Positions 1-64,000 of a DNA stretch of 64,000 nucleotides are shown here, in pieces. The stretch comes from Bacilli bacterium. GTDB lineage: Bacteria; Bacillota_I; Bacilli_A; RF39; UBA660. Each line of letters starts with the position of its first letter. Position 1 is the first letter of the stretch. The stretch covers positions 8,356 to 72,355 of the forward strand of contig JAAVZT010000033.1 in NCBI GenBank assembly GCA_022791775.1, given 5' to 3'. The notes beneath the pieces were generated by a model. The model was not told where the DNA came from. It did no database searches and saw nothing but the letters and a program-made list of their open reading frames with translations. The position numbers and the translations under genes are program-made.

Positions 1-310
1 CAAGCCCTAACGCATTTGCAGCAATATTAGAAGCAATATATTGTAAAGCTGGATCATGACGATCTAAACTTGGAAATAATTTATGTAAAATCGGACGCAC
101 TAAATGAGCAAATTTTTGTAAAATACCAGCATCTTCTGCTATTTTCATTACCCCAGTCCATAAAACTAAAATAGGTAACATTTCCATCAAAAGTCCAATA
201 CCATCACTGGCACCTTTTAAAATTTGATTATTAAGAGCTTCAACCGAACCCGTTGCAATAGAAAAAATTACTCCAATTAAAATAAAACAACCCCAAATAA
301 TACTTACCAT
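1..310 (-). CDS. spmA: spore maturation protein A (SpmA-like), N-terminal part; gene runs off the left edge
   Basis: Reverse-strand translation from the ATG at 310 gives MVSIIWGCFILIGVIFSIATGSVEALNNQILKGASDGIGLLMEMLPILVLWTGVMKIAEDAGILQKF... with no stop before the window edge. It sits immediately downstream of a dacB-like gene and overlaps it, as in the B. subtilis dacB-spmA-spmB operon. It is absent from the ORF track because it is truncated. Confidence 0.65.
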   Translation of the reverse strand, partial: MVSIIWGCFILIGVIFSIATGSVEALNNQILKGASDGIGLLMEMLPILVLWTGVMKIAEDAGILQKFAHLVRPILHKLFPSLDRHDPALQYIASNIAANALGL

Positions 311-1389
311 CCAAACAACCACCCAAAGAATTTTTGAAAAAAGCCTTCTTTTTTTTCTTCTGATTTTTTTTGTACATAAACCTTAACAGCCATTAATTCT
401 TTATTTTGTAATAAAATATGAGCACTCCCCACCATATCCCCACTTTTATAATTTTCTAATTGATCCATTTCATATGTAACATGAATATCAGAAATCTCCT
501 CTTTACTAGCTAGCAAAACAACATCTTTTTCTAAGTACAACCTATCATTATGATAAAAATCAAATTTTGGAATTTCTACTTGATCTTTTTTTAAAACAGA
601 TACAGCCTCATACTTTTGAAATAATACTTCATATAAATTTTGATGATCTTGAAAATCATTTCCATCGTTTAATGTCACAATGACAATATTTCTCCCTTCT
701 TTAGAAGCGGCAGTTACTAAAGTTCTTCTTGCTTTCTCTGTAAATCCCGTTTTTCCTCCAATCGTGTAGGGATACATCCGTAAAAGTTTATTTTTATTTG
801 TCCAATGATATGTTTTTTGATTACTTTTTGCTTCGTAATCTAATGTTTTTGTAATTTCTCGAAAATGTTCATTTTGCATCGCGTATCGCATTAATAATGC
901 CATATCATAAGCTGTTGAAGTATTTCCACTTCCATCCCCCTCTTCAAGACCATGTGCATTATAAAACGTAGTATGACTCATTCCAAGTTCATATGCCTTT
1001 TGATTCATAAGATACGCAAAACTTTCCATACTCCCTCCAACTGCATTTGCAATCACAATAGCAGCATCGTTCCCACTTCGTAACATCAAACCATATAATA
1101 AATCTTTTAAAGTTAACTCTTCTCCCACTTCAATATAAATTCCACTACCGTAAGATTTTAATACTCGTTCATCTACTTTAATTATAGTATTTAAATCCAA
1201 CTTTTCTATGGCAACAATCGTCGTCATAATTTTAGTAGTACTAGCAATTAACTTTTCCTTATAAGCATTTTGTTCATATAACACTCTTCCCGAATCCATA
1301 TCGATTGCAATCATACTTTCTGCACTATATGCATTTACCTCTAAAAAACCAAACAAAAAAAACACCAAAATTACTAGGATCTGCTTCAT
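304..1389 (-). CDS. dacB: D-alanyl-D-alanine carboxypeptidase (PBP5 family; sporulation-type DacB-like)
   Basis: Signal peptide, SxxK active site (ASTTKIMT), SGN motif (LRSGND) and KTG motif (GGKTGFT). A spmA-like gene lies immediately downstream. Confidence 0.85.
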   Translation of the reverse strand: MKQILVILVFFLFGFLEVNAYSAESMIAIDMDSGRVLYEQNAYKEKLIASTTKIMTTIVAIEKLDLNTIIKVDERVLKSYGSGIYIEVGEELTLKDLLYGLMLRSGNDAAIVIANAVGGSMESFAYLMNQKAYELGMSHTTFYNAHGLEEGDGSGNTSTAYDMALLMRYAMQNEHFREITKTLDYEAKSNQKTYHWTNKNKLLRMYPYTIGGKTGFTEKARRTLVTAASKEGRNIVIVTLNDGNDFQDHQNLYEVLFQKYEAVSVLKKDQVEIPKFDFYHNDRLYLEKDVVLLASKEEISDIHVTYEMDQLENYKSGDMVGSAHILLQNKELMAVKVYVQKKSEEKKEGFFQKFFGWLFGW

Positions 1390-1438
1390 AATCTCACCTA
1401 AAAAAGCATATGAAAAAAAGGACCAATTCAGTCCTAAT

Positions 1439-2077
1439 TTATACTTGATGATATGACAATCGAATCAAATAAACTAAATCTTGCAATTTTTGGGGATTAA
1501 TTTTCGATAAAGAATATTGCATTTGATGATACATATCTTCTAAATTAGTTTCTTCTAAAGAAAACCATTCATAATAAAGATATTGCAATTTCTGTTGATT
1601 TTTTGATTCATATAACGTATTTAACTCGATAATCAATAAATTTTTCATTTGCAAATACTGTCGCAAAGGTCTTTTTTGCATTCTTCTTTCTTGTTTTTCA
1701 TAAAGAATTTCTTCCTCTTTCAGAGTATAAATAAACTCATTGATATTATTTTCATCACGCACAAGCAATTTACTCAATGAAATCACTTTTCCCTGTTCAT
1801 TCAATAAAACTGCGATAGCATTTTTAGAATCACTTAAAATACAAGAAGCAAATAACTCTTCTTTTTCTTCATGAACAACCGTTTTATGAGCAATAGTATC
1901 TAAAATTTCTTCTTTTAAAGTAACATGATACAAAATAAAATCACATATTGTTTCAAAAGAAACTCGAAATAAAGGAATTTTTTTTGCAAGAGTCAAATAA
2001 TCTTCCTTTTCCCACTCATAAAAATTCCAAATATAATCCAAATCAAAATTTAGTAAAACATCGTAATAATAATTCAT
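1439..2077 (-). CDS. hypothetical cytoplasmic protein
   Basis: 212-aa ORF with no recognisable motifs. Divergent from uppP. Confidence 0.4.
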   Translation of the reverse strand: MNYYYDVLLNFDLDYIWNFYEWEKEDYLTLAKKIPLFRVSFETICDFILYHVTLKEEILDTIAHKTVVHEEKEELFASCILSDSKNAIAVLLNEQGKVISLSKLLVRDENNINEFIYTLKEEEILYEKQERRMQKRPLRQYLQMKNLLIIELNTLYESKNQQKLQYLYYEWFSLEETNLEDMYHQMQYSLSKINPQKLQDLVYLIRLSYHQV

Positions 2078-2343
2078 GTATTTTTTTCCCTTTCCATGCC
2101 AAAAACATCATGAGAATACCTAAAATAAATAAATTGCATTCCCCTCTTCTAATAATAAAATGAACGAGATCCAAAAAACTATACCCCATTGTTAACAAAT
2201 TCAAATACAAAATACAAAAAGACAAACCGATACTACAAAAAAGGATGCCAAGCAAAAAAATAAAACATCCAAACATAATACCACCATTAAATTCTATTTC
2301 TTAATTCCAAAATTTATTATATAATGTATTAAGGTGAAACATT

Positions 2344-3156
2344 ATGAATTTATTAGAATATATTATTTTTGGAATTATCCAAGGTTTAACTGAACCATTA
2401 CCTATTTCTTCCAGCGGGCATCTAGTATTATTAAAAAATATATTTAATACCAATTTGTTTAGTGATTTAAATTTTGAAATTGTTGTTAATTTTGGTTCGT
2501 TTTTAGCAATTTTAATCATTTTTTGGAAAGACATTTTAAATCTAATTCAGGCGTTTTTCCAATATGTATTCCAAAAAGAAAAACGAAAAAAATATACAGC
2601 TGATTTTAAATATTGTCTTTTAATTTTAATCGGATCCGTTCCTGTAGGAATCGCGGGAATTCTTTTGAAAGACCAAGTCGAATCTTTACTATCTGGCGTC
2701 AAAGTTTTAGGCATTGCCTTTTTAATTACAAGTATTGCTCTTTTTCTAGTTCGAAATGCCAAAGGAACCAAAAAAGATCATGATATTACATATAAAGATG
2801 CTATTATAATTGGATTACTTCAAATGGTTGCTTTATTTCCAGGAATTAGTCGTAGTGGAACAGTTTTAGTTGGTTGTTTACTTTGTGGCTTAGAAAGAGA
2901 AACTTCTTTAAAATACACTTTCATGCTATATTTTCCTGTATCAATTGCTTCAATGGGTCTAGGAGTATTAGATATCATGGAATCTGGAAACATAAGTCAT
3001 TTAATTCTTCCCTATACTTGTGGGCTTATCGCTTCTGGTGTCATTACCTACTTTTCTTATCAATGGCTTAGCAATTGGGTCAAAAAAGGAAAACTTTGGA
3101 AATTCTCCATTTATTGTTTTTTATTAAGTATATTTATTTTTATTTATTTTCGATAA
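2344..3156 (+). CDS. uppP: undecaprenyl-diphosphatase
   Basis: N-terminal GLTEPLPISSSGHLVLL motif typical of BacA/UppP, and about 8 TM helices. Confidence 0.9.
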   Translation: MNLLEYIIFGIIQGLTEPLPISSSGHLVLLKNIFNTNLFSDLNFEIVVNFGSFLAILIIFWKDILNLIQAFFQYVFQKEKRKKYTADFKYCLLILIGSVPVGIAGILLKDQVESLLSGVKVLGIAFLITSIALFLVRNAKGTKKDHDITYKDAIIIGLLQMVALFPGISRSGTVLVGCLLCGLERETSLKYTFMLYFPVSIASMGLGVLDIMESGNISHLILPYTCGLIASGVITYFSYQWLSNWVKKGKLWKFSIYCFLLSIFIFIYFR

Positions 3157-3164
3157 AAAAGAAT

Positions 3165-4253
3165 CTAATTTGTTATCTTAGATTCTTCTTTGTTTTCTAT
3201 AGTTCCAATTTCAGCATTATTTAGAGAATCAAAACGCTTTGAAATTTTATCGGTTGTAATCCCTAATTCTCTAACATCTTTATGAACCGTTTCAATATGA
3301 TTAGACAATGCACTCCATCTTATGCGATAACGTTCAAATTCCACTCCCAACTTATTTAATTCTTCATGAATCACTTTTGCATACTTATCACGTTCCATAT
3401 TTTTTATAATCATATGAATCGTGGTAAGAGTACTCATTAACGTGGTTGGAGAAGTAATCCATACTTTTTTTTGATAAGCATATCGAAGTAAATCGGAATG
3501 ATAAGCATTAATCTCTGCAAAAATAGCTTCTGCTGGTAAAAACAAAATAGCTTCTGGTGCCGTCTTACCAAGAATAATGTATTTTTCATGAATCGCATCA
3601 ACATGTTTTTTCACATCTATTTTAAATTGCTTAAAAGCAACTTCTCTAACTTCTTTACTAAGTTCGCGATTTGTCATGCGTTCATAATTTTCTAATGGAA
3701 ATTTAGAATCGATGCAAATCATCCCAAGAGGTAGAGGTGCAAACAAAACAGCATCTGCAATCGCCCCATTAGAAAGCTTATGTTGCACTTCATAAATACG
3801 AGTATTATTTTCTCCAAAAACACTACTCAAAATATAATTTAAATTCACTTCACCAAAAATACCTCGCGTTTTTTTGTCCGTTAAAACACTTTGCAAAGAG
3901 ACAATTTCACTGGATAATCCATCTATTTTCTTTTGCGCTTCATCAATTTTAGAAAGACGCTCTAACACATTTTGAAATGTCTTATTACTTTTTTCAAAGT
4001 TTTCATCCAATCTAGCATTTACACGGTCATTAATTTCTAACAATTTTCTTTCCACTTGAAGATTCAATTTTTCAAAATCATCTCGTAAATATTTTGAAAA
4101 GTCTAACTTAAAATCTCCTATTTCTTTCGTCAAATTTGTTTCAAACTTGCCCAAACGTTCTGTTACATCCACACTTTCATGATTATTTCGAAGCACAGAA
4201 ATCAGGAGTAAAACAATAACCACACCCAATAAGCCTACAATAACATATTCCAT
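3165..4253 (-). CDS. rmuC: DNA recombination protein RmuC
   Basis: N-terminal TM, long coiled coil and C-terminal RmuC-type domain. The start is more likely the internal Met (MEYVIVGLL...) preceded by an AGGAGGA RBS than the ORF-track start at 4331. Confidence 0.75.
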   Translation of the reverse strand: MEYVIVGLLGVVIVLLLISVLRNNHESVDVTERLGKFETNLTKEIGDFKLDFSKYLRDDFEKLNLQVERKLLEINDRVNARLDENFEKSNKTFQNVLERLSKIDEAQKKIDGLSSEIVSLQSVLTDKKTRGIFGEVNLNYILSSVFGENNTRIYEVQHKLSNGAIADAVLFAPLPLGMICIDSKFPLENYERMTNRELSKEVREVAFKQFKIDVKKHVDAIHEKYIILGKTAPEAILFLPAEAIFAEINAYHSDLLRYAYQKKVWITSPTTLMSTLTTIHMIIKNMERDKYAKVIHEELNKLGVEFERYRIRWSALSNHIETVHKDVRELGITTDKISKRFDSLNNAEIGTIENKEESKITN

Positions 4254-4314
4254 ATATCCTCCTATTTCAATCATTATACAATAATAAAAAGAAATAACAA
4301 GCGAACAAATCAAA

Positions 4315-4581
4315 TTAAAGAGAATCTTCAAAATAAACTTGAGTCACATTATAACCATAATATTCTAAAATTGCTACCGCACGTTTGCTATGAATTCCTT
4401 TCGTACATAAAATGTAATAAGGTTTCTTTTTGTCTAAATATTCTTGATAATGCAACATAAATTTTTCATAGGTAAAATTAAGACTTCCTTTTCTTTTTCT
4501 AGCTGCATAAGTTTTAGGATCGCTTAAATCAATTAAGGTCCCCATATTTTCATTGTATTCCTGAATAGAAATTCGTTTCAT
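4315..4581 (-). CDS. rhodanese-like domain protein
   Basis: 88 aa with a CTKGIHSKR active-site-like loop (Cx5R-type). Confidence 0.6.
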   Translation of the reverse strand: MKRISIQEYNENMGTLIDLSDPKTYAARKRKGSLNFTYEKFMLHYQEYLDKKKPYYILCTKGIHSKRAVAILEYYGYNVTQVYFEDSL

Positions 4582-4668
4582 AATATCACCAACATATTTT
4601 ATGTTACAAAGAAAAAATCAAAAAGGACAATCGTTGAGAAAGGTATTTCTGCAAAAAAAAAGGACTCA

Positions 4669-6630
4669 TTATGAAGTCACAACAAATGGATTGGAAACAG
4701 TTCCTGTTCCTCCTGTAATTATAGTATTTTGATTTAGGTTTATTACTGCACGCACACCAGCTGCCGTTAACACATTATCTGAATAATGAACATATCCCAA
4801 TCGAGACTCCTTCATCACTCGTGACGTTCCAGAAGTGGTAAGAAACCAACTTGGAGACATTGTCCAATACGTCAAACTAGAATGAGCATAGCTTAATTTG
4901 TTTAAATAACCTTCCGCCATTCCAGCATATTGAAGTTCATCAGACGTAATCAGTCCAATTGGATATGTTAAAGCTCCATTTCCTTTTTCTTCACTTACCG
5001 TAAATCGATCCCCCTCTTGATGACACATCAATGTCGGTTCTTGATCCACTCTCAGTCTTTGATGAGGCATATAATATGTATTTTGAGTTGTACTCATTCC
5101 ATCTCCACTTTGTAATCCTCGATCATTACAAAAAATACTATCCGCTACTTTATCATGATATCCTTTTTCTAAAATATTCTTTTGATACCAATTATCTAAT
5201 ACCGTTTTTATCGTACTATCTTTCTCATTCTTACTTGCATTCTCATATGTATCTAAATTATTTCCATACATATATCCTACATATCCTGGTAAATTACTTT
5301 GACTGTTATATACACTATTTTTCTTATCCAATGATAGTTCAATTCCATTAGCAGTCGGAGTGTTTCCCGCATATAAAAGCCTTACACTTCCATCTCCATT
5401 TAAACGAATAATTCGCCAGTAGAATCCTGCAAATTTCACATAATTATTATTCACACTTCCCCGATAATAATAACTCTCTCCATTATCATCTAAAGTCATA
5501 TATAACCCTTTATCTGATTTATCACTTTCTAATTCCTTTTGATTATATCGATTTCCACTTAGATTATATTGAATCATTTGAAATGTGTTTCCAGATGAAC
5601 CAGTTTGTATAGAATCTTCTTTCGTAGCACTTCCGATTTTATAAATTTCAGTACAATTTTCATAATTTCGATAGGGACTCATTACATCACTAGCACTAAT
5701 GTTAACACCCGCACCACAATAATAATAATCCTTAGTATCATAATCTGTAATCGTCGTAGGATCAATTAAAAATGAGTCCGTTAAAGTATATTTTCCTGTT
5801 TCAGAATCAAAAGTATAACCATTTGATAATCTCAAATAACTTTGTTCAATATTCGTAAATCCTTGATATTGTCCTACTTTATCTGGATGAGGTAAAACCG
5901 GTCTTGTAGTAAGTGTATTCATCTCATGATTCTCTTGCCAATCTATTAATGGGGCTGTTTTACTAAAATCAGGTACTTGTTTATTCTTGATTAGATTTTT
6001 AGCCTGTTCTACACTAGAAGACTGATATTCATTTACAAGCATTGCTTCTGCTAACGTTTGAAACCCTAGATCTACTGGACTATACGTACTTGGGACAACT
6101 GTCACAGATACTTTTGCTTGGAATAACTTGTTCATCGCTTCCATACTTTCTACACTTTCGTCCATCCATACTCTTAAATTAAAGATTTCACTATCTTCTG
6201 GAGATAAAGAGCCCCTTTGTAACACTCTACTTTCCTGAAATCCATTTAAAGGCTCTACTTCTTCATACTCATTTAACTTTTGGACTGGATTTCGATCTAA
6301 TACTGCTGCAATATATTGACTTTCTAATGTACTCGTCGATAACATACTTAAAGTAATATCATAACTAACAAATAAACTACAAGTATTAGTAATTGTAAAA
6401 GTATAAGGTGTCAGTTTTACTCCTTCACTATTTAATAAAGGGTATGCATTTTCTAATTTAATCTCCTTACTATTACTAATAATTTCGACATCAATACATC
6501 CACTCGTAACATTACTAAATCCACTTTGCTCTTTTGTAAAATACCAATAAGCATAACTCACTCCAATCACAAGAAAAAAAGTCAAAACAATTCCCAAAAT
6601 AATCCAACGTTTCTTTGTCATAATAACCAC
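4669..6630 (-). CDS. N-terminally membrane-anchored large surface protein (653 aa), own transcription unit downstream of the T4SS operon
   Basis: Single N-terminal TM (WIILGIVLTFFLVIGVSYAYWYF) and a large hydrophilic ectodomain. It is separated from virD4 by a terminator hairpin. Confidence 0.6.
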   Translation of the reverse strand: MVIMTKKRWIILGIVLTFFLVIGVSYAYWYFTKEQSGFSNVTSGCIDVEIISNSKEIKLENAYPLLNSEGVKLTPYTFTITNTCSLFVSYDITLSMLSTSTLESQYIAAVLDRNPVQKLNEYEEVEPLNGFQESRVLQRGSLSPEDSEIFNLRVWMDESVESMEAMNKLFQAKVSVTVVPSTYSPVDLGFQTLAEAMLVNEYQSSSVEQAKNLIKNKQVPDFSKTAPLIDWQENHEMNTLTTRPVLPHPDKVGQYQGFTNIEQSYLRLSNGYTFDSETGKYTLTDSFLIDPTTITDYDTKDYYYCGAGVNISASDVMSPYRNYENCTEIYKIGSATKEDSIQTGSSGNTFQMIQYNLSGNRYNQKELESDKSDKGLYMTLDDNGESYYYRGSVNNNYVKFAGFYWRIIRLNGDGSVRLLYAGNTPTANGIELSLDKKNSVYNSQSNLPGYVGYMYGNNLDTYENASKNEKDSTIKTVLDNWYQKNILEKGYHDKVADSIFCNDRGLQSGDGMSTTQNTYYMPHQRLRVDQEPTLMCHQEGDRFTVSEEKGNGALTYPIGLITSDELQYAGMAEGYLNKLSYAHSSLTYWTMSPSWFLTTSGTSRVMKESRLGYVHYSDNVLTAAGVRAVINLNQNTIITGGTGTVSNPFVVTS

Positions 6631-6712
6631 CTAACACTAGTATGAACAAATAAAGAGGAAAAATATACTCTCTACTTTACAACATCATATTATCATATTT
6701 TATAAAATTTGA

Positions 6713-6742
6713 CCACAAAAAATATACAACCAAGGTTGTATA
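6713..6742 (-). terminator. rho-independent terminator after the virD4-like gene
   Basis: Perfect 9-bp inverted repeat TATACAACC-AA-GGTTGTATA at 6723..6742, followed on the minus strand by TTTTTTGTGG. It starts 3 bp after the stop of the 6745..8967 gene. Confidence 0.7.
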
Positions 6743-6744
6743 AA

Positions 6745-8967
6745 TTATTCATCTCCAAAAAAATCATCAAAAAACTCATCATCTGTAATTAAATTATCAT
6801 TCATAATAATACTATCAGCATCCACATTTATTTTAGGCTTATCCTCTTGTTTTGGCTCCAATTTTGGTAAAACTGGTTCTTGAGGCTTTAAATGATTTTC
6901 ATCGATTGACACTGGATTCATAAATGCAAAACCATGTTTCTCCTGCATTTCATTAGAAGTTTCTAAAGGCTTCGGTAATTCAGCTAAAAACGGATTTTCT
7001 TGTTTCTTTTGTTTTTCTTTGGCTTCTTCTTCATCTAATTCTTTTAGTTTTTTATCAATATCAGCAATCATTCTATCAATATCAGAATCAGACAAATTAT
7101 TTGGCATAAACGGATTTGATTTTGGCATTTGATTCGGAAACATCGAAGAAGGACCAAAAGGATTTCCAAATAAATTTGGTTCTCCACCATTAGGTGGCAT
7201 AAACGGATTAAATGGACTTTGACTACCTTCTGGCTGATTTTCCATATCTTGCATCATCTTTTTTCGTTTTTCTTCTGAAACATATTTTTTTAAATCAAAT
7301 AAGGAAATTTCCCTCATTTCTCGAATAGGTAATTCAGCCATTTTTCGCTCAATTCCCCAATCCATTTTAAAATCAGGCTCTAATTTAGTCTTAAAAGGAT
7401 TCATTCGCAAACGGATCACAATGACTTCAAATAAACGCATTTTTTGCAAATCTGTAACTGTTACAAGCGGAGTACTTGCAGTTTTATCTTTTTCTCCACT
7501 TTTGACTTCTCCACACATTTTACTGATTTCTTCTAAAGCTGCCATTTCAGTACTAATCAAATAAATCCAGTTTCCACAGTTTCCCTTAATAACTTCAGCA
7601 ACTTCTTTACCATAAACATCATTAAGCTGAGAAAAGTTTTGAATAATAAAAGTAAATCGAATATCGCGACTTCGGGCAGCAGAAACCATCGAATCGACAT
7701 CTTTTAGTGGTGGCATATTAGCAAATTCATCTAAAATAAAATTAGTTCGATATGGAAGCTTTCCTCCATTTTCTTTTGCAACATCAATTAAAGTTTCATA
7801 ACATTGTTTAATAAAAATAGTGAGTAAACTATGATAAGTTGTCTTCTCATCATGAATAATCATAAAAACTGCCGTTTTTTGTTTTCCAATCGACCGCATA
7901 TCAAAATCACTATATGCTAACATTTCCGAAAGTTTTTCACGAGATGAAAACAAACGAATTTTCTGACGAAAAGTTGAAGTAATTCCTCCTTTGGTGTCAG
8001 TTGGAGCATTAATTGTATTAGAAGCAAAAATATAAGGACTAGAAGATTCTCCTTTTAAATTAAAATATTCTTTAATATAAGTACTTGTTGCAAATCGTTC
8101 TTCTCCTATTGTACTCATAAAATTGATCGAATTTAAATTTACTTCCTCTTCTTTTGCATCCAAAAATAACCCAAGCGCTAACCCAGAAAAATAATCGGCT
8201 GCACTTTTTTCCCAAAATGGATCTTTGCTATTTGGATCATTTAGAATATTTAAAGCCACGTCATCCAATAACTCGGTTGCCTTATCCGTATCGCCTGCTT
8301 GATAATAACGATATGGCAAAGATAGTGGATTCCAAGCATTTCCATTTTGAGGATCTCGGAAATTTAATACAATCACATTATAACCTTGCTCTTTTAAATA
8401 AGATGCACAATATTTATAAAGTTCTCCTTTTGGGTCAGTAATAATCATACTTTCCCCTTTTTTCGCCAATAAATTTACCATTGGTTTTACGACAGTTTCA
8501 GTTTTACCAGAACCAGTTGATCCAATAATCAAATTATGATATTCGCCGTTATCTACCCAAATATCTGTTCCATTATTAATAAGAGGAATTCCTGCCGCCA
8601 TTACATTAGAATCAGATGCTTTGACATGAGCAACGCCTTTATCTTCTTTAATTTCCTTTTCTTTCGCCCATCTAGAATAACCCTTTTCTTCTTTTTCTTT
8701 AAAGGTTAAAAAATGCTTACTACTTTTCGTTCGTTCAAAAATATAAGAAGAAACACTAGAAAAAATAATAATTAAAGCACATACAAACATCATCAAGGTC
8801 AAAATAATTTTATCTCCATAAAATGCTTCAATGGGATTTAAACCATAAAAAGAACCATCATTTGCAAAAGAGGAAAAATTGAGCACAGCAATTGCGCACA
8901 AATAAAGTAAAAATACACAAAATGCAATAAATATAGCAAAATCTTTCGGTGCAACTCGAAACTTCAT
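6745..8967 (-). CDS. virD4: type IV secretion coupling protein (VirD4/TraG/TraD family ATPase) with a long Pro/Phe/Asn-rich C-terminal tail
   Basis: Two N-terminal TM helices, Walker A LIIGSTGSGKTETVV, a Walker B-like FILDEFANM, and TraG/VirD4-like architecture. The last roughly 180 aa are low-complexity NPF/FxP repeats plus an acidic C-terminus. Confidence 0.85.
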   Translation of the reverse strand: MKFRVAPKDFAIFIAFCVFLLYLCAIAVLNFSSFANDGSFYGLNPIEAFYGDKIILTLMMFVCALIIIFSSVSSYIFERTKSSKHFLTFKEKEEKGYSRWAKEKEIKEDKGVAHVKASDSNVMAAGIPLINNGTDIWVDNGEYHNLIIGSTGSGKTETVVKPMVNLLAKKGESMIITDPKGELYKYCASYLKEQGYNVIVLNFRDPQNGNAWNPLSLPYRYYQAGDTDKATELLDDVALNILNDPNSKDPFWEKSAADYFSGLALGLFLDAKEEEVNLNSINFMSTIGEERFATSTYIKEYFNLKGESSSPYIFASNTINAPTDTKGGITSTFRQKIRLFSSREKLSEMLAYSDFDMRSIGKQKTAVFMIIHDEKTTYHSLLTIFIKQCYETLIDVAKENGGKLPYRTNFILDEFANMPPLKDVDSMVSAARSRDIRFTFIIQNFSQLNDVYGKEVAEVIKGNCGNWIYLISTEMAALEEISKMCGEVKSGEKDKTASTPLVTVTDLQKMRLFEVIVIRLRMNPFKTKLEPDFKMDWGIERKMAELPIREMREISLFDLKKYVSEEKRKKMMQDMENQPEGSQSPFNPFMPPNGGEPNLFGNPFGPSSMFPNQMPKSNPFMPNNLSDSDIDRMIADIDKKLKELDEEEAKEKQKKQENPFLAELPKPLETSNEMQEKHGFAFMNPVSIDENHLKPQEPVLPKLEPKQEDKPKINVDADSIIMNDNLITDDEFFDDFFGDE

Positions 8968-9070
8968 AAAAATTCCTCCATAATCTTGTTTTATTATACT
9001 ACATCATGTTAGAAAAAAGAATACCCAATTATTAGATATTCTTACTGAAATAGAAAAGAAGAAAAGGATA

Positions 9071-9778
9071 TTATACATCCATATGATTCTTACGTTGGTT
9101 ATAATTATAAACTAAAATTCCCACCACAAAGAAAAGAAATGCTCCTAATATGATAAGGGCGAATCCTGTATGATCTTGATTCACTTCTTTTTCCTCTTGT
9201 TTTGGACCATCAACTTCTCCTTTTAAAGCTAATTGAATAGAAGTAGACTTATAATTATCTCTTGTCACATTCCAAATAAGAATTTGCCCTAAAACTTGAT
9301 CTGCATTATGGTTTAAAATATCGTATTCCGTCAAAACTTGAATGGTAAGATTAGAAATATCGGGATAATCATCCATACAATAAGCTCCAACACTAGATTG
9401 AAAAACAGTAGTATTAGAAGACTCATCATAATCATAATAAATACTTTCAAAACAAGAATGAATTGCAGTCGATTTTCGATATTGACTACTTGGATAATTA
9501 TAAGAAAGAAGCCAACTTTGATAACCATTTTTTTCCAAAACATCTTTTTTCAAATAGGAAACCCCATCTAACATAACTGGCTCTTCACTCGTTACAGGAG
9601 CATCATAATAAGCTGGAATGGGCCACGGATCATCTTGTAACATATCACTTTCATGCTTTGTTTCTGCCTGAATAGAAACTTGCTCTCGATATTGATGGTC
9701 TGCTATAGTAACCGTATAATTTACACTGCAGCCACTCATTAAAAATATACCAAACAATAAAAGAATTATTTTTTTCAT
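9071..9778 (-). CDS. lipoprotein with C-terminal TM anchor (candidate VirB8/TcpC-like scaffold)
   Basis: Lipobox LMSGC after the signal peptide, C-terminal hydrophobic helix, and position between the coupling protein and the hydrolase as in Gram-positive T4SS loci. The VirB8-like assignment is positional only. Confidence 0.45.
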   Translation of the reverse strand: MKKIILLLFGIFLMSGCSVNYTVTIADHQYREQVSIQAETKHESDMLQDDPWPIPAYYDAPVTSEEPVMLDGVSYLKKDVLEKNGYQSWLLSYNYPSSQYRKSTAIHSCFESIYYDYDESSNTTVFQSSVGAYCMDDYPDISNLTIQVLTEYDILNHNADQVLGQILIWNVTRDNYKSTSIQLALKGEVDGPKQEEKEVNQDHTGFALIILGAFLFFVVGILVYNYNQRKNHMDV

Positions 9779-9790
9779 AAAAGTCCCTTT

Positions 9791-12244
9791 CTAATTTAAA
9801 AGACCACTTTGAAATTTAGAAACAAAGTCAGGAGTTTGATGTGTCTCATAATAACCATTCATTCGAATAATCGTATAATTGTAACTCGAAGAAGACACTT
9901 TTGAACGATTACTAATTCGTAAACCACCATTTTTTCCAGATGCTTCTGCTGTTTTTAACATATTAGAAGCTGGATCCACACTGATAATTAACTCGATATG
10001 ACCAGGATGATGTAATAAATCACCTGGTTTTATCTCTGCAAAATCAGCCTGTAACAAGGAAACATTTTGAACTCCAGCAAGATTTAAAAACGAAGAAGAA
10101 GTAGAAACAGAAGAAATCGATATTCCAGCATTTTTCATAGCCCATGCCACAAATGCAGAACAATCTGGACCATAAGCTGGATACATTCCGTATTTTGCAT
10201 AATAAAATGGTCCTTTGGTTCCCCAATCGGGATCTACGCCATAAAATGACCAAACAGAACGTCCAACACCATTTATTGCACTATGACCTCCACTATAATA
10301 ATAAGGCAAGCGAATTTGATATTGTGTCGCTAACGTATCCACAAGTCCAAGCGCCGCTCCTACAACTCCATTCGCCGTTCCCACACCAGATTGTAATACG
10401 CGATCCAAAATAATTTGATTTAAATCGGCGACACTAGAACCATGTGCTAATAAAAATTTCGATAACGGTTCATGAAGTTCTGTTGTACCTTGTGTAGAAG
10501 AAGTTGATCCATCCGTATTAGCAGAACTGTAATAAATAGATTTCAAAACAATATCATTGCCATAATAATAGTTTAATATGTTTTGATAAGAAAAACCTTC
10601 TACACTAGCCAAATATAACATTCCATATTGGCTCATTCCCCGACCATGACCCCCATCACGATACTTTCCATTCGCATAACAAGAACTAGGTGCACCAGCA
10701 GAGTTATTACAAGGACAATTTTTATAAGTTGAACTATGAATATTAGCTTCTACCCAAGAAGTAGGAATTTGCTGACCACCATTTCCATATTCTCCCTGTA
10801 ACATAGTATAATAATTACTGTCCTTACTGGCAAAACAAAATGCATCATATTCTGTTCGTTTTATCGTACTTCCATTCGTAACAACAATTCCTTTTGTTTG
10901 CATAACAGCATCCGCAATTAAGGCATCTGCATTTCGATCACTTCGATCTTCTTCAGCCGTAAAAGTTTGGGTTGCAGTACTATTATTAATAGTACAATTA
11001 TTTCCTATATTAGCCAATACATAACTACGCGCTGCGACCGCCATTGCTTTATATGCTTCTAAATTATTCGCTCCACGAAATTCATGATAGACAACTCCCT
11101 TAACATAATCTTCGATACTTAAAGTAACGGCACTTCCACTTCCCTGTCCGCCTGATTCACTTGTCTTTGTCGTAGTCGTAATTTCCGTACATTTGGGAGC
11201 AATATACCCATATCCCCCCAAGCCAACATAATCAGAATGATTCTTCCCTTTTAACGATTCATCGGTACTCATTAAAACCCAATCTTGATCAGGATAAAAT
11301 AAACGAAAAATGGCATCATAACTTCTATTTTCAACAGTAGTTAAATAATAAGCCCCATAAATACTGATTCCGGTTCCACTTCCGCCATCAACATAAATAA
11401 GCTCTGGATTTTCTGATTCCGAATAATGCCAAGATGATTCATAACAGACATTTTCCTTTTTCGGAATGCTAGGATCTGGATTATTACATGCACAATTAGT
11501 AAAATAAAAGGATTTTACATGCTCTTGAACCCAAGAAGTAGGAAAAGCATAATCTAATTGAGCTAATGTATAATAACTATCTAGTTCATTTTGCTCATCC
11601 TCCACAACCTGATTATAACAAAAGCCATCTAAAGAAGTTTGATAATATTGCTTCGTATTTTTATCTACCATCACCAAATCTTTTACATTTTGAATAGCTT
11701 GTTCTATTTCTAAATATTTTTCATGATCCATCGCCAAGATTTCAAACTCATAAATATCATCTACCTCAGGATCATATCGTTTACTACAAACACCAGTTAA
11801 TTGAACTTCTGTATTAACCACAATCGCTAAAGTCTGATATAATTTTGCATTAGCTTCTTCCATCTCTTTCGTAGCAGAATATATATGACTAATGATATAT
11901 TGTTCTAAACTAAGACTTTCTGGACCTTCTTCATCATCTAAAGTTACCATCATCGTTTTACATCTAGGAGCAATGTATTCAAATTGATTACTTACCCCAC
12001 CATAAAACAAAATCAAAACAATAATGAAAAAAAGAAAGAACCCAACAAGCATTAAAATAATAGGAAAAGCAACGGGATTTTTTACTATCACATTTGGGAG
12101 AAGTACCCATTTTCGAGAAGAGGAAACTTCATTAGAATGTGTTTCATGAGTAGAATCAAAATCATTTGTATCCGATTCATCTCTACTTTCTTGGGATTCT
12201 TTATCTAATTTAAAATCTTCTTCTTTTGTAGATTCATATTCCAT
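9791..12244 (-). CDS. bifunctional cell-wall hydrolase (SpoIID/LytB-like lytic domain plus C-terminal NlpC/P60 peptidase), VirB1/CwlT-like
   Basis: Acidic cytoplasmic N-terminus and one TM. SpoIID/LytB-like motifs (YHEFRGANNLEAYKAMAVAARSYVL; GGHGRGMSQYGMLYLA), with a partially duplicated upstream copy (NCACNN vs NCPCNN; DGGSGTG vs DGGHGRG). C-terminal NlpC/P60 Cys-His (DCSAFVAWAMKNAGI ... HHPGHIELII). Confidence 0.8.
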   Translation of the reverse strand: MEYESTKEEDFKLDKESQESRDESDTNDFDSTHETHSNEVSSSRKWVLLPNVIVKNPVAFPIILMLVGFFLFFIIVLILFYGGVSNQFEYIAPRCKTMMVTLDDEEGPESLSLEQYIISHIYSATKEMEEANAKLYQTLAIVVNTEVQLTGVCSKRYDPEVDDIYEFEILAMDHEKYLEIEQAIQNVKDLVMVDKNTKQYYQTSLDGFCYNQVVEDEQNELDSYYTLAQLDYAFPTSWVQEHVKSFYFTNCACNNPDPSIPKKENVCYESSWHYSESENPELIYVDGGSGTGISIYGAYYLTTVENRSYDAIFRLFYPDQDWVLMSTDESLKGKNHSDYVGLGGYGYIAPKCTEITTTTKTSESGGQGSGSAVTLSIEDYVKGVVYHEFRGANNLEAYKAMAVAARSYVLANIGNNCTINNSTATQTFTAEEDRSDRNADALIADAVMQTKGIVVTNGSTIKRTEYDAFCFASKDSNYYTMLQGEYGNGGQQIPTSWVEANIHSSTYKNCPCNNSAGAPSSCYANGKYRDGGHGRGMSQYGMLYLASVEGFSYQNILNYYYGNDIVLKSIYYSSANTDGSTSSTQGTTELHEPLSKFLLAHGSSVADLNQIILDRVLQSGVGTANGVVGAALGLVDTLATQYQIRLPYYYSGGHSAINGVGRSVWSFYGVDPDWGTKGPFYYAKYGMYPAYGPDCSAFVAWAMKNAGISISSVSTSSSFLNLAGVQNVSLLQADFAEIKPGDLLHHPGHIELIISVDPASNMLKTAEASGKNGGLRISNRSKVSSSSYNYTIIRMNGYYETHQTPDFVSKFQSGLLN

Positions 12245-12311
12245 CTTCTCACCACCTAGCTAACACTTCACTTTTATTATAACAAAAGAAAAAACTGTTT
12301 AAAAGCAGTTT

Positions 12312-14096
12312 TTATAAACCTCCTCCAGAACCGAAGGAATCTAATTCTTCTTGTGTAACAATAATACGAATTCGCATCCGTCGATTTCCACAAACAAATA
12401 AAGCATCTCCCTGATTGTAATATTTAATACTATCTTTCTCACTATCATTCAAATCTATTAAACGAGATAAATCTTCAATTGCTTGTTTCTTTAAATTCAT
12501 AATCAAATAATAAGCTGCATTATCAAAAATAGCCTTTCCATGCGTAATTACATTAGGTGCAGCAAAATCAGTAGGTTGCTGTGTAATAATAATTGTTCCC
12601 GTATTGTATTTTCGACTTCGTCTTTGAATATTTGCCAAAAACTCTGCTCCAAGTTCATTTCTAGTAGACAATAATACATGAGCTTCATCTACACATAACA
12701 CAGTATTAATACTCGGATCCAAACAGAGACCCCAAGCATATTTTAAAATATTGAAAAAGAGAGCATTTTTAATATTTTCATCCGAATTCATAAGTTCTCG
12801 AATATTAAAGACTATAAAATCACTATCAATCTGTAAAGTCGTATGTCCAGTAAAATAATACCGTAATTCTTTTACAAGTGGACGAATCTTTAGTTCCAAA
12901 CGTTCCATTACATCACGTTCATGAGTTTTTTCCGTCATCGAAAGAAGTCGTCCTTTAATCGTTGCATAAACATCATCAAAAGTCGGATAATCAGCAGATG
13001 TAAATTGTGTGTAATCTGTATCAAAATCAATGCGATAACGTTTGTAAGTATCTTGTACAACTTCTGTAAACATCGTCAAAACATCTTCATCTATACTTGG
13101 AGAATAATACTTCATGAAAGCTTTTAATTGCTGTAAAGTACGTGTTAATACGGTATAGCCAAGCCCCTGACTAATTTCACCTTCATCTGCGTCAATAATA
13201 ATTTCTAAAGGGTTGATCATTCCAAACTCTCCACCCTTACCAAGATCTAAGAAATCTCCACCCATCATTCGGGTCATATCTTCTAGTTCTCCCTCAGGAT
13301 CAATACAGACGATTTTATACTCATTTCGAATATGAGTTCGTAACAATAATTTAGCTGTTGTTGATTTTCCACTACCACTTGTTCCAAGTAAAATAATATT
13401 GGCATTATTTCGGTTGCTTTCTTTTTTTATTTGATATAAAAACTGATTAAATAAAATAACGCCTCCCGAAAAATCCACTCCAAACAAAGCACTATTTCCA
13501 GGATCCTTAATACTATCAAAAATAAAAGGATACATAGCCGAAATAGTCACGCTTGGAATTGGTGTTCCCACTCGTTCTTCAATATCTTGTTTCGGAAAAA
13601 TTGGAATCATAGATTTTAACACTTTTTCCTGTTCAAACATCAAAGATACTCCGCGCATTCCAAGCGCATCTAAATAATTTCGCACTTGCATTTTACGCAA
13701 TTCTAATTCATCTTTCGTATCTGCTGAAATCATAATATGCAATTGAAAGTCAAAGATCTTAGCTTGCGTTGCAACTAACATGGAAATAAATTGATCTAAA
13801 GATTCATAATCCTGCCGGATTCGTTCTTGAATTGTTTTATCATGTTCCGTTTGATATCGAGTTTTTAAATCAGCTATTTCTTTATTAATCATTCGTTGCA
13901 AAGTTGATAATTCAATCGGGATATGTTTTGCAACAACTTTAACCCCAGAAATATTAGTTAAATTAGCTAAATAACCTGGTTGAATAAATTTGGGATAACT
14001 AACTATTGAAAAAATGGTACAATATTTTCCACTAATCATAAAATCCATAGGTTTAAATTCGATTCCCTTTGGAGCTAATTGACTTTTAATATTCAT
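12312..14096 (-). CDS. virB4: VirB4-family type IV secretion ATPase, C-terminal ATPase part
   Basis: Walker A LGTSGSGKSTTAK, Walker B VLCVDEAHVLL, and a CagE/TrbE/VirB4-like arrangement. At 594 aa it is shorter than a full VirB4; the upstream ORF supplies the N-terminal domain. Confidence 0.85.
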   Translation of the reverse strand: MNIKSQLAPKGIEFKPMDFMISGKYCTIFSIVSYPKFIQPGYLANLTNISGVKVVAKHIPIELSTLQRMINKEIADLKTRYQTEHDKTIQERIRQDYESLDQFISMLVATQAKIFDFQLHIMISADTKDELELRKMQVRNYLDALGMRGVSLMFEQEKVLKSMIPIFPKQDIEERVGTPIPSVTISAMYPFIFDSIKDPGNSALFGVDFSGGVILFNQFLYQIKKESNRNNANIILLGTSGSGKSTTAKLLLRTHIRNEYKIVCIDPEGELEDMTRMMGGDFLDLGKGGEFGMINPLEIIIDADEGEISQGLGYTVLTRTLQQLKAFMKYYSPSIDEDVLTMFTEVVQDTYKRYRIDFDTDYTQFTSADYPTFDDVYATIKGRLLSMTEKTHERDVMERLELKIRPLVKELRYYFTGHTTLQIDSDFIVFNIRELMNSDENIKNALFFNILKYAWGLCLDPSINTVLCVDEAHVLLSTRNELGAEFLANIQRRSRKYNTGTIIITQQPTDFAAPNVITHGKAIFDNAAYYLIMNLKKQAIEDLSRLIDLNDSEKDSIKYYNQGDALFVCGNRRMRIRIIVTQEELDSFGSGGGL

Positions 14097-14662
14097 TCTG
14101 GACTCACCATCCCACTAAATGTTGTTGCAACTCCCCCATTAAAGAAATTATCAATAATAATTCGTAAATCACTATTTGAAGTTTGTGTTGAATTTAATCC
14201 ACAATTAGCTAAATTACTAATCAAACTGTGAATTCGCTTCTGAACCACTTCCATTTTCTTTTCTTTAAATAAAATATAGTATTCTGTATCTACTACATTA
14301 TATTGAGCACTCATAAACATATTGGCTTTATTAATATCTTCTTGAATTAATTTTCTAGAAACATTCGTCTGTGCATTATTATATAAAATTTGAAGCTGTG
14401 AAAGATATACATTAATATCAACTGGTCGATCTGCAACAACTAACCAAAATTCATAATCGATAGAATTATAAAAATTTCGCAAATTATAAATCACATTATC
14501 TCGTGAACCCTGATCCATAATAAATATATTGCGTGGTTGAATCTTAATTCCAGTTACATACTCTTTATTATCGAGCTCAATCATACCATTCATAATTTGT
14601 TTGATCGGAATCCAATCTTCTGTCCATTTTGAAGCAAGTTCTTCTTTTTTATTTTTCGCCAT
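14093..14662 (-). CDS. VirB4 N-terminal domain encoded as a separate ORF (split virB4)
   Basis: 189-aa ORF whose TGA stop overlaps the ATG of the ATPase ORF (ATGA overlap). Together with that ORF it totals about 783 aa, typical for Gram-positive VirB4 (ConE/Orf16/TcpF-like). Confidence 0.55.
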   Translation of the reverse strand: MAKNKKEELASKWTEDWIPIKQIMNGMIELDNKEYVTGIKIQPRNIFIMDQGSRDNVIYNLRNFYNSIDYEFWLVVADRPVDINVYLSQLQILYNNAQTNVSRKLIQEDINKANMFMSAQYNVVDTEYYILFKEKKMEVVQKRIHSLISNLANCGLNSTQTSNSDLRIIIDNFFNGGVATTFSGMVSPE

Positions 14663-14960
14663 CTTTCATACACCAGCCTTTCCAATAATACCGTTTCCGA
14701 TTCATATAAAAGAGAAATATATTAGTCAAGAGTTGCATTACATTATGATAATTCGGAACGGGAACAACCAAAAAACCTGAAATAATAGCTGGAAGTAATA
14801 CTAAAAGTGCTGTTTGAAAATTCATCGATTGAAATATAAAAAGCAATATTAGCGTAACACTACATCCTACTCCAAATATGATTAAATCCAAATAGGTAAA
14901 GAAACCAAAAATAAGCTTTGATTTCTTTGTATTTGCTGGTATTAAATAATTCGTATTCAT
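14649..14960 (-). CDS. small two-TM membrane protein, VirB3-like position
   Basis: 103 aa with two hydrophobic helices, immediately upstream of virB4 as for VirB3/ConD/Orf17-type proteins. Confidence 0.4.
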   Translation of the reverse strand: MNTNYLIPANTKKSKLIFGFFTYLDLIIFGVGCSVTLILLFIFQSMNFQTALLVLLPAIISGFLVVPVPNYHNVMQLLTNIFLFYMNRKRYYWKGWCMKDGEK

Positions 14961-14978
14961 CTTTCACCCTTCTTAATT

Positions 14979-17435
14979 CTATTTTTTTCCACTATTTCCT
15001 TGATTACTCTGTCGCGCAGCTCGCGCTTCTTTTTTCCGTTCTACATCAGCAGCCAAACGATCGCGACTGGCTTTTAAATCTTTCATCGTATCATCTAATT
15101 GTTTTCCCGCGTCAGAAGAAAAATTAATTTTATTTTCACCAAATGATTCCATTTTATTATTAATTTTATCCATATTCGAACGAATAGTTAATAATTTACT
15201 ATCATCCGCAACAACATTTCCATTCGCATCTTTTTTGGTAAATCCAAGTTGAATTTGTAAGTCAGAATCATAAGCAGCAGATTGTAATTGCATCCAAGAA
15301 CTTTTTTCTATTTGAGCAATTGCACTTTGTAAATCGGCTACATCTTGGCTTCGCTTTAATACTGCTTTATCATACGCTTCTTGATTAAAATTACCAGCTG
15401 TATCTTTATAATCGTCCCGATTTAATGGTTGCTTTTGCATGGTTTCCATATAATTTCGCATCGAAGCAATACTATGAACTCGTAAATTCCCTTGTTCGTC
15501 TCTATATTGAAATTTTTCTTCAAACAAACGCTGATAAGTATTTACTTGTTCCGCACTGCCCTTCCATAACGATTTCATTTTATCGGGGGTGATCACTACT
15601 TGATCGTTATTGACATTACGTTCCAACAACTTCTTTGCTTCTTCATCAGCTGTATTTTGTAAAGTCAAGGTATCATTATAGAATTTTAATTTATTTTCCT
15701 CAGCTTCAAAGCCACCGCCAGCCCATTCTTTAACATTATCAAACATATCAATAATTTGCTGTCGTCCAACATTTCCAGGATGAGCAACCCGATAAGCCTC
15801 TCTTCGAGCTCTCGCTGATACAGTATCACTTGCAGCAGTTCGAGCTGACGAACGAACATCTGCTATATTTTTCGCACCTCGAGCTCGATATCCTCCTCGT
15901 ACAGCTCCTGAAAGCCCTCCAGCTCCAGTAGAAAGAATTCCTCGCCCAGTCTCTCTAGCAGCAGAGAAAATTCGTGAAGTAACAGATTCATCTGGTCTAT
16001 TCCACGCTGCGGCCACATTTTGAAATGCATTTGTTCCATTTCGAACTGCAGCAGTAACGCCTCCACCTATTAAAGCGGCAGCAGATAAAGCTCCACCAGC
16101 TGCTAATTTTGGCATAATTCCTAATTTCATATTACCAGAATCAATTCCTGTAATATCTGCAATTAATTTTGGAGCTTCTTTCACAAAGGCAATAACTCCC
16201 ATAATTAACACAACATTAACCCATAAACCTTGCCAAGTATTTAAATTCACATGAATATTGCTTAAAAAATAAACAGCCATATACATCAAGAAAACACGAA
16301 TAAATACTTCCATATAAGTAGCCAAAGTTTTCTTAAGCCATTTATCAAATTGCGCCCCTTTTCCAGGCATCGCTCTCATGAATATTGGAACGGGAGCAAT
16401 TAATTGTAAAAAAGCTAAACGTACTGAACGGATTCCTAAATCAATACAAAAAGAAGTTAACAAATAAATCATAACTAGGGCACATAATGAAGAAATAAGT
16501 GGCGTATAGGAAATTTCCACTGTTCCAGATCCATCTACACTTTTAGCACCTTCTTGTAAAACCTTAGCAAGAGAAATAATTTGGGTAAAATCTCCCGTAT
16601 TCATAATCGAAAAGCGAATATCATTCCAGCTATAATGAGAATAATCCAAAGCATTCCCTAACGAGTTCACTGTCGCTCCAGATACTCCACAAGCTACTGC
16701 AGCAACACCAAGGCCAGCACCAACTCCTGCTCCAAAGGTAAAAATCGTAATCCCTGCTCCAGCAGCACCTCCAGCAATACATCCAATCACAGAACCTACA
16801 TTAACATATCCATTCTTTGTGGTAAACTCACCTGCATCATATTGAAAATCTTGATTTTCTGGATTTAAAAAAGCATTTAATGAAGTAAGTGCCATCACAC
16901 GACCATATGAATTTACTTTTGATTCTGCTACTTCACTCGCCGTTAAAGTTTTCGTCGTTTCAGTATAATCTTTGCCATCTTCTGTATATTCTCGAACTGT
17001 AACATCCATCTCCTGAACTCCAAATAATAATGTACCAATTACATTATTATTTAGAATAAAATTTTGAAGTTTGCGAGAATAATCAAAAGCGGTTGGTAAC
17101 AGACCAATAATGACTAAAGAAACAACTAATTTAGAAGCTACTTTAGAAAAACTTTTATCTCCCTTTGTTAAATTATCAGGATTAATAATCACCTGCAACA
17201 ATTCATAAGCAAGGACAAAAAGCATGACAACTCCTAACACAACATAAACACGTTGCGCAAAATTATCATAAATTTCATTCGAAAAAATTTCTGTTTTTGC
17301 AACTGCCAAAAAAATCTCATAAAGCCAAGCAACGGCAGAATATAATGCTGAGTCAATCATTAAAAATAATTGTGACAATTTTTCGTCTAACCATAACCAA
17401 GAAATTAACATGCAACCACCCCTAACGTATTCCAC
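14979..17435 (-). CDS. VirB6-like polytopic membrane protein with long C-terminal coiled-coil extension (ConG/TcpH/Orf15-like)
   Basis: About 480 aa with at least 6 TM helices, then about 340 hydrophilic, charged, coiled-coil residues. Size and location fit Gram-positive VirB6 analogues. The true start may be the internal Met (MLISWLWL) at 17411. Confidence 0.6.
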   Translation of the reverse strand: MEYVRGGCMLISWLWLDEKLSQLFLMIDSALYSAVAWLYEIFLAVAKTEIFSNEIYDNFAQRVYVVLGVVMLFVLAYELLQVIINPDNLTKGDKSFSKVASKLVVSLVIIGLLPTAFDYSRKLQNFILNNNVIGTLLFGVQEMDVTVREYTEDGKDYTETTKTLTASEVAESKVNSYGRVMALTSLNAFLNPENQDFQYDAGEFTTKNGYVNVGSVIGCIAGGAAGAGITIFTFGAGVGAGLGVAAVACGVSGATVNSLGNALDYSHYSWNDIRFSIMNTGDFTQIISLAKVLQEGAKSVDGSGTVEISYTPLISSLCALVMIYLLTSFCIDLGIRSVRLAFLQLIAPVPIFMRAMPGKGAQFDKWLKKTLATYMEVFIRVFLMYMAVYFLSNIHVNLNTWQGLWVNVVLIMGVIAFVKEAPKLIADITGIDSGNMKLGIMPKLAAGGALSAAALIGGGVTAAVRNGTNAFQNVAAAWNRPDESVTSRIFSAARETGRGILSTGAGGLSGAVRGGYRARGAKNIADVRSSARTAASDTVSARARREAYRVAHPGNVGRQQIIDMFDNVKEWAGGGFEAEENKLKFYNDTLTLQNTADEEAKKLLERNVNNDQVVITPDKMKSLWKGSAEQVNTYQRLFEEKFQYRDEQGNLRVHSIASMRNYMETMQKQPLNRDDYKDTAGNFNQEAYDKAVLKRSQDVADLQSAIAQIEKSSWMQLQSAAYDSDLQIQLGFTKKDANGNVVADDSKLLTIRSNMDKINNKMESFGENKINFSSDAGKQLDDTMKDLKASRDRLAADVERKKEARAARQSNQGNSGKK

Positions 17436-17880
17436 AGGTATCTAAACCATAAAGCCCAAAAATTTCAAACAATAAATCCAAAATAAATGGTAATAAAAAG
17501 ACAACTATACCTGCTACTAAGCGTTTTACAAACCTTCCATTCGCTTTTTTAATTTCATCTGCATTTTGCGCCGAAATTGCCTTTACATAATCTATCGTAG
17601 ATAAAGCAAGAACTAAAGTAGGAGCCAAAAACTTAATGAGCGTAAAAATATCCTGTAAAAATTCTTGCATTTGTGCATCAAAAAGCGCTTCACAGCCTTC
17701 TGTTGGACCAGCAGGTACAATCGGATCCATATTTCCATATTCCAAATCAGAAGAACCAGTTATAGTTTCTGGTTCAAAATATTTTATCTCAAACCCATAA
17801 GAAAAACGCTCTTTCGCTTCTACACTTTGAAACAAAACAAACACACACAAAAGAAAAAATAAAATTTTAGAGTATTTCAT
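17422..17880 (-). CDS. pilin-like hairpin protein E (signal peptide, about 70-aa ectodomain, VirB2/TrbC-topology two-helix module)
   Basis: C-terminal module LAPTLVLALSTIDYVKAISAQNADEIKKANGRFVKRLVAGIVVFLLPFILDLLFEIF aligns with the four downstream paralogs. The tail ends in a Cys. Confidence 0.55.
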   Translation of the reverse strand: MKYSKILFFLLCVFVLFQSVEAKERFSYGFEIKYFEPETITGSSDLEYGNMDPIVPAGPTEGCEALFDAQMQEFLQDIFTLIKFLAPTLVLALSTIDYVKAISAQNADEIKKANGRFVKRLVAGIVVFLLPFILDLLFEIFGLYGLDTCGIR

Positions 17881-17981
17881 ATTGAACTCCCCTCTACGAC
17901 TGATTCGTAAGACAATTTTTCACACAATCATTATATCAACTTTCCATAAAAAAAACTAGCATTATTTAAATTTGCTAGTTT

Positions 17982-18440
17982 TTAACACTTATTAGGAGAA
18001 GTAATACATAAACTACACTTTTGATAATCAGATTCATATGGATTAAATCCATCTACTAATTGAAAAACCAAATGAATCAAAGTCGGTAAAAAGAAAATTA
18101 CAACTCCTGATATTGCTCGAAACATTAAAGTACGAATAGCTTTTTTCATTTCATCATCTTTAGAACCAATCACCGCTTTTGAAAAATCCCATACGCCAAA
18201 AACAATTAATAAAATAGGAACGACAATCTTAATAACCATAAAAATTCTTCCCAAAAACCGAAATGGCTTTAGAAAATGAGGATTCGAACAAGGCGAAGAA
18301 TAAATAGTATTATTTGATTCATCTCCCATTTCATCACCAAGTGCAATCATTTCATCTAAAGAATTAGACGTAGCATACACAGGCATAACCTCAATTCCTA
18401 ACAACACTAGTAAAACTAATAAAAATCGTATTTTTTTCAT
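17982..18440 (-). CDS. pilin-like hairpin protein D (about 150 aa)
   Basis: Signal peptide (MKKIRFLLVLLVLLG), short ectodomain, then VPILLIVFGVWDFSKAVIGSKDDEMKKAIRTLMFRAISGVVIFFLPTLIHLVFQLVDG...CSLCITSPNKC. Start trimmed to the signal-peptide Met. Confidence 0.6.
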   Translation of the reverse strand: MKKIRFLLVLLVLLGIEVMPVYATSNSLDEMIALGDEMGDESNNTIYSSPCSNPHFLKPFRFLGRIFMVIKIVVPILLIVFGVWDFSKAVIGSKDDEMKKAIRTLMFRAISGVVIFFLPTLIHLVFQLVDGFNPYESDYQKCSLCITSPNKC

Positions 18441-18444
18441 ATTA

Positions 18445-19548
18445 TCACTCACTTTTAATCGTACATTCATCTGGATCTAAAATACAGACCCTACAATTAT
18501 GATAACGCGCCATGGTTTCAGAATAACCGTCTAATACTCCAAACAAAAATTCAATCAACGACGGCATCATAAAAATTACTACACCTATCAAAAAACGTTT
18601 TACTAAAACCGATACTTGTTTTGGAACATCATCGCTTTTTCCACTTAACATAGCTTTTCCAAAATCAATACTTCCTAGAACAATGATAATGAAAGGTACA
18701 AAAACTTTAACAATAAAAAGTAAAATTCCTAAAAATTTTAACGTTCTTGCCACTCGTGGCTCATAACATAAACCAGCTAAATTAATATCTTCATTTCCTT
18801 TTGATTCATCATGAAAAGAAGTATTATGATTCGAAGAATTCGCGCGTTCCATTGTAAAATATACATCATTACCTACTTCTTTTACAAAAAGACTACTTTG
18901 TTCACAACTTTTCGCATCTCGATAAAAATTATTTCCAATATCTTCACTAAAATAGAATGAGCGACCAGAAAGCTCTACCGAATCTTCTAAAAAGCCTTCG
19001 GTCCGTTGTTCATCATATGTTAATTCAAATTTCTTGGCTCCATCAGCATCTAAAAAGAAACGAATTCGCGCATTTTTACCATGAACCATAATAGATCGAT
19101 TACAAAAACTTTCCGATTGAGTTTCATTCCGAACTAATTGTACCATTGGAGTAATCAAAATAGCCTCTTCTTGAGTCACTTGACAAATTTGTGAAGAAGT
19201 ATAAATATGATAAAAACGGCTTTTTGTATCACGACAATAATACAAATCAGGAGCCTGATTTAAATAACTACCATCTTTAAAACTAAATGCTAATACATCT
19301 TGATCAAACTGATCCATAGAATTACCCTTTCCATAATAATCAATTCGATTTACTCCTTCAAAAAGAGCCCCAGACTTATATTCTTTCACAATTGTTCCGT
19401 CACTATATAAATCTAACATAAAACTAAGATCCATTCCTTCTTCTTGAAAAGAATACTCAAATGTTGCTAACAAATCACTAGCATTTACAAAAGTAGGAAT
19501 GAAAAGGAAAAAAATAGACACAATGATTTGTAAAATCTTTAATTTCAT
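18445..19548 (-). CDS. pilin-like hairpin protein C with about 300-aa N-terminal ectodomain
   Basis: Signal peptide MKLKILQIIVSIFFLFIPTFVNA. C-terminus VPFIIIVLGSIDFGKAMLSGKSDDVPKQVSVLVKRFLIGVVIFMMPSLIEFLFGVLDG...CRVCILDPDEC. Confidence 0.6.
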   Translation of the reverse strand: MKLKILQIIVSIFFLFIPTFVNASDLLATFEYSFQEEGMDLSFMLDLYSDGTIVKEYKSGALFEGVNRIDYYGKGNSMDQFDQDVLAFSFKDGSYLNQAPDLYYCRDTKSRFYHIYTSSQICQVTQEEAILITPMVQLVRNETQSESFCNRSIMVHGKNARIRFFLDADGAKKFELTYDEQRTEGFLEDSVELSGRSFYFSEDIGNNFYRDAKSCEQSSLFVKEVGNDVYFTMERANSSNHNTSFHDESKGNEDINLAGLCYEPRVARTLKFLGILLFIVKVFVPFIIIVLGSIDFGKAMLSGKSDDVPKQVSVLVKRFLIGVVIFMMPSLIEFLFGVLDGYSETMARYHNCRVCILDPDECTIKSE

Positions 19549-19558
19549 AAGAATCACC

Positions 19559-20821
19559 TTAACATTTCTTTGGACTTGTAATACATTTCGTACAATCTGA
19601 ATATGCCGTTTTATAATCGGTCCAGTCATCTACTAGAGAAAATAATACATGAATAACAGTTGGAATAAAGAAAATAACAACTCCTGCAATAGCTCGTATA
19701 GCAATTGTTTTAATCGATTTGGATAACTCTTCTGGATTTTGACTCACTACAGCTTTCATAAAATCAATTATTCCAAGAGTAATAATAATAATTGGAATCA
19801 AAAGACGAACGATCATTAAAATCCAACCAACGTATCGCATAGGAACTTTAAAATTTTGAGACTTACAAATTTGGCCTAATGTGATATCCGTCATAGTATA
19901 ACCCAAATCTTCTACTTGAGACCATTTATCATCTTCATTTTGCCCATCATTTCCATCCGTCTTGGCATTTGCTTTATAATGAACCAAATCATTCATAGCA
20001 CCAGTAAACAAATTTTTTTGTACAGCACATACAATCGAACCAGCAGCTACTTCTCCTCCAAACATTTCCTTAGCCTGATTTCGAATACTAAGACTAACAG
20101 ACAACTTACCACAATAAATATCTGTTGGCCATGTTTTTTTCTCAACCACTGGCTTAATAATTTCATTTGTATAATTCTCTATTCCAGAATGAACAAAAAT
20201 GACATTTTGCGTTTGATGAAATAAAATCATTTTTGATGATAAAGAATACTGATTTTGAAAATCATATTTAAAATAAAAAGTTAAATTTCCAAATTGATGA
20301 TCTGATCCTTCAGCATAATAAGTTTTTTTATATTCCTTAACAGATGAAGAAATTTCCATCTCGCCATCTTCCTTTTGAATCAAATCATCTTCTAATGAAG
20401 TTTTATCACTTAATGCAGCCCAAGTAACTGAAGTCAAAACACCTTGATATTTTAAATAATTATCCCGATCGGAATCCCCATAGATTAAATAGTAACCAGC
20501 TACATTTAATTGAGTTGGATTAACGGTCGTAATATTCATGATGTAATCTGGACACCGTTTTAAACTTTGATAATTTGTTTGAACACTATCATCATTTTTA
20601 AAAGAAGAAATAGAACGAGCAGGATTAATTTGATGGCCATCATAATATTGCAATCCAGAAAAAGTTCCATCTTGATAAAAGGTCACATCAACACCTAAAT
20701 ATCCGCCTTCTTTCCCACTATAATATTTACAAACACGATCTATTTCCTTAGCTTGTCCCACAAAAAGAAAACCAAAACATATAACACTCGCAAAAACGAC
20801 TCTTTGAATTATTTTTTTCAT
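19559..20821 (-). CDS. pilin-like hairpin protein B with about 350-aa N-terminal ectodomain
   Basis: Signal peptide MKKIIQRVVFASVICFGFLFVGQA. C-terminus IPIIIITLGIIDFMKAVVSQNPEELSKSIKTIAIRAIAGVVIFFIPTVIHVLFSLVDD...CTKCITSPKKC. Confidence 0.6.
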   Translation of the reverse strand: MKKIIQRVVFASVICFGFLFVGQAKEIDRVCKYYSGKEGGYLGVDVTFYQDGTFSGLQYYDGHQINPARSISSFKNDDSVQTNYQSLKRCPDYIMNITTVNPTQLNVAGYYLIYGDSDRDNYLKYQGVLTSVTWAALSDKTSLEDDLIQKEDGEMEISSSVKEYKKTYYAEGSDHQFGNLTFYFKYDFQNQYSLSSKMILFHQTQNVIFVHSGIENYTNEIIKPVVEKKTWPTDIYCGKLSVSLSIRNQAKEMFGGEVAAGSIVCAVQKNLFTGAMNDLVHYKANAKTDGNDGQNEDDKWSQVEDLGYTMTDITLGQICKSQNFKVPMRYVGWILMIVRLLIPIIIITLGIIDFMKAVVSQNPEELSKSIKTIAIRAIAGVVIFFIPTVIHVLFSLVDDWTDYKTAYSDCTKCITSPKKC

Positions 20822-20910
20822 AAGTATCTCCACTTCTTTTAAAGCTAAATTTATTATAACAAAAATACACACAAGAAACTAGAGAAAAAGAAAAAACAGT
20901 TTTCACTGTT

Positions 20911-21294
20911 TTATTCTCCATCTTCCTCTACGCTACAAAGAGAAGAATTCGGATTGGAAATACATGCCTTACATATATCAAAGTCATCTTTTACTTGTGC
21001 AAAGTTTCCAACAATTCCCATTAATACTCCAACAATAGTTGGAATAAAGAAAATGACAACGGCTGCAATCGCTCTTTTTAACAAAGCATTTGTTGCTTTT
21101 TTAATTTCATCATCTTTAGAAGCAATAACTGCTTTTCCCAAATCGATCATTCCAAAAACAATTAACAAAATAGGAATAACAATTTTAAATACCATTAAAA
21201 CATAACCTAATGTTTGCCAAATACTTGCAGAGGCAGAACAAAAACCTGCTTCAGTTCCTACATCATATCCCAAAAATATTAACTTACTTAACAT
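20911..21294 (-). CDS. minimal VirB2/TrbC-like pilin candidate A (127 aa)
   Basis: Long signal-like N-terminus, then a helix-charged loop-helix hairpin (VIPILLIVFGMIDLGKAVIASKDDEIKKATNALLKRAIAAVVIFFIPTIVGVLMGIV) and a CKACISNPNSSLC tail. Size and topology match VirB2/TrbC pilins. Confidence 0.55.
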   Translation of the reverse strand: MLSKLIFLGYDVGTEAGFCSASASIWQTLGYVLMVFKIVIPILLIVFGMIDLGKAVIASKDDEIKKATNALLKRAIAAVVIFFIPTIVGVLMGIVGNFAQVKDDFDICKACISNPNSSLCSVEEDGE

Positions 21295-21359
21295 ATAATA
21301 TCTCCTTTTTTCTACTTATATCCATATTGTAAAGTCTTGACGTCGTGAAGTCAAGTAAA

Positions 21360-22379
21360 TTATTTAAAAATGTTAAATAATTTACTACCTTTCTCCTGTT
21401 TTTCATCTTCAATTCGCATAAAACCCATTTTTATTAAAAATTCATCTAAAATTTTATGGTGATCCAACTTATCATCTAAATAAGGTAAATTAAAATAAAC
21501 TTTACTTTTCGATTCATATTCAAAATCCTTAATATCTGCTTCATTTAAAACACTACGATTTAAAACAATTTTTTTATCGCGCAATTTTTCAAAAGCACGT
21601 CTATCTTTTCGAATTAATTTATTTAACTTAATCAACCCAGGTTCAATTAAATAAATTACTTCATTACAATGACTAACTGGACCTTTATCATTTAAATCAA
21701 CTAAAATGACTTCATGATTTGCATGTTTAACAATAAATTGAGGTAAATCTGGAGTCGTTGTATGATATAAGGTTTTATCATTAAAATACATAAAATCATT
21801 CTGATCTACTTCCACTGCAATCACATCATACTTAGAAGATAATTGTTTCTTTAATAAATAAGTAAGTGTTGTACTGCCAGCATGATCTGTAATATTTTTA
21901 ATTCCAATTACACGCATAGGTACATTACTAGAAGTATGAGTACTATCTGTATTAGTGACAGGTGGTACCACAGAAACTGGTTCATAGTTACCAACATCAT
22001 TAAGTTGATGGTATTGTGCTACATCCTTATAAGTATTTGGATTATCGATCAAAAACCTTACTGCATCAATATTTCGTGTAAAATTATAAATCCCCATGGA
22101 AACCAATTGAGATAAATAACGCGGACTATTTACAACTTCCGAATCATCTAGTAACAAAATAACTTTACTCATATCCATATTCACAGATAATTCTTGTATC
22201 ATAGAAATATTTTGATAATCCTTAATTGCAGTAATATCTAAAATCATTTTATTAAAATAAAAATTACTAAATGTCGTCACTAGTTCATCCGCTGAAAATA
22301 CACCATTTAAACTTTTAATAATATCAATATCTAATGTAGAAATTAAAGATTGATATTTATTTGATACAATTACATTCAT
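21360..22379 (-). CDS. TadZ/CpaE-like pilus-assembly protein candidate (N-terminal receiver-like domain plus degenerate ParA/MinD fold)
   Basis: IGIKNITDHAGSTTLTYLL lies at the position of a deviant Walker A but lacks the lysines. HEVILVDLND is a Walker B-like hydrophobic strand. Location next to the pilin and platform genes also fits. Confidence 0.35.
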   Translation of the reverse strand: MNVIVSNKYQSLISTLDIDIIKSLNGVFSADELVTTFSNFYFNKMILDITAIKDYQNISMIQELSVNMDMSKVILLLDDSEVVNSPRYLSQLVSMGIYNFTRNIDAVRFLIDNPNTYKDVAQYHQLNDVGNYEPVSVVPPVTNTDSTHTSSNVPMRVIGIKNITDHAGSTTLTYLLKKQLSSKYDVIAVEVDQNDFMYFNDKTLYHTTTPDLPQFIVKHANHEVILVDLNDKGPVSHCNEVIYLIEPGLIKLNKLIRKDRRAFEKLRDKKIVLNRSVLNEADIKDFEYESKSKVYFNLPYLDDKLDHHKILDEFLIKMGFMRIEDEKQEKGSKLFNIFK

Positions 22380-22401
22380 AATACAACTCCCTTTCTAAAA
22401 A

Positions 22402-22887
22402 TTAATTTAAAATAACTGGTACATCATCTTTTGGAAAATTAATGTCAATAGTTGAGCCAGATACATGAAATGTAAATAAATCCCCAATAATTGGCAAATT
22501 AAATTGAAAAAATGTATCGATTTCATATCTTGCTCTATTTCGAAAAGAACTATCGCTTGTATTAATCTTTTTGACGCAATAATAATATTTTACTCCACTA
22601 CTTGCTCGCACCAAAGAAGCATCATCTAAAGATACAGCTCCATAAGTATCCGTCGGACAATTTCCTTTCGCTTGATAATGATAATACCGTAAATAGTTAT
22701 TAATAAGTGAAACGCTCTTATTTTCTCCTGACATAACTCCTTCGTACTTCTCAATAATAGAAAGCATCTCATTTTTAATTTTAAAAGCCTTGGTATAATT
22801 AATTGACAAAGCTAAAAAACCAACAAAAATCAACATAAATAGGATAACTAATTGCAAAATCCATGTAGAACCGATTGCTTGTCTCAT
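22402..22887 (-). CDS. TadE/pseudopilin-like protein 1
   Basis: N-terminus MRQAIGSTWILQLVILFMLIFVGFLALSIN (short polar leader, Gly, hydrophobic helix), then a roughly 120-aa globular domain. Paralog of the next gene. Confidence 0.4.
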   Translation of the reverse strand: MRQAIGSTWILQLVILFMLIFVGFLALSINYTKAFKIKNEMLSIIEKYEGVMSGENKSVSLINNYLRYYHYQAKGNCPTDTYGAVSLDDASLVRASSGVKYYYCVKKINTSDSSFRNRARYEIDTFFQFNLPIIGDLFTFHVSGSTIDINFPKDDVPVILN

Positions 22888-22891
22888 TTTC

Positions 22892-23410
22892 TCACCTACT
22901 TACACTCATAACTTTGGTATCACCTGTTAAAGAAAACATAAATAATTCATTAAAAACAGGTAAATCTAGCTGATAAAATACAACAACTCGATAATAACGC
23001 ATATTTGGTAATTCTTGAACCTGTTGCGGAATATCAGAACCATTTTTATCTCCCATTTTAACCTCTGCCAAACAAAAAGCTGGATTCGTCTTATCTTTCT
23101 TTCCTTCTCGATTATATCCTTGATAAACAATTTCTAATTTATTTTTAGAACTAGTTACATCTGCTGGACACTTACCCGTCGTTCGATAAGAAGAATGTTT
23201 TAAAATATTAGCAATTTCTTCTAATACAACACTTCCACTACTATCCGTACTAAGATCCACTCCATTATAACGTTCAATTACTTCTAGAATTTCACTTTTA
23301 ACACCATATGCTTTGGAATGGTTAATAGTTAAACACATAAATCCCGTAAAAAGCAAAATGAAAAAAATGACAATTTGAAATAACCAAGTTCCACCTATTG
23401 CTTCTCTCAA
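22892..23410 (-). CDS. TadE/pseudopilin-like protein 2
   Basis: N-terminus MREAIGGTWLFQIVIFFILLFTGFMCLTIN. Same architecture as the previous gene. Confidence 0.4.
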   Translation of the reverse strand: MREAIGGTWLFQIVIFFILLFTGFMCLTINHSKAYGVKSEILEVIERYNGVDLSTDSSGSVVLEEIANILKHSSYRTTGKCPADVTSSKNKLEIVYQGYNREGKKDKTNPAFCLAEVKMGDKNGSDIPQQVQELPNMRYYRVVVFYQLDLPVFNELFMFSLTGDTKVMSVSR

Positions 23411-23429
23411 AAATCATCACCCATTTCTA

Positions 23430-23660
23430 TTAACCTTTCCAAACGCATGTGAATTTCTCAGATCTTCGTCCTTTATAATAACAGTCCACAGTTCCATCTG
23501 CATTTGGTTTTTTTTCACATATAGCATCACTGCATTTGGTTGTTCTCGCCATATTATTCCGAATCATTGGCCAGATAATCGTAAAGAAAAAAGCTGCTAG
23601 AATAGCGACCACTATTATTACAAAAACAGTCATATTAAGTTCTCCAGTAGCTTCTTTCAT
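23430..23660 (-). CDS. Flp-size pilin-like protein 1 (76 aa) with Cys-rich C-terminus
   Basis: MKEATGELNMTV leader, then a hydrophobic helix (FVIIVVAILAAFFFTIIWPMI), then a tail with 5 Cys. Confidence 0.4.
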   Translation of the reverse strand: MKEATGELNMTVFVIIVVAILAAFFFTIIWPMIRNNMARTTKCSDAICEKKPNADGTVDCYYKGRRSEKFTCVWKG

Positions 23661-23688
23661 ATATTATCTTTCACCTACGATTTCCTTA

Positions 23689-23928
23689 TTATTTATTATT
23701 GTTATTTGGACAAGTAACTTTTTCACTTACACCTTTTTCATTCAAATATTGACAAGTACAAGTATTTCCTTTACTACAATCACAATTTGTAACATTTGCA
23801 CATTTAGTACTATTTAAAATATTAGTCTTAATACTTGGCCATATAAATGCATAAAAGAATGCGGCTACAGCAGCAATTGCCACAACAGTAACAACTGTCA
23901 TATTTAATTCTCCGGTTGCTTCTTTCAC
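23689..23928 (-). CDS. Flp-size pilin-like protein 2 (79 aa) with Cys-rich C-terminus
   Basis: GTG start. KEATGELNMTV is identical to its paralog although the DNA differs at synonymous sites. Hydrophobic helix, then a tail with 7 Cys. Confidence 0.4.
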   Translation of the reverse strand: MKEATGELNMTVVTVVAIAAVAAFFYAFIWPSIKTNILNSTKCANVTNCDCSKGNTCTCQYLNEKGVSEKVTCPNNNNK

Positions 23929-23989
23929 GAATAGACCCTCCTTTACTATATTTTTATTATAACTGGTTCTTCTAAAAATATCAATTCAT

Positions 23990-24778
23990 TTACATATTCA
24001 TTAACATAAGTACAGCTAAAATCAATAAAACCATTACACCCAAACCAGTCGCAATTAACATATGCATGGTTTTTCCTTCCATTTTCTCCAAACGTTCTTT
24101 ATATTTAATCTCTCTCGCCTTTTGTTGCAAATTAGAAATCGTCTTCGAAAATGCTAATAATTGTTCTTGTTTATGTTCTTGTCTTCCAAGACTCAAACGA
24201 TATAACAAACGCATCATTCGCATAGAATCACGCACAGGATACGTTTTAGCAAAATTCATGTATGGATCAATTCGGTCATTTCCCGCATTAATCTCATTAA
24301 TCATTTCCTGAAGTCCCTCTTTAAAAATAGATGGTGCATCTTCAATAGATTTACCAAGAGCCACAGGAACAGTATAATGTTGAATTAAAATTTCTAAACT
24401 TTTTAAATAATGCGGTAACATCGAATCAATTTCATGTAAATGAGCTTTATAATATTTCTTTAAATTGGAATAATCCATTTTAAAAACTAAATATCCTCCA
24501 ATTAAAGAAAAAATTATTGTAATATAACTAATTTTACTAAGAAAGAAAAATACTAAAACTAAAATTGTCAATAACCCATTTTGAATTCGTTTATTAAAAA
24601 GGAAATCAGGATTTACTCCATCGCCATATTTTGCTTTAACATAAAAGTCCCAATCTGACTCTTTTAATTTTCGAAAATAAACTTCATTATCCGCTACAAA
24701 ACGATTTGCACTAATTCGTCCTGTATAATTTAAAAGAAATAAAATAATCGCTCCCAAAATAAATATTTCAAAATACAT
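23990..24778 (-). CDS. TadC-like pilus platform membrane protein (single T2SS-F-type domain)
   Basis: N-terminal TM, a paired TM, a roughly 130-aa cytoplasmic domain and a C-terminal TM. Adjacent to a second similar protein and the secretion ATPase. Confidence 0.45.
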   Translation of the reverse strand: MYFEIFILGAIILFLLNYTGRISANRFVADNEVYFRKLKESDWDFYVKAKYGDGVNPDFLFNKRIQNGLLTILVLVFFFLSKISYITIIFSLIGGYLVFKMDYSNLKKYYKAHLHEIDSMLPHYLKSLEILIQHYTVPVALGKSIEDAPSIFKEGLQEMINEINAGNDRIDPYMNFAKTYPVRDSMRMMRLLYRLSLGRQEHKQEQLLAFSKTISNLQQKAREIKYKERLEKMEGKTMHMLIATGLGVMVLLILAVLMLMNM

Positions 24779-24780
24779 AA

Positions 24781-25674
24781 TTATTCAACCCCCACATCTT
24801 CATAATAGAATTTCTCTCCCGTTATCAAAAAATAACAATTCACTACAATAATAATGTGAAGAATTAATTGTACATACCACATATCAAGCATCTCAATATA
24901 ACTATCGGTCCCCAGTAAAAATTGCATTGCCATAACGAGTAAAAATAATGCCAAACCAAAAGTAACAAATCGCTTGTGAAAATCAGCACGATCAATTTGA
25001 TCTCGGTATACACCTTCAACCAAAGCATCGATATCCATCGACATATTTTCCAAAGCTTCTCCTGAATCCTTGGCCCCTTCTTTAGTAATTTGTAAAAATA
25101 ATTGATTCATATTCTTAACCATATAATACGGATATTTTTCATTAAAATAAACGACTGACTCATCTATCGTTCCGTTTTGATATGACATATCGATCATAGT
25201 TTTAACATCTGATAAAACGGGATCTTCTAAAATACCTGAATCCCGAACGCCTTCCAGCGATTTTACAAAACTTTGCGTTGTATTAAATTCCATAATTACA
25301 TTCGTTGTATAAATTTGAATCTGTTCAAAAATAAATTCACTGTATACTTTTTGACATCTTAAATAAGCCAAATAAGGAATAAATGCTACTGCAATTGCAC
25401 CATACATTATTGCAATTAAAATATTATAAAAATACAAATAAGAAATTCCTCCAGCTACTCCAGCAAAAATGATAACTTGCGTTGCATATTGCTTTGGTGT
25501 GTACTCCTGGCCTAATTCTTTTGTTTTTGCTCGTACTTCTTTAAAACTATAGGGCGCATATTTATTATAAGCATTAGAAACCTGGGTAATAAAGAAACGA
25601 TATACATTCTCCCCATTATTTCTTCGATAAGAAATAACAAAAATGGCTATAATAATCAGAATGATTAGTTCCAT
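24781..25674 (-). CDS. TadB-like pilus platform membrane protein (single T2SS-F-type domain)
   Basis: Same topology class as the previous gene. The pair of about 260- and 300-aa single-domain platform proteins matches the TadB/TadC pattern rather than ComGB/PilC. Confidence 0.45.
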   Translation of the reverse strand: MELIILIIIAIFVISYRRNNGENVYRFFITQVSNAYNKYAPYSFKEVRAKTKELGQEYTPKQYATQVIIFAGVAGGISYLYFYNILIAIMYGAIAVAFIPYLAYLRCQKVYSEFIFEQIQIYTTNVIMEFNTTQSFVKSLEGVRDSGILEDPVLSDVKTMIDMSYQNGTIDESVVYFNEKYPYYMVKNMNQLFLQITKEGAKDSGEALENMSMDIDALVEGVYRDQIDRADFHKRFVTFGLALFLLVMAMQFLLGTDSYIEMLDMWYVQLILHIIIVVNCYFLITGEKFYYEDVGVE

Positions 25675-25688
25675 AACTAAACCTCTTT

Positions 25689-26798
25689 CTACAATGTTTC
25701 CATTGCTGTATTTTGTTCCCCTGCTTCCATACTGGCTCTTTCATCTAAATGAAAGATATCTGAAGGTAATGTAACACCCTGAATACCCAAATAATCTCGC
25801 AAATATTTCGTCGGATTATTCATCACTAATTCTCCAGTTAAATTCTTTCGAAAAATCGTATTCACTTGGGGTCTATTATCTTCATCTACATAAAATTCAC
25901 AAACTTCCATAATTTCACGTTGAAATCTACCCAGTTCTTTACTTAAATAACCTTTTACATATATCCCAATTTGTACATAACGATGAATGGTAGTTAAAAA
26001 TTGATCTACATCCAAATTAGATTCCAACAAACTAAACATACGAAGTGGAATCAAACTTGCTTTATCAGAATGGATGGTTGATATAATATGATGCCCTGAA
26101 GAAATCGAATTTCGAACAGCTGTAACAGCTTCTGCACTACGTACCTCAGAAAGCAAAATCCAAATTGGATTCTGCCGCATACAGGTAACCAATACTTCTG
26201 AATAACTTGCAATATTATTTGTTTTCATTGCAACAATATCTCGGTGAGGAAAAATTTTATCTAAATGAAGTTCTAATGTATCTTCAATGGTAATAATCTT
26301 TTCATTTTCCTTCGTATGACTTGCCAAATATTTAACTAATTCAGTTTTACCAGAACCAGTTTCACCACTCACTATAATATTGGCATGTCCTTGAACACAA
26401 CTTAACAAAAAGTTTAGAATTTCTTCTGAAACATATTTTTCATCCAACAATTTTTCACGATTTAATCTTATCTTTGCTGGCGTTTTACGAATTACACAAG
26501 CAATTCCATTTGTAGCAATTGAATCATGCACAAAATTAAGACGCAACTCGGCACTTTCCGCATCAAGAAAAGGATGAGCCATATTGAAGGTCTTTCCCAT
26601 AACATTAGCACATTGAAATGCTAATTTCTCCATCAAGGGATCATTGATATCGGGCCTGTCAACTTGATAAACACCTTTATCCAAAGTTTTTAGCCAAACG
26701 CGACCATTATTACTATACGAAATATCAGTTATATTATCATCAACCAAAAAATCATTCAATGGTCCAAAATCAATTTGCGAAAAGACAGCTTCATGCAT
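25689..26798 (-). CDS. VirB11/TadA(CpaF)-family secretion ATPase
   Basis: Walker A IIVSGETGSGKTELV, Asp box ITIEDTLEL and His box RQNPIWILLSEVRSAEAVTAVRNSISSGHHIISTIHS. 369 aa. Confidence 0.85.
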   Translation of the reverse strand: MHEAVFSQIDFGPLNDFLVDDNITDISYSNNGRVWLKTLDKGVYQVDRPDINDPLMEKLAFQCANVMGKTFNMAHPFLDAESAELRLNFVHDSIATNGIACVIRKTPAKIRLNREKLLDEKYVSEEILNFLLSCVQGHANIIVSGETGSGKTELVKYLASHTKENEKIITIEDTLELHLDKIFPHRDIVAMKTNNIASYSEVLVTCMRQNPIWILLSEVRSAEAVTAVRNSISSGHHIISTIHSDKASLIPLRMFSLLESNLDVDQFLTTIHRYVQIGIYVKGYLSKELGRFQREIMEVCEFYVDEDNRPQVNTIFRKNLTGELVMNNPTKYLRDYLGIQGVTLPSDIFHLDERASMEAGEQNTAMETL

Positions 26799-26812
26799 AT
26801 GCTCATCCCCTT

Positions 26813-27667
26813 TTATTCATTTGTATTATTATTATTATTATTATCGTTATTTATATTTCCGGAATTTATTGTATTATTAGGTGCTCCCTCTGGAATAACG
26901 ACAGATTGTGACAAGATAAAATCTTGAATATAAGCACTTGACACTCTAGTTTCTCCAGGATTTGCTGAATAAGAAGCATTTCTTGGCACTGGAATTATTT
27001 CAACACTGTTTCCAGAAATGTAATTTGCTTTCTTTAATAAACTAAACATATCATCTGGAACTGCAAATACCAATACAGCAGGAATACGTGCCTCAACCGA
27101 AGTTTCAAATACATGTTGTCCTTCTGAATCACGTACATCTAATACTTCAATACTTTCAATTAATTTACCAAAAATAATCTTTCGATTTTCATCAAATCCT
27201 TTAAAATACAAATCAATGTAATTACCTGGATAAATAGAATTTCCATAAGTAGAATTAATATCCACATCTAAATAAATAATTGTATATCCATCCGGGATAT
27301 TACTAATCGCAAAATCAGGAGTGTTAGCTGCATCTGTAATTTGCTCTGTATAGAAAAAACCATTTTGCGGAATCATATTCCCATATTGAACTTGCTTTCC
27401 AACTAATTGACTAGCATTCTGAATTAAATTTTTACTTTTACTAACTACTTCTCTAGATACCTCCATATATCCAATATCTTCCAATGTTATTTCATGTCTT
27501 GAAATAAGTTGATTTTTAGCATAAGGAATTTGAACTGGATCGGTAGCTTGTTTTACTCTCCAAGTATATCCTATATAAAGTACTAAAATTCCCGCAATAA
27601 CTCCGATGATCGTTACTGTATTCTTATTTCCTAAAAATCGTTTAATTGATGTTAAAACATTTCCCAT
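26813..27667 (-). CDS. CpaB/RcpC-like (SAF-domain) pilus assembly protein candidate with poly-Asn C-terminal tail
   Basis: N-terminal TM then a SAF-like region (LISRHEITLEDIGYMEVSREVV). C-terminal NNDNNNNNNTNE is encoded by an (ATT)n run. Confidence 0.4.
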   Translation of the reverse strand: MGNVLTSIKRFLGNKNTVTIIGVIAGILVLYIGYTWRVKQATDPVQIPYAKNQLISRHEITLEDIGYMEVSREVVSKSKNLIQNASQLVGKQVQYGNMIPQNGFFYTEQITDAANTPDFAISNIPDGYTIIYLDVDINSTYGNSIYPGNYIDLYFKGFDENRKIIFGKLIESIEVLDVRDSEGQHVFETSVEARIPAVLVFAVPDDMFSLLKKANYISGNSVEIIPVPRNASYSANPGETRVSSAYIQDFILSQSVVIPEGAPNNTINSGNINNDNNNNNNTNE

Positions 27668-27724
27668 TTTTTATTCTTCCTTCCTATGCTCTATGTTTTT
27701 CATTTATTTTATCGATTACGAATT

Positions 27725-28612
27725 CTATCTATTATTAATAATATCACGTATATCTGGAATATTTCCCTTTAAATAAGGTCTAATTCTACTGATAATAACT
27801 AATTTTTCTCGCTCTGTAAATGTAATACCATAATCTTGTTCAAAATCTTCGATAAATTTACTTTCTTTATTTGGTCGATGAAGAGGAAAGCATCTGTTTA
27901 AAATAGAAACAGAATTACTATAATACAAATCTCCACTAATTGTTCCAGAATTAGATCCTGTAGTTGAATTATCTTCCCGATCTCCACTAGAATTATTTGA
28001 ACTAAGACCTGGACACCAAAAATAACGATTTAAATTTTCAGAAAGATAAGCCAAAAGTTGTCTTTCTGTTGGAATACGACTTATATTTGGATTATAAATA
28101 TAAGATAAGTTATCATCAGACCCCGAATTATCTAAACTTGGAGGTGTTCCAGTAGAAGGTGTCACATTATTCGGACGTGTAGCATTTTCCATAACACTAC
28201 TTCCATTTGATGCCCCATTTAATTCTAATACAGCATCAATTTTTTCTACAATATCAAAACTAGTTGAATCTCCCATTACACGATAAGTGCCACTTTTGGT
28301 TGTAACTTTCACGCTGGCTTTTGGAGGAGCTTCATAAATATCATAAAAATCTATTTGATAAGTATTAATTGAAGCATTCTCCGCAAATCTTCGCAAGAAA
28401 TTCTCTACAAATTTCTCGCGATTAATTCGAAGTTCTGAGAATTGACGATAATAACTATAATCAATAGCATCTACCATTGCGGCTTCCGTAACATCTTTGA
28501 TCATATAATAATCTTGTGTACTAGAAGAGGTAACATTAGAAACTAACATCATAATGACTACAACGAAAATTCCCAATAGGATAATCCAATATCCCCATAA
28601 AGATTCTTTCAT
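27725..28612 (-). CDS. pseudopilin-like membrane-anchored protein (295 aa)
   Basis: N-terminus MKESLWGYWIILLGIFVVVIMMLV shares the short polar leader, Gly-x-Trp and hydrophobic helix pattern of the TadE-like pair. Confidence 0.35.
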   Translation of the reverse strand: MKESLWGYWIILLGIFVVVIMMLVSNVTSSSTQDYYMIKDVTEAAMVDAIDYSYYRQFSELRINREKFVENFLRRFAENASINTYQIDFYDIYEAPPKASVKVTTKSGTYRVMGDSTSFDIVEKIDAVLELNGASNGSSVMENATRPNNVTPSTGTPPSLDNSGSDDNLSYIYNPNISRIPTERQLLAYLSENLNRYFWCPGLSSNNSSGDREDNSTTGSNSGTISGDLYYSNSVSILNRCFPLHRPNKESKFIEDFEQDYGITFTEREKLVIISRIRPYLKGNIPDIRDIINNR

Positions 28613-28624
28613 CTAACTCCCCTC

Positions 28625-31600
28625 CTACTTCCAAGCTGGTCCTAAACCATCAGATACCACATATTTTGTACCATTTGTGAAATATCCACTATTCGGCCAT
28701 AAAATCCATTCAGTATTTCGTGCTTTTTCTTCAAAATACTTTCCATTTCCTTCACTTAAGAAATTACTGCGACATACCAAATTCGCATAGGATTTATTTT
28801 CATATACACGAGACTCACAAACTAAAGCATCTGTATTATTATCATCCATTCTAACATTCAAATATCCACCAACGGCTTTATTGTATTCACGAATTCGCTT
28901 CATTTGAAGTGGATTAATCACATAAGAGTATTCTGGCGTTTCATAAATATTCTCTGCCGACTCCTCTATTTTCGTTTGTGTATACTTTCCTTTTACATTC
29001 TGCCAATTAAAACCATATTCTCGTTCATTTGGCATTAAATTATTGATAGAAACAGTTCGGTAAAAGAAATTGTTATTTTGTGTAAAAATACAATCTGGAC
29101 ATTCTGAAATACATTCAGGACAATCGTCATCTGGCACAATTTCACAAGGCCACGGATCACATTTCACATCGCAATTTGGACAATTATTTACATAAAAACA
29201 TACATAACCAGCTGTTACTGTGCTTTTAGAAGCATTAAATACACTATTGCTAGTTCCAATTAAACGACCTGGTGTATTCGAATCATTAAATTGCCCTACA
29301 TGTGAGATTGTAAAATCAAAATTAAACACTCCTGTTTTTTGATTTAGAGAAATCGGTAAACAAGCACCGCTTCCATCACACAAATTAGTATAAAGAACAT
29401 ATTTATCTTGACTCTTATCTAAAGCTATTGTTCCAGAAGGAACATAAATTGAAAACTTATTATTTGGACGATAAACTTGATTTTGAACAGTAGCTGTTTT
29501 ACTAACATATTTTGCATTACTTACATTACGAGTTTCAATATAACAACCATTTGCATTACAATTTATATATTGCTCAGCCTGTTCTCCTGCAACATCTGTT
29601 GTCGATTGCGCACAATTATATTGATTATCAACAGATCCTGCACAATAAGAAGCACTATTTTTAACATGAATTGTTCCAGTCTCAAATTTATTATTAAAAC
29701 CAGACATATTTTGATATGGTTCATCATATTTGAAAGTTATCGAAGGATCAAAAGCAAATTCATTTGACCAACCATTACTACAATCATTATATTGTTTAAA
29801 AATTTTATTAATATTAGCAAGATTAGCCTTATATGCTGTTTCATATTCAGAAATTTTTGCATTAACTCGACCTTCAACAGTTTCCTTAGAACCATCTGTA
29901 CAAGTAGGTGAAGCTCCACAACCACCATCACTAGCACTTCCATCAGAACTTACAATATCTGCTCCTTGATTTGAAATGCCAGATGAAATATGCATTTGAC
30001 CATTTCGATCATAAGAATAACTTAAACTAGTATAATTATAACTTTCAACATACCAAACAGTAGCTGAACATGAGCCAGAACTAGTACAACCACACTCAGA
30101 ATAACCATCAGCACAAGTTTTAGACTCTGTATGCCCAACAGCCGTTTTAGTTTCACTTTCAATATGACTCAAAGCAGTTTTATATCTTACATATTCATTA
30201 TAATTAGCAATTAATTTTTGGAATTCTTGATCTAAATCATAACGGAAACGAACGTGATCTATTCCATTAAATTGACTATCTTTTACGCCATTAAAATCTT
30301 CTCGACCATTTACATAACAAGTACGAGTTCCAGAAACTTTAGTTTCTAATTCAAAGTAACTTCCACTCATTGTATATTCTGAATTTGGTAATTTAAATTC
30401 ATAATTTTCCACACAACTTACTTTACAATAAGGATTATTAGATACTGTATCTTGATCAGTCATTTCAAAAGAATTTCCAGCTTTATCATGATTTTTAGCA
30501 TTAAATAAACAATATTTAATTTGTGCATCATCTTTTACATCTTTTACATGATTTACTAAGAAATCATTATTACTATTAAATTCGGTACATTTACCAATAA
30601 AATTAATATCTGGATCTTTTCCACAATCAATACTCTGTCCACCACAATACCGTTTATAATCTTCACTATTTTTATCTAATACTTGGCAACATCCCAATGC
30701 TGTTTCAGAATAATAATTATCTTTTGTCGTAATATTACCAGCAGCATCATAATAATTACCATTCTCATAACGACAATACTTTGGAGTACATTCTAATAAA
30801 TATTGTGTTTCATCGACTTCTGTTCCATCTTTGCCATAATGCACACCATTAATAATTTCACAAGTTCGTTTATTTCCTTCTCCACATTTTTGCTCAAATT
30901 CCATTTTAGAATAGAAATATTTTCCATTTTTATAATCATCTTGATTTGCCCAACCATATTTATCATTAGTTTGCTCTGCTTTTGGAACAAAAGAACAATA
31001 TAACGGACATTTATGGGCAACCATTTCATCAGTCGTAGTTAACTTCTGATCTCCATAGTAGACGTCCCCATTTTCTCGATAATAACATTCCAAACCAAAA
31101 TTATCACAATAAGTTTGAAAATCTGTCTTATTAAAATAATAACTATTTCCGTAGGTTACTTTACCCCACATATTTTCAGAAGCCCAACCGTAATGATTAT
31201 CATTTCTAGTACTATCTGGAAATAACTTACACATTAACGCACAACCATAATGAACCATATCCATTTCATTAGTTAATTCATATGGTGTACCAATTTGTGC
31301 GTTTGTTTCTATAGAATAAGTATATAGCATTGGCTTACCTGAAGATGTTACACATTTTGTATAGATTTTGTTTCCTGTATTTGGACAATTATATCGAATT
31401 TGTTCTTCAACAGTAAGTTCTTCCTTCCTAGAAGTTTCTTTTCCGTCTTTATAAGTAACATAATCAAATGTCCCATCCGGTTGCTCTTCACAACCATCAG
31501 CATATACGTGATGACGTTGACGAGAAGGTGGAGCAGATTGAATAGACATGTTTCCATCAGCTACAACCAACATTTTTTGCATAGAAGCATTTGTAGGCAC

Positions 31601-32641
31601 ATTAAGAAGCATTATATTAGAGCCGGAAGCTTTAACATCATAATAGCTAGAATCAAAATATAATTCATATGTTTTTCCATCATAATTATTCATTCGTTCT
31701 ACTGTAATAACTACTTTTCCTGTTTTGCCAGACCCTTCTGCTCTCGAAGTACATTTTACGGTACTATTTTTACAACCTCCCACAAATTTATTCCAAAAAA
31801 TATGAGAAGGTGCCTCCCCATGAGAAGCATCTAAATGAATCGTAAATTCTTCCATGTTATCGCCTTTCACAACTTTATCGATAACATATGTATAAGTATC
31901 TCCCCATAAAGTTGTATCTTGTCCTGGACCAGACGGAACTAAATCTTCATATTTTTTTCCTGCTAAAATTTCATTTCCAGCTTCCATTGCTTTTTTATAA
32001 ACTTCTTTTGCATAAGAAATATCTGCAGCATAAGAAATATTCTTACCGCTTTCATCTTGTAAAGGAACATCCCAATACTTTACAGTACCATCTTGATTAT
32101 GTTCAGAGAACAATTTTAAAACATCATCTGCTCCTCTTTCATAAGCTTTCCCTGTATCTCCTAAACCATAATTATAAGAAAGCCATCGAAAAACTAATTC
32201 ACCAACAATTCGATCTTCATTTGACATAGTAGCACGACCATCTGCTAATAATTTTTGATATGCTTTCGTAATCGCTACATCATATGCTTGTAAAGTAATA
32301 TTCCCATTCGAACTTAGACCTGAAGGATCGATAACTCGTTCACAAGAATAATTTGGTCTACGAGGAGAATTAACATCAAGATGTGCTCCCCCAAGTTTAG
32401 CTGGAGACATACAATAAGTTTTTAAGTTTACTCCTCCACTAGAAGTATTATAAAATCTAAGCTGATAATTATAATCTCTTTGACCTGAAATAGAATAACC
32501 TAATCCATGTGGAATATAAACTTCCCCTCCATAGGTAACTTGATAACTTCCACTCGGACAAAGTGATTCTGCAGATACCATACTAGGTATTAATATAAGC
32601 AATAAAAATCCATACAATATTTTGGAAACATATTTCATCAT
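28625..32641 (-). CDS. giant secreted cysteine-rich protein (1338 aa), candidate pilus-associated adhesin or surface component
   Basis: Sec signal peptide (LLLILIPSMVSA) and about fifty Cys by eye. Internal roughly 45-aa repeats (..NDxYGWA...YxFxKxxFxxxC). Dense C-terminal CPxC cluster (NNCPNCDVKCDPWPCEIVPDDDCPECISECPDC). Confidence 0.7.
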   Translation of the reverse strand: MMKYVSKILYGFLLLILIPSMVSAESLCPSGSYQVTYGGEVYIPHGLGYSISGQRDYNYQLRFYNTSSGGVNLKTYCMSPAKLGGAHLDVNSPRRPNYSCERVIDPSGLSSNGNITLQAYDVAITKAYQKLLADGRATMSNEDRIVGELVFRWLSYNYGLGDTGKAYERGADDVLKLFSEHNQDGTVKYWDVPLQDESGKNISYAADISYAKEVYKKAMEAGNEILAGKKYEDLVPSGPGQDTTLWGDTYTYVIDKVVKGDNMEEFTIHLDASHGEAPSHIFWNKFVGGCKNSTVKCTSRAEGSGKTGKVVITVERMNNYDGKTYELYFDSSYYDVKASGSNIMLLNVPTNASMQKMLVVADGNMSIQSAPPSRQRHHVYADGCEEQPDGTFDYVTYKDGKETSRKEELTVEEQIRYNCPNTGNKIYTKCVTSSGKPMLYTYSIETNAQIGTPYELTNEMDMVHYGCALMCKLFPDSTRNDNHYGWASENMWGKVTYGNSYYFNKTDFQTYCDNFGLECYYRENGDVYYGDQKLTTTDEMVAHKCPLYCSFVPKAEQTNDKYGWANQDDYKNGKYFYSKMEFEQKCGEGNKRTCEIINGVHYGKDGTEVDETQYLLECTPKYCRYENGNYYDAAGNITTKDNYYSETALGCCQVLDKNSEDYKRYCGGQSIDCGKDPDINFIGKCTEFNSNNDFLVNHVKDVKDDAQIKYCLFNAKNHDKAGNSFEMTDQDTVSNNPYCKVSCVENYEFKLPNSEYTMSGSYFELETKVSGTRTCYVNGREDFNGVKDSQFNGIDHVRFRYDLDQEFQKLIANYNEYVRYKTALSHIESETKTAVGHTESKTCADGYSECGCTSSGSCSATVWYVESYNYTSLSYSYDRNGQMHISSGISNQGADIVSSDGSASDGGCGASPTCTDGSKETVEGRVNAKISEYETAYKANLANINKIFKQYNDCSNGWSNEFAFDPSITFKYDEPYQNMSGFNNKFETGTIHVKNSASYCAGSVDNQYNCAQSTTDVAGEQAEQYINCNANGCYIETRNVSNAKYVSKTATVQNQVYRPNNKFSIYVPSGTIALDKSQDKYVLYTNLCDGSGACLPISLNQKTGVFNFDFTISHVGQFNDSNTPGRLIGTSNSVFNASKSTVTAGYVCFYVNNCPNCDVKCDPWPCEIVPDDDCPECISECPDCIFTQNNNFFYRTVSINNLMPNEREYGFNWQNVKGKYTQTKIEESAENIYETPEYSYVINPLQMKRIREYNKAVGGYLNVRMDDNNTDALVCESRVYENKSYANLVCRSNFLSEGNGKYFEEKARNTEWILWPNSGYFTNGTKYVVSDGLGPAWK

Positions 32642-33408
32642 AATATTCTACTCCTCCGCTTTTTCAAAATCACAATAGCCGATAGAGCCCCTCCGATAAT
32701 TATTACAACAACGACGCTAATAATTATCGTTCGATGTTCGGAAATAAAATCACTTAGATTATCCCAAAAACTTTTATTCTTTTCTTCTTCTTTCTTTTGT
32801 TGTAACTTAGAATATTCTTCTCCAATTCGTTTTGTTATCTCAGACTCTGATGCATAAAACGGAGTCGTAATAAATTCCTGACAAAACTCATAATTTGGTA
32901 AATCAGCACAGGCACTGATATCAGAATAATGATTCCGCATTGGTGTGCTATAATCGATGGTTCTTAAATTATCTCCCTTACATCTCGGGGAATTAGAATA
33001 AATGGTAATTTTATAATTAACAATTTCACTAAAATCTCCTCCATCAAATTCTAACACTCCATCTTTCATATCCTTATAATAAAAAGTTTGTTCAAAATTA
33101 TTGCTTCCTTTAACATGAATATAAATATCATCAGTCATATTTAAGATATTTACTAAAGCTTTATCCATAAAGCCATAGTCATCATAACCTGCATTTTCAG
33201 AATACGCTTCTTCTGGAAGAGTATCATAATAATTTCCATTCACATCAAAATAAACTCGCTTTTTTTCATAATTCATTTTAATTGCTGCTGCATAGTTACT
33301 TAATTGGACCTGTTCCGAATAATCACACGTCGATGCTGCATTCACATCTACCCCCACCAAAAGTACCCACAACAAACATCCTAAAAACACTTTTTTAAAA
33401 TATTTCAT
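32638..33408 (-). CDS. secreted protein with C-terminal TM anchor and basic tail; first gene of the cluster
   Basis: Signal peptide, about 200-aa ectodomain with 5 Cys, C-terminal TM plus KKRRSRIL. ATGA overlap with the giant gene. Confidence 0.55.
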   Translation of the reverse strand: MKYFKKVFLGCLLWVLLVGVDVNAASTCDYSEQVQLSNYAAAIKMNYEKKRVYFDVNGNYYDTLPEEAYSENAGYDDYGFMDKALVNILNMTDDIYIHVKGSNNFEQTFYYKDMKDGVLEFDGGDFSEIVNYKITIYSNSPRCKGDNLRTIDYSTPMRNHYSDISACADLPNYEFCQEFITTPFYASESEITKRIGEEYSKLQQKKEEEKNKSFWDNLSDFISEHRTIIISVVVVIIIGGALSAIVILKKRRSRIL

Positions 33409-33437
33409 AAGTCACCAACCTAAAAATTCACATTGTT

Positions 33438-33466
33438 ATTGTAGCACAGCCCAATTGCAATTTCAA
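33438..33466 (-). promoter_or_regulatory. sigma-A-type promoter for the T4SS/Tad cluster (-35 TTGAAA, 17-bp spacer, -10 TACAAT on minus strand)
   Basis: On the minus strand, TTGAAA (complement of 33461..33466) and TACAAT (complement of 33438..33443) are spaced 17 bp apart, about 30 bp upstream of the ATG at 33408. Two CAATTGC motifs at 33452..33458 and 33474..33480 overlap and flank it. Confidence 0.55.
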
Positions 33467-33523
33467 GCTAGAACAATTGCGAAGCAAAAAAAAGTATGAT
33501 ATATTTTTAAAAGGTGATTAAAA

Positions 33524-33964
33524 ATGAAAAAAAATTTAATTTTAGGAAGTATAATTTTAAGCATTATAGCAATCTCAGTTGTCCTGATTTTCATTCCCAA
33601 AAATTCAAAAGAAAATCTAATAAATATTAATGGAAAAGAATTACTAGCAAAATTAGAACAAAAAGAAAATTTTATCTTAGTAATCTCTCAAGAAGGATGT
33701 CATTTTTGTGAAGAATACAAACCAATATTAAATCGAATTTTAAAAGAAGAAAATTTAGAAGCTTATGAATTAAACTTAACAGAACTTCGAAAAGAAGAAG
33801 AAAATATTCAAAATGAAGTAAAAAAATTATTTAATGTAGATGGAACTCCTGTTACGATTTTTATACAAAATGGAGAAGAACAAACCACCATTAATCGTAT
33901 TATTGGAACCACTACTTATTCTAATTTAAAAAATAAATTAAAAGATCGTGGTTTTATAAACTAG
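33524..33964 (+). CDS. membrane-anchored thioredoxin-like protein (CxxC)
   Basis: N-terminal TM and a thioredoxin-fold-like region with a CHFC motif. Confidence 0.65.
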   Translation: MKKNLILGSIILSIIAISVVLIFIPKNSKENLININGKELLAKLEQKENFILVISQEGCHFCEEYKPILNRILKEENLEAYELNLTELRKEEENIQNEVKKLFNVDGTPVTIFIQNGEEQTTINRIIGTTTYSNLKNKLKDRGFIN

Positions 33965-33976
33965 AAAGAGGAAAGC

Positions 33977-34690
33977 ATGAAAGAAACAAAAAAACAGCCC
34001 ATATATTACATTTTAATTGGAATATTATTAATTTTATCCTATCAATTAATTTTTCCAGCAATCATTTATATGATATTTCCAGACCTTGCCAAAACAGACA
34101 ACCCTATCCTGATTAATTTATTTAATATTGGATATACTTTATTTACAGTTTTATTCTTTTGCATTCTTTATCGTAAATCATTAAAAGAAGAAGGAAAAGA
34201 ATTTCTTAAAAATAAAAAAGCATTTGCCAAAAAAGGAATTCAAGCTTGGCTAAAAGGTCTTGGAACAATGATACTTTCCAATCTAATCGTAATATCTATT
34301 GCAGGATCAATGGCTGGAAATGAAATACAAAACCGAGATATATTAGCACAATATCCCTACTTTGCAGTAATCAGCATGTGTCTATTTGGTCCATTTATTG
34401 AAGAAATTGTTTTTCGAAAATCTTTTCGCAAAGCTTTTCAAAATAAATACGTATTTGCAATTGTAACTTCATTTATCTTTGCCAGCCTCCATGTTCTAAA
34501 CGGATTCGAAGAACTTACACTAACTTGTATTCTAAACAACTGGACTCAACTACTCTTCTTATTCCCATATGGAAGTCTAGCTTTCTTCTTCGCTCTTGCA
34601 TATTATGATACAGATAATATTTTTACTTCCACATTAGCCCATTGTCTTCATAATACCTTTACCATTCTGTTGGTATTTCTAACGAGGTAA
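33977..34690 (+). CDS. CPBP-family intramembrane metalloprotease (CAAX protease-like)
   Basis: EExxxR motif (FIEEIVFRKS) and conserved His motifs (FASLHV, HCLHN) in a polytopic protein. Confidence 0.75.
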   Translation: MKETKKQPIYYILIGILLILSYQLIFPAIIYMIFPDLAKTDNPILINLFNIGYTLFTVLFFCILYRKSLKEEGKEFLKNKKAFAKKGIQAWLKGLGTMILSNLIVISIAGSMAGNEIQNRDILAQYPYFAVISMCLFGPFIEEIVFRKSFRKAFQNKYVFAIVTSFIFASLHVLNGFEELTLTCILNNWTQLLFLFPYGSLAFFFALAYYDTDNIFTSTLAHCLHNTFTILLVFLTR

Positions 34691-34692
34691 TA

Positions 34693-35580
34693 ATGGAAAA
34701 AGAAGAAAAAAAGGTGGAAATAACAGATAAAGAGCCGATTAAAAAAAAACAGCCCATCAAATTAATTTTAATATTCATACTTTTTATTATAGTTTTATTC
34801 TGTGATATTCGTTTTTGGAGTCATAATATCATCACAATCAAAGAATATCCTATCATATTAGAAAAACTTCCTTCCAACTTCAACGGCTTAAAAATAGTCC
34901 AATTTTCAGACATTCATTATGGAGTTACTACAAAAGAAAAACAACTCGAAAAAGTAATCCAAGAAATCAACCGTACTAACCCTGATATTGTAGTCTTTAC
35001 AGGGGATCTTTTGGATAATGCAATCCATTTATCAGACAAAGATATAGATTTTTTAAAAAACAACCTTGTAAAAATAGATTCAAAATTCAAAAAATATGCC
35101 ATTATGGGAGATCATGATTATTCCAACGAAGAACTATTCCAAAATATTATGCAAAATGCCGGATTTCAAATTCTAAACAACCAAAACGAACTTGTTTTTT
35201 ATGAAGGGAATACCCCAATTCAAATCATTGGAATTTCCTCTATTCAAAAAGAAGATATTAATTTAGAAACTATTTTTCAAAATAAAGAAACTAATATTGC
35301 CTCCACAATACTCATAGCTCATGAACCAGCAACGATCGATCTATTAAAAAATAATCAAGTAGATCTTATGTTATGTGGGCATTCGTTTGGAGGATTCATT
35401 AAACTTCCTTTCCTAGGAGGAATTCTTCAAAAAAATAATATTAATGGGTATATAGATGGATTCTATGAAATAAATCAAACGAAACTTTATGTTTCATCTG
35501 GAATTGGAACAGAAACTTATCCTTTCCGCTTTTTAAATCCCCCATCTATCAATTTATACCGAATCTATAATTACAATTAA
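34693..35580 (+). CDS. metallophosphoesterase (calcineurin-like, YkuE-type)
   Basis: Motifs FSDIHYG, FTGDLLD, GDHDY and GHSFGG. Confidence 0.75.
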   Translation: MEKEEKKVEITDKEPIKKKQPIKLILIFILFIIVLFCDIRFWSHNIITIKEYPIILEKLPSNFNGLKIVQFSDIHYGVTTKEKQLEKVIQEINRTNPDIVVFTGDLLDNAIHLSDKDIDFLKNNLVKIDSKFKKYAIMGDHDYSNEELFQNIMQNAGFQILNNQNELVFYEGNTPIQIIGISSIQKEDINLETIFQNKETNIASTILIAHEPATIDLLKNNQVDLMLCGHSFGGFIKLPFLGGILQKNNINGYIDGFYEINQTKLYVSSGIGTETYPFRFLNPPSINLYRIYNYN

Positions 35581-35637
35581 AATTCACTCAATAGTGAATT
35601 TTTTTTATTAAAAAAAGGAAATCAATTGATCTCCTTT

Positions 35638-36078
35638 TTAAACACATTCTACGTATGTATCTGACAAACAACGAATAGCACATACACATGATAGATCCAT
35701 TGTAAAGAAAGAATTCGTAGCTACATATGGATTTAAACTTGTCGTATCAGGATTATCCTGTAATACGCGACATGTACAACAATTTCCATCGACTTTCTCT
35801 ACGCGAAATACATTTGAACATGTTCCAACTGGATTATTTGATTCATCACAATTTGCATTAGAATCTTTACTTACTGGCATTCTCCATGGTGTTCCACAAC
35901 AACCACAAGTATATAGCATTATTGGTCTAGTATTACAAATTAAACAATTAGGACCTCCACCCAAAACTGGTCGATCGCAAGAATCCAAACAATTTTCTGG
36001 ACAAGCATTTTGTTGTAAAACTAAAATTACATTTAAAATTTCAGCAATACAATTTGATCCATTATTGTTATTATTACT
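35638..36078 (-). CDS. cotZ: CotY/CotZ-family cysteine-rich spore coat protein
   Basis: GTCSNVFRVEKVDGNCCTCRVL and DLSCVCAIRCLSD match the CotZ/CotY signature (FFRVERVHGSC...DCFCAINCLNP). Start reassigned to MSNNNNNG, which has an AAAGGGTGA RBS. A candidate sigma-K-type -10 (CATAAATTA) lies upstream. Confidence 0.65.
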   Translation of the reverse strand, partial: SNNNNNGSNCIAEILNVILVLQQNACPENCLDSCDRPVLGGGPNCLICNTRPIMLYTCGCCGTPWRMPVSKDSNANCDESNNPVGTCSNVFRVEKVDGNCCTCRVLQDNPDTTSLNPYVATNSFFTMDLSCVCAIRCLSDTYVECV

Positions 36079-36211
36079 CATATCATTCACCCTTTCATGT
36101 ATTCTCATTAATAATTTATGATACATTTTTAAATTCGTGCGCAATTTAGAAAAAAGAAATAATTGTTTTAAATCCCATTCATTTGTTGTATAATTTTATT
36201 AGGTGATTTAA

Positions 36212-36529
36212 ATGAATACATGGTTACAATATATATTAATTATCATCGCATTAATTTTAATATCTTTAGTTATTGTAAAATTAATGCGAAAAGATTTCCA
36301 TATTGAAGCCAATAAACTAATTGGCTATTTAGGAGGAAAAGATAATATTATTAATGCCGAATGCAACATGTCACGATTTAAAGTGATTTTAAAAGACATC
36401 ACACTAGTAGATAAAGAGGCAATTGAAAAACTTGGTGCCAAAGGAATTGTAGAAATTGATAATCAATTAAAAATCATTTTTGGAAAAGATGCAAAACAAT
36501 TAAAAAGATATATTGATGATTTATTATAA
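36212..36529 (+). CDS. membrane-anchored PTS EIIB-like (glucose-family) domain protein
   Basis: N-terminal TM, then GGKDNIINAECNMSRFKV, which resembles the EIIB Cys phosphorylation loop. Confidence 0.5.
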   Translation: MNTWLQYILIIIALILISLVIVKLMRKDFHIEANKLIGYLGGKDNIINAECNMSRFKVILKDITLVDKEAIEKLGAKGIVEIDNQLKIIFGKDAKQLKRYIDDLL

Positions 36530-36544
36530 AAGAGGAAAACTCTT

Positions 36545-36844
36545 TTATTTTTTTTGAATATCTATAATAGAAGAAATAGGAATAACATCCCCTTCCATCG
36601 TCAAAAGAGAATTCTGATTTTTTCCAACTAAAACTCGTTCCATAGATCCAACCGAAGTAATAATTGAAACTTGGCTTTTATATACGAAACTTCTAGAACG
36701 AAATATTTCATCAATCTTTTGTCGGACATCTTTCTCATCTACAGAAGTTGATCTAATATCACTCGGTCCATAATAATACTCCTGAACATTACATACCTTC
36801 TTTGGAATTGGATTTGCATAAATATTTGGTAATTTCTTATCCAT
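36545..36844 (-). CDS. hypothetical protein (99 aa)
   Basis: ORF with no recognisable motif. Confidence 0.35.
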   Translation of the reverse strand: MDKKLPNIYANPIPKKVCNVQEYYYGPSDIRSTSVDEKDVRQKIDEIFRSRSFVYKSQVSIITSVGSMERVLVGKNQNSLLTMEGDVIPISSIIDIQKK

Positions 36845-36885
36845 AAAACGCCCACCTCATTATATTTTATGTTTAAAACTTAAAA

Positions 36886-38016
36886 TTGAGACATACTAAA
36901 AATATGAAACAAACATGGAAACATTTTTTTGGCTTTTACCTTCCATTACTTATTATAATGACAATAAGTCTTTTTGTAATGTATCACGCCCGAATTATAA
37001 GCCCATTATATTCCAAAAATTTTTTTAAACAAAGCATCTTCTTTGCGTTCGGAATTCTTTTATTATGTTTTAAAAATAAAATAAAAATTTCCTTATTATT
37101 TGACTATAGTATTATATGGTATTTTCTAAACTGCCTATTATTAATTGCTGTACTATTTATAGGAGACTCTACCAATGGAGCAAAAGCCTGGTTTAAACTA
37201 GGATTCTTTAGCTTTCAACCAAGTGAACTAATGAAACTTTCTCTCTGTCTTTACTTATCTAAAATAAGTGAAAATATTCATTTTAAAAATAAGAAACAAG
37301 AATTAATATATTTAATGAAAATATTAATTATTACCTTAATTCCTTCGATCCTAGTTTTCTTAGAACCTGACACTGGAGCAATTATTTTTTACTTTCTAAT
37401 TGCAATTGTCATCACTTTTCAAACTACTATTTCGAAATGGTGGATCGGTATTTTGTTATTAATACTAACTTTTTTCGGACTTTCTTTTTTCATTTTTTAT
37501 ACTTATTATCAAGACATTTTAATTAAAATAATTGGAACTTCATTTTTTTATCGAGTCGAGCGTCTTTTAAACTTTCAACAAGGATTACAAATAGAGAATG
37601 CCCTCACCGCAATTGGAAGTGCACCATTTTACCGCTTTAATTTAAATCATATAAATATCTATATTCCAGAAGCTCCTACTGATTTTGCTTTTTCACTTAC
37701 AACAAATGTTTTTGGAATCATAGGAATTATAATTCTTTTAATTTCTTACTTCACAATTGATATTTTTTTACTTCTAAAGTGGAAACAAAAAAAGAAACAT
37801 CAAGATCAATTGTTCTTTTCAGCATTCCTTTTTATTTTCTTTTTCAATCAATTTTATAATATTTTTATGAATATAGGTCTTGTTCCAATTATGGGAATTC
37901 CTTTACCATTTTTAAGTTATGGAGGTTCTAGTATTATTGTTTCCTTTTTATTTCTGACAATTATCCTCCAAACAAAAAACAAAAAAAAGCATAAAAAAAG
38001 AAACAAACTTTTTTAA
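36886..38016 (+). CDS. SEDS-family peptidoglycan glycosyltransferase (FtsW/RodA/SpoVE)
   Basis: Polytopic protein with C-terminal GLVPIMGIPLPFLSYGGSSI. Confidence 0.85.
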   Translation: MRHTKNMKQTWKHFFGFYLPLLIIMTISLFVMYHARIISPLYSKNFFKQSIFFAFGILLLCFKNKIKISLLFDYSIIWYFLNCLLLIAVLFIGDSTNGAKAWFKLGFFSFQPSELMKLSLCLYLSKISENIHFKNKKQELIYLMKILIITLIPSILVFLEPDTGAIIFYFLIAIVITFQTTISKWWIGILLLILTFFGLSFFIFYTYYQDILIKIIGTSFFYRVERLLNFQQGLQIENALTAIGSAPFYRFNLNHINIYIPEAPTDFAFSLTTNVFGIIGIIILLISYFTIDIFLLLKWKQKKKHQDQLFFSAFLFIFFFNQFYNIFMNIGLVPIMGIPLPFLSYGGSSIIVSFLFLTIILQTKNKKKHKKRNKLF

Positions 38017-39002
38017 AGAGTCCGTTTCTTTTTCAATGAATTCATTGCAATCTCTTCATAATAAACCTCGTATGGTTCTTCCATAGGCACTAATTGAATT
38101 TCTTCTTCTAAACTATATCTATGATTTCTTTCTTCCAAGCTTAATTCGTTAAAAAAGCGATTACCTGATACAATATAATTAACTCGATTAGACTGAGGAG
38201 AAGAATAAGAACGGAAAGAAGTATAACCATGCATTGGCAACTGACCTCCAATATACAAACAATCAATCACCGCTTGATATCCTAATAAATCTTTACGTCC
38301 ATAGAAACGATTTGCTCGTCCATTCGTACAAACAACAAACTGTCCTTTTGCATATGCTTGCGTATAAACCGTATTTCCAAGTTGACGCCAAGAAGAATCT
38401 GCAAGACGATTTAATAAAACACTTGCCACAGCATATGTTTCAATATAACGTGTCGCATCACAACCAGATTCTGCTAAACAAACTGAGGCTACTCTCTCAA
38501 ATTCTTCCGAAGTTATATTTAGATTTTGAAGAATCGCAGCAATCTTCTCTTCATTTGAAATACGAGACAATTGAAGCAATTTAGCACAAATATCAATTTC
38601 ATTATATTCCAAACCTGATTTTTGGGCTTCACTTATTAATGCTGTCATAAATGTTTGATAATCACCTTCAGACAAATGATAATATGCTCTCACCTGTGTC
38701 ATAAGAATAGCTTCATTTAAAATAGTTTTATAAATTCGGTAATTGTCATCATTATCTGCTACTACTTGATGCGGATTTTTCATATATTCATAATAACGAA
38801 CCAAATCTAAAACATAATTATCCTCCCATTTCTCATTATCACATACTAATTTATTTTCAGCTCTTGCACAATTAACGGACTGAGAATGATTAGCACAAGC
38901 AAGAAAGGATAATCCAAACAAAATACTTTTCGCATTCTTTTTTAATCTTTTGGAAAGAATCATTAATTTTTCTTTATAATTTTTTAATTCTTGTTGATTC
39001 AT
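38013..39002 (-). CDS. cell-wall hydrolase, SleB/CwlJ-like C-terminal domain
   Basis: C-terminal VASVLLNRLADSSWRQ...YAKGQFVVCTNGR resembles the SleB hydrolase domain. The N-terminal region is unassigned. Confidence 0.6.
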   Translation of the reverse strand: MNQQELKNYKEKLMILSKRLKKNAKSILFGLSFLACANHSQSVNCARAENKLVCDNEKWEDNYVLDLVRYYEYMKNPHQVVADNDDNYRIYKTILNEAILMTQVRAYYHLSEGDYQTFMTALISEAQKSGLEYNEIDICAKLLQLSRISNEEKIAAILQNLNITSEEFERVASVCLAESGCDATRYIETYAVASVLLNRLADSSWRQLGNTVYTQAYAKGQFVVCTNGRANRFYGRKDLLGYQAVIDCLYIGGQLPMHGYTSFRSYSSPQSNRVNYIVSGNRFFNELSLEERNHRYSLEEEIQLVPMEEPYEVYYEEIAMNSLKKKRTL

Positions 39003-39243
39003 ATAAAAACACCCCAAGAAAACAATCTACCGAAAAAAAGCAATTTTGTCAACACTAAAATTTTAGAAAATTATAGTTTTTTAATACTTTTTCGGATCCT
39101 AATCTTCCCTACCAAAATATAAATACTATTTTTTATTCAATCCTCAAAAAACAAAACATCTTCAAATGTTTTTTAATAAAAAAACTTAAATTATTGATTA
39201 AGGATTTTTATTTTAAAGGACATATGTAAAACTTTAGTGCAGC

Positions 39244-39266
39244 TTTACTACTAATTTACTACTTTT
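39244..39266 (+). repeat. 23-bp direct repeat copy 1 (TTTACTACTAATTTACTACTTTT)
   Basis: An exact second copy lies at 39886..39908. The pair brackets the 39322..39702 gene and a structured intergenic region. Confidence 0.8.
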
Positions 39267-39300
39267 AAATACAAGACAAAATAAAAAAAATGGTATAATT
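39265..39300 (+). promoter_or_regulatory. extended -10 promoter (TGGTATAAT) upstream of the 39322 gene
   Basis: TGnTATAAT at 39291..39299, about 22 bp upstream of the ATG. RBS AAGGAG at 39308..39313. Confidence 0.5.
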
Positions 39301-39321
39301 CTTTTATAAGGAGCGATTTTG

Positions 39322-39702
39322 ATGAAAATATATTTTGGACATTCCAAATCATTTGATTATGAAAATGAATACTATAAACCCATTGAACAAAATAAAAGAT
39401 TGCAAATTGAAACATTAATTTTTCCACATAAAAATGGTGAAAATAAAAAACATACAAGAGACTTTTATACTAATCTAGACTTATTTATTGCTGAAGTTTC
39501 TTACCGTGCTACAGGTCTAGGAATTGAACTAGGTTGGGCAAGTGATGACAATATTCCTATTTATTGTTTTTATAAAAAAGGTACTATACCAAACTCGTCT
39601 TTAAAATGTGTCTCAAATCATATTATAGAATACGATTCTTTAGAGCAATTATCTAATAATATAGAAAAAATTGTAATTGAATTAAGTAAAATGCAAAATT
39701 GA
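39322..39702 (+). CDS. nucleoside 2-deoxyribosyltransferase-like protein
   Basis: Weak similarity to the deoxyribosyltransferase-like fold (FIAEVSYRATGLGIELGWAS). Start moved to the ATG 3 nt after the TTG given in the ORF track. Confidence 0.45.
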   Translation: MKIYFGHSKSFDYENEYYKPIEQNKRLQIETLIFPHKNGENKKHTRDFYTNLDLFIAEVSYRATGLGIELGWASDDNIPIYCFYKKGTIPNSSLKCVSNHIIEYDSLEQLSNNIEKIVIELSKMQN

Positions 39703-39824
39703 CATATTATTTAAACAATATTGCTACATGCTTCATGCTACATAATAAGGGTAATACTATACCTTATTATGGCGAGCTCTTTAGTGGCTACGCCACTAGT
39801 CTCGCTCATTAAATATATTTAGAT

Positions 39825-39850
39825 ACTATGGCATTCCGTAGTATTTTTTA
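39825..39850 (+). terminator. rho-independent terminator (ACTATGG-CATT-CCGTAGT followed by a T run)
   Basis: 7-bp stem with one G.U pair, 4-nt loop, then ATTTTTTATTATTTT on the plus strand. Confidence 0.5.
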
Positions 39851-39885
39851 TTATTTTCAAATAATAATTTAAAGATTTTTAAATT

Positions 39886-39908
39886 TTTACTACTAATTTA
39901 CTACTTTT
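39886..39908 (+). repeat. 23-bp direct repeat copy 2
   Basis: Exact match to 39244..39266. Confidence 0.8.
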
Positions 39909-40073
39909 GAAAGCAAAAATATAAGAAATTATAAAAAATATATGTGAATATCTTTCAAACATAAAAATGTCGTAAACTCTTATAAATACTGGTTATAACG
40001 CTATTTAAGTACTTATAAAAGAACAATCAAAAATTACTATATTTTCAAAATAAAAAAAGAAGATTATTCTTCT

Positions 40074-40334
40074 TTATTGAAATGAATTATAACTATAAGA
40101 CATATTCGTATATGGTCTTGGATAACCATAAGGTGGATATGGTGGCATTGGCGGATATGGGTATGGATAAGGCTGTGGCGCTACATTATAAATAGGACGT
40201 GGTCTTGTAAGACCTACCGCTGCTCCACCAATCAATGCCCCTCCAAGAAACGGAAATAAAAATTGACGATCCCCACTGGCTTGATTATTTAAGAACATGG
40301 GATTATTTGGTACTCTACCGGGGTAATTAACCAT
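40074..40334 (-). CDS. small Pro/Tyr-rich protein with glycine-zipper helix (possible spore coat-type protein)
   Basis: GGALIGGAAVGL segment followed by a PYPYPYPPMPPYPPYGYPRPY low-complexity tail. Confidence 0.45.
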   Translation of the reverse strand: MVNYPGRVPNNPMFLNNQASGDRQFLFPFLGGALIGGAAVGLTRPRPIYNVAPQPYPYPYPPMPPYPPYGYPRPYTNMSYSYNSFQ

Positions 40335-40408
40335 AAAAATAACTCCTTTCTCTATAACCTATGTTAAAAATCTAAAAGGGACCTAGACGAAAGTCCTAAA
40401 TTGCCAAA

Positions 40409-41638
40409 TTAATTCCAAACTCCTAAATATATATTTTTCTTCCCCTTCTTAATTACAATTAATTTTCCATCAATCGCTTCTTCTTTTGAAACAACATGTT
40501 CGCAATCTTTCATCTTAACATTATTAAAAGAAATCGCTCCAGCTAATACCATTTCTCTTGCTTCGCGTTTACTACTACAAATTTCAGTATGAACCAAAAA
40601 ATCTATGATATTTTCTTCAAATAGTGAAACATGTGGAAGCTCTTTTAAATGAGCTAAAATATCAGCACTATCCAAATTTTTAATTTCTTCGCTAAATAAC
40701 GCTTCGCTAATTTGTTTTGCTTTTTCAAAACTTTCTCTTCCATGCAAAAATGTTATTATTTCTTCGGCTAAACGTTTCTGAGCAATTCTCATTTCTAATT
40801 TTTCTTCATGACGGGCAAGAATTTCTGTAATTTCTTCTTTTGATAAAAAAGTAAACTTCTTTAAATATTCTTCCATCATAACATCTTCAAAATTTAAAAT
40901 GTATTGATATAATTCATAACTTGAAGTTTTATTTTCATCTAACCATAAAGCATTTCCATATGATTTTCCAAGTTTTTTTCCAGTCGAATCTGTAATCAAT
41001 GGCATCGAAAAAGCATAAACTTCTTCCCCATTTAATTTTCGAATTAATTCAATTCCCGTAGTTAAATTTCCCCATTGATCAGATCCACCAAATTGCAAAT
41101 TTACACCATATTTATCATGTAAGACTTTAAAATCATAACCTTGGATTAACATATAAGAAAATTCAGCATAACTGATACCAACTTCCATCTGTCTTTTTAC
41201 TAAATCTTTATTAATCATATAATTTACATTAATATATTTACCCACATCGCGCAAAAAATCAATATAATTTATATTTTGAAACCAATCAAAATTATTAACA
41301 ATTTGAACAGAATCACCAAATAATTTATTCATTTGAGCACGAATTTTACCAAAATTATGTTCAATTACAGAAATATCAGCCTTTTCTCGTTCACCAGTTC
41401 CGCGTGGATCTCCAACTCGACCCGTTGCTCCACCTACTAACACCATAGGATGATGTCCGTTTCTTCTTAATCGTTCAACCATTAAAAACGTTGGATATTG
41501 CCCAATATGTAAACTTTCAGCTGTTGGATCTGCTCCTATATAAAATCTCATTCCTCCCGCATTCAACTTTTCTTTTAAATCGGGACTAGAACAATCCTTA
41601 ATTAACCCCCGCCATTCTAACTCTTCATAAAAACTCAT
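40409..41638 (-). CDS. tyrS: tyrosine--tRNA ligase
   Basis: HIGH-type motif (LHIGQ), KMSKS-type motif (KLGKS) and a C-terminal S4-like domain. Confidence 0.95.
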   Translation of the reverse strand: MSFYEELEWRGLIKDCSSPDLKEKLNAGGMRFYIGADPTAESLHIGQYPTFLMVERLRRNGHHPMVLVGGATGRVGDPRGTGEREKADISVIEHNFGKIRAQMNKLFGDSVQIVNNFDWFQNINYIDFLRDVGKYINVNYMINKDLVKRQMEVGISYAEFSYMLIQGYDFKVLHDKYGVNLQFGGSDQWGNLTTGIELIRKLNGEEVYAFSMPLITDSTGKKLGKSYGNALWLDENKTSSYELYQYILNFEDVMMEEYLKKFTFLSKEEITEILARHEEKLEMRIAQKRLAEEIITFLHGRESFEKAKQISEALFSEEIKNLDSADILAHLKELPHVSLFEENIIDFLVHTEICSSKREAREMVLAGAISFNNVKMKDCEHVVSKEEAIDGKLIVIKKGKKNIYLGVWN

Positions 41639-41647
41639 ATAATCCTC

Positions 41648-42850
41648 CTAAAATACTAATTTTCCATTTTCCATTACAACCATTTCAGTTCCATCTTGTA
41701 AAGTTGCTACAATCTTCAAATCACGTGTTCCAACCATAAAATCTATATGAATACTAGAATCATTCATACCTAACGCTTTTAATTCTTCTTTCGTTTTCGT
41801 TAACCCATTCCAAAAGCACTCTGAAAAACCACGTCCTAAAGCTAAATGACAGCAAGCATTCTCATCATATAATGTTGTTTCAAATAGAATTCCACTTTGA
41901 TTAATTTTAGAGTCAAAATCAACAAGTGCTACTTCCCCCAAATAATGAGCTCCTTCATCACGTTCAAAAACTTGAGTTAACATTTCTTTATTCTGAGAAG
42001 CACCATAATCTATTACCTTTCCATTTAGAAAGCGAAACCAAAAATCGGTAATTTCTACCCCGCTATAAAATAACGGCTTAGAACTATAAACAATTCCATT
42101 TACACCATATTTACTAGGAGTAGTAAACACTTCTAAAGAAGGCATATTTACGATAATATCAGAATCCTTCGCACTACAAAATAAATAAGAATCAGGTAAT
42201 TCCACAACTAAATCGGTCCCATTCATAGAAGTATAATGTAAAGTTTTAATTTTCATCTGATTAAGAATTGTACAACTTTTGTCAATCTTTGTAAAATATT
42301 GATTCCATAACAAACTAGGATTATCTGCATTCATTTCACAAATATTAAAAATAATATTCCATAAATCATCTGCATTTTTCGATTCACCTAAAATCTTTTT
42401 AGCCCAAACTTCATTCGCTGCAGCAGCGATACACCAAGCGATTTCTCCTTTCTCTTGTTTATCACGAAAATAAGCCGTTTGAGCGTCTGTAAAAGCATTT
42501 ACCCTAGAAAGAATTTCAGAAGAAATTCCATCAAAAATATGAGGTATAGGGGAAGCAAGGGAGAGAAAAGCCCCACCTTTTTGAGCTATTTCATTATATA
42601 GATGACGATCAAATTCAGGATGTTTCAAACATTCTTCCAATGAAGAATGAAGCAATAACTCTCGTTTTAAATAAGAATCTGATAATTGAAAAACAACTTC
42701 GGAAGCTCCTAATAAAAGAGCCTCTTTTTTTAAAATTTCCATAAAATCCTGAACTAAAATATTTCCAGAAATCAATAAAGGCTGCTTTCTTTTTAATTTT
42801 AAACAATCTTGAACTAAAAATTTTGCATATTTTTGTAACATTTCTTCCAT
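41648..42850 (-). CDS. aminopeptidase, M29 family (AmpS/PepS-like)
   Basis: Conserved C-terminal block EVALVDFDSKINQSGILFETTLYDENACCHLALGRGF. Confidence 0.8.
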   Translation of the reverse strand: MEEMLQKYAKFLVQDCLKLKRKQPLLISGNILVQDFMEILKKEALLLGASEVVFQLSDSYLKRELLLHSSLEECLKHPEFDRHLYNEIAQKGGAFLSLASPIPHIFDGISSEILSRVNAFTDAQTAYFRDKQEKGEIAWCIAAAANEVWAKKILGESKNADDLWNIIFNICEMNADNPSLLWNQYFTKIDKSCTILNQMKIKTLHYTSMNGTDLVVELPDSYLFCSAKDSDIIVNMPSLEVFTTPSKYGVNGIVYSSKPLFYSGVEITDFWFRFLNGKVIDYGASQNKEMLTQVFERDEGAHYLGEVALVDFDSKINQSGILFETTLYDENACCHLALGRGFSECFWNGLTKTKEELKALGMNDSSIHIDFMVGTRDLKIVATLQDGTEMVVMENGKLVF

Positions 42851-43050
42851 ACTATTTCCTTTCTAAAAAAAAGACACCTATAATGAAAGGACGAATAAAA
42901 TCCGTGGTACCACCTTACTTATAAGTATCTACTTATCACTTTAAATTGATAACGGAATTCTCCGATTTAACTCCCAAATTGTAACTTCCTATGTTTCTAG
43001 TCTTACTTTCATCAACCGTAAGATTTCTAATTGCCAAAACATATTATTCT
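42851..43050 (-). promoter_or_regulatory. T-box riboswitch leader (tyrosine specifier likely) upstream of aminopeptidase-tyrS operon
   Basis: The minus strand carries AAGGTGGTACCACGG (complement of 42901..42914), which matches the T-box consensus AGGGUGGUACCGCGG, followed by a U run. The upstream stem-I region contains GUUACAA, which could present UAC plus a purine. Confidence 0.7.
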
Positions 43051-43518
43051 TTATTTGTTCTTCGCTAAATTTTGATTTTTTAACCCAACTTTTTTTGGAG
43101 CTGGAGTCGTTTCTTCTTCTTTTTCTAAACGTTTCAAAATTTCTTTTAATACAAGAACTGTTTTTTCTTTTACTTCTTCTGCAGCTTTAGAAACAATTGG
43201 TGTTCCCTTTTCTTTCGCTAATTCCATTAATTCTTCTGCTTTTTTCTTAATTTGTTCTGCTTTTTCTTTCGCAATTTCTAAAGCCTTTTCCTTATCTAAA
43301 TCTTTTAATTCAGCTTTTAAGTCTTCTACTTTTTGCAACAAATTATCTTTAACTTCACTATAATCAATTTCTTTTAACTGATGAATCAATTCATCTATTT
43401 TTTTCTTAAGTTCCTCTCTAGTTTCAGAGCCCTTTTTCGGAGCAAATAATACACCTAAACCTGCACCTATTAACACTCCTGTTAATAAACGTCCAAAGCC
43501 ACCATTTTGTTTACTCAT
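43051..43518 (-). CDS. YtxH-like (DUF948) membrane-associated stress protein
   Basis: N-terminal GVLIGAGLGVLFAPKKG glycine-zipper then a long K/E-rich helix. Confidence 0.6.
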   Translation of the reverse strand: MSKQNGGFGRLLTGVLIGAGLGVLFAPKKGSETREELKKKIDELIHQLKEIDYSEVKDNLLQKVEDLKAELKDLDKEKALEIAKEKAEQIKKKAEELMELAKEKGTPIVSKAAEEVKEKTVLVLKEILKRLEKEEETTPAPKKVGLKNQNLAKNK

Positions 43519-43823
43519 TTTCTCTTCCCTTCTTTCTGAATAATAATTGCTTCTTCTTCATCTGATTTCATAAAAATTTTTGAAATAAACGACACAACAC
43601 CTTCTACAACTTTATCTGTTACTAATACAATTTTATCTGTAGTTGTATCAATAATATGAAATAACCCATCCAACGATCTTACTTTTCGATTCAAATCATC
43701 TACAACTCTTTGCGCCTTTCCTAACAAAACAATAAAACGAATTCCTAAAATAATTCCAACTATTAAAATAATAATTAATAAGATATAAATGACAATTGGT
43801 AAAAATTCTAACCAAAAACTCAT
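43515..43823 (-). CDS. DUF948-like membrane protein
   Basis: N-terminal TM then a helical domain. ATGA overlaps with its neighbours. Confidence 0.5.
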   Translation of the reverse strand: MSFWLEFLPIVIYILLIIILIVGIILGIRFIVLLGKAQRVVDDLNRKVRSLDGLFHIIDTTTDKIVLVTDKVVEGVVSFISKIFMKSDEEEAIIIQKEGKRK

Positions 43824-44725
43824 TTTATTTCACCATCCTCTCTTGTTTCATACATCGAATCAATCAAATCAAACAAATCATTCTCAAGCGTTTCATCAGC
43901 TAATTGCTCTTCCAAATTTTTCACCTTTGGTCGATCTAATACTTCTAACTCTTGTGACATGACCTCTTCCTCAATTGGTTCGTCTTCTATATTAAATGAT
44001 GAATAGGTATCAATTGGTTCTTCATTTGCTACGGAAATAATTTCATCGGAAACATCTTTTAACAATTCATCTAAATCTTTTTCTTCACGTTTAGGCACTT
44101 CATGATAGAATTCTCTTCTTGGCGTAGTTAATGTCTTTTCAATATCCTCTTCTAACGTTCCAAATGCTTTTTTCCGAACACTATCAACATCAATCACTTT
44201 TTTATCTTCTACTTTGACAACAATATCTTCCTTTTTATAGTTTTTATCAAGAACCCCATAAACAGGTGATATAACTGGTGATGGTGTAAACTTTCTTTTT
44301 TCTACTGGAGTAACTTCTCGTGGTTTACGAGTTGGCTTTTCATATCTCGTTTCAACCTCTCTCACTCTAGAACTACGACCAGCCTCTACATCCATTACTG
44401 AAACTGGAGAAGTTTTAGGTCTTGCTTTAACTTCCTTTTGCTTTTCATAAACTTTTGGATTAGAAACAACTGGCTCTTCTTTCTTAATACTTTCAAATTC
44501 TTGTTCATCAAATAAAGGAAAATTAAACGTTGGCTCAGCCTTAAATAACTCACGATCACTTAAAATATCTTCTTCTTCACCATCAAAAGTCATTTTAACA
44601 GCATCTCTTTTTTTTATTTCCCTATCTGGTTTATGAACTACTTTTTCTTCTTTCATTTCTGCTTCAGGAATTTCAATTTCTTCTTCTTCAAATAAAACAT
44701 TCTTTAATTTGTTTAGTATGCCCAT
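43820..44725 (-). CDS. highly charged K/E-rich protein
   Basis: Start set to MGILNKLKN, preceded by an AGGAAGGTG RBS. Charged and largely low-complexity. Confidence 0.5.
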   Translation of the reverse strand: MGILNKLKNVLFEEEEIEIPEAEMKEEKVVHKPDREIKKRDAVKMTFDGEEEDILSDRELFKAEPTFNFPLFDEQEFESIKKEEPVVSNPKVYEKQKEVKARPKTSPVSVMDVEAGRSSRVREVETRYEKPTRKPREVTPVEKRKFTPSPVISPVYGVLDKNYKKEDIVVKVEDKKVIDVDSVRKKAFGTLEEDIEKTLTTPRREFYHEVPKREEKDLDELLKDVSDEIISVANEEPIDTYSSFNIEDEPIEEEVMSQELEVLDRPKVKNLEEQLADETLENDLFDLIDSMYETREDGEIK

Positions 44726-44738
44726 GTCTGCACCTTCC

Positions 44739-45383
44739 TCATTTGATAAAATCCATATCCGGTACTTCATCGTTGTTTTTATACTGATCATATTGTTCGA
44801 CAAATTCCAAATAATTACTTTCTGATTTTGCAGTTTCAAAAATATTAAACTCTAATTCATTGGAATTTAAAACATTTTCGCCCATCAAACTCCCCAAAAC
44901 AGTATCATTATAAGTTATCGATTCCAAAATTGCAATGGCATAAGCAACGGTTTCTCGAATATCCTTTTCTGTTACTATTACTTCTATTTTAGCATAATTA
45001 TACATGATTTCAACAAAATATTTATCTTCTAAAATATTATGTATTTGTAAATAACCATACTTATCTTGATAATAGATAGCTTTTGAATAAAAAAAATCAT
45101 TTTTTTCCACATATTTTTCTTGTACCTTATTAAAGTAACTCACTACATCAACATATAAATAAAAAGGATATTTATCACTATAAATAATTTCATTATAATC
45201 TTTACTATCAATATTTTTAATACCTTTTGGCAAATAATACTTATATCCAGTTCGATTCACATTAGAAATGGCTACATTACTAGTTACCCCAAGATTTAAG
45301 ATAGAATCTAAAGATTCTTCTTTCAGATTAGAACATCCCGAAAAAAAGAACAGAAACATCAATAATAAAATGATTTTTTTCAT
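44739..45383 (-). CDS. lipoprotein
   Basis: Signal peptide with lipobox FFSGC. Start trimmed to MKKIILLL. Confidence 0.6.
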   Translation of the reverse strand: MKKIILLLMFLFFFSGCSNLKEESLDSILNLGVTSNVAISNVNRTGYKYYLPKGIKNIDSKDYNEIIYSDKYPFYLYVDVVSYFNKVQEKYVEKNDFFYSKAIYYQDKYGYLQIHNILEDKYFVEIMYNYAKIEVIVTEKDIRETVAYAIAILESITYNDTVLGSLMGENVLNSNELEFNIFETAKSESNYLEFVEQYDQYKNNDEVPDMDFIK

Positions 45384-45458
45384 GGAGTCCCTCCAAATCA
45401 CTGTAATATATTATATCAAATTTTTTAATTCTGAGCAACTATCCAAACATACCAATAT

Positions 45459-46094
45459 TTACTTATTTTTTAATTTAATTGCTTCTACATAATTTATCTT
45501 TACGCCCATATTCGCAAATTTTTGCTCATATTCAGTTCGAATATTAGGTAAGTCCGTTTGATGTAAATCTAGACTAATTTGCAAAAATTTATAACCAAAC
45601 TGACTTAAATCCTCTAAACTACTAGCAAATAATATAATATTATCTGTTTTTTGAATAATATGCGAATCAGATTGAAAAACAGATTCATAAATTGATAAAA
45701 AATCAAAGCTCGTTAATCTTCTTTTATGATGTCTTTTTTTGGGCCATGGATCAGAAAAGTTTAAATACAACAGTTCAATTTCATGATCAAATATCTGTAC
45801 CAATTCTTTCGCATCAACACAAATAAACTTTAAATTCGGTAATGAGGTTAACTCCGCATTTTGAATCGCCCTCACCAAAACGCTCTCATACTTTTCCACC
45901 CCGACAAAATTAATCTCAGGATTTTGTTGAGCCATTTGAATTAAAAATTGCCCTTTTCCACATCCTACTTCTAAACGAATTGGGTTATCACATGCAAACA
46001 TTTCTCTCCAATGCTGACGATACATCTTAGGATCGGAAATAAAATAAGAACTATCTTGTAAAATTATATTTGCATTTTTTACATTTCTTAAACG
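45459..46094 (-). CDS. trmB: tRNA (guanine46-N7)-methyltransferase
   Basis: EVGCGKGQF SAM-binding motif and LNFSDPWPKKRHHKRRL motif. Start set to MRLRN by analogy with the TrmB N-terminus. Confidence 0.85.
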   Translation of the reverse strand, partial: RLRNVKNANIILQDSSYFISDPKMYRQHWREMFACDNPIRLEVGCGKGQFLIQMAQQNPEINFVGVEKYESVLVRAIQNAELTSLPNLKFICVDAKELVQIFDHEIELLYLNFSDPWPKKRHHKRRLTSFDFLSIYESVFQSDSHIIQKTDNIILFASSLEDLSQFGYKFLQISLDLHQTDLPNIRTEYEQKFANMGVKINYVEAIKLKNK

Positions 46095-46149
46095 CATCTT
46101 ATCACTACTTTCTAATATTGACATATAATATCTATGAGGAGGGCTCTTG

Positions 46150-46497
46150 ATGAAAAAAGACCGTAATACATTCTTTGAAGGATCTAGTATGAACATGTCT
46201 GCTTTTAATACTCAAATGCCACAACCAATGATGCAACCTATGCCTGGAATGATGCCAATGAATGCAAGCGCTAGTGCTTCTCAAAGTTTTTACGCGAATA
46301 CTGGTGCTCCTATGATGATGCCAATGGCACAAGCACCAATTACCAATGATTCTACCATAAATGAATTAGAAAGTCGAATGGCAAAATTAGAACGAAATTT
46401 AAATCGGTTAGAAAATCGCGTAGCAAAATTAGAAGGAAGCACATACTATACTACCGATTCCTATGAAAGTTCTTCTAGTGGAATGTACATGGTATAA
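46150..46497 (+). CDS. Met/Pro/Gln-rich protein with C-terminal coiled coil
   Basis: Strong RBS GAGGAGGG 7 nt upstream. MPQPMMQPMPGMMPMN low-complexity region followed by heptad repeats (LESRMAKLERNLNRLENRVAKLEG). Confidence 0.55.
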   Translation: MKKDRNTFFEGSSMNMSAFNTQMPQPMMQPMPGMMPMNASASASQSFYANTGAPMMMPMAQAPITNDSTINELESRMAKLERNLNRLENRVAKLEGSTYYTTDSYESSSSGMYMV

Positions 46498-46509
46498 CAA
46501 AAAGATTGA

Positions 46510-48168
46510 TTAAACAGTCTTTTTTGTTTTTTTAAATGATATTTTTGATATAAACTTTTGAATATATTCTTTTCCAAAAACATGTTCTATAATGCCTGTT
46601 TTATAGGAAAGGAAAAAATAAACAAACGCCCCAAAAATTGAAATAACCAATACCTCAAGCACACATGAAAATTTACTAGTATAAGAAATCGGCCAAAGAA
46701 AGCGGAGGAAAAGAACGGTTCCCACCATGCTAACAGTAGGAAAAATCATACGCAATAATAGATTACGAACTTTTTGATAAGATAAATGATGCTCTTTATA
46801 AAGAAAATATAAAGCTAGGAAAATACTAGTAGCATATCCAATAATTGTAGCTACAATTGCTCCATAATAAGCGGGAATTTGAAATTTATGAAAAAGAAGC
46901 ATCAAAGGAACATCTAAAACCGCATTTAAGAAAAAACCAAACAAAGAAGTAAAATATACCGTTTTAAATTTATTTAAACTTTGCAAAGTAGAACTGGTAA
47001 CGGTATACAAATTGAAAAATAATGAAGTAAATACTAAAACGGCAAAAATATTGGGTCCTAATTCATGAGCTCCATAAAAAATACCCCATACAGGTTTTGC
47101 CAATAAAGATAAACCTATGACCATAGGAATACATAAAAACAAAATAATTTCTAATGCTTTATTTAATTTATCATTTACCAAACCCCACTTTTTTAATGTA
47201 AATGATTCCACTATAGCAGGAATTAAACTGACACTCATTCCCATTGCAACCGAATTTACAATCATAGTAATTTTGCTTCCCCAAGTGGTTATCGAAGTGG
47301 TAATATACTCCACTTGCAAAGCATCATATCCTAAATAATCTAAAGTTCGTAAAAGAAATAACATATCGACAAAATTATAAATAGATACCGCAATATCAAT
47401 AATAATAAACGGAACCGCATAAGAAATAATTTTCTTCAAAATAACGCGGTTTGCAATATCATCCTTTGGCATATCTTTGACAAAATGCAATTCTTTTTTA
47501 TGATGAGACATACGGGAAAGTAAATAAATTACAGCTGAGATTCCACCCGCAAAAGCACCAAAAACAGCAACTCCAACAGCAGTCGTTAAAGAAAGATGAA
47601 ATACATGAAGAGCCAAATAACTGCCACCTAACACAAACAAAATACGGACAATTTGTTCAATCAATTGACTAAAGCTAGAAACCGAAACAATATTATGACC
47701 TTGCAAATAACCTTTTGTCACACTCAAATAAGGAATCACTAAAAGCGCAAATGAAACAGATCGAATGACAAAAGCAATATCAGAAATACTGCTCCCCCCT
47801 TGTAAATCACCCAATATCAATTTAGCAATTTGAGGAGCAAATAAAAACAATAATACAAAAACAAGAACTGAAATAAAAGTAATTAAATTTTTACCTATAT
47901 GGTACGCTCGTACTTTTGCATCATAATATTTTAATGTATTAAATTCATTAATCACTTTACTAATAGCAATAGGAAGACCAGCAGAAGAAATATCTAAAAA
48001 AATAACATAAATATTATAAGCATAAGCATACAAAGCAGCGCCTTCGACTCCTATTAAAGCATAAAAAGGAATTACATAAAACATTCCTAAAATTTTTACG
48101 ATCACAATTGATAATGTAGCTATAATCGTTCCTTCTACAAAAGAACTTTTTTTCATAACATCACTCAT
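46510..48168 (-). CDS. MOP-superfamily flippase (SpoVB/MurJ/Wzx-like polysaccharide or lipid II transporter)
   Basis: 552 aa with about 14 TM helices, typical of SpoVB/MurJ-family proteins. Confidence 0.7.
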   Translation of the reverse strand: MSDVMKKSSFVEGTIIATLSIVIVKILGMFYVIPFYALIGVEGAALYAYAYNIYVIFLDISSAGLPIAISKVINEFNTLKYYDAKVRAYHIGKNLITFISVLVFVLLFLFAPQIAKLILGDLQGGSSISDIAFVIRSVSFALLVIPYLSVTKGYLQGHNIVSVSSFSQLIEQIVRILFVLGGSYLALHVFHLSLTTAVGVAVFGAFAGGISAVIYLLSRMSHHKKELHFVKDMPKDDIANRVILKKIISYAVPFIIIDIAVSIYNFVDMLFLLRTLDYLGYDALQVEYITTSITTWGSKITMIVNSVAMGMSVSLIPAIVESFTLKKWGLVNDKLNKALEIILFLCIPMVIGLSLLAKPVWGIFYGAHELGPNIFAVLVFTSLFFNLYTVTSSTLQSLNKFKTVYFTSLFGFFLNAVLDVPLMLLFHKFQIPAYYGAIVATIIGYATSIFLALYFLYKEHHLSYQKVRNLLLRMIFPTVSMVGTVLFLRFLWPISYTSKFSCVLEVLVISIFGAFVYFFLSYKTGIIEHVFGKEYIQKFISKISFKKTKKTV

Positions 48169-48343
48169 TCTTCATACTATAAACGATCATTGCAGAAAAA
48201 CAATAAATTTGTTCCTCTCCAAAAACACTCGCCGATACAGCATATTTAATATCAATTATATCAGCATTTATAGAAGAAAGAAAGCTATTAATCTTCTCCT
48301 CTAAATCACGCTCATGAGATTCATCAAAACACTTTACTTTCAT
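48161..48343 (-). CDS. Cse60-like small sporulation protein (60 aa)
   Basis: MKVKCFDESHERDLEEKINSFLSS...IDIKYAVSASVFGEEQIYCFSAMIVY resembles the Cse60 family. An internal start with an AGGTGA RBS is preferred over the 109-aa ORF-track call. Confidence 0.45.
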   Translation of the reverse strand: MKVKCFDESHERDLEEKINSFLSSINADIIDIKYAVSASVFGEEQIYCFSAMIVYSMKNE

Positions 48344-48422
48344 AATATCACCTAAAAATAATATAACAAACAAACTTGTCGAAAAAAGAAGCTTCATGGT
48401 ATAATAACAAAGAGGTAAAATT

Positions 48423-48722
48423 ATGAAAATGAAAACTAAAGGATGTCTATTATTTGGATTAATTATAATATTAATATTAAGTATTGTCATTTATTTTAAA
48501 ACAAATGTATATTACGTTCTTTTATATAATGATGGTAATTTAATAAAAACGATAGAAACGCGTAAAAATAGACCTATGAAAGGACCTGAACCACTCGAAA
48601 AAGAAGGATATCTATTTCTAGGATGGTATGATGAAAATGGTGAAATATTTGATTTTGAGCAAAATATAAAAGGTAATTTAAAATTAACTGCTGGATGGGC
48701 CAAAATATCACCTCAAGAATAA
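48423..48722 (+). CDS. small membrane-anchored protein with one Listeria-Bacteroides-type repeat
   Basis: N-terminal TM and a GYLFLGWYDENGEIFDFEQNIKGNLKLTAGW repeat signature. Confidence 0.5.
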   Translation: MKMKTKGCLLFGLIIILILSIVIYFKTNVYYVLLYNDGNLIKTIETRKNRPMKGPEPLEKEGYLFLGWYDENGEIFDFEQNIKGNLKLTAGWAKISPQE

Positions 48723-48879
48723 GTCAGAGTATTAAACTCTGATTTTTATATTTCTATAAATGAATAATTAGTTCTACTATTTCCACTTAGATCCGTATCC
48801 CCCCAACATAAATACACTTCTACTTTTTACCCACATTATCTCATATTTTAAAATTAATTAAAAAAAAGACAATTCAAAA

Positions 48880-51285
48880 TCATCTTTCTTTCACAATTAG
48901 ATTAACTATTTTATTTGGTATCACAATCGTTTTTACAAGTTCACCTTGATCTAAATACTTCTGAATTTTTTCATCTTTTTTAACCAAATTTAAAATTTGT
49001 TCTTCTACTTCATTTTTCATAATCGTTACTTCTGAGCGTAGCTTTCCATTGACTTGAACCCCGATCGTAATCGTACTTTCTTGAATCATATTTTCATCAA
49101 ACTGTGGATATTCTTTTTCATGAATACTATATTTATTTCCGATCAATTCCCATAATTCTTCCGTAATATGTGGTGCAAATGGAGCTAATAAAAGAAGCAA
49201 TTGTTCAATATAATAACGAGGAATTCCCTCTTTTTCAAATTTAACTAAAGCATTTGTAAATTCCATAATTCGAGCAATACAAGTATTAAATTGAAATTTT
49301 TCAATATCAGTACGGATAGAACGAATTGTCATATGTAATATTTTTTCTAATTCATTTATTTGATAAACTTGCTCACTAATTGCTCCCACTAAACGTTCTA
49401 CTTTTTGATAAAAACGATACATGGAGCGAATTCCATCATCAGTCCAAGGTCCTCCCTCAACATAATTAAATCCAAACATCAAATAACCGCGTAAAACATC
49501 TGCTCCATACTCTAAAACATATTCATCTGGAGAAACCGTATTTCCTTTACTTTTACTCATTTTTTCTCCATCAGGGCCTAAAATTAATCCCTGATGAACT
49601 AAAGAATGAAAAGGCTCATCAAAATTTAAATATCCCATATCTCTTAATGCTTTAGTAAAGAAACGAGCATATAACAAATGCATACACGCATGCTCAATTC
49701 CCCCCACATACATATCAACAGGTAACATGGAATTGATTAATTCTGAATCAAAAGGCTTTTCTGTATTCTTAGCATCCGCATATCTTAAATAATACCAGCT
49801 AGAACACACAAACGTATCTAAAGTATCCACTTCTCTTTTAGCAGGTCCATGACAGTGCGGACAAGTAGTATTAACAAAGGATTCACAACGTTTTAATGGA
49901 CTTTCTCCATCTGGCTTAAATTCTACATCCATCGGTAAAATAACAGGCAAATCACTTTCTTTTACAGGAACAATTCCACAATGATCACAATAAACAATAG
50001 GAATAGGAGCTCCCCAATAGCGTTGCCTCGATACTAACCAATCACGCAATTTATATGTAACCGTTTTCCGACCTACTTTTTCTTCTTCTAACCAAGCATA
50101 CATTTTAGCTAAGGCATCTTCTTTATTAAGGCCATCCAAGAATCCGGAATGAATATGTACTCCATCTTCCGTGAAAGCTTGCAATAACTCATTTTGATTT
50201 GTTTCAGAATCAAGAACCGGAATAATAGGCAAAGAAAATTGTTTTGCAAAAGCAAAATCTCGTTCATCATGAGCCGGAACAGCCATGATAGCCCCTGTTC
50301 CATAGGAAAGAAGAACATAATCACTAATCCAAATGGGAACTTCTTTTTTAGTAACTGGATTAATCGCATAAGCTCCCGTAAATACACCTGTTTTTTCTCT
50401 TACTGTATTCGTTCGCTCTATTTCACTTTGTTTTAAAGTAGCTTCTCGATAAGAAAGAACTTCTTCTTTCTGCATTTGTGCTGTAATTTTTTCAACTAAA
50501 GGATGTTCAGGAGCTAAAACACAATATGTACATCCAAACAAAGTATCAGCTCGAGTTGTAAATACATCAAATTGCAAATCAGAATTCGCTATTTTAAATG
50601 TAATATAAGCTCCATTACTTTTTCCGATCCAATTTTTTTGTAATAATTTAGTACGCTCTGGCCAATTTAAATGCTCCAAATCTTGTAACAATTCTTCTGC
50701 ATAATCTGTAATCTTAAAAAACCATTGACTCATATTTTTATGAACAACAGGAGTCTTACACCGTTCGCATTCCCCTTGAATAACTTGTTCGTTTGCTAAA
50801 ACAGTATTACAAGAAGGACAAAAATTAACCGGTGCTTCTTTTTTATAAGCAAGTCCATGTTCATACAGTTTTAGAAACATCCACTGCGTCCACTTATAAT
50901 AATCAGGACGACAAGTAACCACTTCATGATCCCAATTCCAAGACCCTCCAATTTTTCGCAATTGATGTTCCATGGTTTCAATATTCTTTTCAGTAGAAAT
51001 AGAGGGGTGAATTCCTGTTTTAATCGCGTAATTTTCAGCAGGTAATCCAAAGGCATCGAATCCCATAGGATGAAAAACTTGATACCCTGTCATTCTTTTA
51101 AATCGTGCCCAAGTATCCGCAACCCCAAAATTGTACCAATGCCCCAAATGCAATTTCGCCCCACTTGGATAACTAAACATTTCTAACATATATAACTTGT
51201 TCTTAGATGAATCGTTAGAAAACCGATAAAGCCCACTTTCCTCCCATTTTTTTTGCCATTTTTCTTCTATTTTTTGATAATTCAT
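48880..51285 (-). CDS. leuS: leucine--tRNA ligase
   Basis: 801 aa with HIGH-type HLGHWYN, KMSKS and typical class I LeuRS blocks. Confidence 0.95.
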
Positions 51286-51650
51286 TTTATATCATCCTTT
51301 CCATATTTTTTTTGTAAATGCCTTCCATAAATTTCATAAATAGAATAAATTAATGCCATTAACAAGACAAATCCACATAATAGTTGCCATATCATAGACA
51401 TTGAAATCATCATTACAAAAGTTGCCACAAATGAAATAATAAACGCATTAATAAAACTAATTGGGATAATGACTTTCCAATAAGACATTTTCGTAACATC
51501 TAAATGAAATTTACGAATTAAATAATTCATTTCTCCAAAACTTTGATAATTTTTTTGCTTGACCTTGAACCGTAACAAAAAGAAATAAACGATGAAAATA
51601 ATAACAAAAAAAACACCAAACCATATGAAATGATATAACAGTTCTTTCAT
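51282..51650 (-). CDS. small membrane protein between T-box leader and leuS
   Basis: 122 aa with 3 predicted TM helices. ATGA overlap with leuS. Confidence 0.5.
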
Positions 51651-51903
51651 AATTTTCCTCCTAAAAAAAGCAACCCATCCAATAAGGACGAATTGCTCGT
51701 GGTACCACCTTAATTCCTAGTAAAACTAGCTTATTCATTCGATAAGGGAAATAAACCCAATACATCCAAAAGCAAGTTCATATTTTTTCTTTGTTTACTT
51801 CCACCAACCATAAACTCTCTTAAAAAGAAAACAATATTACTACTCTTTTTTCATCGCTTACAATAAGTATACGCAAATCAAGGAAAAAGTTCAAGTAAAA
51901 AAA
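51651..51903 (-). promoter_or_regulatory. T-box riboswitch leader upstream of the membrane protein-leuS operon
   Basis: The minus strand carries AATTAAGGTGGTACCACGAG (complement of 51696..51709 region), followed by GGATGGGTTGCTTTTTTT. An AGAGAG element lies in the stem-I region. Confidence 0.7.
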
Positions 51904-53322
51904 TTACTTTTGTTTGATTCGTTGATATGCTTCTTCTGGATAGTCCAAATAATTTATAAAAGATTGCATTTTAGAACTATCCCGAAGCTTTTGAAGAGCT
52001 TTTTTTTCTATCTGAGCAATTCGTTGATGAGTTAGATTAAAAATTTCAGCAATTTCCTCCTGCGTTTTTAAATTCTCACCACAAAGGCCAAAACGGTATT
52101 TTAACACTTCAAACTCTCTTTCTTTGAGACATTCTTTCGTTTGCATCAAAAATTTTATTTGAAAATCATTTTGAACCATTTGATTTTCCATCGAAAAGGA
52201 ATCAATTTCATAAAGCTCTAATTTTTCCTTTTTTTCACTTAAATCCACATTCTGATTAAGTCGCTCCATCGGCAGAACAATCTGTAAAAATCTCTGCAAT
52301 TTATTTTCGGACATTTTCATTTGTTCTGCTATTTCAGACAAGGTAGGTCGCCGATTTAACTGAGCGGATAATTCCGCAATTTTTTTTCTATATTTCTGTA
52401 GTTTTTCTCCAGCATATGACGATAATTCAATATCACTTGTTTGCTTTGCAATAGCTCTTAACATGGCCCGACGAATACCCCAAACAGCATAAGTCGATAA
52501 ACGATTTCCTTTTCTTACATCAAATTCTTCAATCGCTTTCATAAGTGCTAAATTTCCTTCTTGAATTAAATCATCAAATGATATACCTCGTCCTTTAAAA
52601 CGATTAGCTACGGAAAGCACTAAAAATAAATTTCGTTCCCATAAAATCATTTTAGCTTCTTTATCGCCTTCTAAAACCCGTAAAGCATATTTTTTTTCTT
52701 CTTCAAACGATAAAAGATCTTGTTTCGCATTTTCTAAATATATCTGTGTTCCATCCATTCCCATATACCGTTTTTCAAAACACTCAATATGATTTAAATC
52801 ACAATACGCTTTTAATAAAGAAAGAATATGTTCTTGTCTAGTAATTTGAAGCAAATCTAGTTTATCTCGATTTTCCTGTGATTCCACTAACACTTGCAAG
52901 AGCTTTTCCAAATTAGAATTATCACAAATTAATTCTTTTAAATTTTTTTGTTCCGGAAAAAGAGAAAAGAAATCCCAAATATCAACTAATTTTCGCAGTT
53001 GAACTAATGCTTCCTCTTTTGAAAATTTCACTTCTAAATATTGCGAACAAACTCGAGAAAAAAATTCTAAAAATTTACTATAAGATCTAAGCTTTTCACG
53101 AATAATACGCTTAAATTGAACATGCAGTTGTTCCTCTAGTAATTCCGCACCCATCTGTTTATCTTTCCTTGCAAATAGAAGTGCCTCATGAAAACAACTA
53201 GTAATTTCCAGTGTGGAAAACGGAAAAAATTCATATTGTTTTACTACTCTTTTTAAAATCACATCAAGCTTTTCACGAACTTCTTGGTCCATATCCATAT
53301 GAAATAAATTTAAATAAGTCAT
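51904..53322 (-). CDS. sigma-70 family RNA polymerase sigma factor (long form, 472 aa), paralog 1
   Basis: Region 2 DLIQEGNLALMKAIEEFDVRKGNRLSTYAVWGIRRAM and a region 4 HTH (EEIAEIFNLTHQRIAQIEKKALQKLR). The N-terminal 230 aa is paralogous to the neighbouring gene. Confidence 0.85.
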   Translation of the reverse strand: MTYLNLFHMDMDQEVREKLDVILKRVVKQYEFFPFSTLEITSCFHEALLFARKDKQMGAELLEEQLHVQFKRIIREKLRSYSKFLEFFSRVCSQYLEVKFSKEEALVQLRKLVDIWDFFSLFPEQKNLKELICDNSNLEKLLQVLVESQENRDKLDLLQITRQEHILSLLKAYCDLNHIECFEKRYMGMDGTQIYLENAKQDLLSFEEEKKYALRVLEGDKEAKMILWERNLFLVLSVANRFKGRGISFDDLIQEGNLALMKAIEEFDVRKGNRLSTYAVWGIRRAMLRAIAKQTSDIELSSYAGEKLQKYRKKIAELSAQLNRRPTLSEIAEQMKMSENKLQRFLQIVLPMERLNQNVDLSEKKEKLELYEIDSFSMENQMVQNDFQIKFLMQTKECLKEREFEVLKYRFGLCGENLKTQEEIAEIFNLTHQRIAQIEKKALQKLRDSSKMQSFINYLDYPEEAYQRIKQK

Positions 53323-53375
53323 ATTTTTTACCTCCCCTTACAGTAACAATAATAACTCTATTATTTTAAAATACT

Positions 53376-54812
53376 TTACCAAATATCTTTTTTTCTTTCT
53401 TTTCTATAAGCTCCATTTGGATTATCTAAATAATCAATAAAGGATTTCATTTTATAACTATTTCGAAGTTTTTGAAGAGCTTTTTTTTCTATCTGTCGAA
53501 TGCGCTCTCTTGTAACGTGATACATTTTGCCAATTTCATCCAACGTTTTGTTATTTTCTCCATAAAGACCAAAACGATACTTTAATACTTCAAATTCTCT
53601 TTCATTGATGCATTCTTTCATTTGTTCTATAAATTTCACTTGAAAATCAGAAAGGATAACTTGATTTTCTAAAGATGGAGAATCATCTACAAAAAGATCT
53701 TGTTTTTCTTGTTCTTGATCGGCAATTTTTTGATTTAAACTTTCAATAGTTTGTCCATTCTGCAATAATTTGTTTAATTGTTCCACCGAAATATTCATTT
53801 GAGAAGCAATTTCTTCTACAGTAGGAACACGATTTAAAGTTATCGTTAATGCATTTTTAATTTTCGTATATTGGGATAATTTCTCCTCAATATGAACAGG
53901 CAAACGAATATCACGAACTTTATCGTAAATAGCTCTCTTAATAGCTTGACGAATCCAATAAGTAGCATAAGTCGACAAACGATTTCCTTTTCTTACATCA
54001 AATTTTTCTATAGCTCGTATAAGTCCTAAATTGCCTTCTTGAATTAAGTCATCCAAAGGAAGTCCTCGCCCCAAATATTGGTAGGCAACTTTAGCCACTA
54101 ACAGTAAATTACGTTCACATAATATTTTTTTAGCTTCAAGATCTCCTTGCATTGCTAACAAACCATATTTTTTTTCTTCTTCTTGAGTTAAAAGCGGTTG
54201 TTTTGCTAAATCTAAATAAATTTGGATTCCTTCATTTCCTGAATATCTCTCTTCAGTATAATTTAATTGATTTAAAGTACAATATATTTTCAACAACATC
54301 AATAAAGAAAAATCTTTTGTACTTTTTAATAAATTGATTTCTTTTTGACCAATTTGAGGTTTTAAAACAACCTGACATAATTGACTTAAAATAGAATTAT
54401 CTTTTACTAAAAGTGTCAATAACTCTGAATCCGGTATAAAAGAAATCGAATCCCAAATATGAGTCAATTTATATAATTCGTTTTTAGCTTCTATAGGAGT
54501 ATTTTTTACTTCTAATTCTTGCGTACAAAAATTTGAGCAAAAAGTTAAAAATTGAGAAGAAGATAAATAATCTTTTTCTACATGAAGAAATAATTGAAAA
54601 TTAAAATTCTCTTCTAAGCGTCCCTTAAAAGTTTCAGATGTAACATTACCCTTTTTGGCTTCCGTAACAGCTATTTTAAAACATTCAGCAACCACATCAG
54701 AAGAAAGTGCAAATATCTTATATTGCTCTAATTCACGTTTTACCATGGAAGCAAACATCTCACGAAATTGCTCATATGTATATGTATTTACTAGTTTTAC
54801 ATCAAACGTCAT
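53376..54812 (-). CDS. sigma-70 family RNA polymerase sigma factor (long form, 478 aa), paralog 2
   Basis: Region 2 DLIQEGNLGLIRAIEKFDVRKGNRLSTYATYWIRQAI, region 3 (DIRLPVHIEEKL) and region 4 (DEIGKMYHVTRERIRQIEKKALQKLR). Confidence 0.85.
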   Translation of the reverse strand: MTFDVKLVNTYTYEQFREMFASMVKRELEQYKIFALSSDVVAECFKIAVTEAKKGNVTSETFKGRLEENFNFQLFLHVEKDYLSSSQFLTFCSNFCTQELEVKNTPIEAKNELYKLTHIWDSISFIPDSELLTLLVKDNSILSQLCQVVLKPQIGQKEINLLKSTKDFSLLMLLKIYCTLNQLNYTEERYSGNEGIQIYLDLAKQPLLTQEEEKKYGLLAMQGDLEAKKILCERNLLLVAKVAYQYLGRGLPLDDLIQEGNLGLIRAIEKFDVRKGNRLSTYATYWIRQAIKRAIYDKVRDIRLPVHIEEKLSQYTKIKNALTITLNRVPTVEEIASQMNISVEQLNKLLQNGQTIESLNQKIADQEQEKQDLFVDDSPSLENQVILSDFQVKFIEQMKECINEREFEVLKYRFGLYGENNKTLDEIGKMYHVTRERIRQIEKKALQKLRNSYKMKSFIDYLDNPNGAYRKERKKDIW

Positions 54813-54906
54813 ATTTTCCCTCCTTTAAATTTCTACGGCAATATATAATACTATTTTTTTTTCGTTTTGACAAGTCTAAAAAAAAACTGCCTAGGCAGTT
54901 TTTAAA

Positions 54907-56217
<1,311 letters not shown>

Positions 56218-56284
56218 TTATAATATTATTATAACACTATTTTGAACGAAGAAAACTTTTTTCAAAAAAAAGAAGACAAAGCTT

Positions 56285-58702
56285 CTATAATTCTGACATA
56301 TACTCTAATAATTTCATAAACATACGGATAAAGATAGATTGAAGTCCTTTTCCACGCAATTTTTTTATTTGAATTCTTTTTTGTTTAATATCGAAATCAT
56401 TATGATATATAATCGCCGCAATTTCTTCTTTTAAGCGTGTTTCTATTTGTAAATCACTAATAATCGAATCAATATCTTCATTAATAATTCGTACTGCATC
56501 AATTTCAATATCTTTTCCTTTACAATTAATCGTTAATTGAGAAGTCGTTCGAACATTTTTAACCGATACAATAAAATCAGCATCTTCTACATACTTTTCA
56601 AATGGAATTAAATCTTTATCTAAATAGACCTTAACATCATCCGCTTCTCGCGTATTTCGAAAGCGAATTCGATAATCGCGACTGGCTGGAATGATCCCAC
56701 TTTTTCCTTCTACAGGTCGAATAATTAAAGTATAGTTATTTTGTAAATAATTATAATCAATCGTAGTCATAATATAATACCCTTGTTCATATAAAGAACT
56801 GACTCCATCATCTTCATACAAATAATATGTATTACTTTGTCCTGGAAAAACGTGAATTTCCATCGATTCGGGCGGATTTGTAACATTAATGTTTTCTTCT
56901 AAATCAGCAAGTGGAATAATGCTCCCTTTTTTCGCAAACACAGGATAATCTTCATCTTTATAAAAAACCACATATCGTTTATCCCCAGGAAATTTTTTTC
57001 CAGTTTTAAAATCATACCACATACCTTCTGGTAAATACACACGTAAAATGGCCCGATTCATTACTTCATCCTTTTTCGTTGTAATCGGTGAAACAAATAA
57101 TTCTGTTCCAAAATAATACTCATTGCGATAATTTGGTTCATCATATATAAGCGGGTTTAAATAATAGAGCGGTTGGATAAGAGGCATTCCTGTTTTATGA
57201 TATTTATATGCTTCTGCATATAAATATGGCAGAAAACGATGACGCAAAATACAATAGTCTCTAACAATATTTAAGGTTTTTACATCCCAACGCCAAGGTT
57301 CCCGTTTATAATAATGTCCTTCTTTAGCAGCAAATCGGAAAATAGGACTAAAGCAAGCAAGTTGAACATACCTTGCATACAATTCTCGATCTTCCACTCC
57401 ATCTTTATATCCTCCAACATCATGACTCCACCAACTAATTCCTTTATTACTCGCCAACGAATTATAATAAGGTAATAGTTTAAGCGTATCCCAAGATACA
57501 GTAGTTTCTCCAGAATATAAAACTGGATAACGATGCGAAGCTACTCCACCGTTTCGACCAAGTACAAGTCCCCGACGATCCCGATATTGTTGATAATTTT
57601 TAAAATGATAATAACTTAATGCCCGCAAAGTATAAGGATCGTTTGGTTCGTAATAATCCACCCAAAAAAAATCAATTCCCTTTTTCATTAACGGTTCCAT
57701 TAATTTATTAAAATAAGAAGTTAACACAAACTTATCAAAGACATTAAATGGTATTACATGACGTGAACCTAACCCTAAATCTCGCGCTATATCATCATAA
57801 GCATCCTCATGAGGCATAATCCCCTCTTTGGGATCAATATTTAACCCAACATGAATTCCTCTTTCATGCATATAATTGGTAAAAAAAGCTGGATCAGGAA
57901 ATAAATTGCGATTAAAAGTAAAACCAGTTTTATATAATGCTAAATTGTTTTTATCTTTTAAATGCCAAAATTCACCCAATAATAAAATAGACAATGGAAT
58001 TCGGTTTCGATTAAAATGTCCAATTAAATCTTTTGTATCTTGAAAATTATAAATTTCATTTCGATTCCACCAAATGCCCAATGCATATCTAGGAATCAAA
58101 GCAGGATATCCTGTCAAAGTAAAATAATCTTTTAAACACAACCCAAAATCACGACGATAAACAAACAAATAAGTATCAATCCTTGGAACATTTGAAGTCA
58201 TTAAATAACCATCAGGCATCATAATCATCGATTTAGAATCATCTAAAGAAGCAAAGCCATCAACACTATAAAGTCCTTTGGCATAAGCCATCTTTTTACT
58301 GTTTCCATCTAAACTCATGGGTGTAGTTCCGAAATTACGAGCTTCAGGATGATTAAAATACCAAATTTTATCTGTATTTAGCAAAGTTACTTTTAAATTA
58401 GAATCTGGAGCCAATTTAGATCCTACAAAAGGACTTTCTTTTAAATATTGCAAACGAAAATACTTAGTTGTAATTTCTAAAAACTTTTCATCCTGCTGCA
58501 CTTGAAATGCAGGCACAGGAAAATTACGATAGATGACTTGTTCCGTCAAATCATCAAAAAAAATACCATCTTTACTATATTCAAGTCGTAATAATCGTTC
58601 ACTAAGTATTGTAATTCGATAAGTTTGACCTTGAAAAATAGCTTCGGGTTTACTACGATTATTTGAATAATCAACCGCAAAATGTGGTAATAGATCAGCC
58701 AT
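56285..58702 (-). CDS. glycoside hydrolase family 31 (alpha-glucosidase/alpha-xylosidase-like)
   Basis: 805 aa with a KGIDFFWVDYYEPND nucleophile-region-like block and a GGYKDG...ELYARYVQLACFSPIFR block typical of GH31. Confidence 0.7.
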   Translation of the reverse strand: MADLLPHFAVDYSNNRSKPEAIFQGQTYRITILSERLLRLEYSKDGIFFDDLTEQVIYRNFPVPAFQVQQDEKFLEITTKYFRLQYLKESPFVGSKLAPDSNLKVTLLNTDKIWYFNHPEARNFGTTPMSLDGNSKKMAYAKGLYSVDGFASLDDSKSMIMMPDGYLMTSNVPRIDTYLFVYRRDFGLCLKDYFTLTGYPALIPRYALGIWWNRNEIYNFQDTKDLIGHFNRNRIPLSILLLGEFWHLKDKNNLALYKTGFTFNRNLFPDPAFFTNYMHERGIHVGLNIDPKEGIMPHEDAYDDIARDLGLGSRHVIPFNVFDKFVLTSYFNKLMEPLMKKGIDFFWVDYYEPNDPYTLRALSYYHFKNYQQYRDRRGLVLGRNGGVASHRYPVLYSGETTVSWDTLKLLPYYNSLASNKGISWWSHDVGGYKDGVEDRELYARYVQLACFSPIFRFAAKEGHYYKREPWRWDVKTLNIVRDYCILRHRFLPYLYAEAYKYHKTGMPLIQPLYYLNPLIYDEPNYRNEYYFGTELFVSPITTKKDEVMNRAILRVYLPEGMWYDFKTGKKFPGDKRYVVFYKDEDYPVFAKKGSIIPLADLEENINVTNPPESMEIHVFPGQSNTYYLYEDDGVSSLYEQGYYIMTTIDYNYLQNNYTLIIRPVEGKSGIIPASRDYRIRFRNTREADDVKVYLDKDLIPFEKYVEDADFIVSVKNVRTTSQLTINCKGKDIEIDAVRIINEDIDSIISDLQIETRLKEEIAAIIYHNDFDIKQKRIQIKKLRGKGLQSIFIRMFMKLLEYMSEL

Positions 58703-58805
58703 GAACTCACCCTCTTATTCTAAATTCATTTTATCATAAAAAAAAAAGACATACAATGGACTAGTCATAAAAAATACGTTAAGATAAAGACACAGGAGGA
58801 AAAAT

Positions 58806-60320
58806 ATGATTCAAAAAGAATTAAAAAATTACGTAGAAGACAAAATAATTCCCCTTTATCAAAAAAAAGATTGGGCTCATCAAAGCTGGCATTTATTTAA
58901 AGTAATTCAAAAAAGTTTAGAACAAGGAAAAGCACAAGAAATTAACCCCAATGTAATTTACCTAATTAGTGCATTTCATGATATTTATAATACGAAAGAA
59001 CAAGTCGATAAGGAAATCAATCAAAATACATTTCTTAAAAATTATTTTACCAAAGAAGAACAACAAATTATTGCTACCACCATTCAAAATCAGAAAAAAG
59101 AACCTAAAACCATTTATGAAAAAATATTAAAAAATGCTCATATTCCTTCTAATTTTAAAGAATTTTTTCGCTCTTTTTTAAATACAACATTAGAAGAAAA
59201 ACCTGATATATCAGAAAAAGAATTACTTTTAAAGTGTTTAGAAAAATTCGAAAAATGGACCCCATCTAGTCTAATACTTCAAGAAGAAAAAGAATATTAT
59301 GCAACAAATAGTGAACAATTCATAAAAATGATACGCAAAATTACTCGTCAAATAAAAAAAGAACAAAACTTATCTCAAGAAAAATATCCAATTCAAAAAT
59401 CCTATTATTCCTATGATGAATACTTAAAAAAGAAATATCATGAAAAAGTATTTAAAGTAAGTTTAAATGCTAATTTATCTTGCCCCAATTATGAACATGG
59501 ACATGGGTGCATCTTTTGTAGTCATAAAAAAAGCGGAGACTTTGCAGGAAATCCAAAAGAAGATTTAATGACACAATTTAACACCATAAAACAAAAATTA
59601 GAAAAAAAATGGCCAACAGGAAAATACATCGCTTATTTTCAAGCTGGCACAAATACCTATGCCCCATTAAGCGTTTTAAAAGAAAAATACGAAACCGTCT
59701 TAAATATCCCAAATGTCGTCGGACTTGCCATCGCCACACGAAGTGATGCTATAAATGAAGATGTTTTAACTTATTTAGAAGAATTAAATCAAAAAACAGA
59801 CCTAACAATCGAATTAGGTCTACAATCCATTCATTCAAAAACGCTAACTTGGATTCACCGAGGACACACCTTAGAAAACTTTGATCAAATGGTTCAAGAA
59901 TTAAAAAAAAGAAACATTAAAGTTGTAGTACATATTATAAATGGCCTTCCTACAGAAACAAAAGAAGATATGTTAAAAACAGTAAAACACCTCAATCAGT
60001 TACAAATTGATGGCATCAAAATACATATGCTTCATGTCCTAAAAAACTCACCTTTAGGTAGCATTTATGAAAAACAGCCGTTTCATCTTTTAACAAAAGA
60101 AGAATATATTGATATTGTTTGTGATCAATTAGAACTTTTAAATTCTAATATAGTAATTCATCGAATTACAGGTGATCCTGATCCCAAAGAATTAATAGCA
60201 CCATCCTGGCTTTTAAAAAAATTCGTTGTTCTTAACGATTTAGAAAAAGAATTACAGAAAAGAAATTCATATCAAGGAAAATTAACGAGTAATAATACGC
60301 GTAATAGAAAATCCTTTTAA
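58806..60320 (+). CDS. radical SAM protein of the TIGR01212 (YtqA-like) type with about 200-aa N-terminal extension
   Basis: CPNYEHGHGCIFC cluster and a following TIM-barrel-like region. The N-terminal K/E-rich extension is unassigned. Confidence 0.7.
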   Translation: MIQKELKNYVEDKIIPLYQKKDWAHQSWHLFKVIQKSLEQGKAQEINPNVIYLISAFHDIYNTKEQVDKEINQNTFLKNYFTKEEQQIIATTIQNQKKEPKTIYEKILKNAHIPSNFKEFFRSFLNTTLEEKPDISEKELLLKCLEKFEKWTPSSLILQEEKEYYATNSEQFIKMIRKITRQIKKEQNLSQEKYPIQKSYYSYDEYLKKKYHEKVFKVSLNANLSCPNYEHGHGCIFCSHKKSGDFAGNPKEDLMTQFNTIKQKLEKKWPTGKYIAYFQAGTNTYAPLSVLKEKYETVLNIPNVVGLAIATRSDAINEDVLTYLEELNQKTDLTIELGLQSIHSKTLTWIHRGHTLENFDQMVQELKKRNIKVVVHIINGLPTETKEDMLKTVKHLNQLQIDGIKIHMLHVLKNSPLGSIYEKQPFHLLTKEEYIDIVCDQLELLNSNIVIHRITGDPDPKELIAPSWLLKKFVVLNDLEKELQKRNSYQGKLTSNNTRNRKSF

Positions 60321-60629
60321 CTGACTTGCAATTGCTTCTTCTTCGCCTTTTTCCATTCTAATTTTTTGAAACATCTTTTCTTCAATCCCGTTTAAAGAAC
60401 GTTCTAAATCATAAACATCAACCCGAAAACAGCTCTCTTCATGACAAAGCTTTACCACATCTAAAAAATATTCCTGTTTTTTTAAATACTCACCAATTTG
60501 TTTAATATTAAAAGAACCATTATATGTCTTATCTACTTCATCACTTACCACAAATTGGGGATTTATTATCATAAAGCCCAAAAGAAAGATAAGAAAAAAG
60601 TTACGCATTTTATTCATACCTATCACCAT
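60282..60629 (-). CDS. small secreted protein
   Basis: Signal peptide MRNFFLIFLLGFMIINPQF. Convergent 39-nt overlap with the preceding gene. Confidence 0.4.
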   Translation of the reverse strand: MVIGMNKMRNFFLIFLLGFMIINPQFVVSDEVDKTYNGSFNIKQIGEYLKKQEYFLDVVKLCHEESCFRVDVYDLERSLNGIEEKMFQKIRMEKGEEEAIASQLKGFSITRIITR

Positions 60630-60677
60630 TGATAGTATTTCCTAAAACGTAACTCATAAAACGGTAAGTATTACCAA

Positions 60678-60923
60678 TTATTCTCGAAAATTTTCTTGAA
60701 AAATTGGCATTAATGTATCATGCAAAGCTTCATCAATTTCTTCTAATTCATATTCCGAATCGGAAATCACAACTTTTTTTAAAATCGTATATTCTTCCGT
60801 TGGATTCTCTTCTTCATCTAACAAGACCAATAACATATATACTTCATCCTGATACGTAATTTCTTCTAAATTGACATAAGACATATTATCATCTAACGTT
60901 AAAATTTCATAATTCTTTTCCAT
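60678..60923 (-). CDS. small acidic DUF1292-like protein
   Basis: 81 aa, acidic, with the alternating hydrophobic and acidic pattern typical of this Firmicute family. Confidence 0.45.
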   Translation of the reverse strand: MEKNYEILTLDDNMSYVNLEEITYQDEVYMLLVLLDEEENPTEEYTILKKVVISDSEYELEEIDEALHDTLMPIFQENFRE

Positions 60924-60967
60924 TCTATCACCTTTTTATTTATAACATGAATTAAAAAAAAACGCAA

Positions 60968-61858
60968 TCACGCTTTCCTTCTACGGATGATATCATCAGG
61001 TTTTAAATTTCCAATTAATAAAGAAGACATTGAATCATGTTGTTTATGGAATGCTTCAATCTTCCGTTCTTCAAAATTAGCATAACAATATTTACATAAA
61101 TGTTTACAAGTATTATACACACCAATATCAACCATTTCTACACATTGACAATTTTCTCGCCCTCGTGCTTTCCATCTTCGAAATTTTGTTTTCCCTGTCA
61201 ATCGTTGAGCCAATTCTTGATCTACACAATCTTTTATTAAAAATCCATATTTTCCAAAACGTTCTTCCTCAGCACAAGTTTGAATTGTCATATTATATTT
61301 TTTAGCTATTGCGATAAAACGTACAGCAAATTCTTGAAGTTCTTCTTTACTTGGTTCGTGAAACTGAAGCTCTGCTGCATGAATTTGAACATTCCGATAA
61401 AGATCTAAAAAAGAAACAATAAAATGCTTGACAGAGCCACTCAAAAGTCGACACATTTTTTCAAATGCTTTACAGTGATAATCCAAATCATATTTGACAC
61501 TAAAAAAAATGGGATCATAGCGAATATAAATATTTTCTACTCCAATATGATAACTTATCTCTTTAATTGCTTCGATAATTTTGTCTTTATGATATACATG
61601 AACTTCTATATCATTTTGATAGGGTGTTAGTGTGACCTGTAATACAAAAGGGTGTGTAATTTTGGAATACATAGATAAAAAAGGAAGGGGATTTTTGATA
61701 CAAAAAAGAATTGCATCTACATCTTGAAAGAAAATACGACTAATCATTTTCGGATAAAATGGATTTCGAACGTCGACATAACCTTCCTGATATCGATTCA
61801 TAAACCATTGACTGTAAAAAGCTATAATATCAGTTCGCCCACTAACATTTAAAATCAT
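60968..61858 (-). CDS. DUF1848-like protein with C-terminal Cys cluster
   Basis: N-terminal GRTDIIAFYSQWFMNRYQEGYV resembles the DUF1848 signature. C-terminal CQCVEMVDIGVYNTCKHLCKYC. Confidence 0.5.
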   Translation of the reverse strand: MILNVSGRTDIIAFYSQWFMNRYQEGYVDVRNPFYPKMISRIFFQDVDAILFCIKNPLPFLSMYSKITHPFVLQVTLTPYQNDIEVHVYHKDKIIEAIKEISYHIGVENIYIRYDPIFFSVKYDLDYHCKAFEKMCRLLSGSVKHFIVSFLDLYRNVQIHAAELQFHEPSKEELQEFAVRFIAIAKKYNMTIQTCAEEERFGKYGFLIKDCVDQELAQRLTGKTKFRRWKARGRENCQCVEMVDIGVYNTCKHLCKYCYANFEERKIEAFHKQHDSMSSLLIGNLKPDDIIRRRKA

Positions 61859-61901
61859 AAAAACCTCACCAACTTATTATTCATAACTTCAAATAAAAAA
61901 G

Positions 61902-62639
61902 CTAACTGCGTGCTGCTCCATCTACCGATAAAATCTCACCCGTAACATAACTTGCTAAATCGCTTGCTAAAAACAAAAAAGCATTTGCAATATCTTGCGT
62001 TTCTCCAATTCTTCCTAAAGGAATAGTTTGAATGAGTGGTTCTATCATTTCTTTTGGCAAAGCCTGAACCATATCCGTATTCGTTATTCCAGGTGCAACC
62101 GCATTTACACGTATCTGAAAAGGAGCCAATTCTCTAGCCAAAGATTTTGTAAGTCCATTCACAGCAAACTTACTCGTTGGATAGCCAGCACCAGAGGGCT
62201 GACCATAAATACTTACCATCGAGCTAGTATTTAATATAACACCGCTATGCTGTTCTTTCATAAAAGGTACAACAGCTTTAATCATGTAAAATATAGCATT
62301 AACATTTAAATCCATAATTCGGTCAAAATCTTCACTACTCGTTTCTTCTATTTTTTGATTAGCAGACATTCCTGCATTATTCACTAAAATATCAATCCGC
62401 CCATATTTCTCCTTTATCTTAGAAATCGTTTCAGAAATCTCTTTATAATCTTTCAAATTAGGCCAATATCCATCCACTTGCATACCCTCTGTTTGTAAAA
62501 GTTGGATAGCCTTTTTTACACTTTCCTCACTAGCTCCAAATAAAACAACCTTTGCATGATTTTGATAAAAAGTTCTTACGATTTGCAAGCCGATTCCTCT
62601 AGTCCCACCAGTCACAATAGCTATCTTATTTTTTAACAT
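61902..62639 (-). CDS. SDR-family oxidoreductase (3-oxoacyl-ACP reductase-like)
   Basis: TGGTRGIG glycine motif, NNAG motif and YPTSK (YxxxK) catalytic motif. Confidence 0.8.
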   Translation of the reverse strand: MLKNKIAIVTGGTRGIGLQIVRTFYQNHAKVVLFGASEESVKKAIQLLQTEGMQVDGYWPNLKDYKEISETISKIKEKYGRIDILVNNAGMSANQKIEETSSEDFDRIMDLNVNAIFYMIKAVVPFMKEQHSGVILNTSSMVSIYGQPSGAGYPTSKFAVNGLTKSLARELAPFQIRVNAVAPGITNTDMVQALPKEMIEPLIQTIPLGRIGETQDIANAFLFLASDLASYVTGEILSVDGAARS

Positions 62640-63270
62640 TTTTACGGCTTCCCTTCTTTTTAAAATATTTTTTTCCTACTCCACATGCGGGACATTGAAA
62701 ATCATCAGGCAATTTCTCTCCATAATAAACATACCCGCAAACAGTACATACCCAAGCCGTCTTTCCTAGACTTGTCTTTATGGGAATCAATTCACTCTTA
62801 TGTGCCTGATAATATTGATAACTCATGGCTTCCTCTTCTTTCAATATATCAGCTTCCATCACTCTTCCTAAAAACAAAGTATGAGTTTCATTTTCTAAGG
62901 AATCTACAAATTCACAAATAATATATCCAAGAGAATTTGTTATGATAGGCACATCCCCCATAAGTTCAATAGAAACTTCATCAAATTTATTTATGTCTCG
63001 CATAGAATGGAATCCAAATACTTCAATCACTTTAGGATCTACATTTTTCCCTAATATAGAAAGAGCAAACTTTCCTTCTTTTTGCATGAGATGATTCGTA
63101 TTATTTTCTTTCATTACTGCAATAGAAATTAAAGGAAATTCAGACGAACTAACTTGAGAGACAGCATCTACAATACATCCACCCTCACTCGTTGTGAGCA
63201 CATACATTCCTTGTGTAATATTATGTAATATTTTTCTATTTTTCATCTTATCGCCTCTTTTAATTTTCAT
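62626..63270 (-). CDS. flavin reductase-like domain fused to C-terminal rubredoxin
   Basis: Flavin-reductase-like N-terminal domain. C-terminal CTVCGYVY...CPACG rubredoxin-type double CxxC. Confidence 0.7.
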   Translation of the reverse strand: MKIKRGDKMKNRKILHNITQGMYVLTTSEGGCIVDAVSQVSSSEFPLISIAVMKENNTNHLMQKEGKFALSILGKNVDPKVIEVFGFHSMRDINKFDEVSIELMGDVPIITNSLGYIICEFVDSLENETHTLFLGRVMEADILKEEEAMSYQYYQAHKSELIPIKTSLGKTAWVCTVCGYVYYGEKLPDDFQCPACGVGKKYFKKKGSRKNVKK

Positions 63271-63332
63271 TATATCATTTTTTTAAAACAGACTCCAAAT
63301 AAAAAAACTATCTTTTAAAGTACCTTTTCTTT

Positions 63333-63776
63333 TTAAAAAATAGTTCTATTTCGTTTATTTCCAAAAGATTCTAAAGCCTCCCAAAGCATAATTCTAGATG
63401 TTTCATTTTTTTCTAAAAAAGAGTCATTTAATTTTAATTGACCAGCATTTAAAACTAAGCCAAGGACACCTAAAGCATTTGGCAATTCAGAAGCTAACAC
63501 AATTTCTAATGGTAAAGAACCGATACACATTTGTTGCACCGCCTCAAACTCAATATCTGAACGAAAAGTAAAATAAGTTTTTCCAGCTTCATCTTTTAAA
63601 ACACTATAAAATGGTTCTTCAAATATTTCGAAAGTACTTGACATATTACAACCAGCTATTTTCAAATTATATTGAATCACATTAAAAAAAGACTGTACTT
63701 GTTCTGAACTAATAAAATTCACTCCAACGCGCTTTAAATAATACAAAGACAAATAAATTGCATCATCAAAATTCAT
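63333..63776 (-). CDS. hypothetical protein (147 aa)
   Basis: ORF with no recognisable motif. Confidence 0.4.
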   Translation of the reverse strand: MNFDDAIYLSLYYLKRVGVNFISSEQVQSFFNVIQYNLKIAGCNMSSTFEIFEEPFYSVLKDEAGKTYFTFRSDIEFEAVQQMCIGSLPLEIVLASELPNALGVLGLVLNAGQLKLNDSFLEKNETSRIMLWEALESFGNKRNRTIF

Positions 63777-63860
63777 AATAAAACCTCCTAAAAATAGTTT
63801 AACATACGAAATCGACTTATTCTATACTTTTTAAAGAACCATTCATATCAATATGTCTAA

Positions 63861-64000
63861 TTTTATGAATTAAAAGTAATAGTGCCAAAAAGACAAAAAA
63901 ACATACAACAAAGATTGTCAATAAATAATAATACCAATTTACATCTTGAATCGTTCCAAATTCTAAAAAGTGAAAAATAAAGTTTAAGAAATAATAGCCA
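63861..64000 (-). CDS. C-terminal end of a membrane protein whose gene continues beyond the right edge
   Basis: The minus-strand frame from the window edge reads ...WLLFLKLYFSLFRIWNDSRCKLVLLFIDNLCCMFFCLFGTITFNS, then a stop at 63861. Confidence 0.3.

Follow-up and report, generated by a model that had tools for sequence, protein, structure and literature searches.

The type IV filament proteins PilC and PilY1 are exported by Sec, contain disulfides and combine diverse N-terminal adhesin domains with a conserved C-terminal part, and they dock into a minor pilin by their last ~6-10 residues (PMC12918778). MshQ of MSHA pili (~1200 aa) is predicted to dock likewise (PMC12918778). In Tad systems, the large accessory protein CpaL/TadG is needed at the filament tip and has an essential C-terminal strand (PMC12918778). 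Gram-positive T4SS operons are headed by surface adhesins, on which monoderm T4SSs depend (PMC12102498). TraN, which resembles an adhesin and has 20 conserved Cys, has TrbB and TraF, both of the thioredoxin fold, as dedicated helpers (PMC7555446). We analyzed a stretch of 64,000 nucleotides from a Bacilli bacterium (hereafter the window) that encodes a Cys-rich protein, BIG, beside a Tad-like module. BIG shares with PilC/PilY1 the combination of a Sec signal, a variable N-terminal part and a conserved C-terminal part (Table 1).

Table 1. Features of BIG and of the surrounding genes in the window
Feature	Coordinates	Strand	Remarks
BIG, 1338-aa Cys-rich secreted protein	28625..32641	minus	Stop codon at 28625-28627; intact ORF
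Sec signal peptide, aa 1-24 (MMKYVSKILYGFLLLILIPSMVSA, then E)	32570..32641	minus	Sole hydrophobic segment of BIG
Variable N-terminal head, aa 25-380	31502..32569	minus	Beta/alpha subdomain, then Ig-like beta-sandwich
Cys-stapled repeat spacer, aa 384-652	30686..31492	minus	Two ~78-aa units and short NG-x-YY hairpin modules
Conserved C-terminal base, aa 653-1338	28628..30685	minus	Family-defining core
Conserved 9-Cys cluster, aa 1148-1184 (YVC..NNCPNCDVKCDPWPCEIVPDDDCPECISECPDC)	29090..29200	minus	AF2 pLDDT <50
Extreme C-terminal peptide, G-L-G-P-A-W-K	28628..28648	minus	Family motif G-P-[SA]-W-[KR], then stop codon
g256, first gene of the operon	32638..33408	minus	Signal peptide, ~190-aa ectodomain with 4 Cys, C-terminal TM helix, basic tail
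DUF5411 protein, directly downstream of BIG	27725..28612	minus	Pfam PF17424, E=1e-53
Sigma-A-type promoter-like site (TTGAAA-17-TGcTACAAT)	33438..33466	minus	Upstream of g256; consensus match only
Divergent membrane-anchored thioredoxin-fold protein (TraF/PedC-like)	33524..33964	+	CHFC active site; Pfam Thioredoxin_2 and TraF
Tad-like type IV filament module	22402..27667	minus	Genes downstream of DUF5411
Monoderm-type T4SS genes, downstream	6745..21294	minus	VirB2-, VirB6-, VirB4- and VirD4-type genes and hydrolase

The BIG gene, its operon and its relatives

BIG is encoded by one open frame. An identical 1338-aa protein (P0001) has been recorded from 6 contigs, which rules out a frame error. 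The protein contains 51 Cys (3.81%), in line with the figure of about fifty given in a preliminary description of this DNA. The median for the 43 other ORFs of the window is 0.94%, and only one of them, for a CotZ-like protein, is richer. This Cys content is far beyond chance and is a family-wide trait. Hydrophobicity is confined to aa 1-30, where a signal-peptidase-I site lies between VSA and E. We found no second TM segment, and an LPxTG motif, TM helix and basic tail were absent from the C-terminus. These results uphold the previous view of BIG as an intact protein with a Sec signal peptide and neither a sortase nor a TM anchor. Searches of Pfam, NCBIfam, PHROG and PDB sequences returned 0 matches (thresholds for Pfam / NCBIfam, E<=1 / 0.01).

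The genes on both sides of BIG are closely linked to it. Its start codon overlaps the stop codon of g256 (ATGA) and is preceded by a GGAGG RBS, and we read the two genes as translationally coupled. The g256 product (256 aa) has TM segments at aa 4 and 220. Merely 12 nt, RBS included, separate BIG from the gene for the DUF5411 protein, whose N-terminus (MKESLWGYWIILL...) resembles those of two pseudopilin-like proteins. No terminator-like sites were found between the genes around BIG. The sigma-A-like site is the only promoter-like site upstream of the operon, in a scan that overall was not enriched relative to shuffles.

The Tad-like module encodes a CpaB/RcpC-like protein, a CpaF/VirB11-clade ATPase, two polytopic platform-like proteins, two small Cys-rich pilin-like proteins and two pseudopilin-like proteins. 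Because the ATPase scores equally against CpaF and VirB11, and because the platform-like proteins had no match in Pfam or the PDB, we infer the filament identity of this module with caution. Farther downstream are three VirB2-like T4SS_pilin genes and genes for VirB6/TrbL-like and VirB4-like proteins, a SpoIID+NlpC/P60 hydrolase and a VirD4 coupling protein. These T4SS genes include no recognised relaxase. The divergent thioredoxin-fold protein, a candidate extracytoplasmic disulfide oxidoreductase, scores 23.5 bits against Pfam TraF (cut-off 23). It is PedC-like in orthologous loci and is found at this position in closer loci only. Past the divergent operon, ~3 kb from BIG, a CotZ-like gene (11% Cys) occupies 35638..36144. 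Sporulation-type genes lie near it.

We compared the operon with related loci. The order g256-BIG-DUF5411-CpaB-ATPase-platform-pilins was kept in 18/18 of them, down to 25% BIG identity, with g256 adjoining BIG in every one. Identities across loci were 25-44% for BIG and 28-51% for g256, compared with 62-75% for the DUF5411 protein and 81-93% for the ATPase. At one locus (L001), the values were 93% for the ATPase, 90-94% for the platform proteins, 75% for DUF5411, 74% for the pilin, 51% for g256 and 44% for BIG. No other gene of the operon evolves as fast as BIG. At three loci (L006, L007 and L013), a hydrolase-like gene comes next after g339; T4SS pilin, VirB6 and VirB4 genes are absent between the two, and BIG is still tied to the Tad-like module. 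The proposed link between BIG and this module is thus borne out by the ATGA overlap, the 12-nt gap, the lack of terminators and the constant gene order.

An exhaustive search placed BIG in a family of about 730 cluster representatives at 50% identity, most of which match through the C-terminal base. All members are secreted proteins of 0.9-1.5 k aa with 3-5.5% Cys, and nearly all have a signal-like N-terminal segment. The N-terminal modules of distant members differ, an InlB B-repeat being one example, and a single member has an NlpC/P60 peptidoglycan hydrolase domain inserted into it. All named sources are MAGs of uncultured gut Bacilli or Tenericutes, and the gut bacteria with the family come from mice, rabbits, chickens and humans. 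The family is large and has no name, domain model or structural relative. Within a conserved surface machine of common but uncultured gut bacteria, it is the component that varies most.

Disulfide pairing and modular architecture

The distribution of Cys across the family points to disulfides. Each of the nine cluster Cys is kept in 97-100% of sequences; the cluster count is exactly 9 in 65/90 family members and 11, 13 or 7 in the rest. The preliminary description had reported a dense, terminal CPxC cluster. BIG does have three CPxC motifs in a dense cluster (at aa 1154, 1174 and 1181), but the cluster sits 154 aa ahead of the C-terminus. CPxC is not a family-wide redox or metal motif (thioredoxin-like or Zn-ribbon): its Pro varies among members, and the spacings of the middle Cys range from 2 to 10 residues. 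Variable Cys are gained or lost strictly pairwise, cluster size steps by two (9, 11, 13) and four pairs co-occur perfectly in the family (1000/1010, 1028/1033, 1088/1094 and 1275/1290). Such pairwise behavior, with no fixed CxxC spacing, fits a disulfide pattern better than a metal-binding one, and it points to about 25 structural disulfide bonds in BIG.

The Cys count is odd in 117/130 family members (binomial p=4e-22), which leaves one Cys free. C77 is invariant in 65/65 sequences, has no co-varying partner Cys and lies in a thioester-domain-like Y-C-x-[DS]-P motif; it is the best candidate for the unpaired residue. The mature parts of the other extracytoplasmic proteins of the Tad-like module all have even Cys counts. 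An unpaired C77 in this motif is a concrete, directly testable chemical hypothesis. The BIG family shows that a strictly anaerobic-niche monoderm can build an extracellular protein with about 25 structural disulfides, a number that implies a working extracytoplasmic oxidative folding pathway.

BIG consists of a variable N-terminal head, a repeat spacer of variable length and a conserved C-terminal base. C77 (YCMSP), R152 and Q355 of the head are invariant across the family. The AF2 model of the head has pLDDT values mostly >90 and no significant match among PDB folds. AF2 confidence is low in the spacer. Here, both repeat sequences quoted previously proved real (aa 454-512 align with aa 532-586, local score 92), but they belong to 2 copies of a ~78-aa two-module unit, accompanied by 4-5 short C-x3-NG-x-YY hairpin motifs, and not to a tandem array of ~45-aa repeats. 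The repeat zone is missing from most relatives (gap fraction 0.7-0.9), and spacer length varies family-wide.

Identity among relatives is 28-41% in the base, compared with 13-22% in the head. The AF2 model of the base (pLDDT 79.8, pTM 0.72) contains two long helices, at about aa 796-824 and 919-956, and long beta-hairpins, and the predicted core is elongated. Foldseek searches with this model against the PDB and BFVD returned nothing significant. Overall, remote homology and structure prediction provided a family profile and two AF2 models of BIG parts (pLDDT 75-80) with no significant fold match. The G-P-[SA]-W-[KR] motif is the very C-terminus of nearly all listed family members, with G1334, P1335 and W1337 conserved at 90% or above. 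AF2 predicts no free strand for this tail, which contains Gly and Pro.

Possible roles of BIG

We tentatively favor a model in which BIG, stabilised by disulfides outside the cell, serves the Tad-like type IV filament of its own operon as an adhesin and is PilC/PilY1- or MshQ-like in function but non-homologous. The rate gradient across the operon, which is typical of exposed parts, argues for this model, as do the translational coupling on both sides and the gene order in 18/18 loci. It is also suggested by the variable or swapped heads, the conserved base and C-terminus and the Sec signal without an anchor. The paired Cys, the single free Cys, the even Cys counts of the other module proteins and the precedent of PilC/PilY1 and MshQ count for it as well. 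BIG would be exported by Sec, cut by signal peptidase I and oxidatively folded outside the membrane (about 25 disulfides), possibly aided by the neighboring TraF/PedC-like thioredoxin. Its base, via the near-invariant G-P-[SA]-W-K end, would dock on conserved machine parts, for which the DUF5411 protein, the pseudopilin-like proteins and membrane-anchored g256 are candidates. The Cys-stapled spacer, of varying length, would hold out the fast-evolving head, which may bind a target surface (host, mucus or partner cell), and C77 could render the contact covalent or redox-sensitive. Of this picture, the data show the export signal, the pairing of Cys, the single odd Cys, the modular conservation and the operon linkage; a tip or surface position, adhesion, docking via the C-terminal end and the part played by C77 are inferred. 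Counting against this model, BIG is at the operon head and not beside the pseudopilin genes, and the thioredoxin gene is adjacent in closer loci only. Further points against it are the C-terminal tail, for which AF2 predicts no free strand, and the uncertain identity of the module as a filament. We found no homology or fold match of BIG to PilY1, PilC, MshQ, CpaL or any adhesin. Should BIG be the adhesin here, it would fill the place of the PilY1-type component that monoderm Tad-like filaments lack, and would hint at what these gut bacteria attach to.

It is possible, though on the whole unlikely, that BIG instead serves the downstream monoderm T4SS as a PrgB (pCF10)- or TraN (F plasmid)-like contact adhesin at the cell surface, held to the membrane by g256 and stabilising cell-cell junctions for DNA or protein transfer. 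The VirB6-, VirB4- and VirD4-like genes, the hydrolase gene and the three VirB2-like pilin genes are on the BIG strand, and g256, coupled to BIG in translation, carries a TM anchor near its C-terminus. Adhesins at the head of Gram-positive T4SS operons are precedented (PMC12102498). Cys-rich TraN has thioredoxin-fold helpers (PMC7555446), and the neighbor of BIG passes the Pfam TraF cut-off. However, BIG stays with the Tad-like module at the three loci that lack intervening T4SS pilin, VirB6 and VirB4 genes. It has no homology to PrgB or TraN, and with no relaxase found, conjugation itself is unproven.

More doubtful is a model in which BIG recognises targets at the tip of a hybrid Tad-filament/T4SS contact apparatus, chromosomally fixed and without a relaxase, in uncultured gut Bacilli/Tenericutes-like lineages. 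BIG would then have a disulfide-knotted stalk of new fold and a degenerate thioester-type head, whose C77 would bond covalently or redox-switchably to a host or partner-cell surface. T4SS/pilus-dependent epibiotic attachment has been proposed for Patescibacteria and is an analogue of this arrangement.

We consider it improbable that BIG is a released effector or toxin, secreted by the Tad-like machine as a type-II-like device and possibly forming pores via its long beta-hairpins. BIG has no anchor and evolves fast, and the best Foldseek matches to its core in two separate libraries were MACPF proteins (MPEG1 pore, E=1.6e-3; Orpheovirus MACPF, E=1.8e-3), with beta-pore-forming toxins in pore form ranking next. 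These MACPF matches are not significant (TM-score 0.06, rmsd 44 Å, probability 0.08) and the MACPF signature motif is absent, so we rejected BIG as a member of the MACPF/CDC or beta-pore-forming toxin families. Moreover, a Sec-exported protein of a monoderm requires no further secretion machine, and no immunity-like partner gene is evident. The conserved base and invariant C-terminal peptide fit retention better than release; this modular conservation would favor a retained adhesin over released cargo.

Just as improbable is a structural role for BIG as an envelope-spanning part (a wall-crossing sheath, alignment element or gate) that replaces the secretin/RcpA-TadD layer absent from monoderms. 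BIG is strictly co-inherited with the machine, its core is predicted to have an elongated shape with long helices and hairpins, and one family member has the NlpC/P60 insertion. A structural part would normally match the ATPase and platform proteins in conservation, whereas BIG evolves faster than any other gene of the operon and relatives have exchanged or lost its head and spacer. Finally, although Cys-rich Firmicutes proteins are often spore-coat proteins and the CotZ-like gene and its sporulation-type neighbors are close by, the preliminary description's own counter-proposal, a separately transcribed spore coat or exosporium protein next to the cluster by chance, is highly improbable: coat proteins are made in the mother-cell cytoplasm but BIG has a cleavable Sec signal, it is translationally coupled inside a pilus-like operon with a sigma-A-like site upstream, a divergent operon separates it from the CotZ-like gene, and it has no homology to coat families.

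Comparison with known systems

PilC/PilY1 and MshQ, like BIG, are proteins of about 1000-1200+ aa that use Sec and signal peptidase I, are not prepilins and contain disulfides. PilC/PilY1 also resemble BIG in their diverse N-terminal part, conserved C-terminal part and conserved extreme C-terminal peptide, and they are encoded in a type IV filament operon beside pilin-like genes. In contrast, they have few disulfides where BIG has about 25, they share no sequence or fold similarity with it, and BIG belongs to a monoderm whose system is Tad-like and of the CpaF/VirB11 clade. The BIG family profile found no sequence match among PilY1 chains in the PDB, and none of these chains was among the 50 Foldseek matches listed for the core. 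We rejected BIG as a member of the PilC/PilY1 family, as it has no domain match and its core consists of long helices and hairpins with no beta-propeller. CpaL is likewise a large accessory protein of a Tad system. Its N-terminus is a pilin-like domain, and the protein completes its own sheet in cis; BIG instead begins with a classical signal peptide and not with a pilin-like segment.

TraN of F-like conjugative T4SSs is, like BIG, a Cys-rich protein, with a role in contact, and a TraF/PedC-like thioredoxin adjoins BIG. TraN is a ~600-aa outer-membrane protein of diderms with no homology to BIG, and it belongs to a T4SS, whereas BIG is tied to Tad-like genes and not to T4SS genes. PrgB aggregation substance is also a large (~1300 aa) secreted surface protein that heads a T4SS-containing operon. 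PrgB is anchored through LPxTG and contains known adhesin and Ig-like domains, whereas BIG lacks this motif and has no domain in common with it.

TED adhesins (PF08341/PF20610) share with the BIG head an invariant Cys in a Y-C-[ILMV]-[DS]-P motif. We take the TED Cys motif to be [YFL]-C-[ILVM]-x, to which C77 in Y-C-M-S-P conforms. The odd Cys count, which points to one Cys outside any disulfide, is a further parallel. BIG differs from these adhesins in having no Pfam TED/TED_2 match and no sortase anchor. The top 50 Foldseek matches to its head included no TED structure. The Gln of TQxA(I/V)W is not conserved: BIG reads G-E-L-V-F-R-W and its relative P0097 T-N-I-A-A-R-W, only a few family members have Gln at the equivalent position, and the invariant Gln, Q355, is a different one. 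The match of P0097 to Pfam TED reaches 21.8 bits (cut-off 22) and begins exactly at the YC motif, and another relative has a weak TED_2 match (E=0.019). The BIG head appears distantly thioester-domain-like.

A secreted Cys-rich protein and its family

BIG, the Cys-rich secreted protein, is encoded as a single real frame. Six contigs already have an identical protein (P0001) on record, labelled a 'hypothetical protein' of an uncultured 'Bacilli bacterium' MAG, which excludes a frame error. We counted 51 cysteines (3.81%, versus a median of 0.94% in the 43 other ORFs of the window), in line with the approximately fifty of the preliminary description. Its Sec signal without a sortase or TM anchor was likewise borne out: aa 1-30, with a VSA|E signal-peptidase-I site, are the sole hydrophobic segment, and neither an LPxTG motif nor a second TM segment is present in the sequence. 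Self-BLAST detected no internal repeats, and Smith-Waterman alignment with shuffles was needed to match aa 454-512 to aa 532-586 (score 92). Both of the repeat copies quoted earlier exist, but their description as ~45-aa tandem repeats was inexact: they are two copies of a ~78-aa two-module unit, and aa 384-652 also hold four to five short C-x3-NG-x-YY hairpin motifs.

The window protein had zero matches in Pfam, NCBIfam and PHROGs. PDB sequence searches with the full-family profile and with the TED-like (thioester domain-like) stretch of P0097, a distant member, also returned nothing, and a profile of the N-terminal head found coiled-coil noise only. A word-based homologue search recovered only seven relatives, and a second one with a profile gained little. 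Using the alignment of these relatives as the query, an exhaustive HMMER search identified 730 cluster representatives at E<=1e-3, 344 of them at E<=1e-30. The listed relatives are 0.9-1.5 thousand aa long, contain 3-5.5% Cys and begin with a signal peptide; G-P-[SA]-W-[KR] forms the exact C-terminus of nearly all of them. Wherever a source is named, it is an uncultured gut MAG of Bacilli or 'Tenericutes', from rabbit, chicken, mouse-catalogue or Hadza human samples. Our literature search found no paper on the family. The family to which BIG belongs is thus large and undescribed, and its fold is unrecognised.

Genomic link to the Tad-like module

The BIG start codon overlaps the stop codon of g256, the upstream gene, as ATGA with GGAGG upstream. 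The g256 product has a signal peptide, a 4-Cys ectodomain, a C-terminal TM helix and a basic tail. After DUF5411, the operon encodes a CpaB/RcpC-like protein, then an ATPase whose matches to CpaF (4.8e-17) and VirB11 (9e-17) are about equally good. The two polytopic platform-like proteins encoded next have zero database matches; beyond them lie a pair of small, Cys-rich pilin-like proteins and the two pseudopilin-like ones (see table). In the small pilin-like proteins the common start leads into a hydrophobic helix, and the tiny C-terminal domain has 4 Cys in one and 6 in the other. Within the cluster, we recognised no gene for a prepilin peptidase. The upstream gap holds a single promoter-like site, sigma-A-like with an extended -10, and no terminator-like sites were found between the operon genes. 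We infer from weak matches that the module forms a filament.

Features of BIG and its surroundings in the window
Feature	Position	Strand	Remarks
T4SS gene set, monoderm-type, chromosomal	6745-21294	minus	downstream of Tad-like module
g339	21360-22379	minus	339-aa soluble protein without family match; end of Tad-like module
Two pseudopilin-like proteins	22892-23410, 22402-22887	minus	N-terminus like DUF5411
Tandem small pilin-like genes, 76 and 79 aa	23430-23660, 23689-23928	minus	both begin MKEATGELNMTV
DUF5411 gene	27725-28612	minus	start 12 bases past BIG stop, behind GGAGG
BIG	28625..32641	minus	uninterrupted ORF, 1338 aa
g256	32638..33408	minus	256-aa membrane-anchored protein
Thioredoxin-fold protein, then Rce1-like CPBP intramembrane protease	33524-34690	plus	divergent from BIG operon
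CotZ-like protein	35638-36144	minus	11% Cys; sole window ORF exceeding BIG in Cys

The N-terminus of DUF5411 (MKESLWGYWIILL...) is similar to those of both pseudopilin-like proteins (MREAIGGTWLFQ..., MRQAIGSTWILQ...). All three carry the signature M-[KR]-[EQ]-[AS]-x-x-G-x-W ahead of a hydrophobic helix, and for this reason DUF5411 may be a minor-pilin-like family. The window DUF5411 protein has an extra ~160 aa, rich in S/N/T, at its C-terminus; orthologues of 138-146 aa lack this extension. The only mention of DUF5411 that we found in the literature flagged a DUF5411/CpaF operon in Clostridia as an uncharacterised, predicted secretion-related system (PMC9523054).

The order g256-BIG-DUF5411-CpaB-ATPase-platform-pilins-g339 was kept in 18 of 18 related loci, at BIG identities down to 25%. 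Together with the ATGA overlap and the 12-base gap to DUF5411, this upholds the proposed link to the Tad-like module. Identity across loci is 81-93% for the ATPase, 28-51% for g256 and 25-44% for BIG, the fastest-evolving part of the pilus-like machine; g339 (61-82%) is conserved in all loci long enough to include its position. Housekeeping flanks (TyrRS, M29 peptidase, FtsW/SpoVE, CotZ-like) are common to loci with BIG identity of only 40-45%, indicating that the cluster is chromosomal and vertically inherited. We rejected a mobile-element, phage or plasmid origin, since these flanks are the same in such diverged loci and no BIG relatives were found in IMG/VR viral contigs or PLSDB plasmids.

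The neighbouring T4SS set encodes three VirB2-like T4SS_pilin proteins (127, 162 and 152 aa), an 818-aa VirB6/TrbL-like protein, a 594-aa VirB4-like ATPase, a 740-aa VirD4 coupling protein and an 817-aa SpoIID+NlpC/P60 hydrolase. No relaxase was recognised in this chromosomal monoderm-type set, which resembles the relaxase-less T4SS with pilin arrays described in Patescibacteria (PMC12102498). In three related loci (L006, L007 and L013, of the P0007 group), the gene immediately after g339 is hydrolase-like (27-30% identity to the 817-aa hydrolase), and the T4SS pilin, VirB6 and VirB4 genes do not intervene. These loci show that the Tad-like and T4SS parts can be separated, and that BIG tracks the Tad-like module.

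The divergent thioredoxin-fold protein is membrane-anchored, TraF/PedC-like and carries CHFC; beyond its gene lie the Rce1-like and then metallophosphoesterase genes. Most related loci keep the Rce1-like protease gene next to the operon; the thioredoxin gene is there only in closer ones. FtsW/SpoVE- and SleB-like genes lie near the gene for the CotZ-like spore coat protein, so this 'Bacilli' lineage may sporulate.

Architecture and cysteine pairing

Conservation along the protein defines three parts. The head (aa 25-380) is 13-22% identical to relatives; the spacer (aa 384-652) is missing from most of them (gap fraction 0.7-0.9); the base (aa ~650-1338) is 28-41% identical and is the target of most database matches. 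Two relatives carry additional domains, an NlpC/P60 peptidoglycan-hydrolase domain inserted at aa 725-825 (P0022) and an N-terminal InlB B-repeat (Flg_new) module at aa 31-98 (P0155), and the family therefore tolerates domain insertions and swaps. AF2 models built with family alignments were confident overall. The core model (pLDDT 79.8, pTM 0.72) has two long helices and several long beta-hairpins, with the Cys cluster at pLDDT <50. In the head model (pLDDT mostly >90), a beta/alpha subdomain precedes an Ig-like sandwich.

In a 90-sequence alignment, 16 core cysteines are kept in ≥97% of sequences, 10 of them in all. Variable cysteines are gained or lost strictly pairwise: both residues are present in 61 sequences for 1000/1010, 80 for 1028/1033, 12 for 1088/1094 and 66 for 1275/1290, neither in the remaining 29, 10, 78 and 24, and one only in none. 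This is the signature of disulfides. The cluster at aa 1148-1184, which contains three CPxC motifs (aa 1154, 1174 and 1181), has 9 Cys in 65 of 90 members and 11, 13 or 7 in others. It had been described as a dense CPxC cluster and a terminal run; it is placed 154 residues ahead of the C-terminus, and neither the CPxC proline nor the middle Cys spacings are conserved in the family. With Cys numbers shifting by twos as well, we rejected a metal site or thioredoxin-like motif; the pattern points to a disulfide knot.

Of 130 full-length members, 117 have an odd Cys count in the mature protein (binomial p=4e-22), and one Cys is therefore unpaired. The best candidate is C77 in the head, which all 65 of 65 sequences keep and with which no partner co-varies, while C28/C100 and C290/C297 co-track. 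The only other invariant head residues are R152 and Q355. C77 lies in Y-C-M-S-P (Y-C-[ILMV]-[DS]-P in the family). P0097 matches Pfam TED at 21.8 bits, below the cut-off of 22, starting exactly at I-A-Y-C-L-D-P and stopping at the TQxA-equivalent position, and another member has a weak TED_2 match. The canonical TED Gln is unconserved (G-E-L-V-F-R-W in the window protein, T-N-I-A-A-R-W in P0097), and no TED structure was among the top Foldseek matches of the head model. A degenerate TED ancestry of the head is possible, short of established TED membership.

Candidate functions and known counterparts

The observation of BIG is real and its genomic link is strong. Our data show that BIG is Sec-exported, anchorless, heavily disulfide-bonded and co-translated with a pilus-like machine, and that its head is swappable, its spacer extensible, its base conserved and its terminal peptide near-invariant. 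From these features we infer its location, binding, docking and C77 chemistry. We tentatively rank first a filament-associated adhesin, PilY1-like but non-homologous. A less probable reading, by analogy with PrgB or TraN, is a contact adhesin of the T4SS that g256 would hold in place. TraN itself makes a notable parallel: it has 20 conserved Cys and is served by the thioredoxin helpers TrbB/TraF (PMC7555446). It is unlikely that BIG is a released effector or pore-former, with MACPF kept as a weak rival, and equally unlikely that it is a structural part spanning the envelope. A spore-coat protein is highly improbable: BIG has a signal peptide and is coupled into an operon, and a divergent operon intervenes.

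The filament-associated adhesin is ranked first because BIG follows the logic of the PilC/PilY1 and MshQ tip adhesins, though it is not homologous to them. Those proteins are Sec-exported, contain disulfides, pair diverse N-terminal adhesin domains with a conserved C-terminal part and dock into a minor pilin via their last 6-10 residues (PMC12918778). The best explanation of BIG's function is a pilus/T4SS-associated adhesin of a new, non-homologous type.
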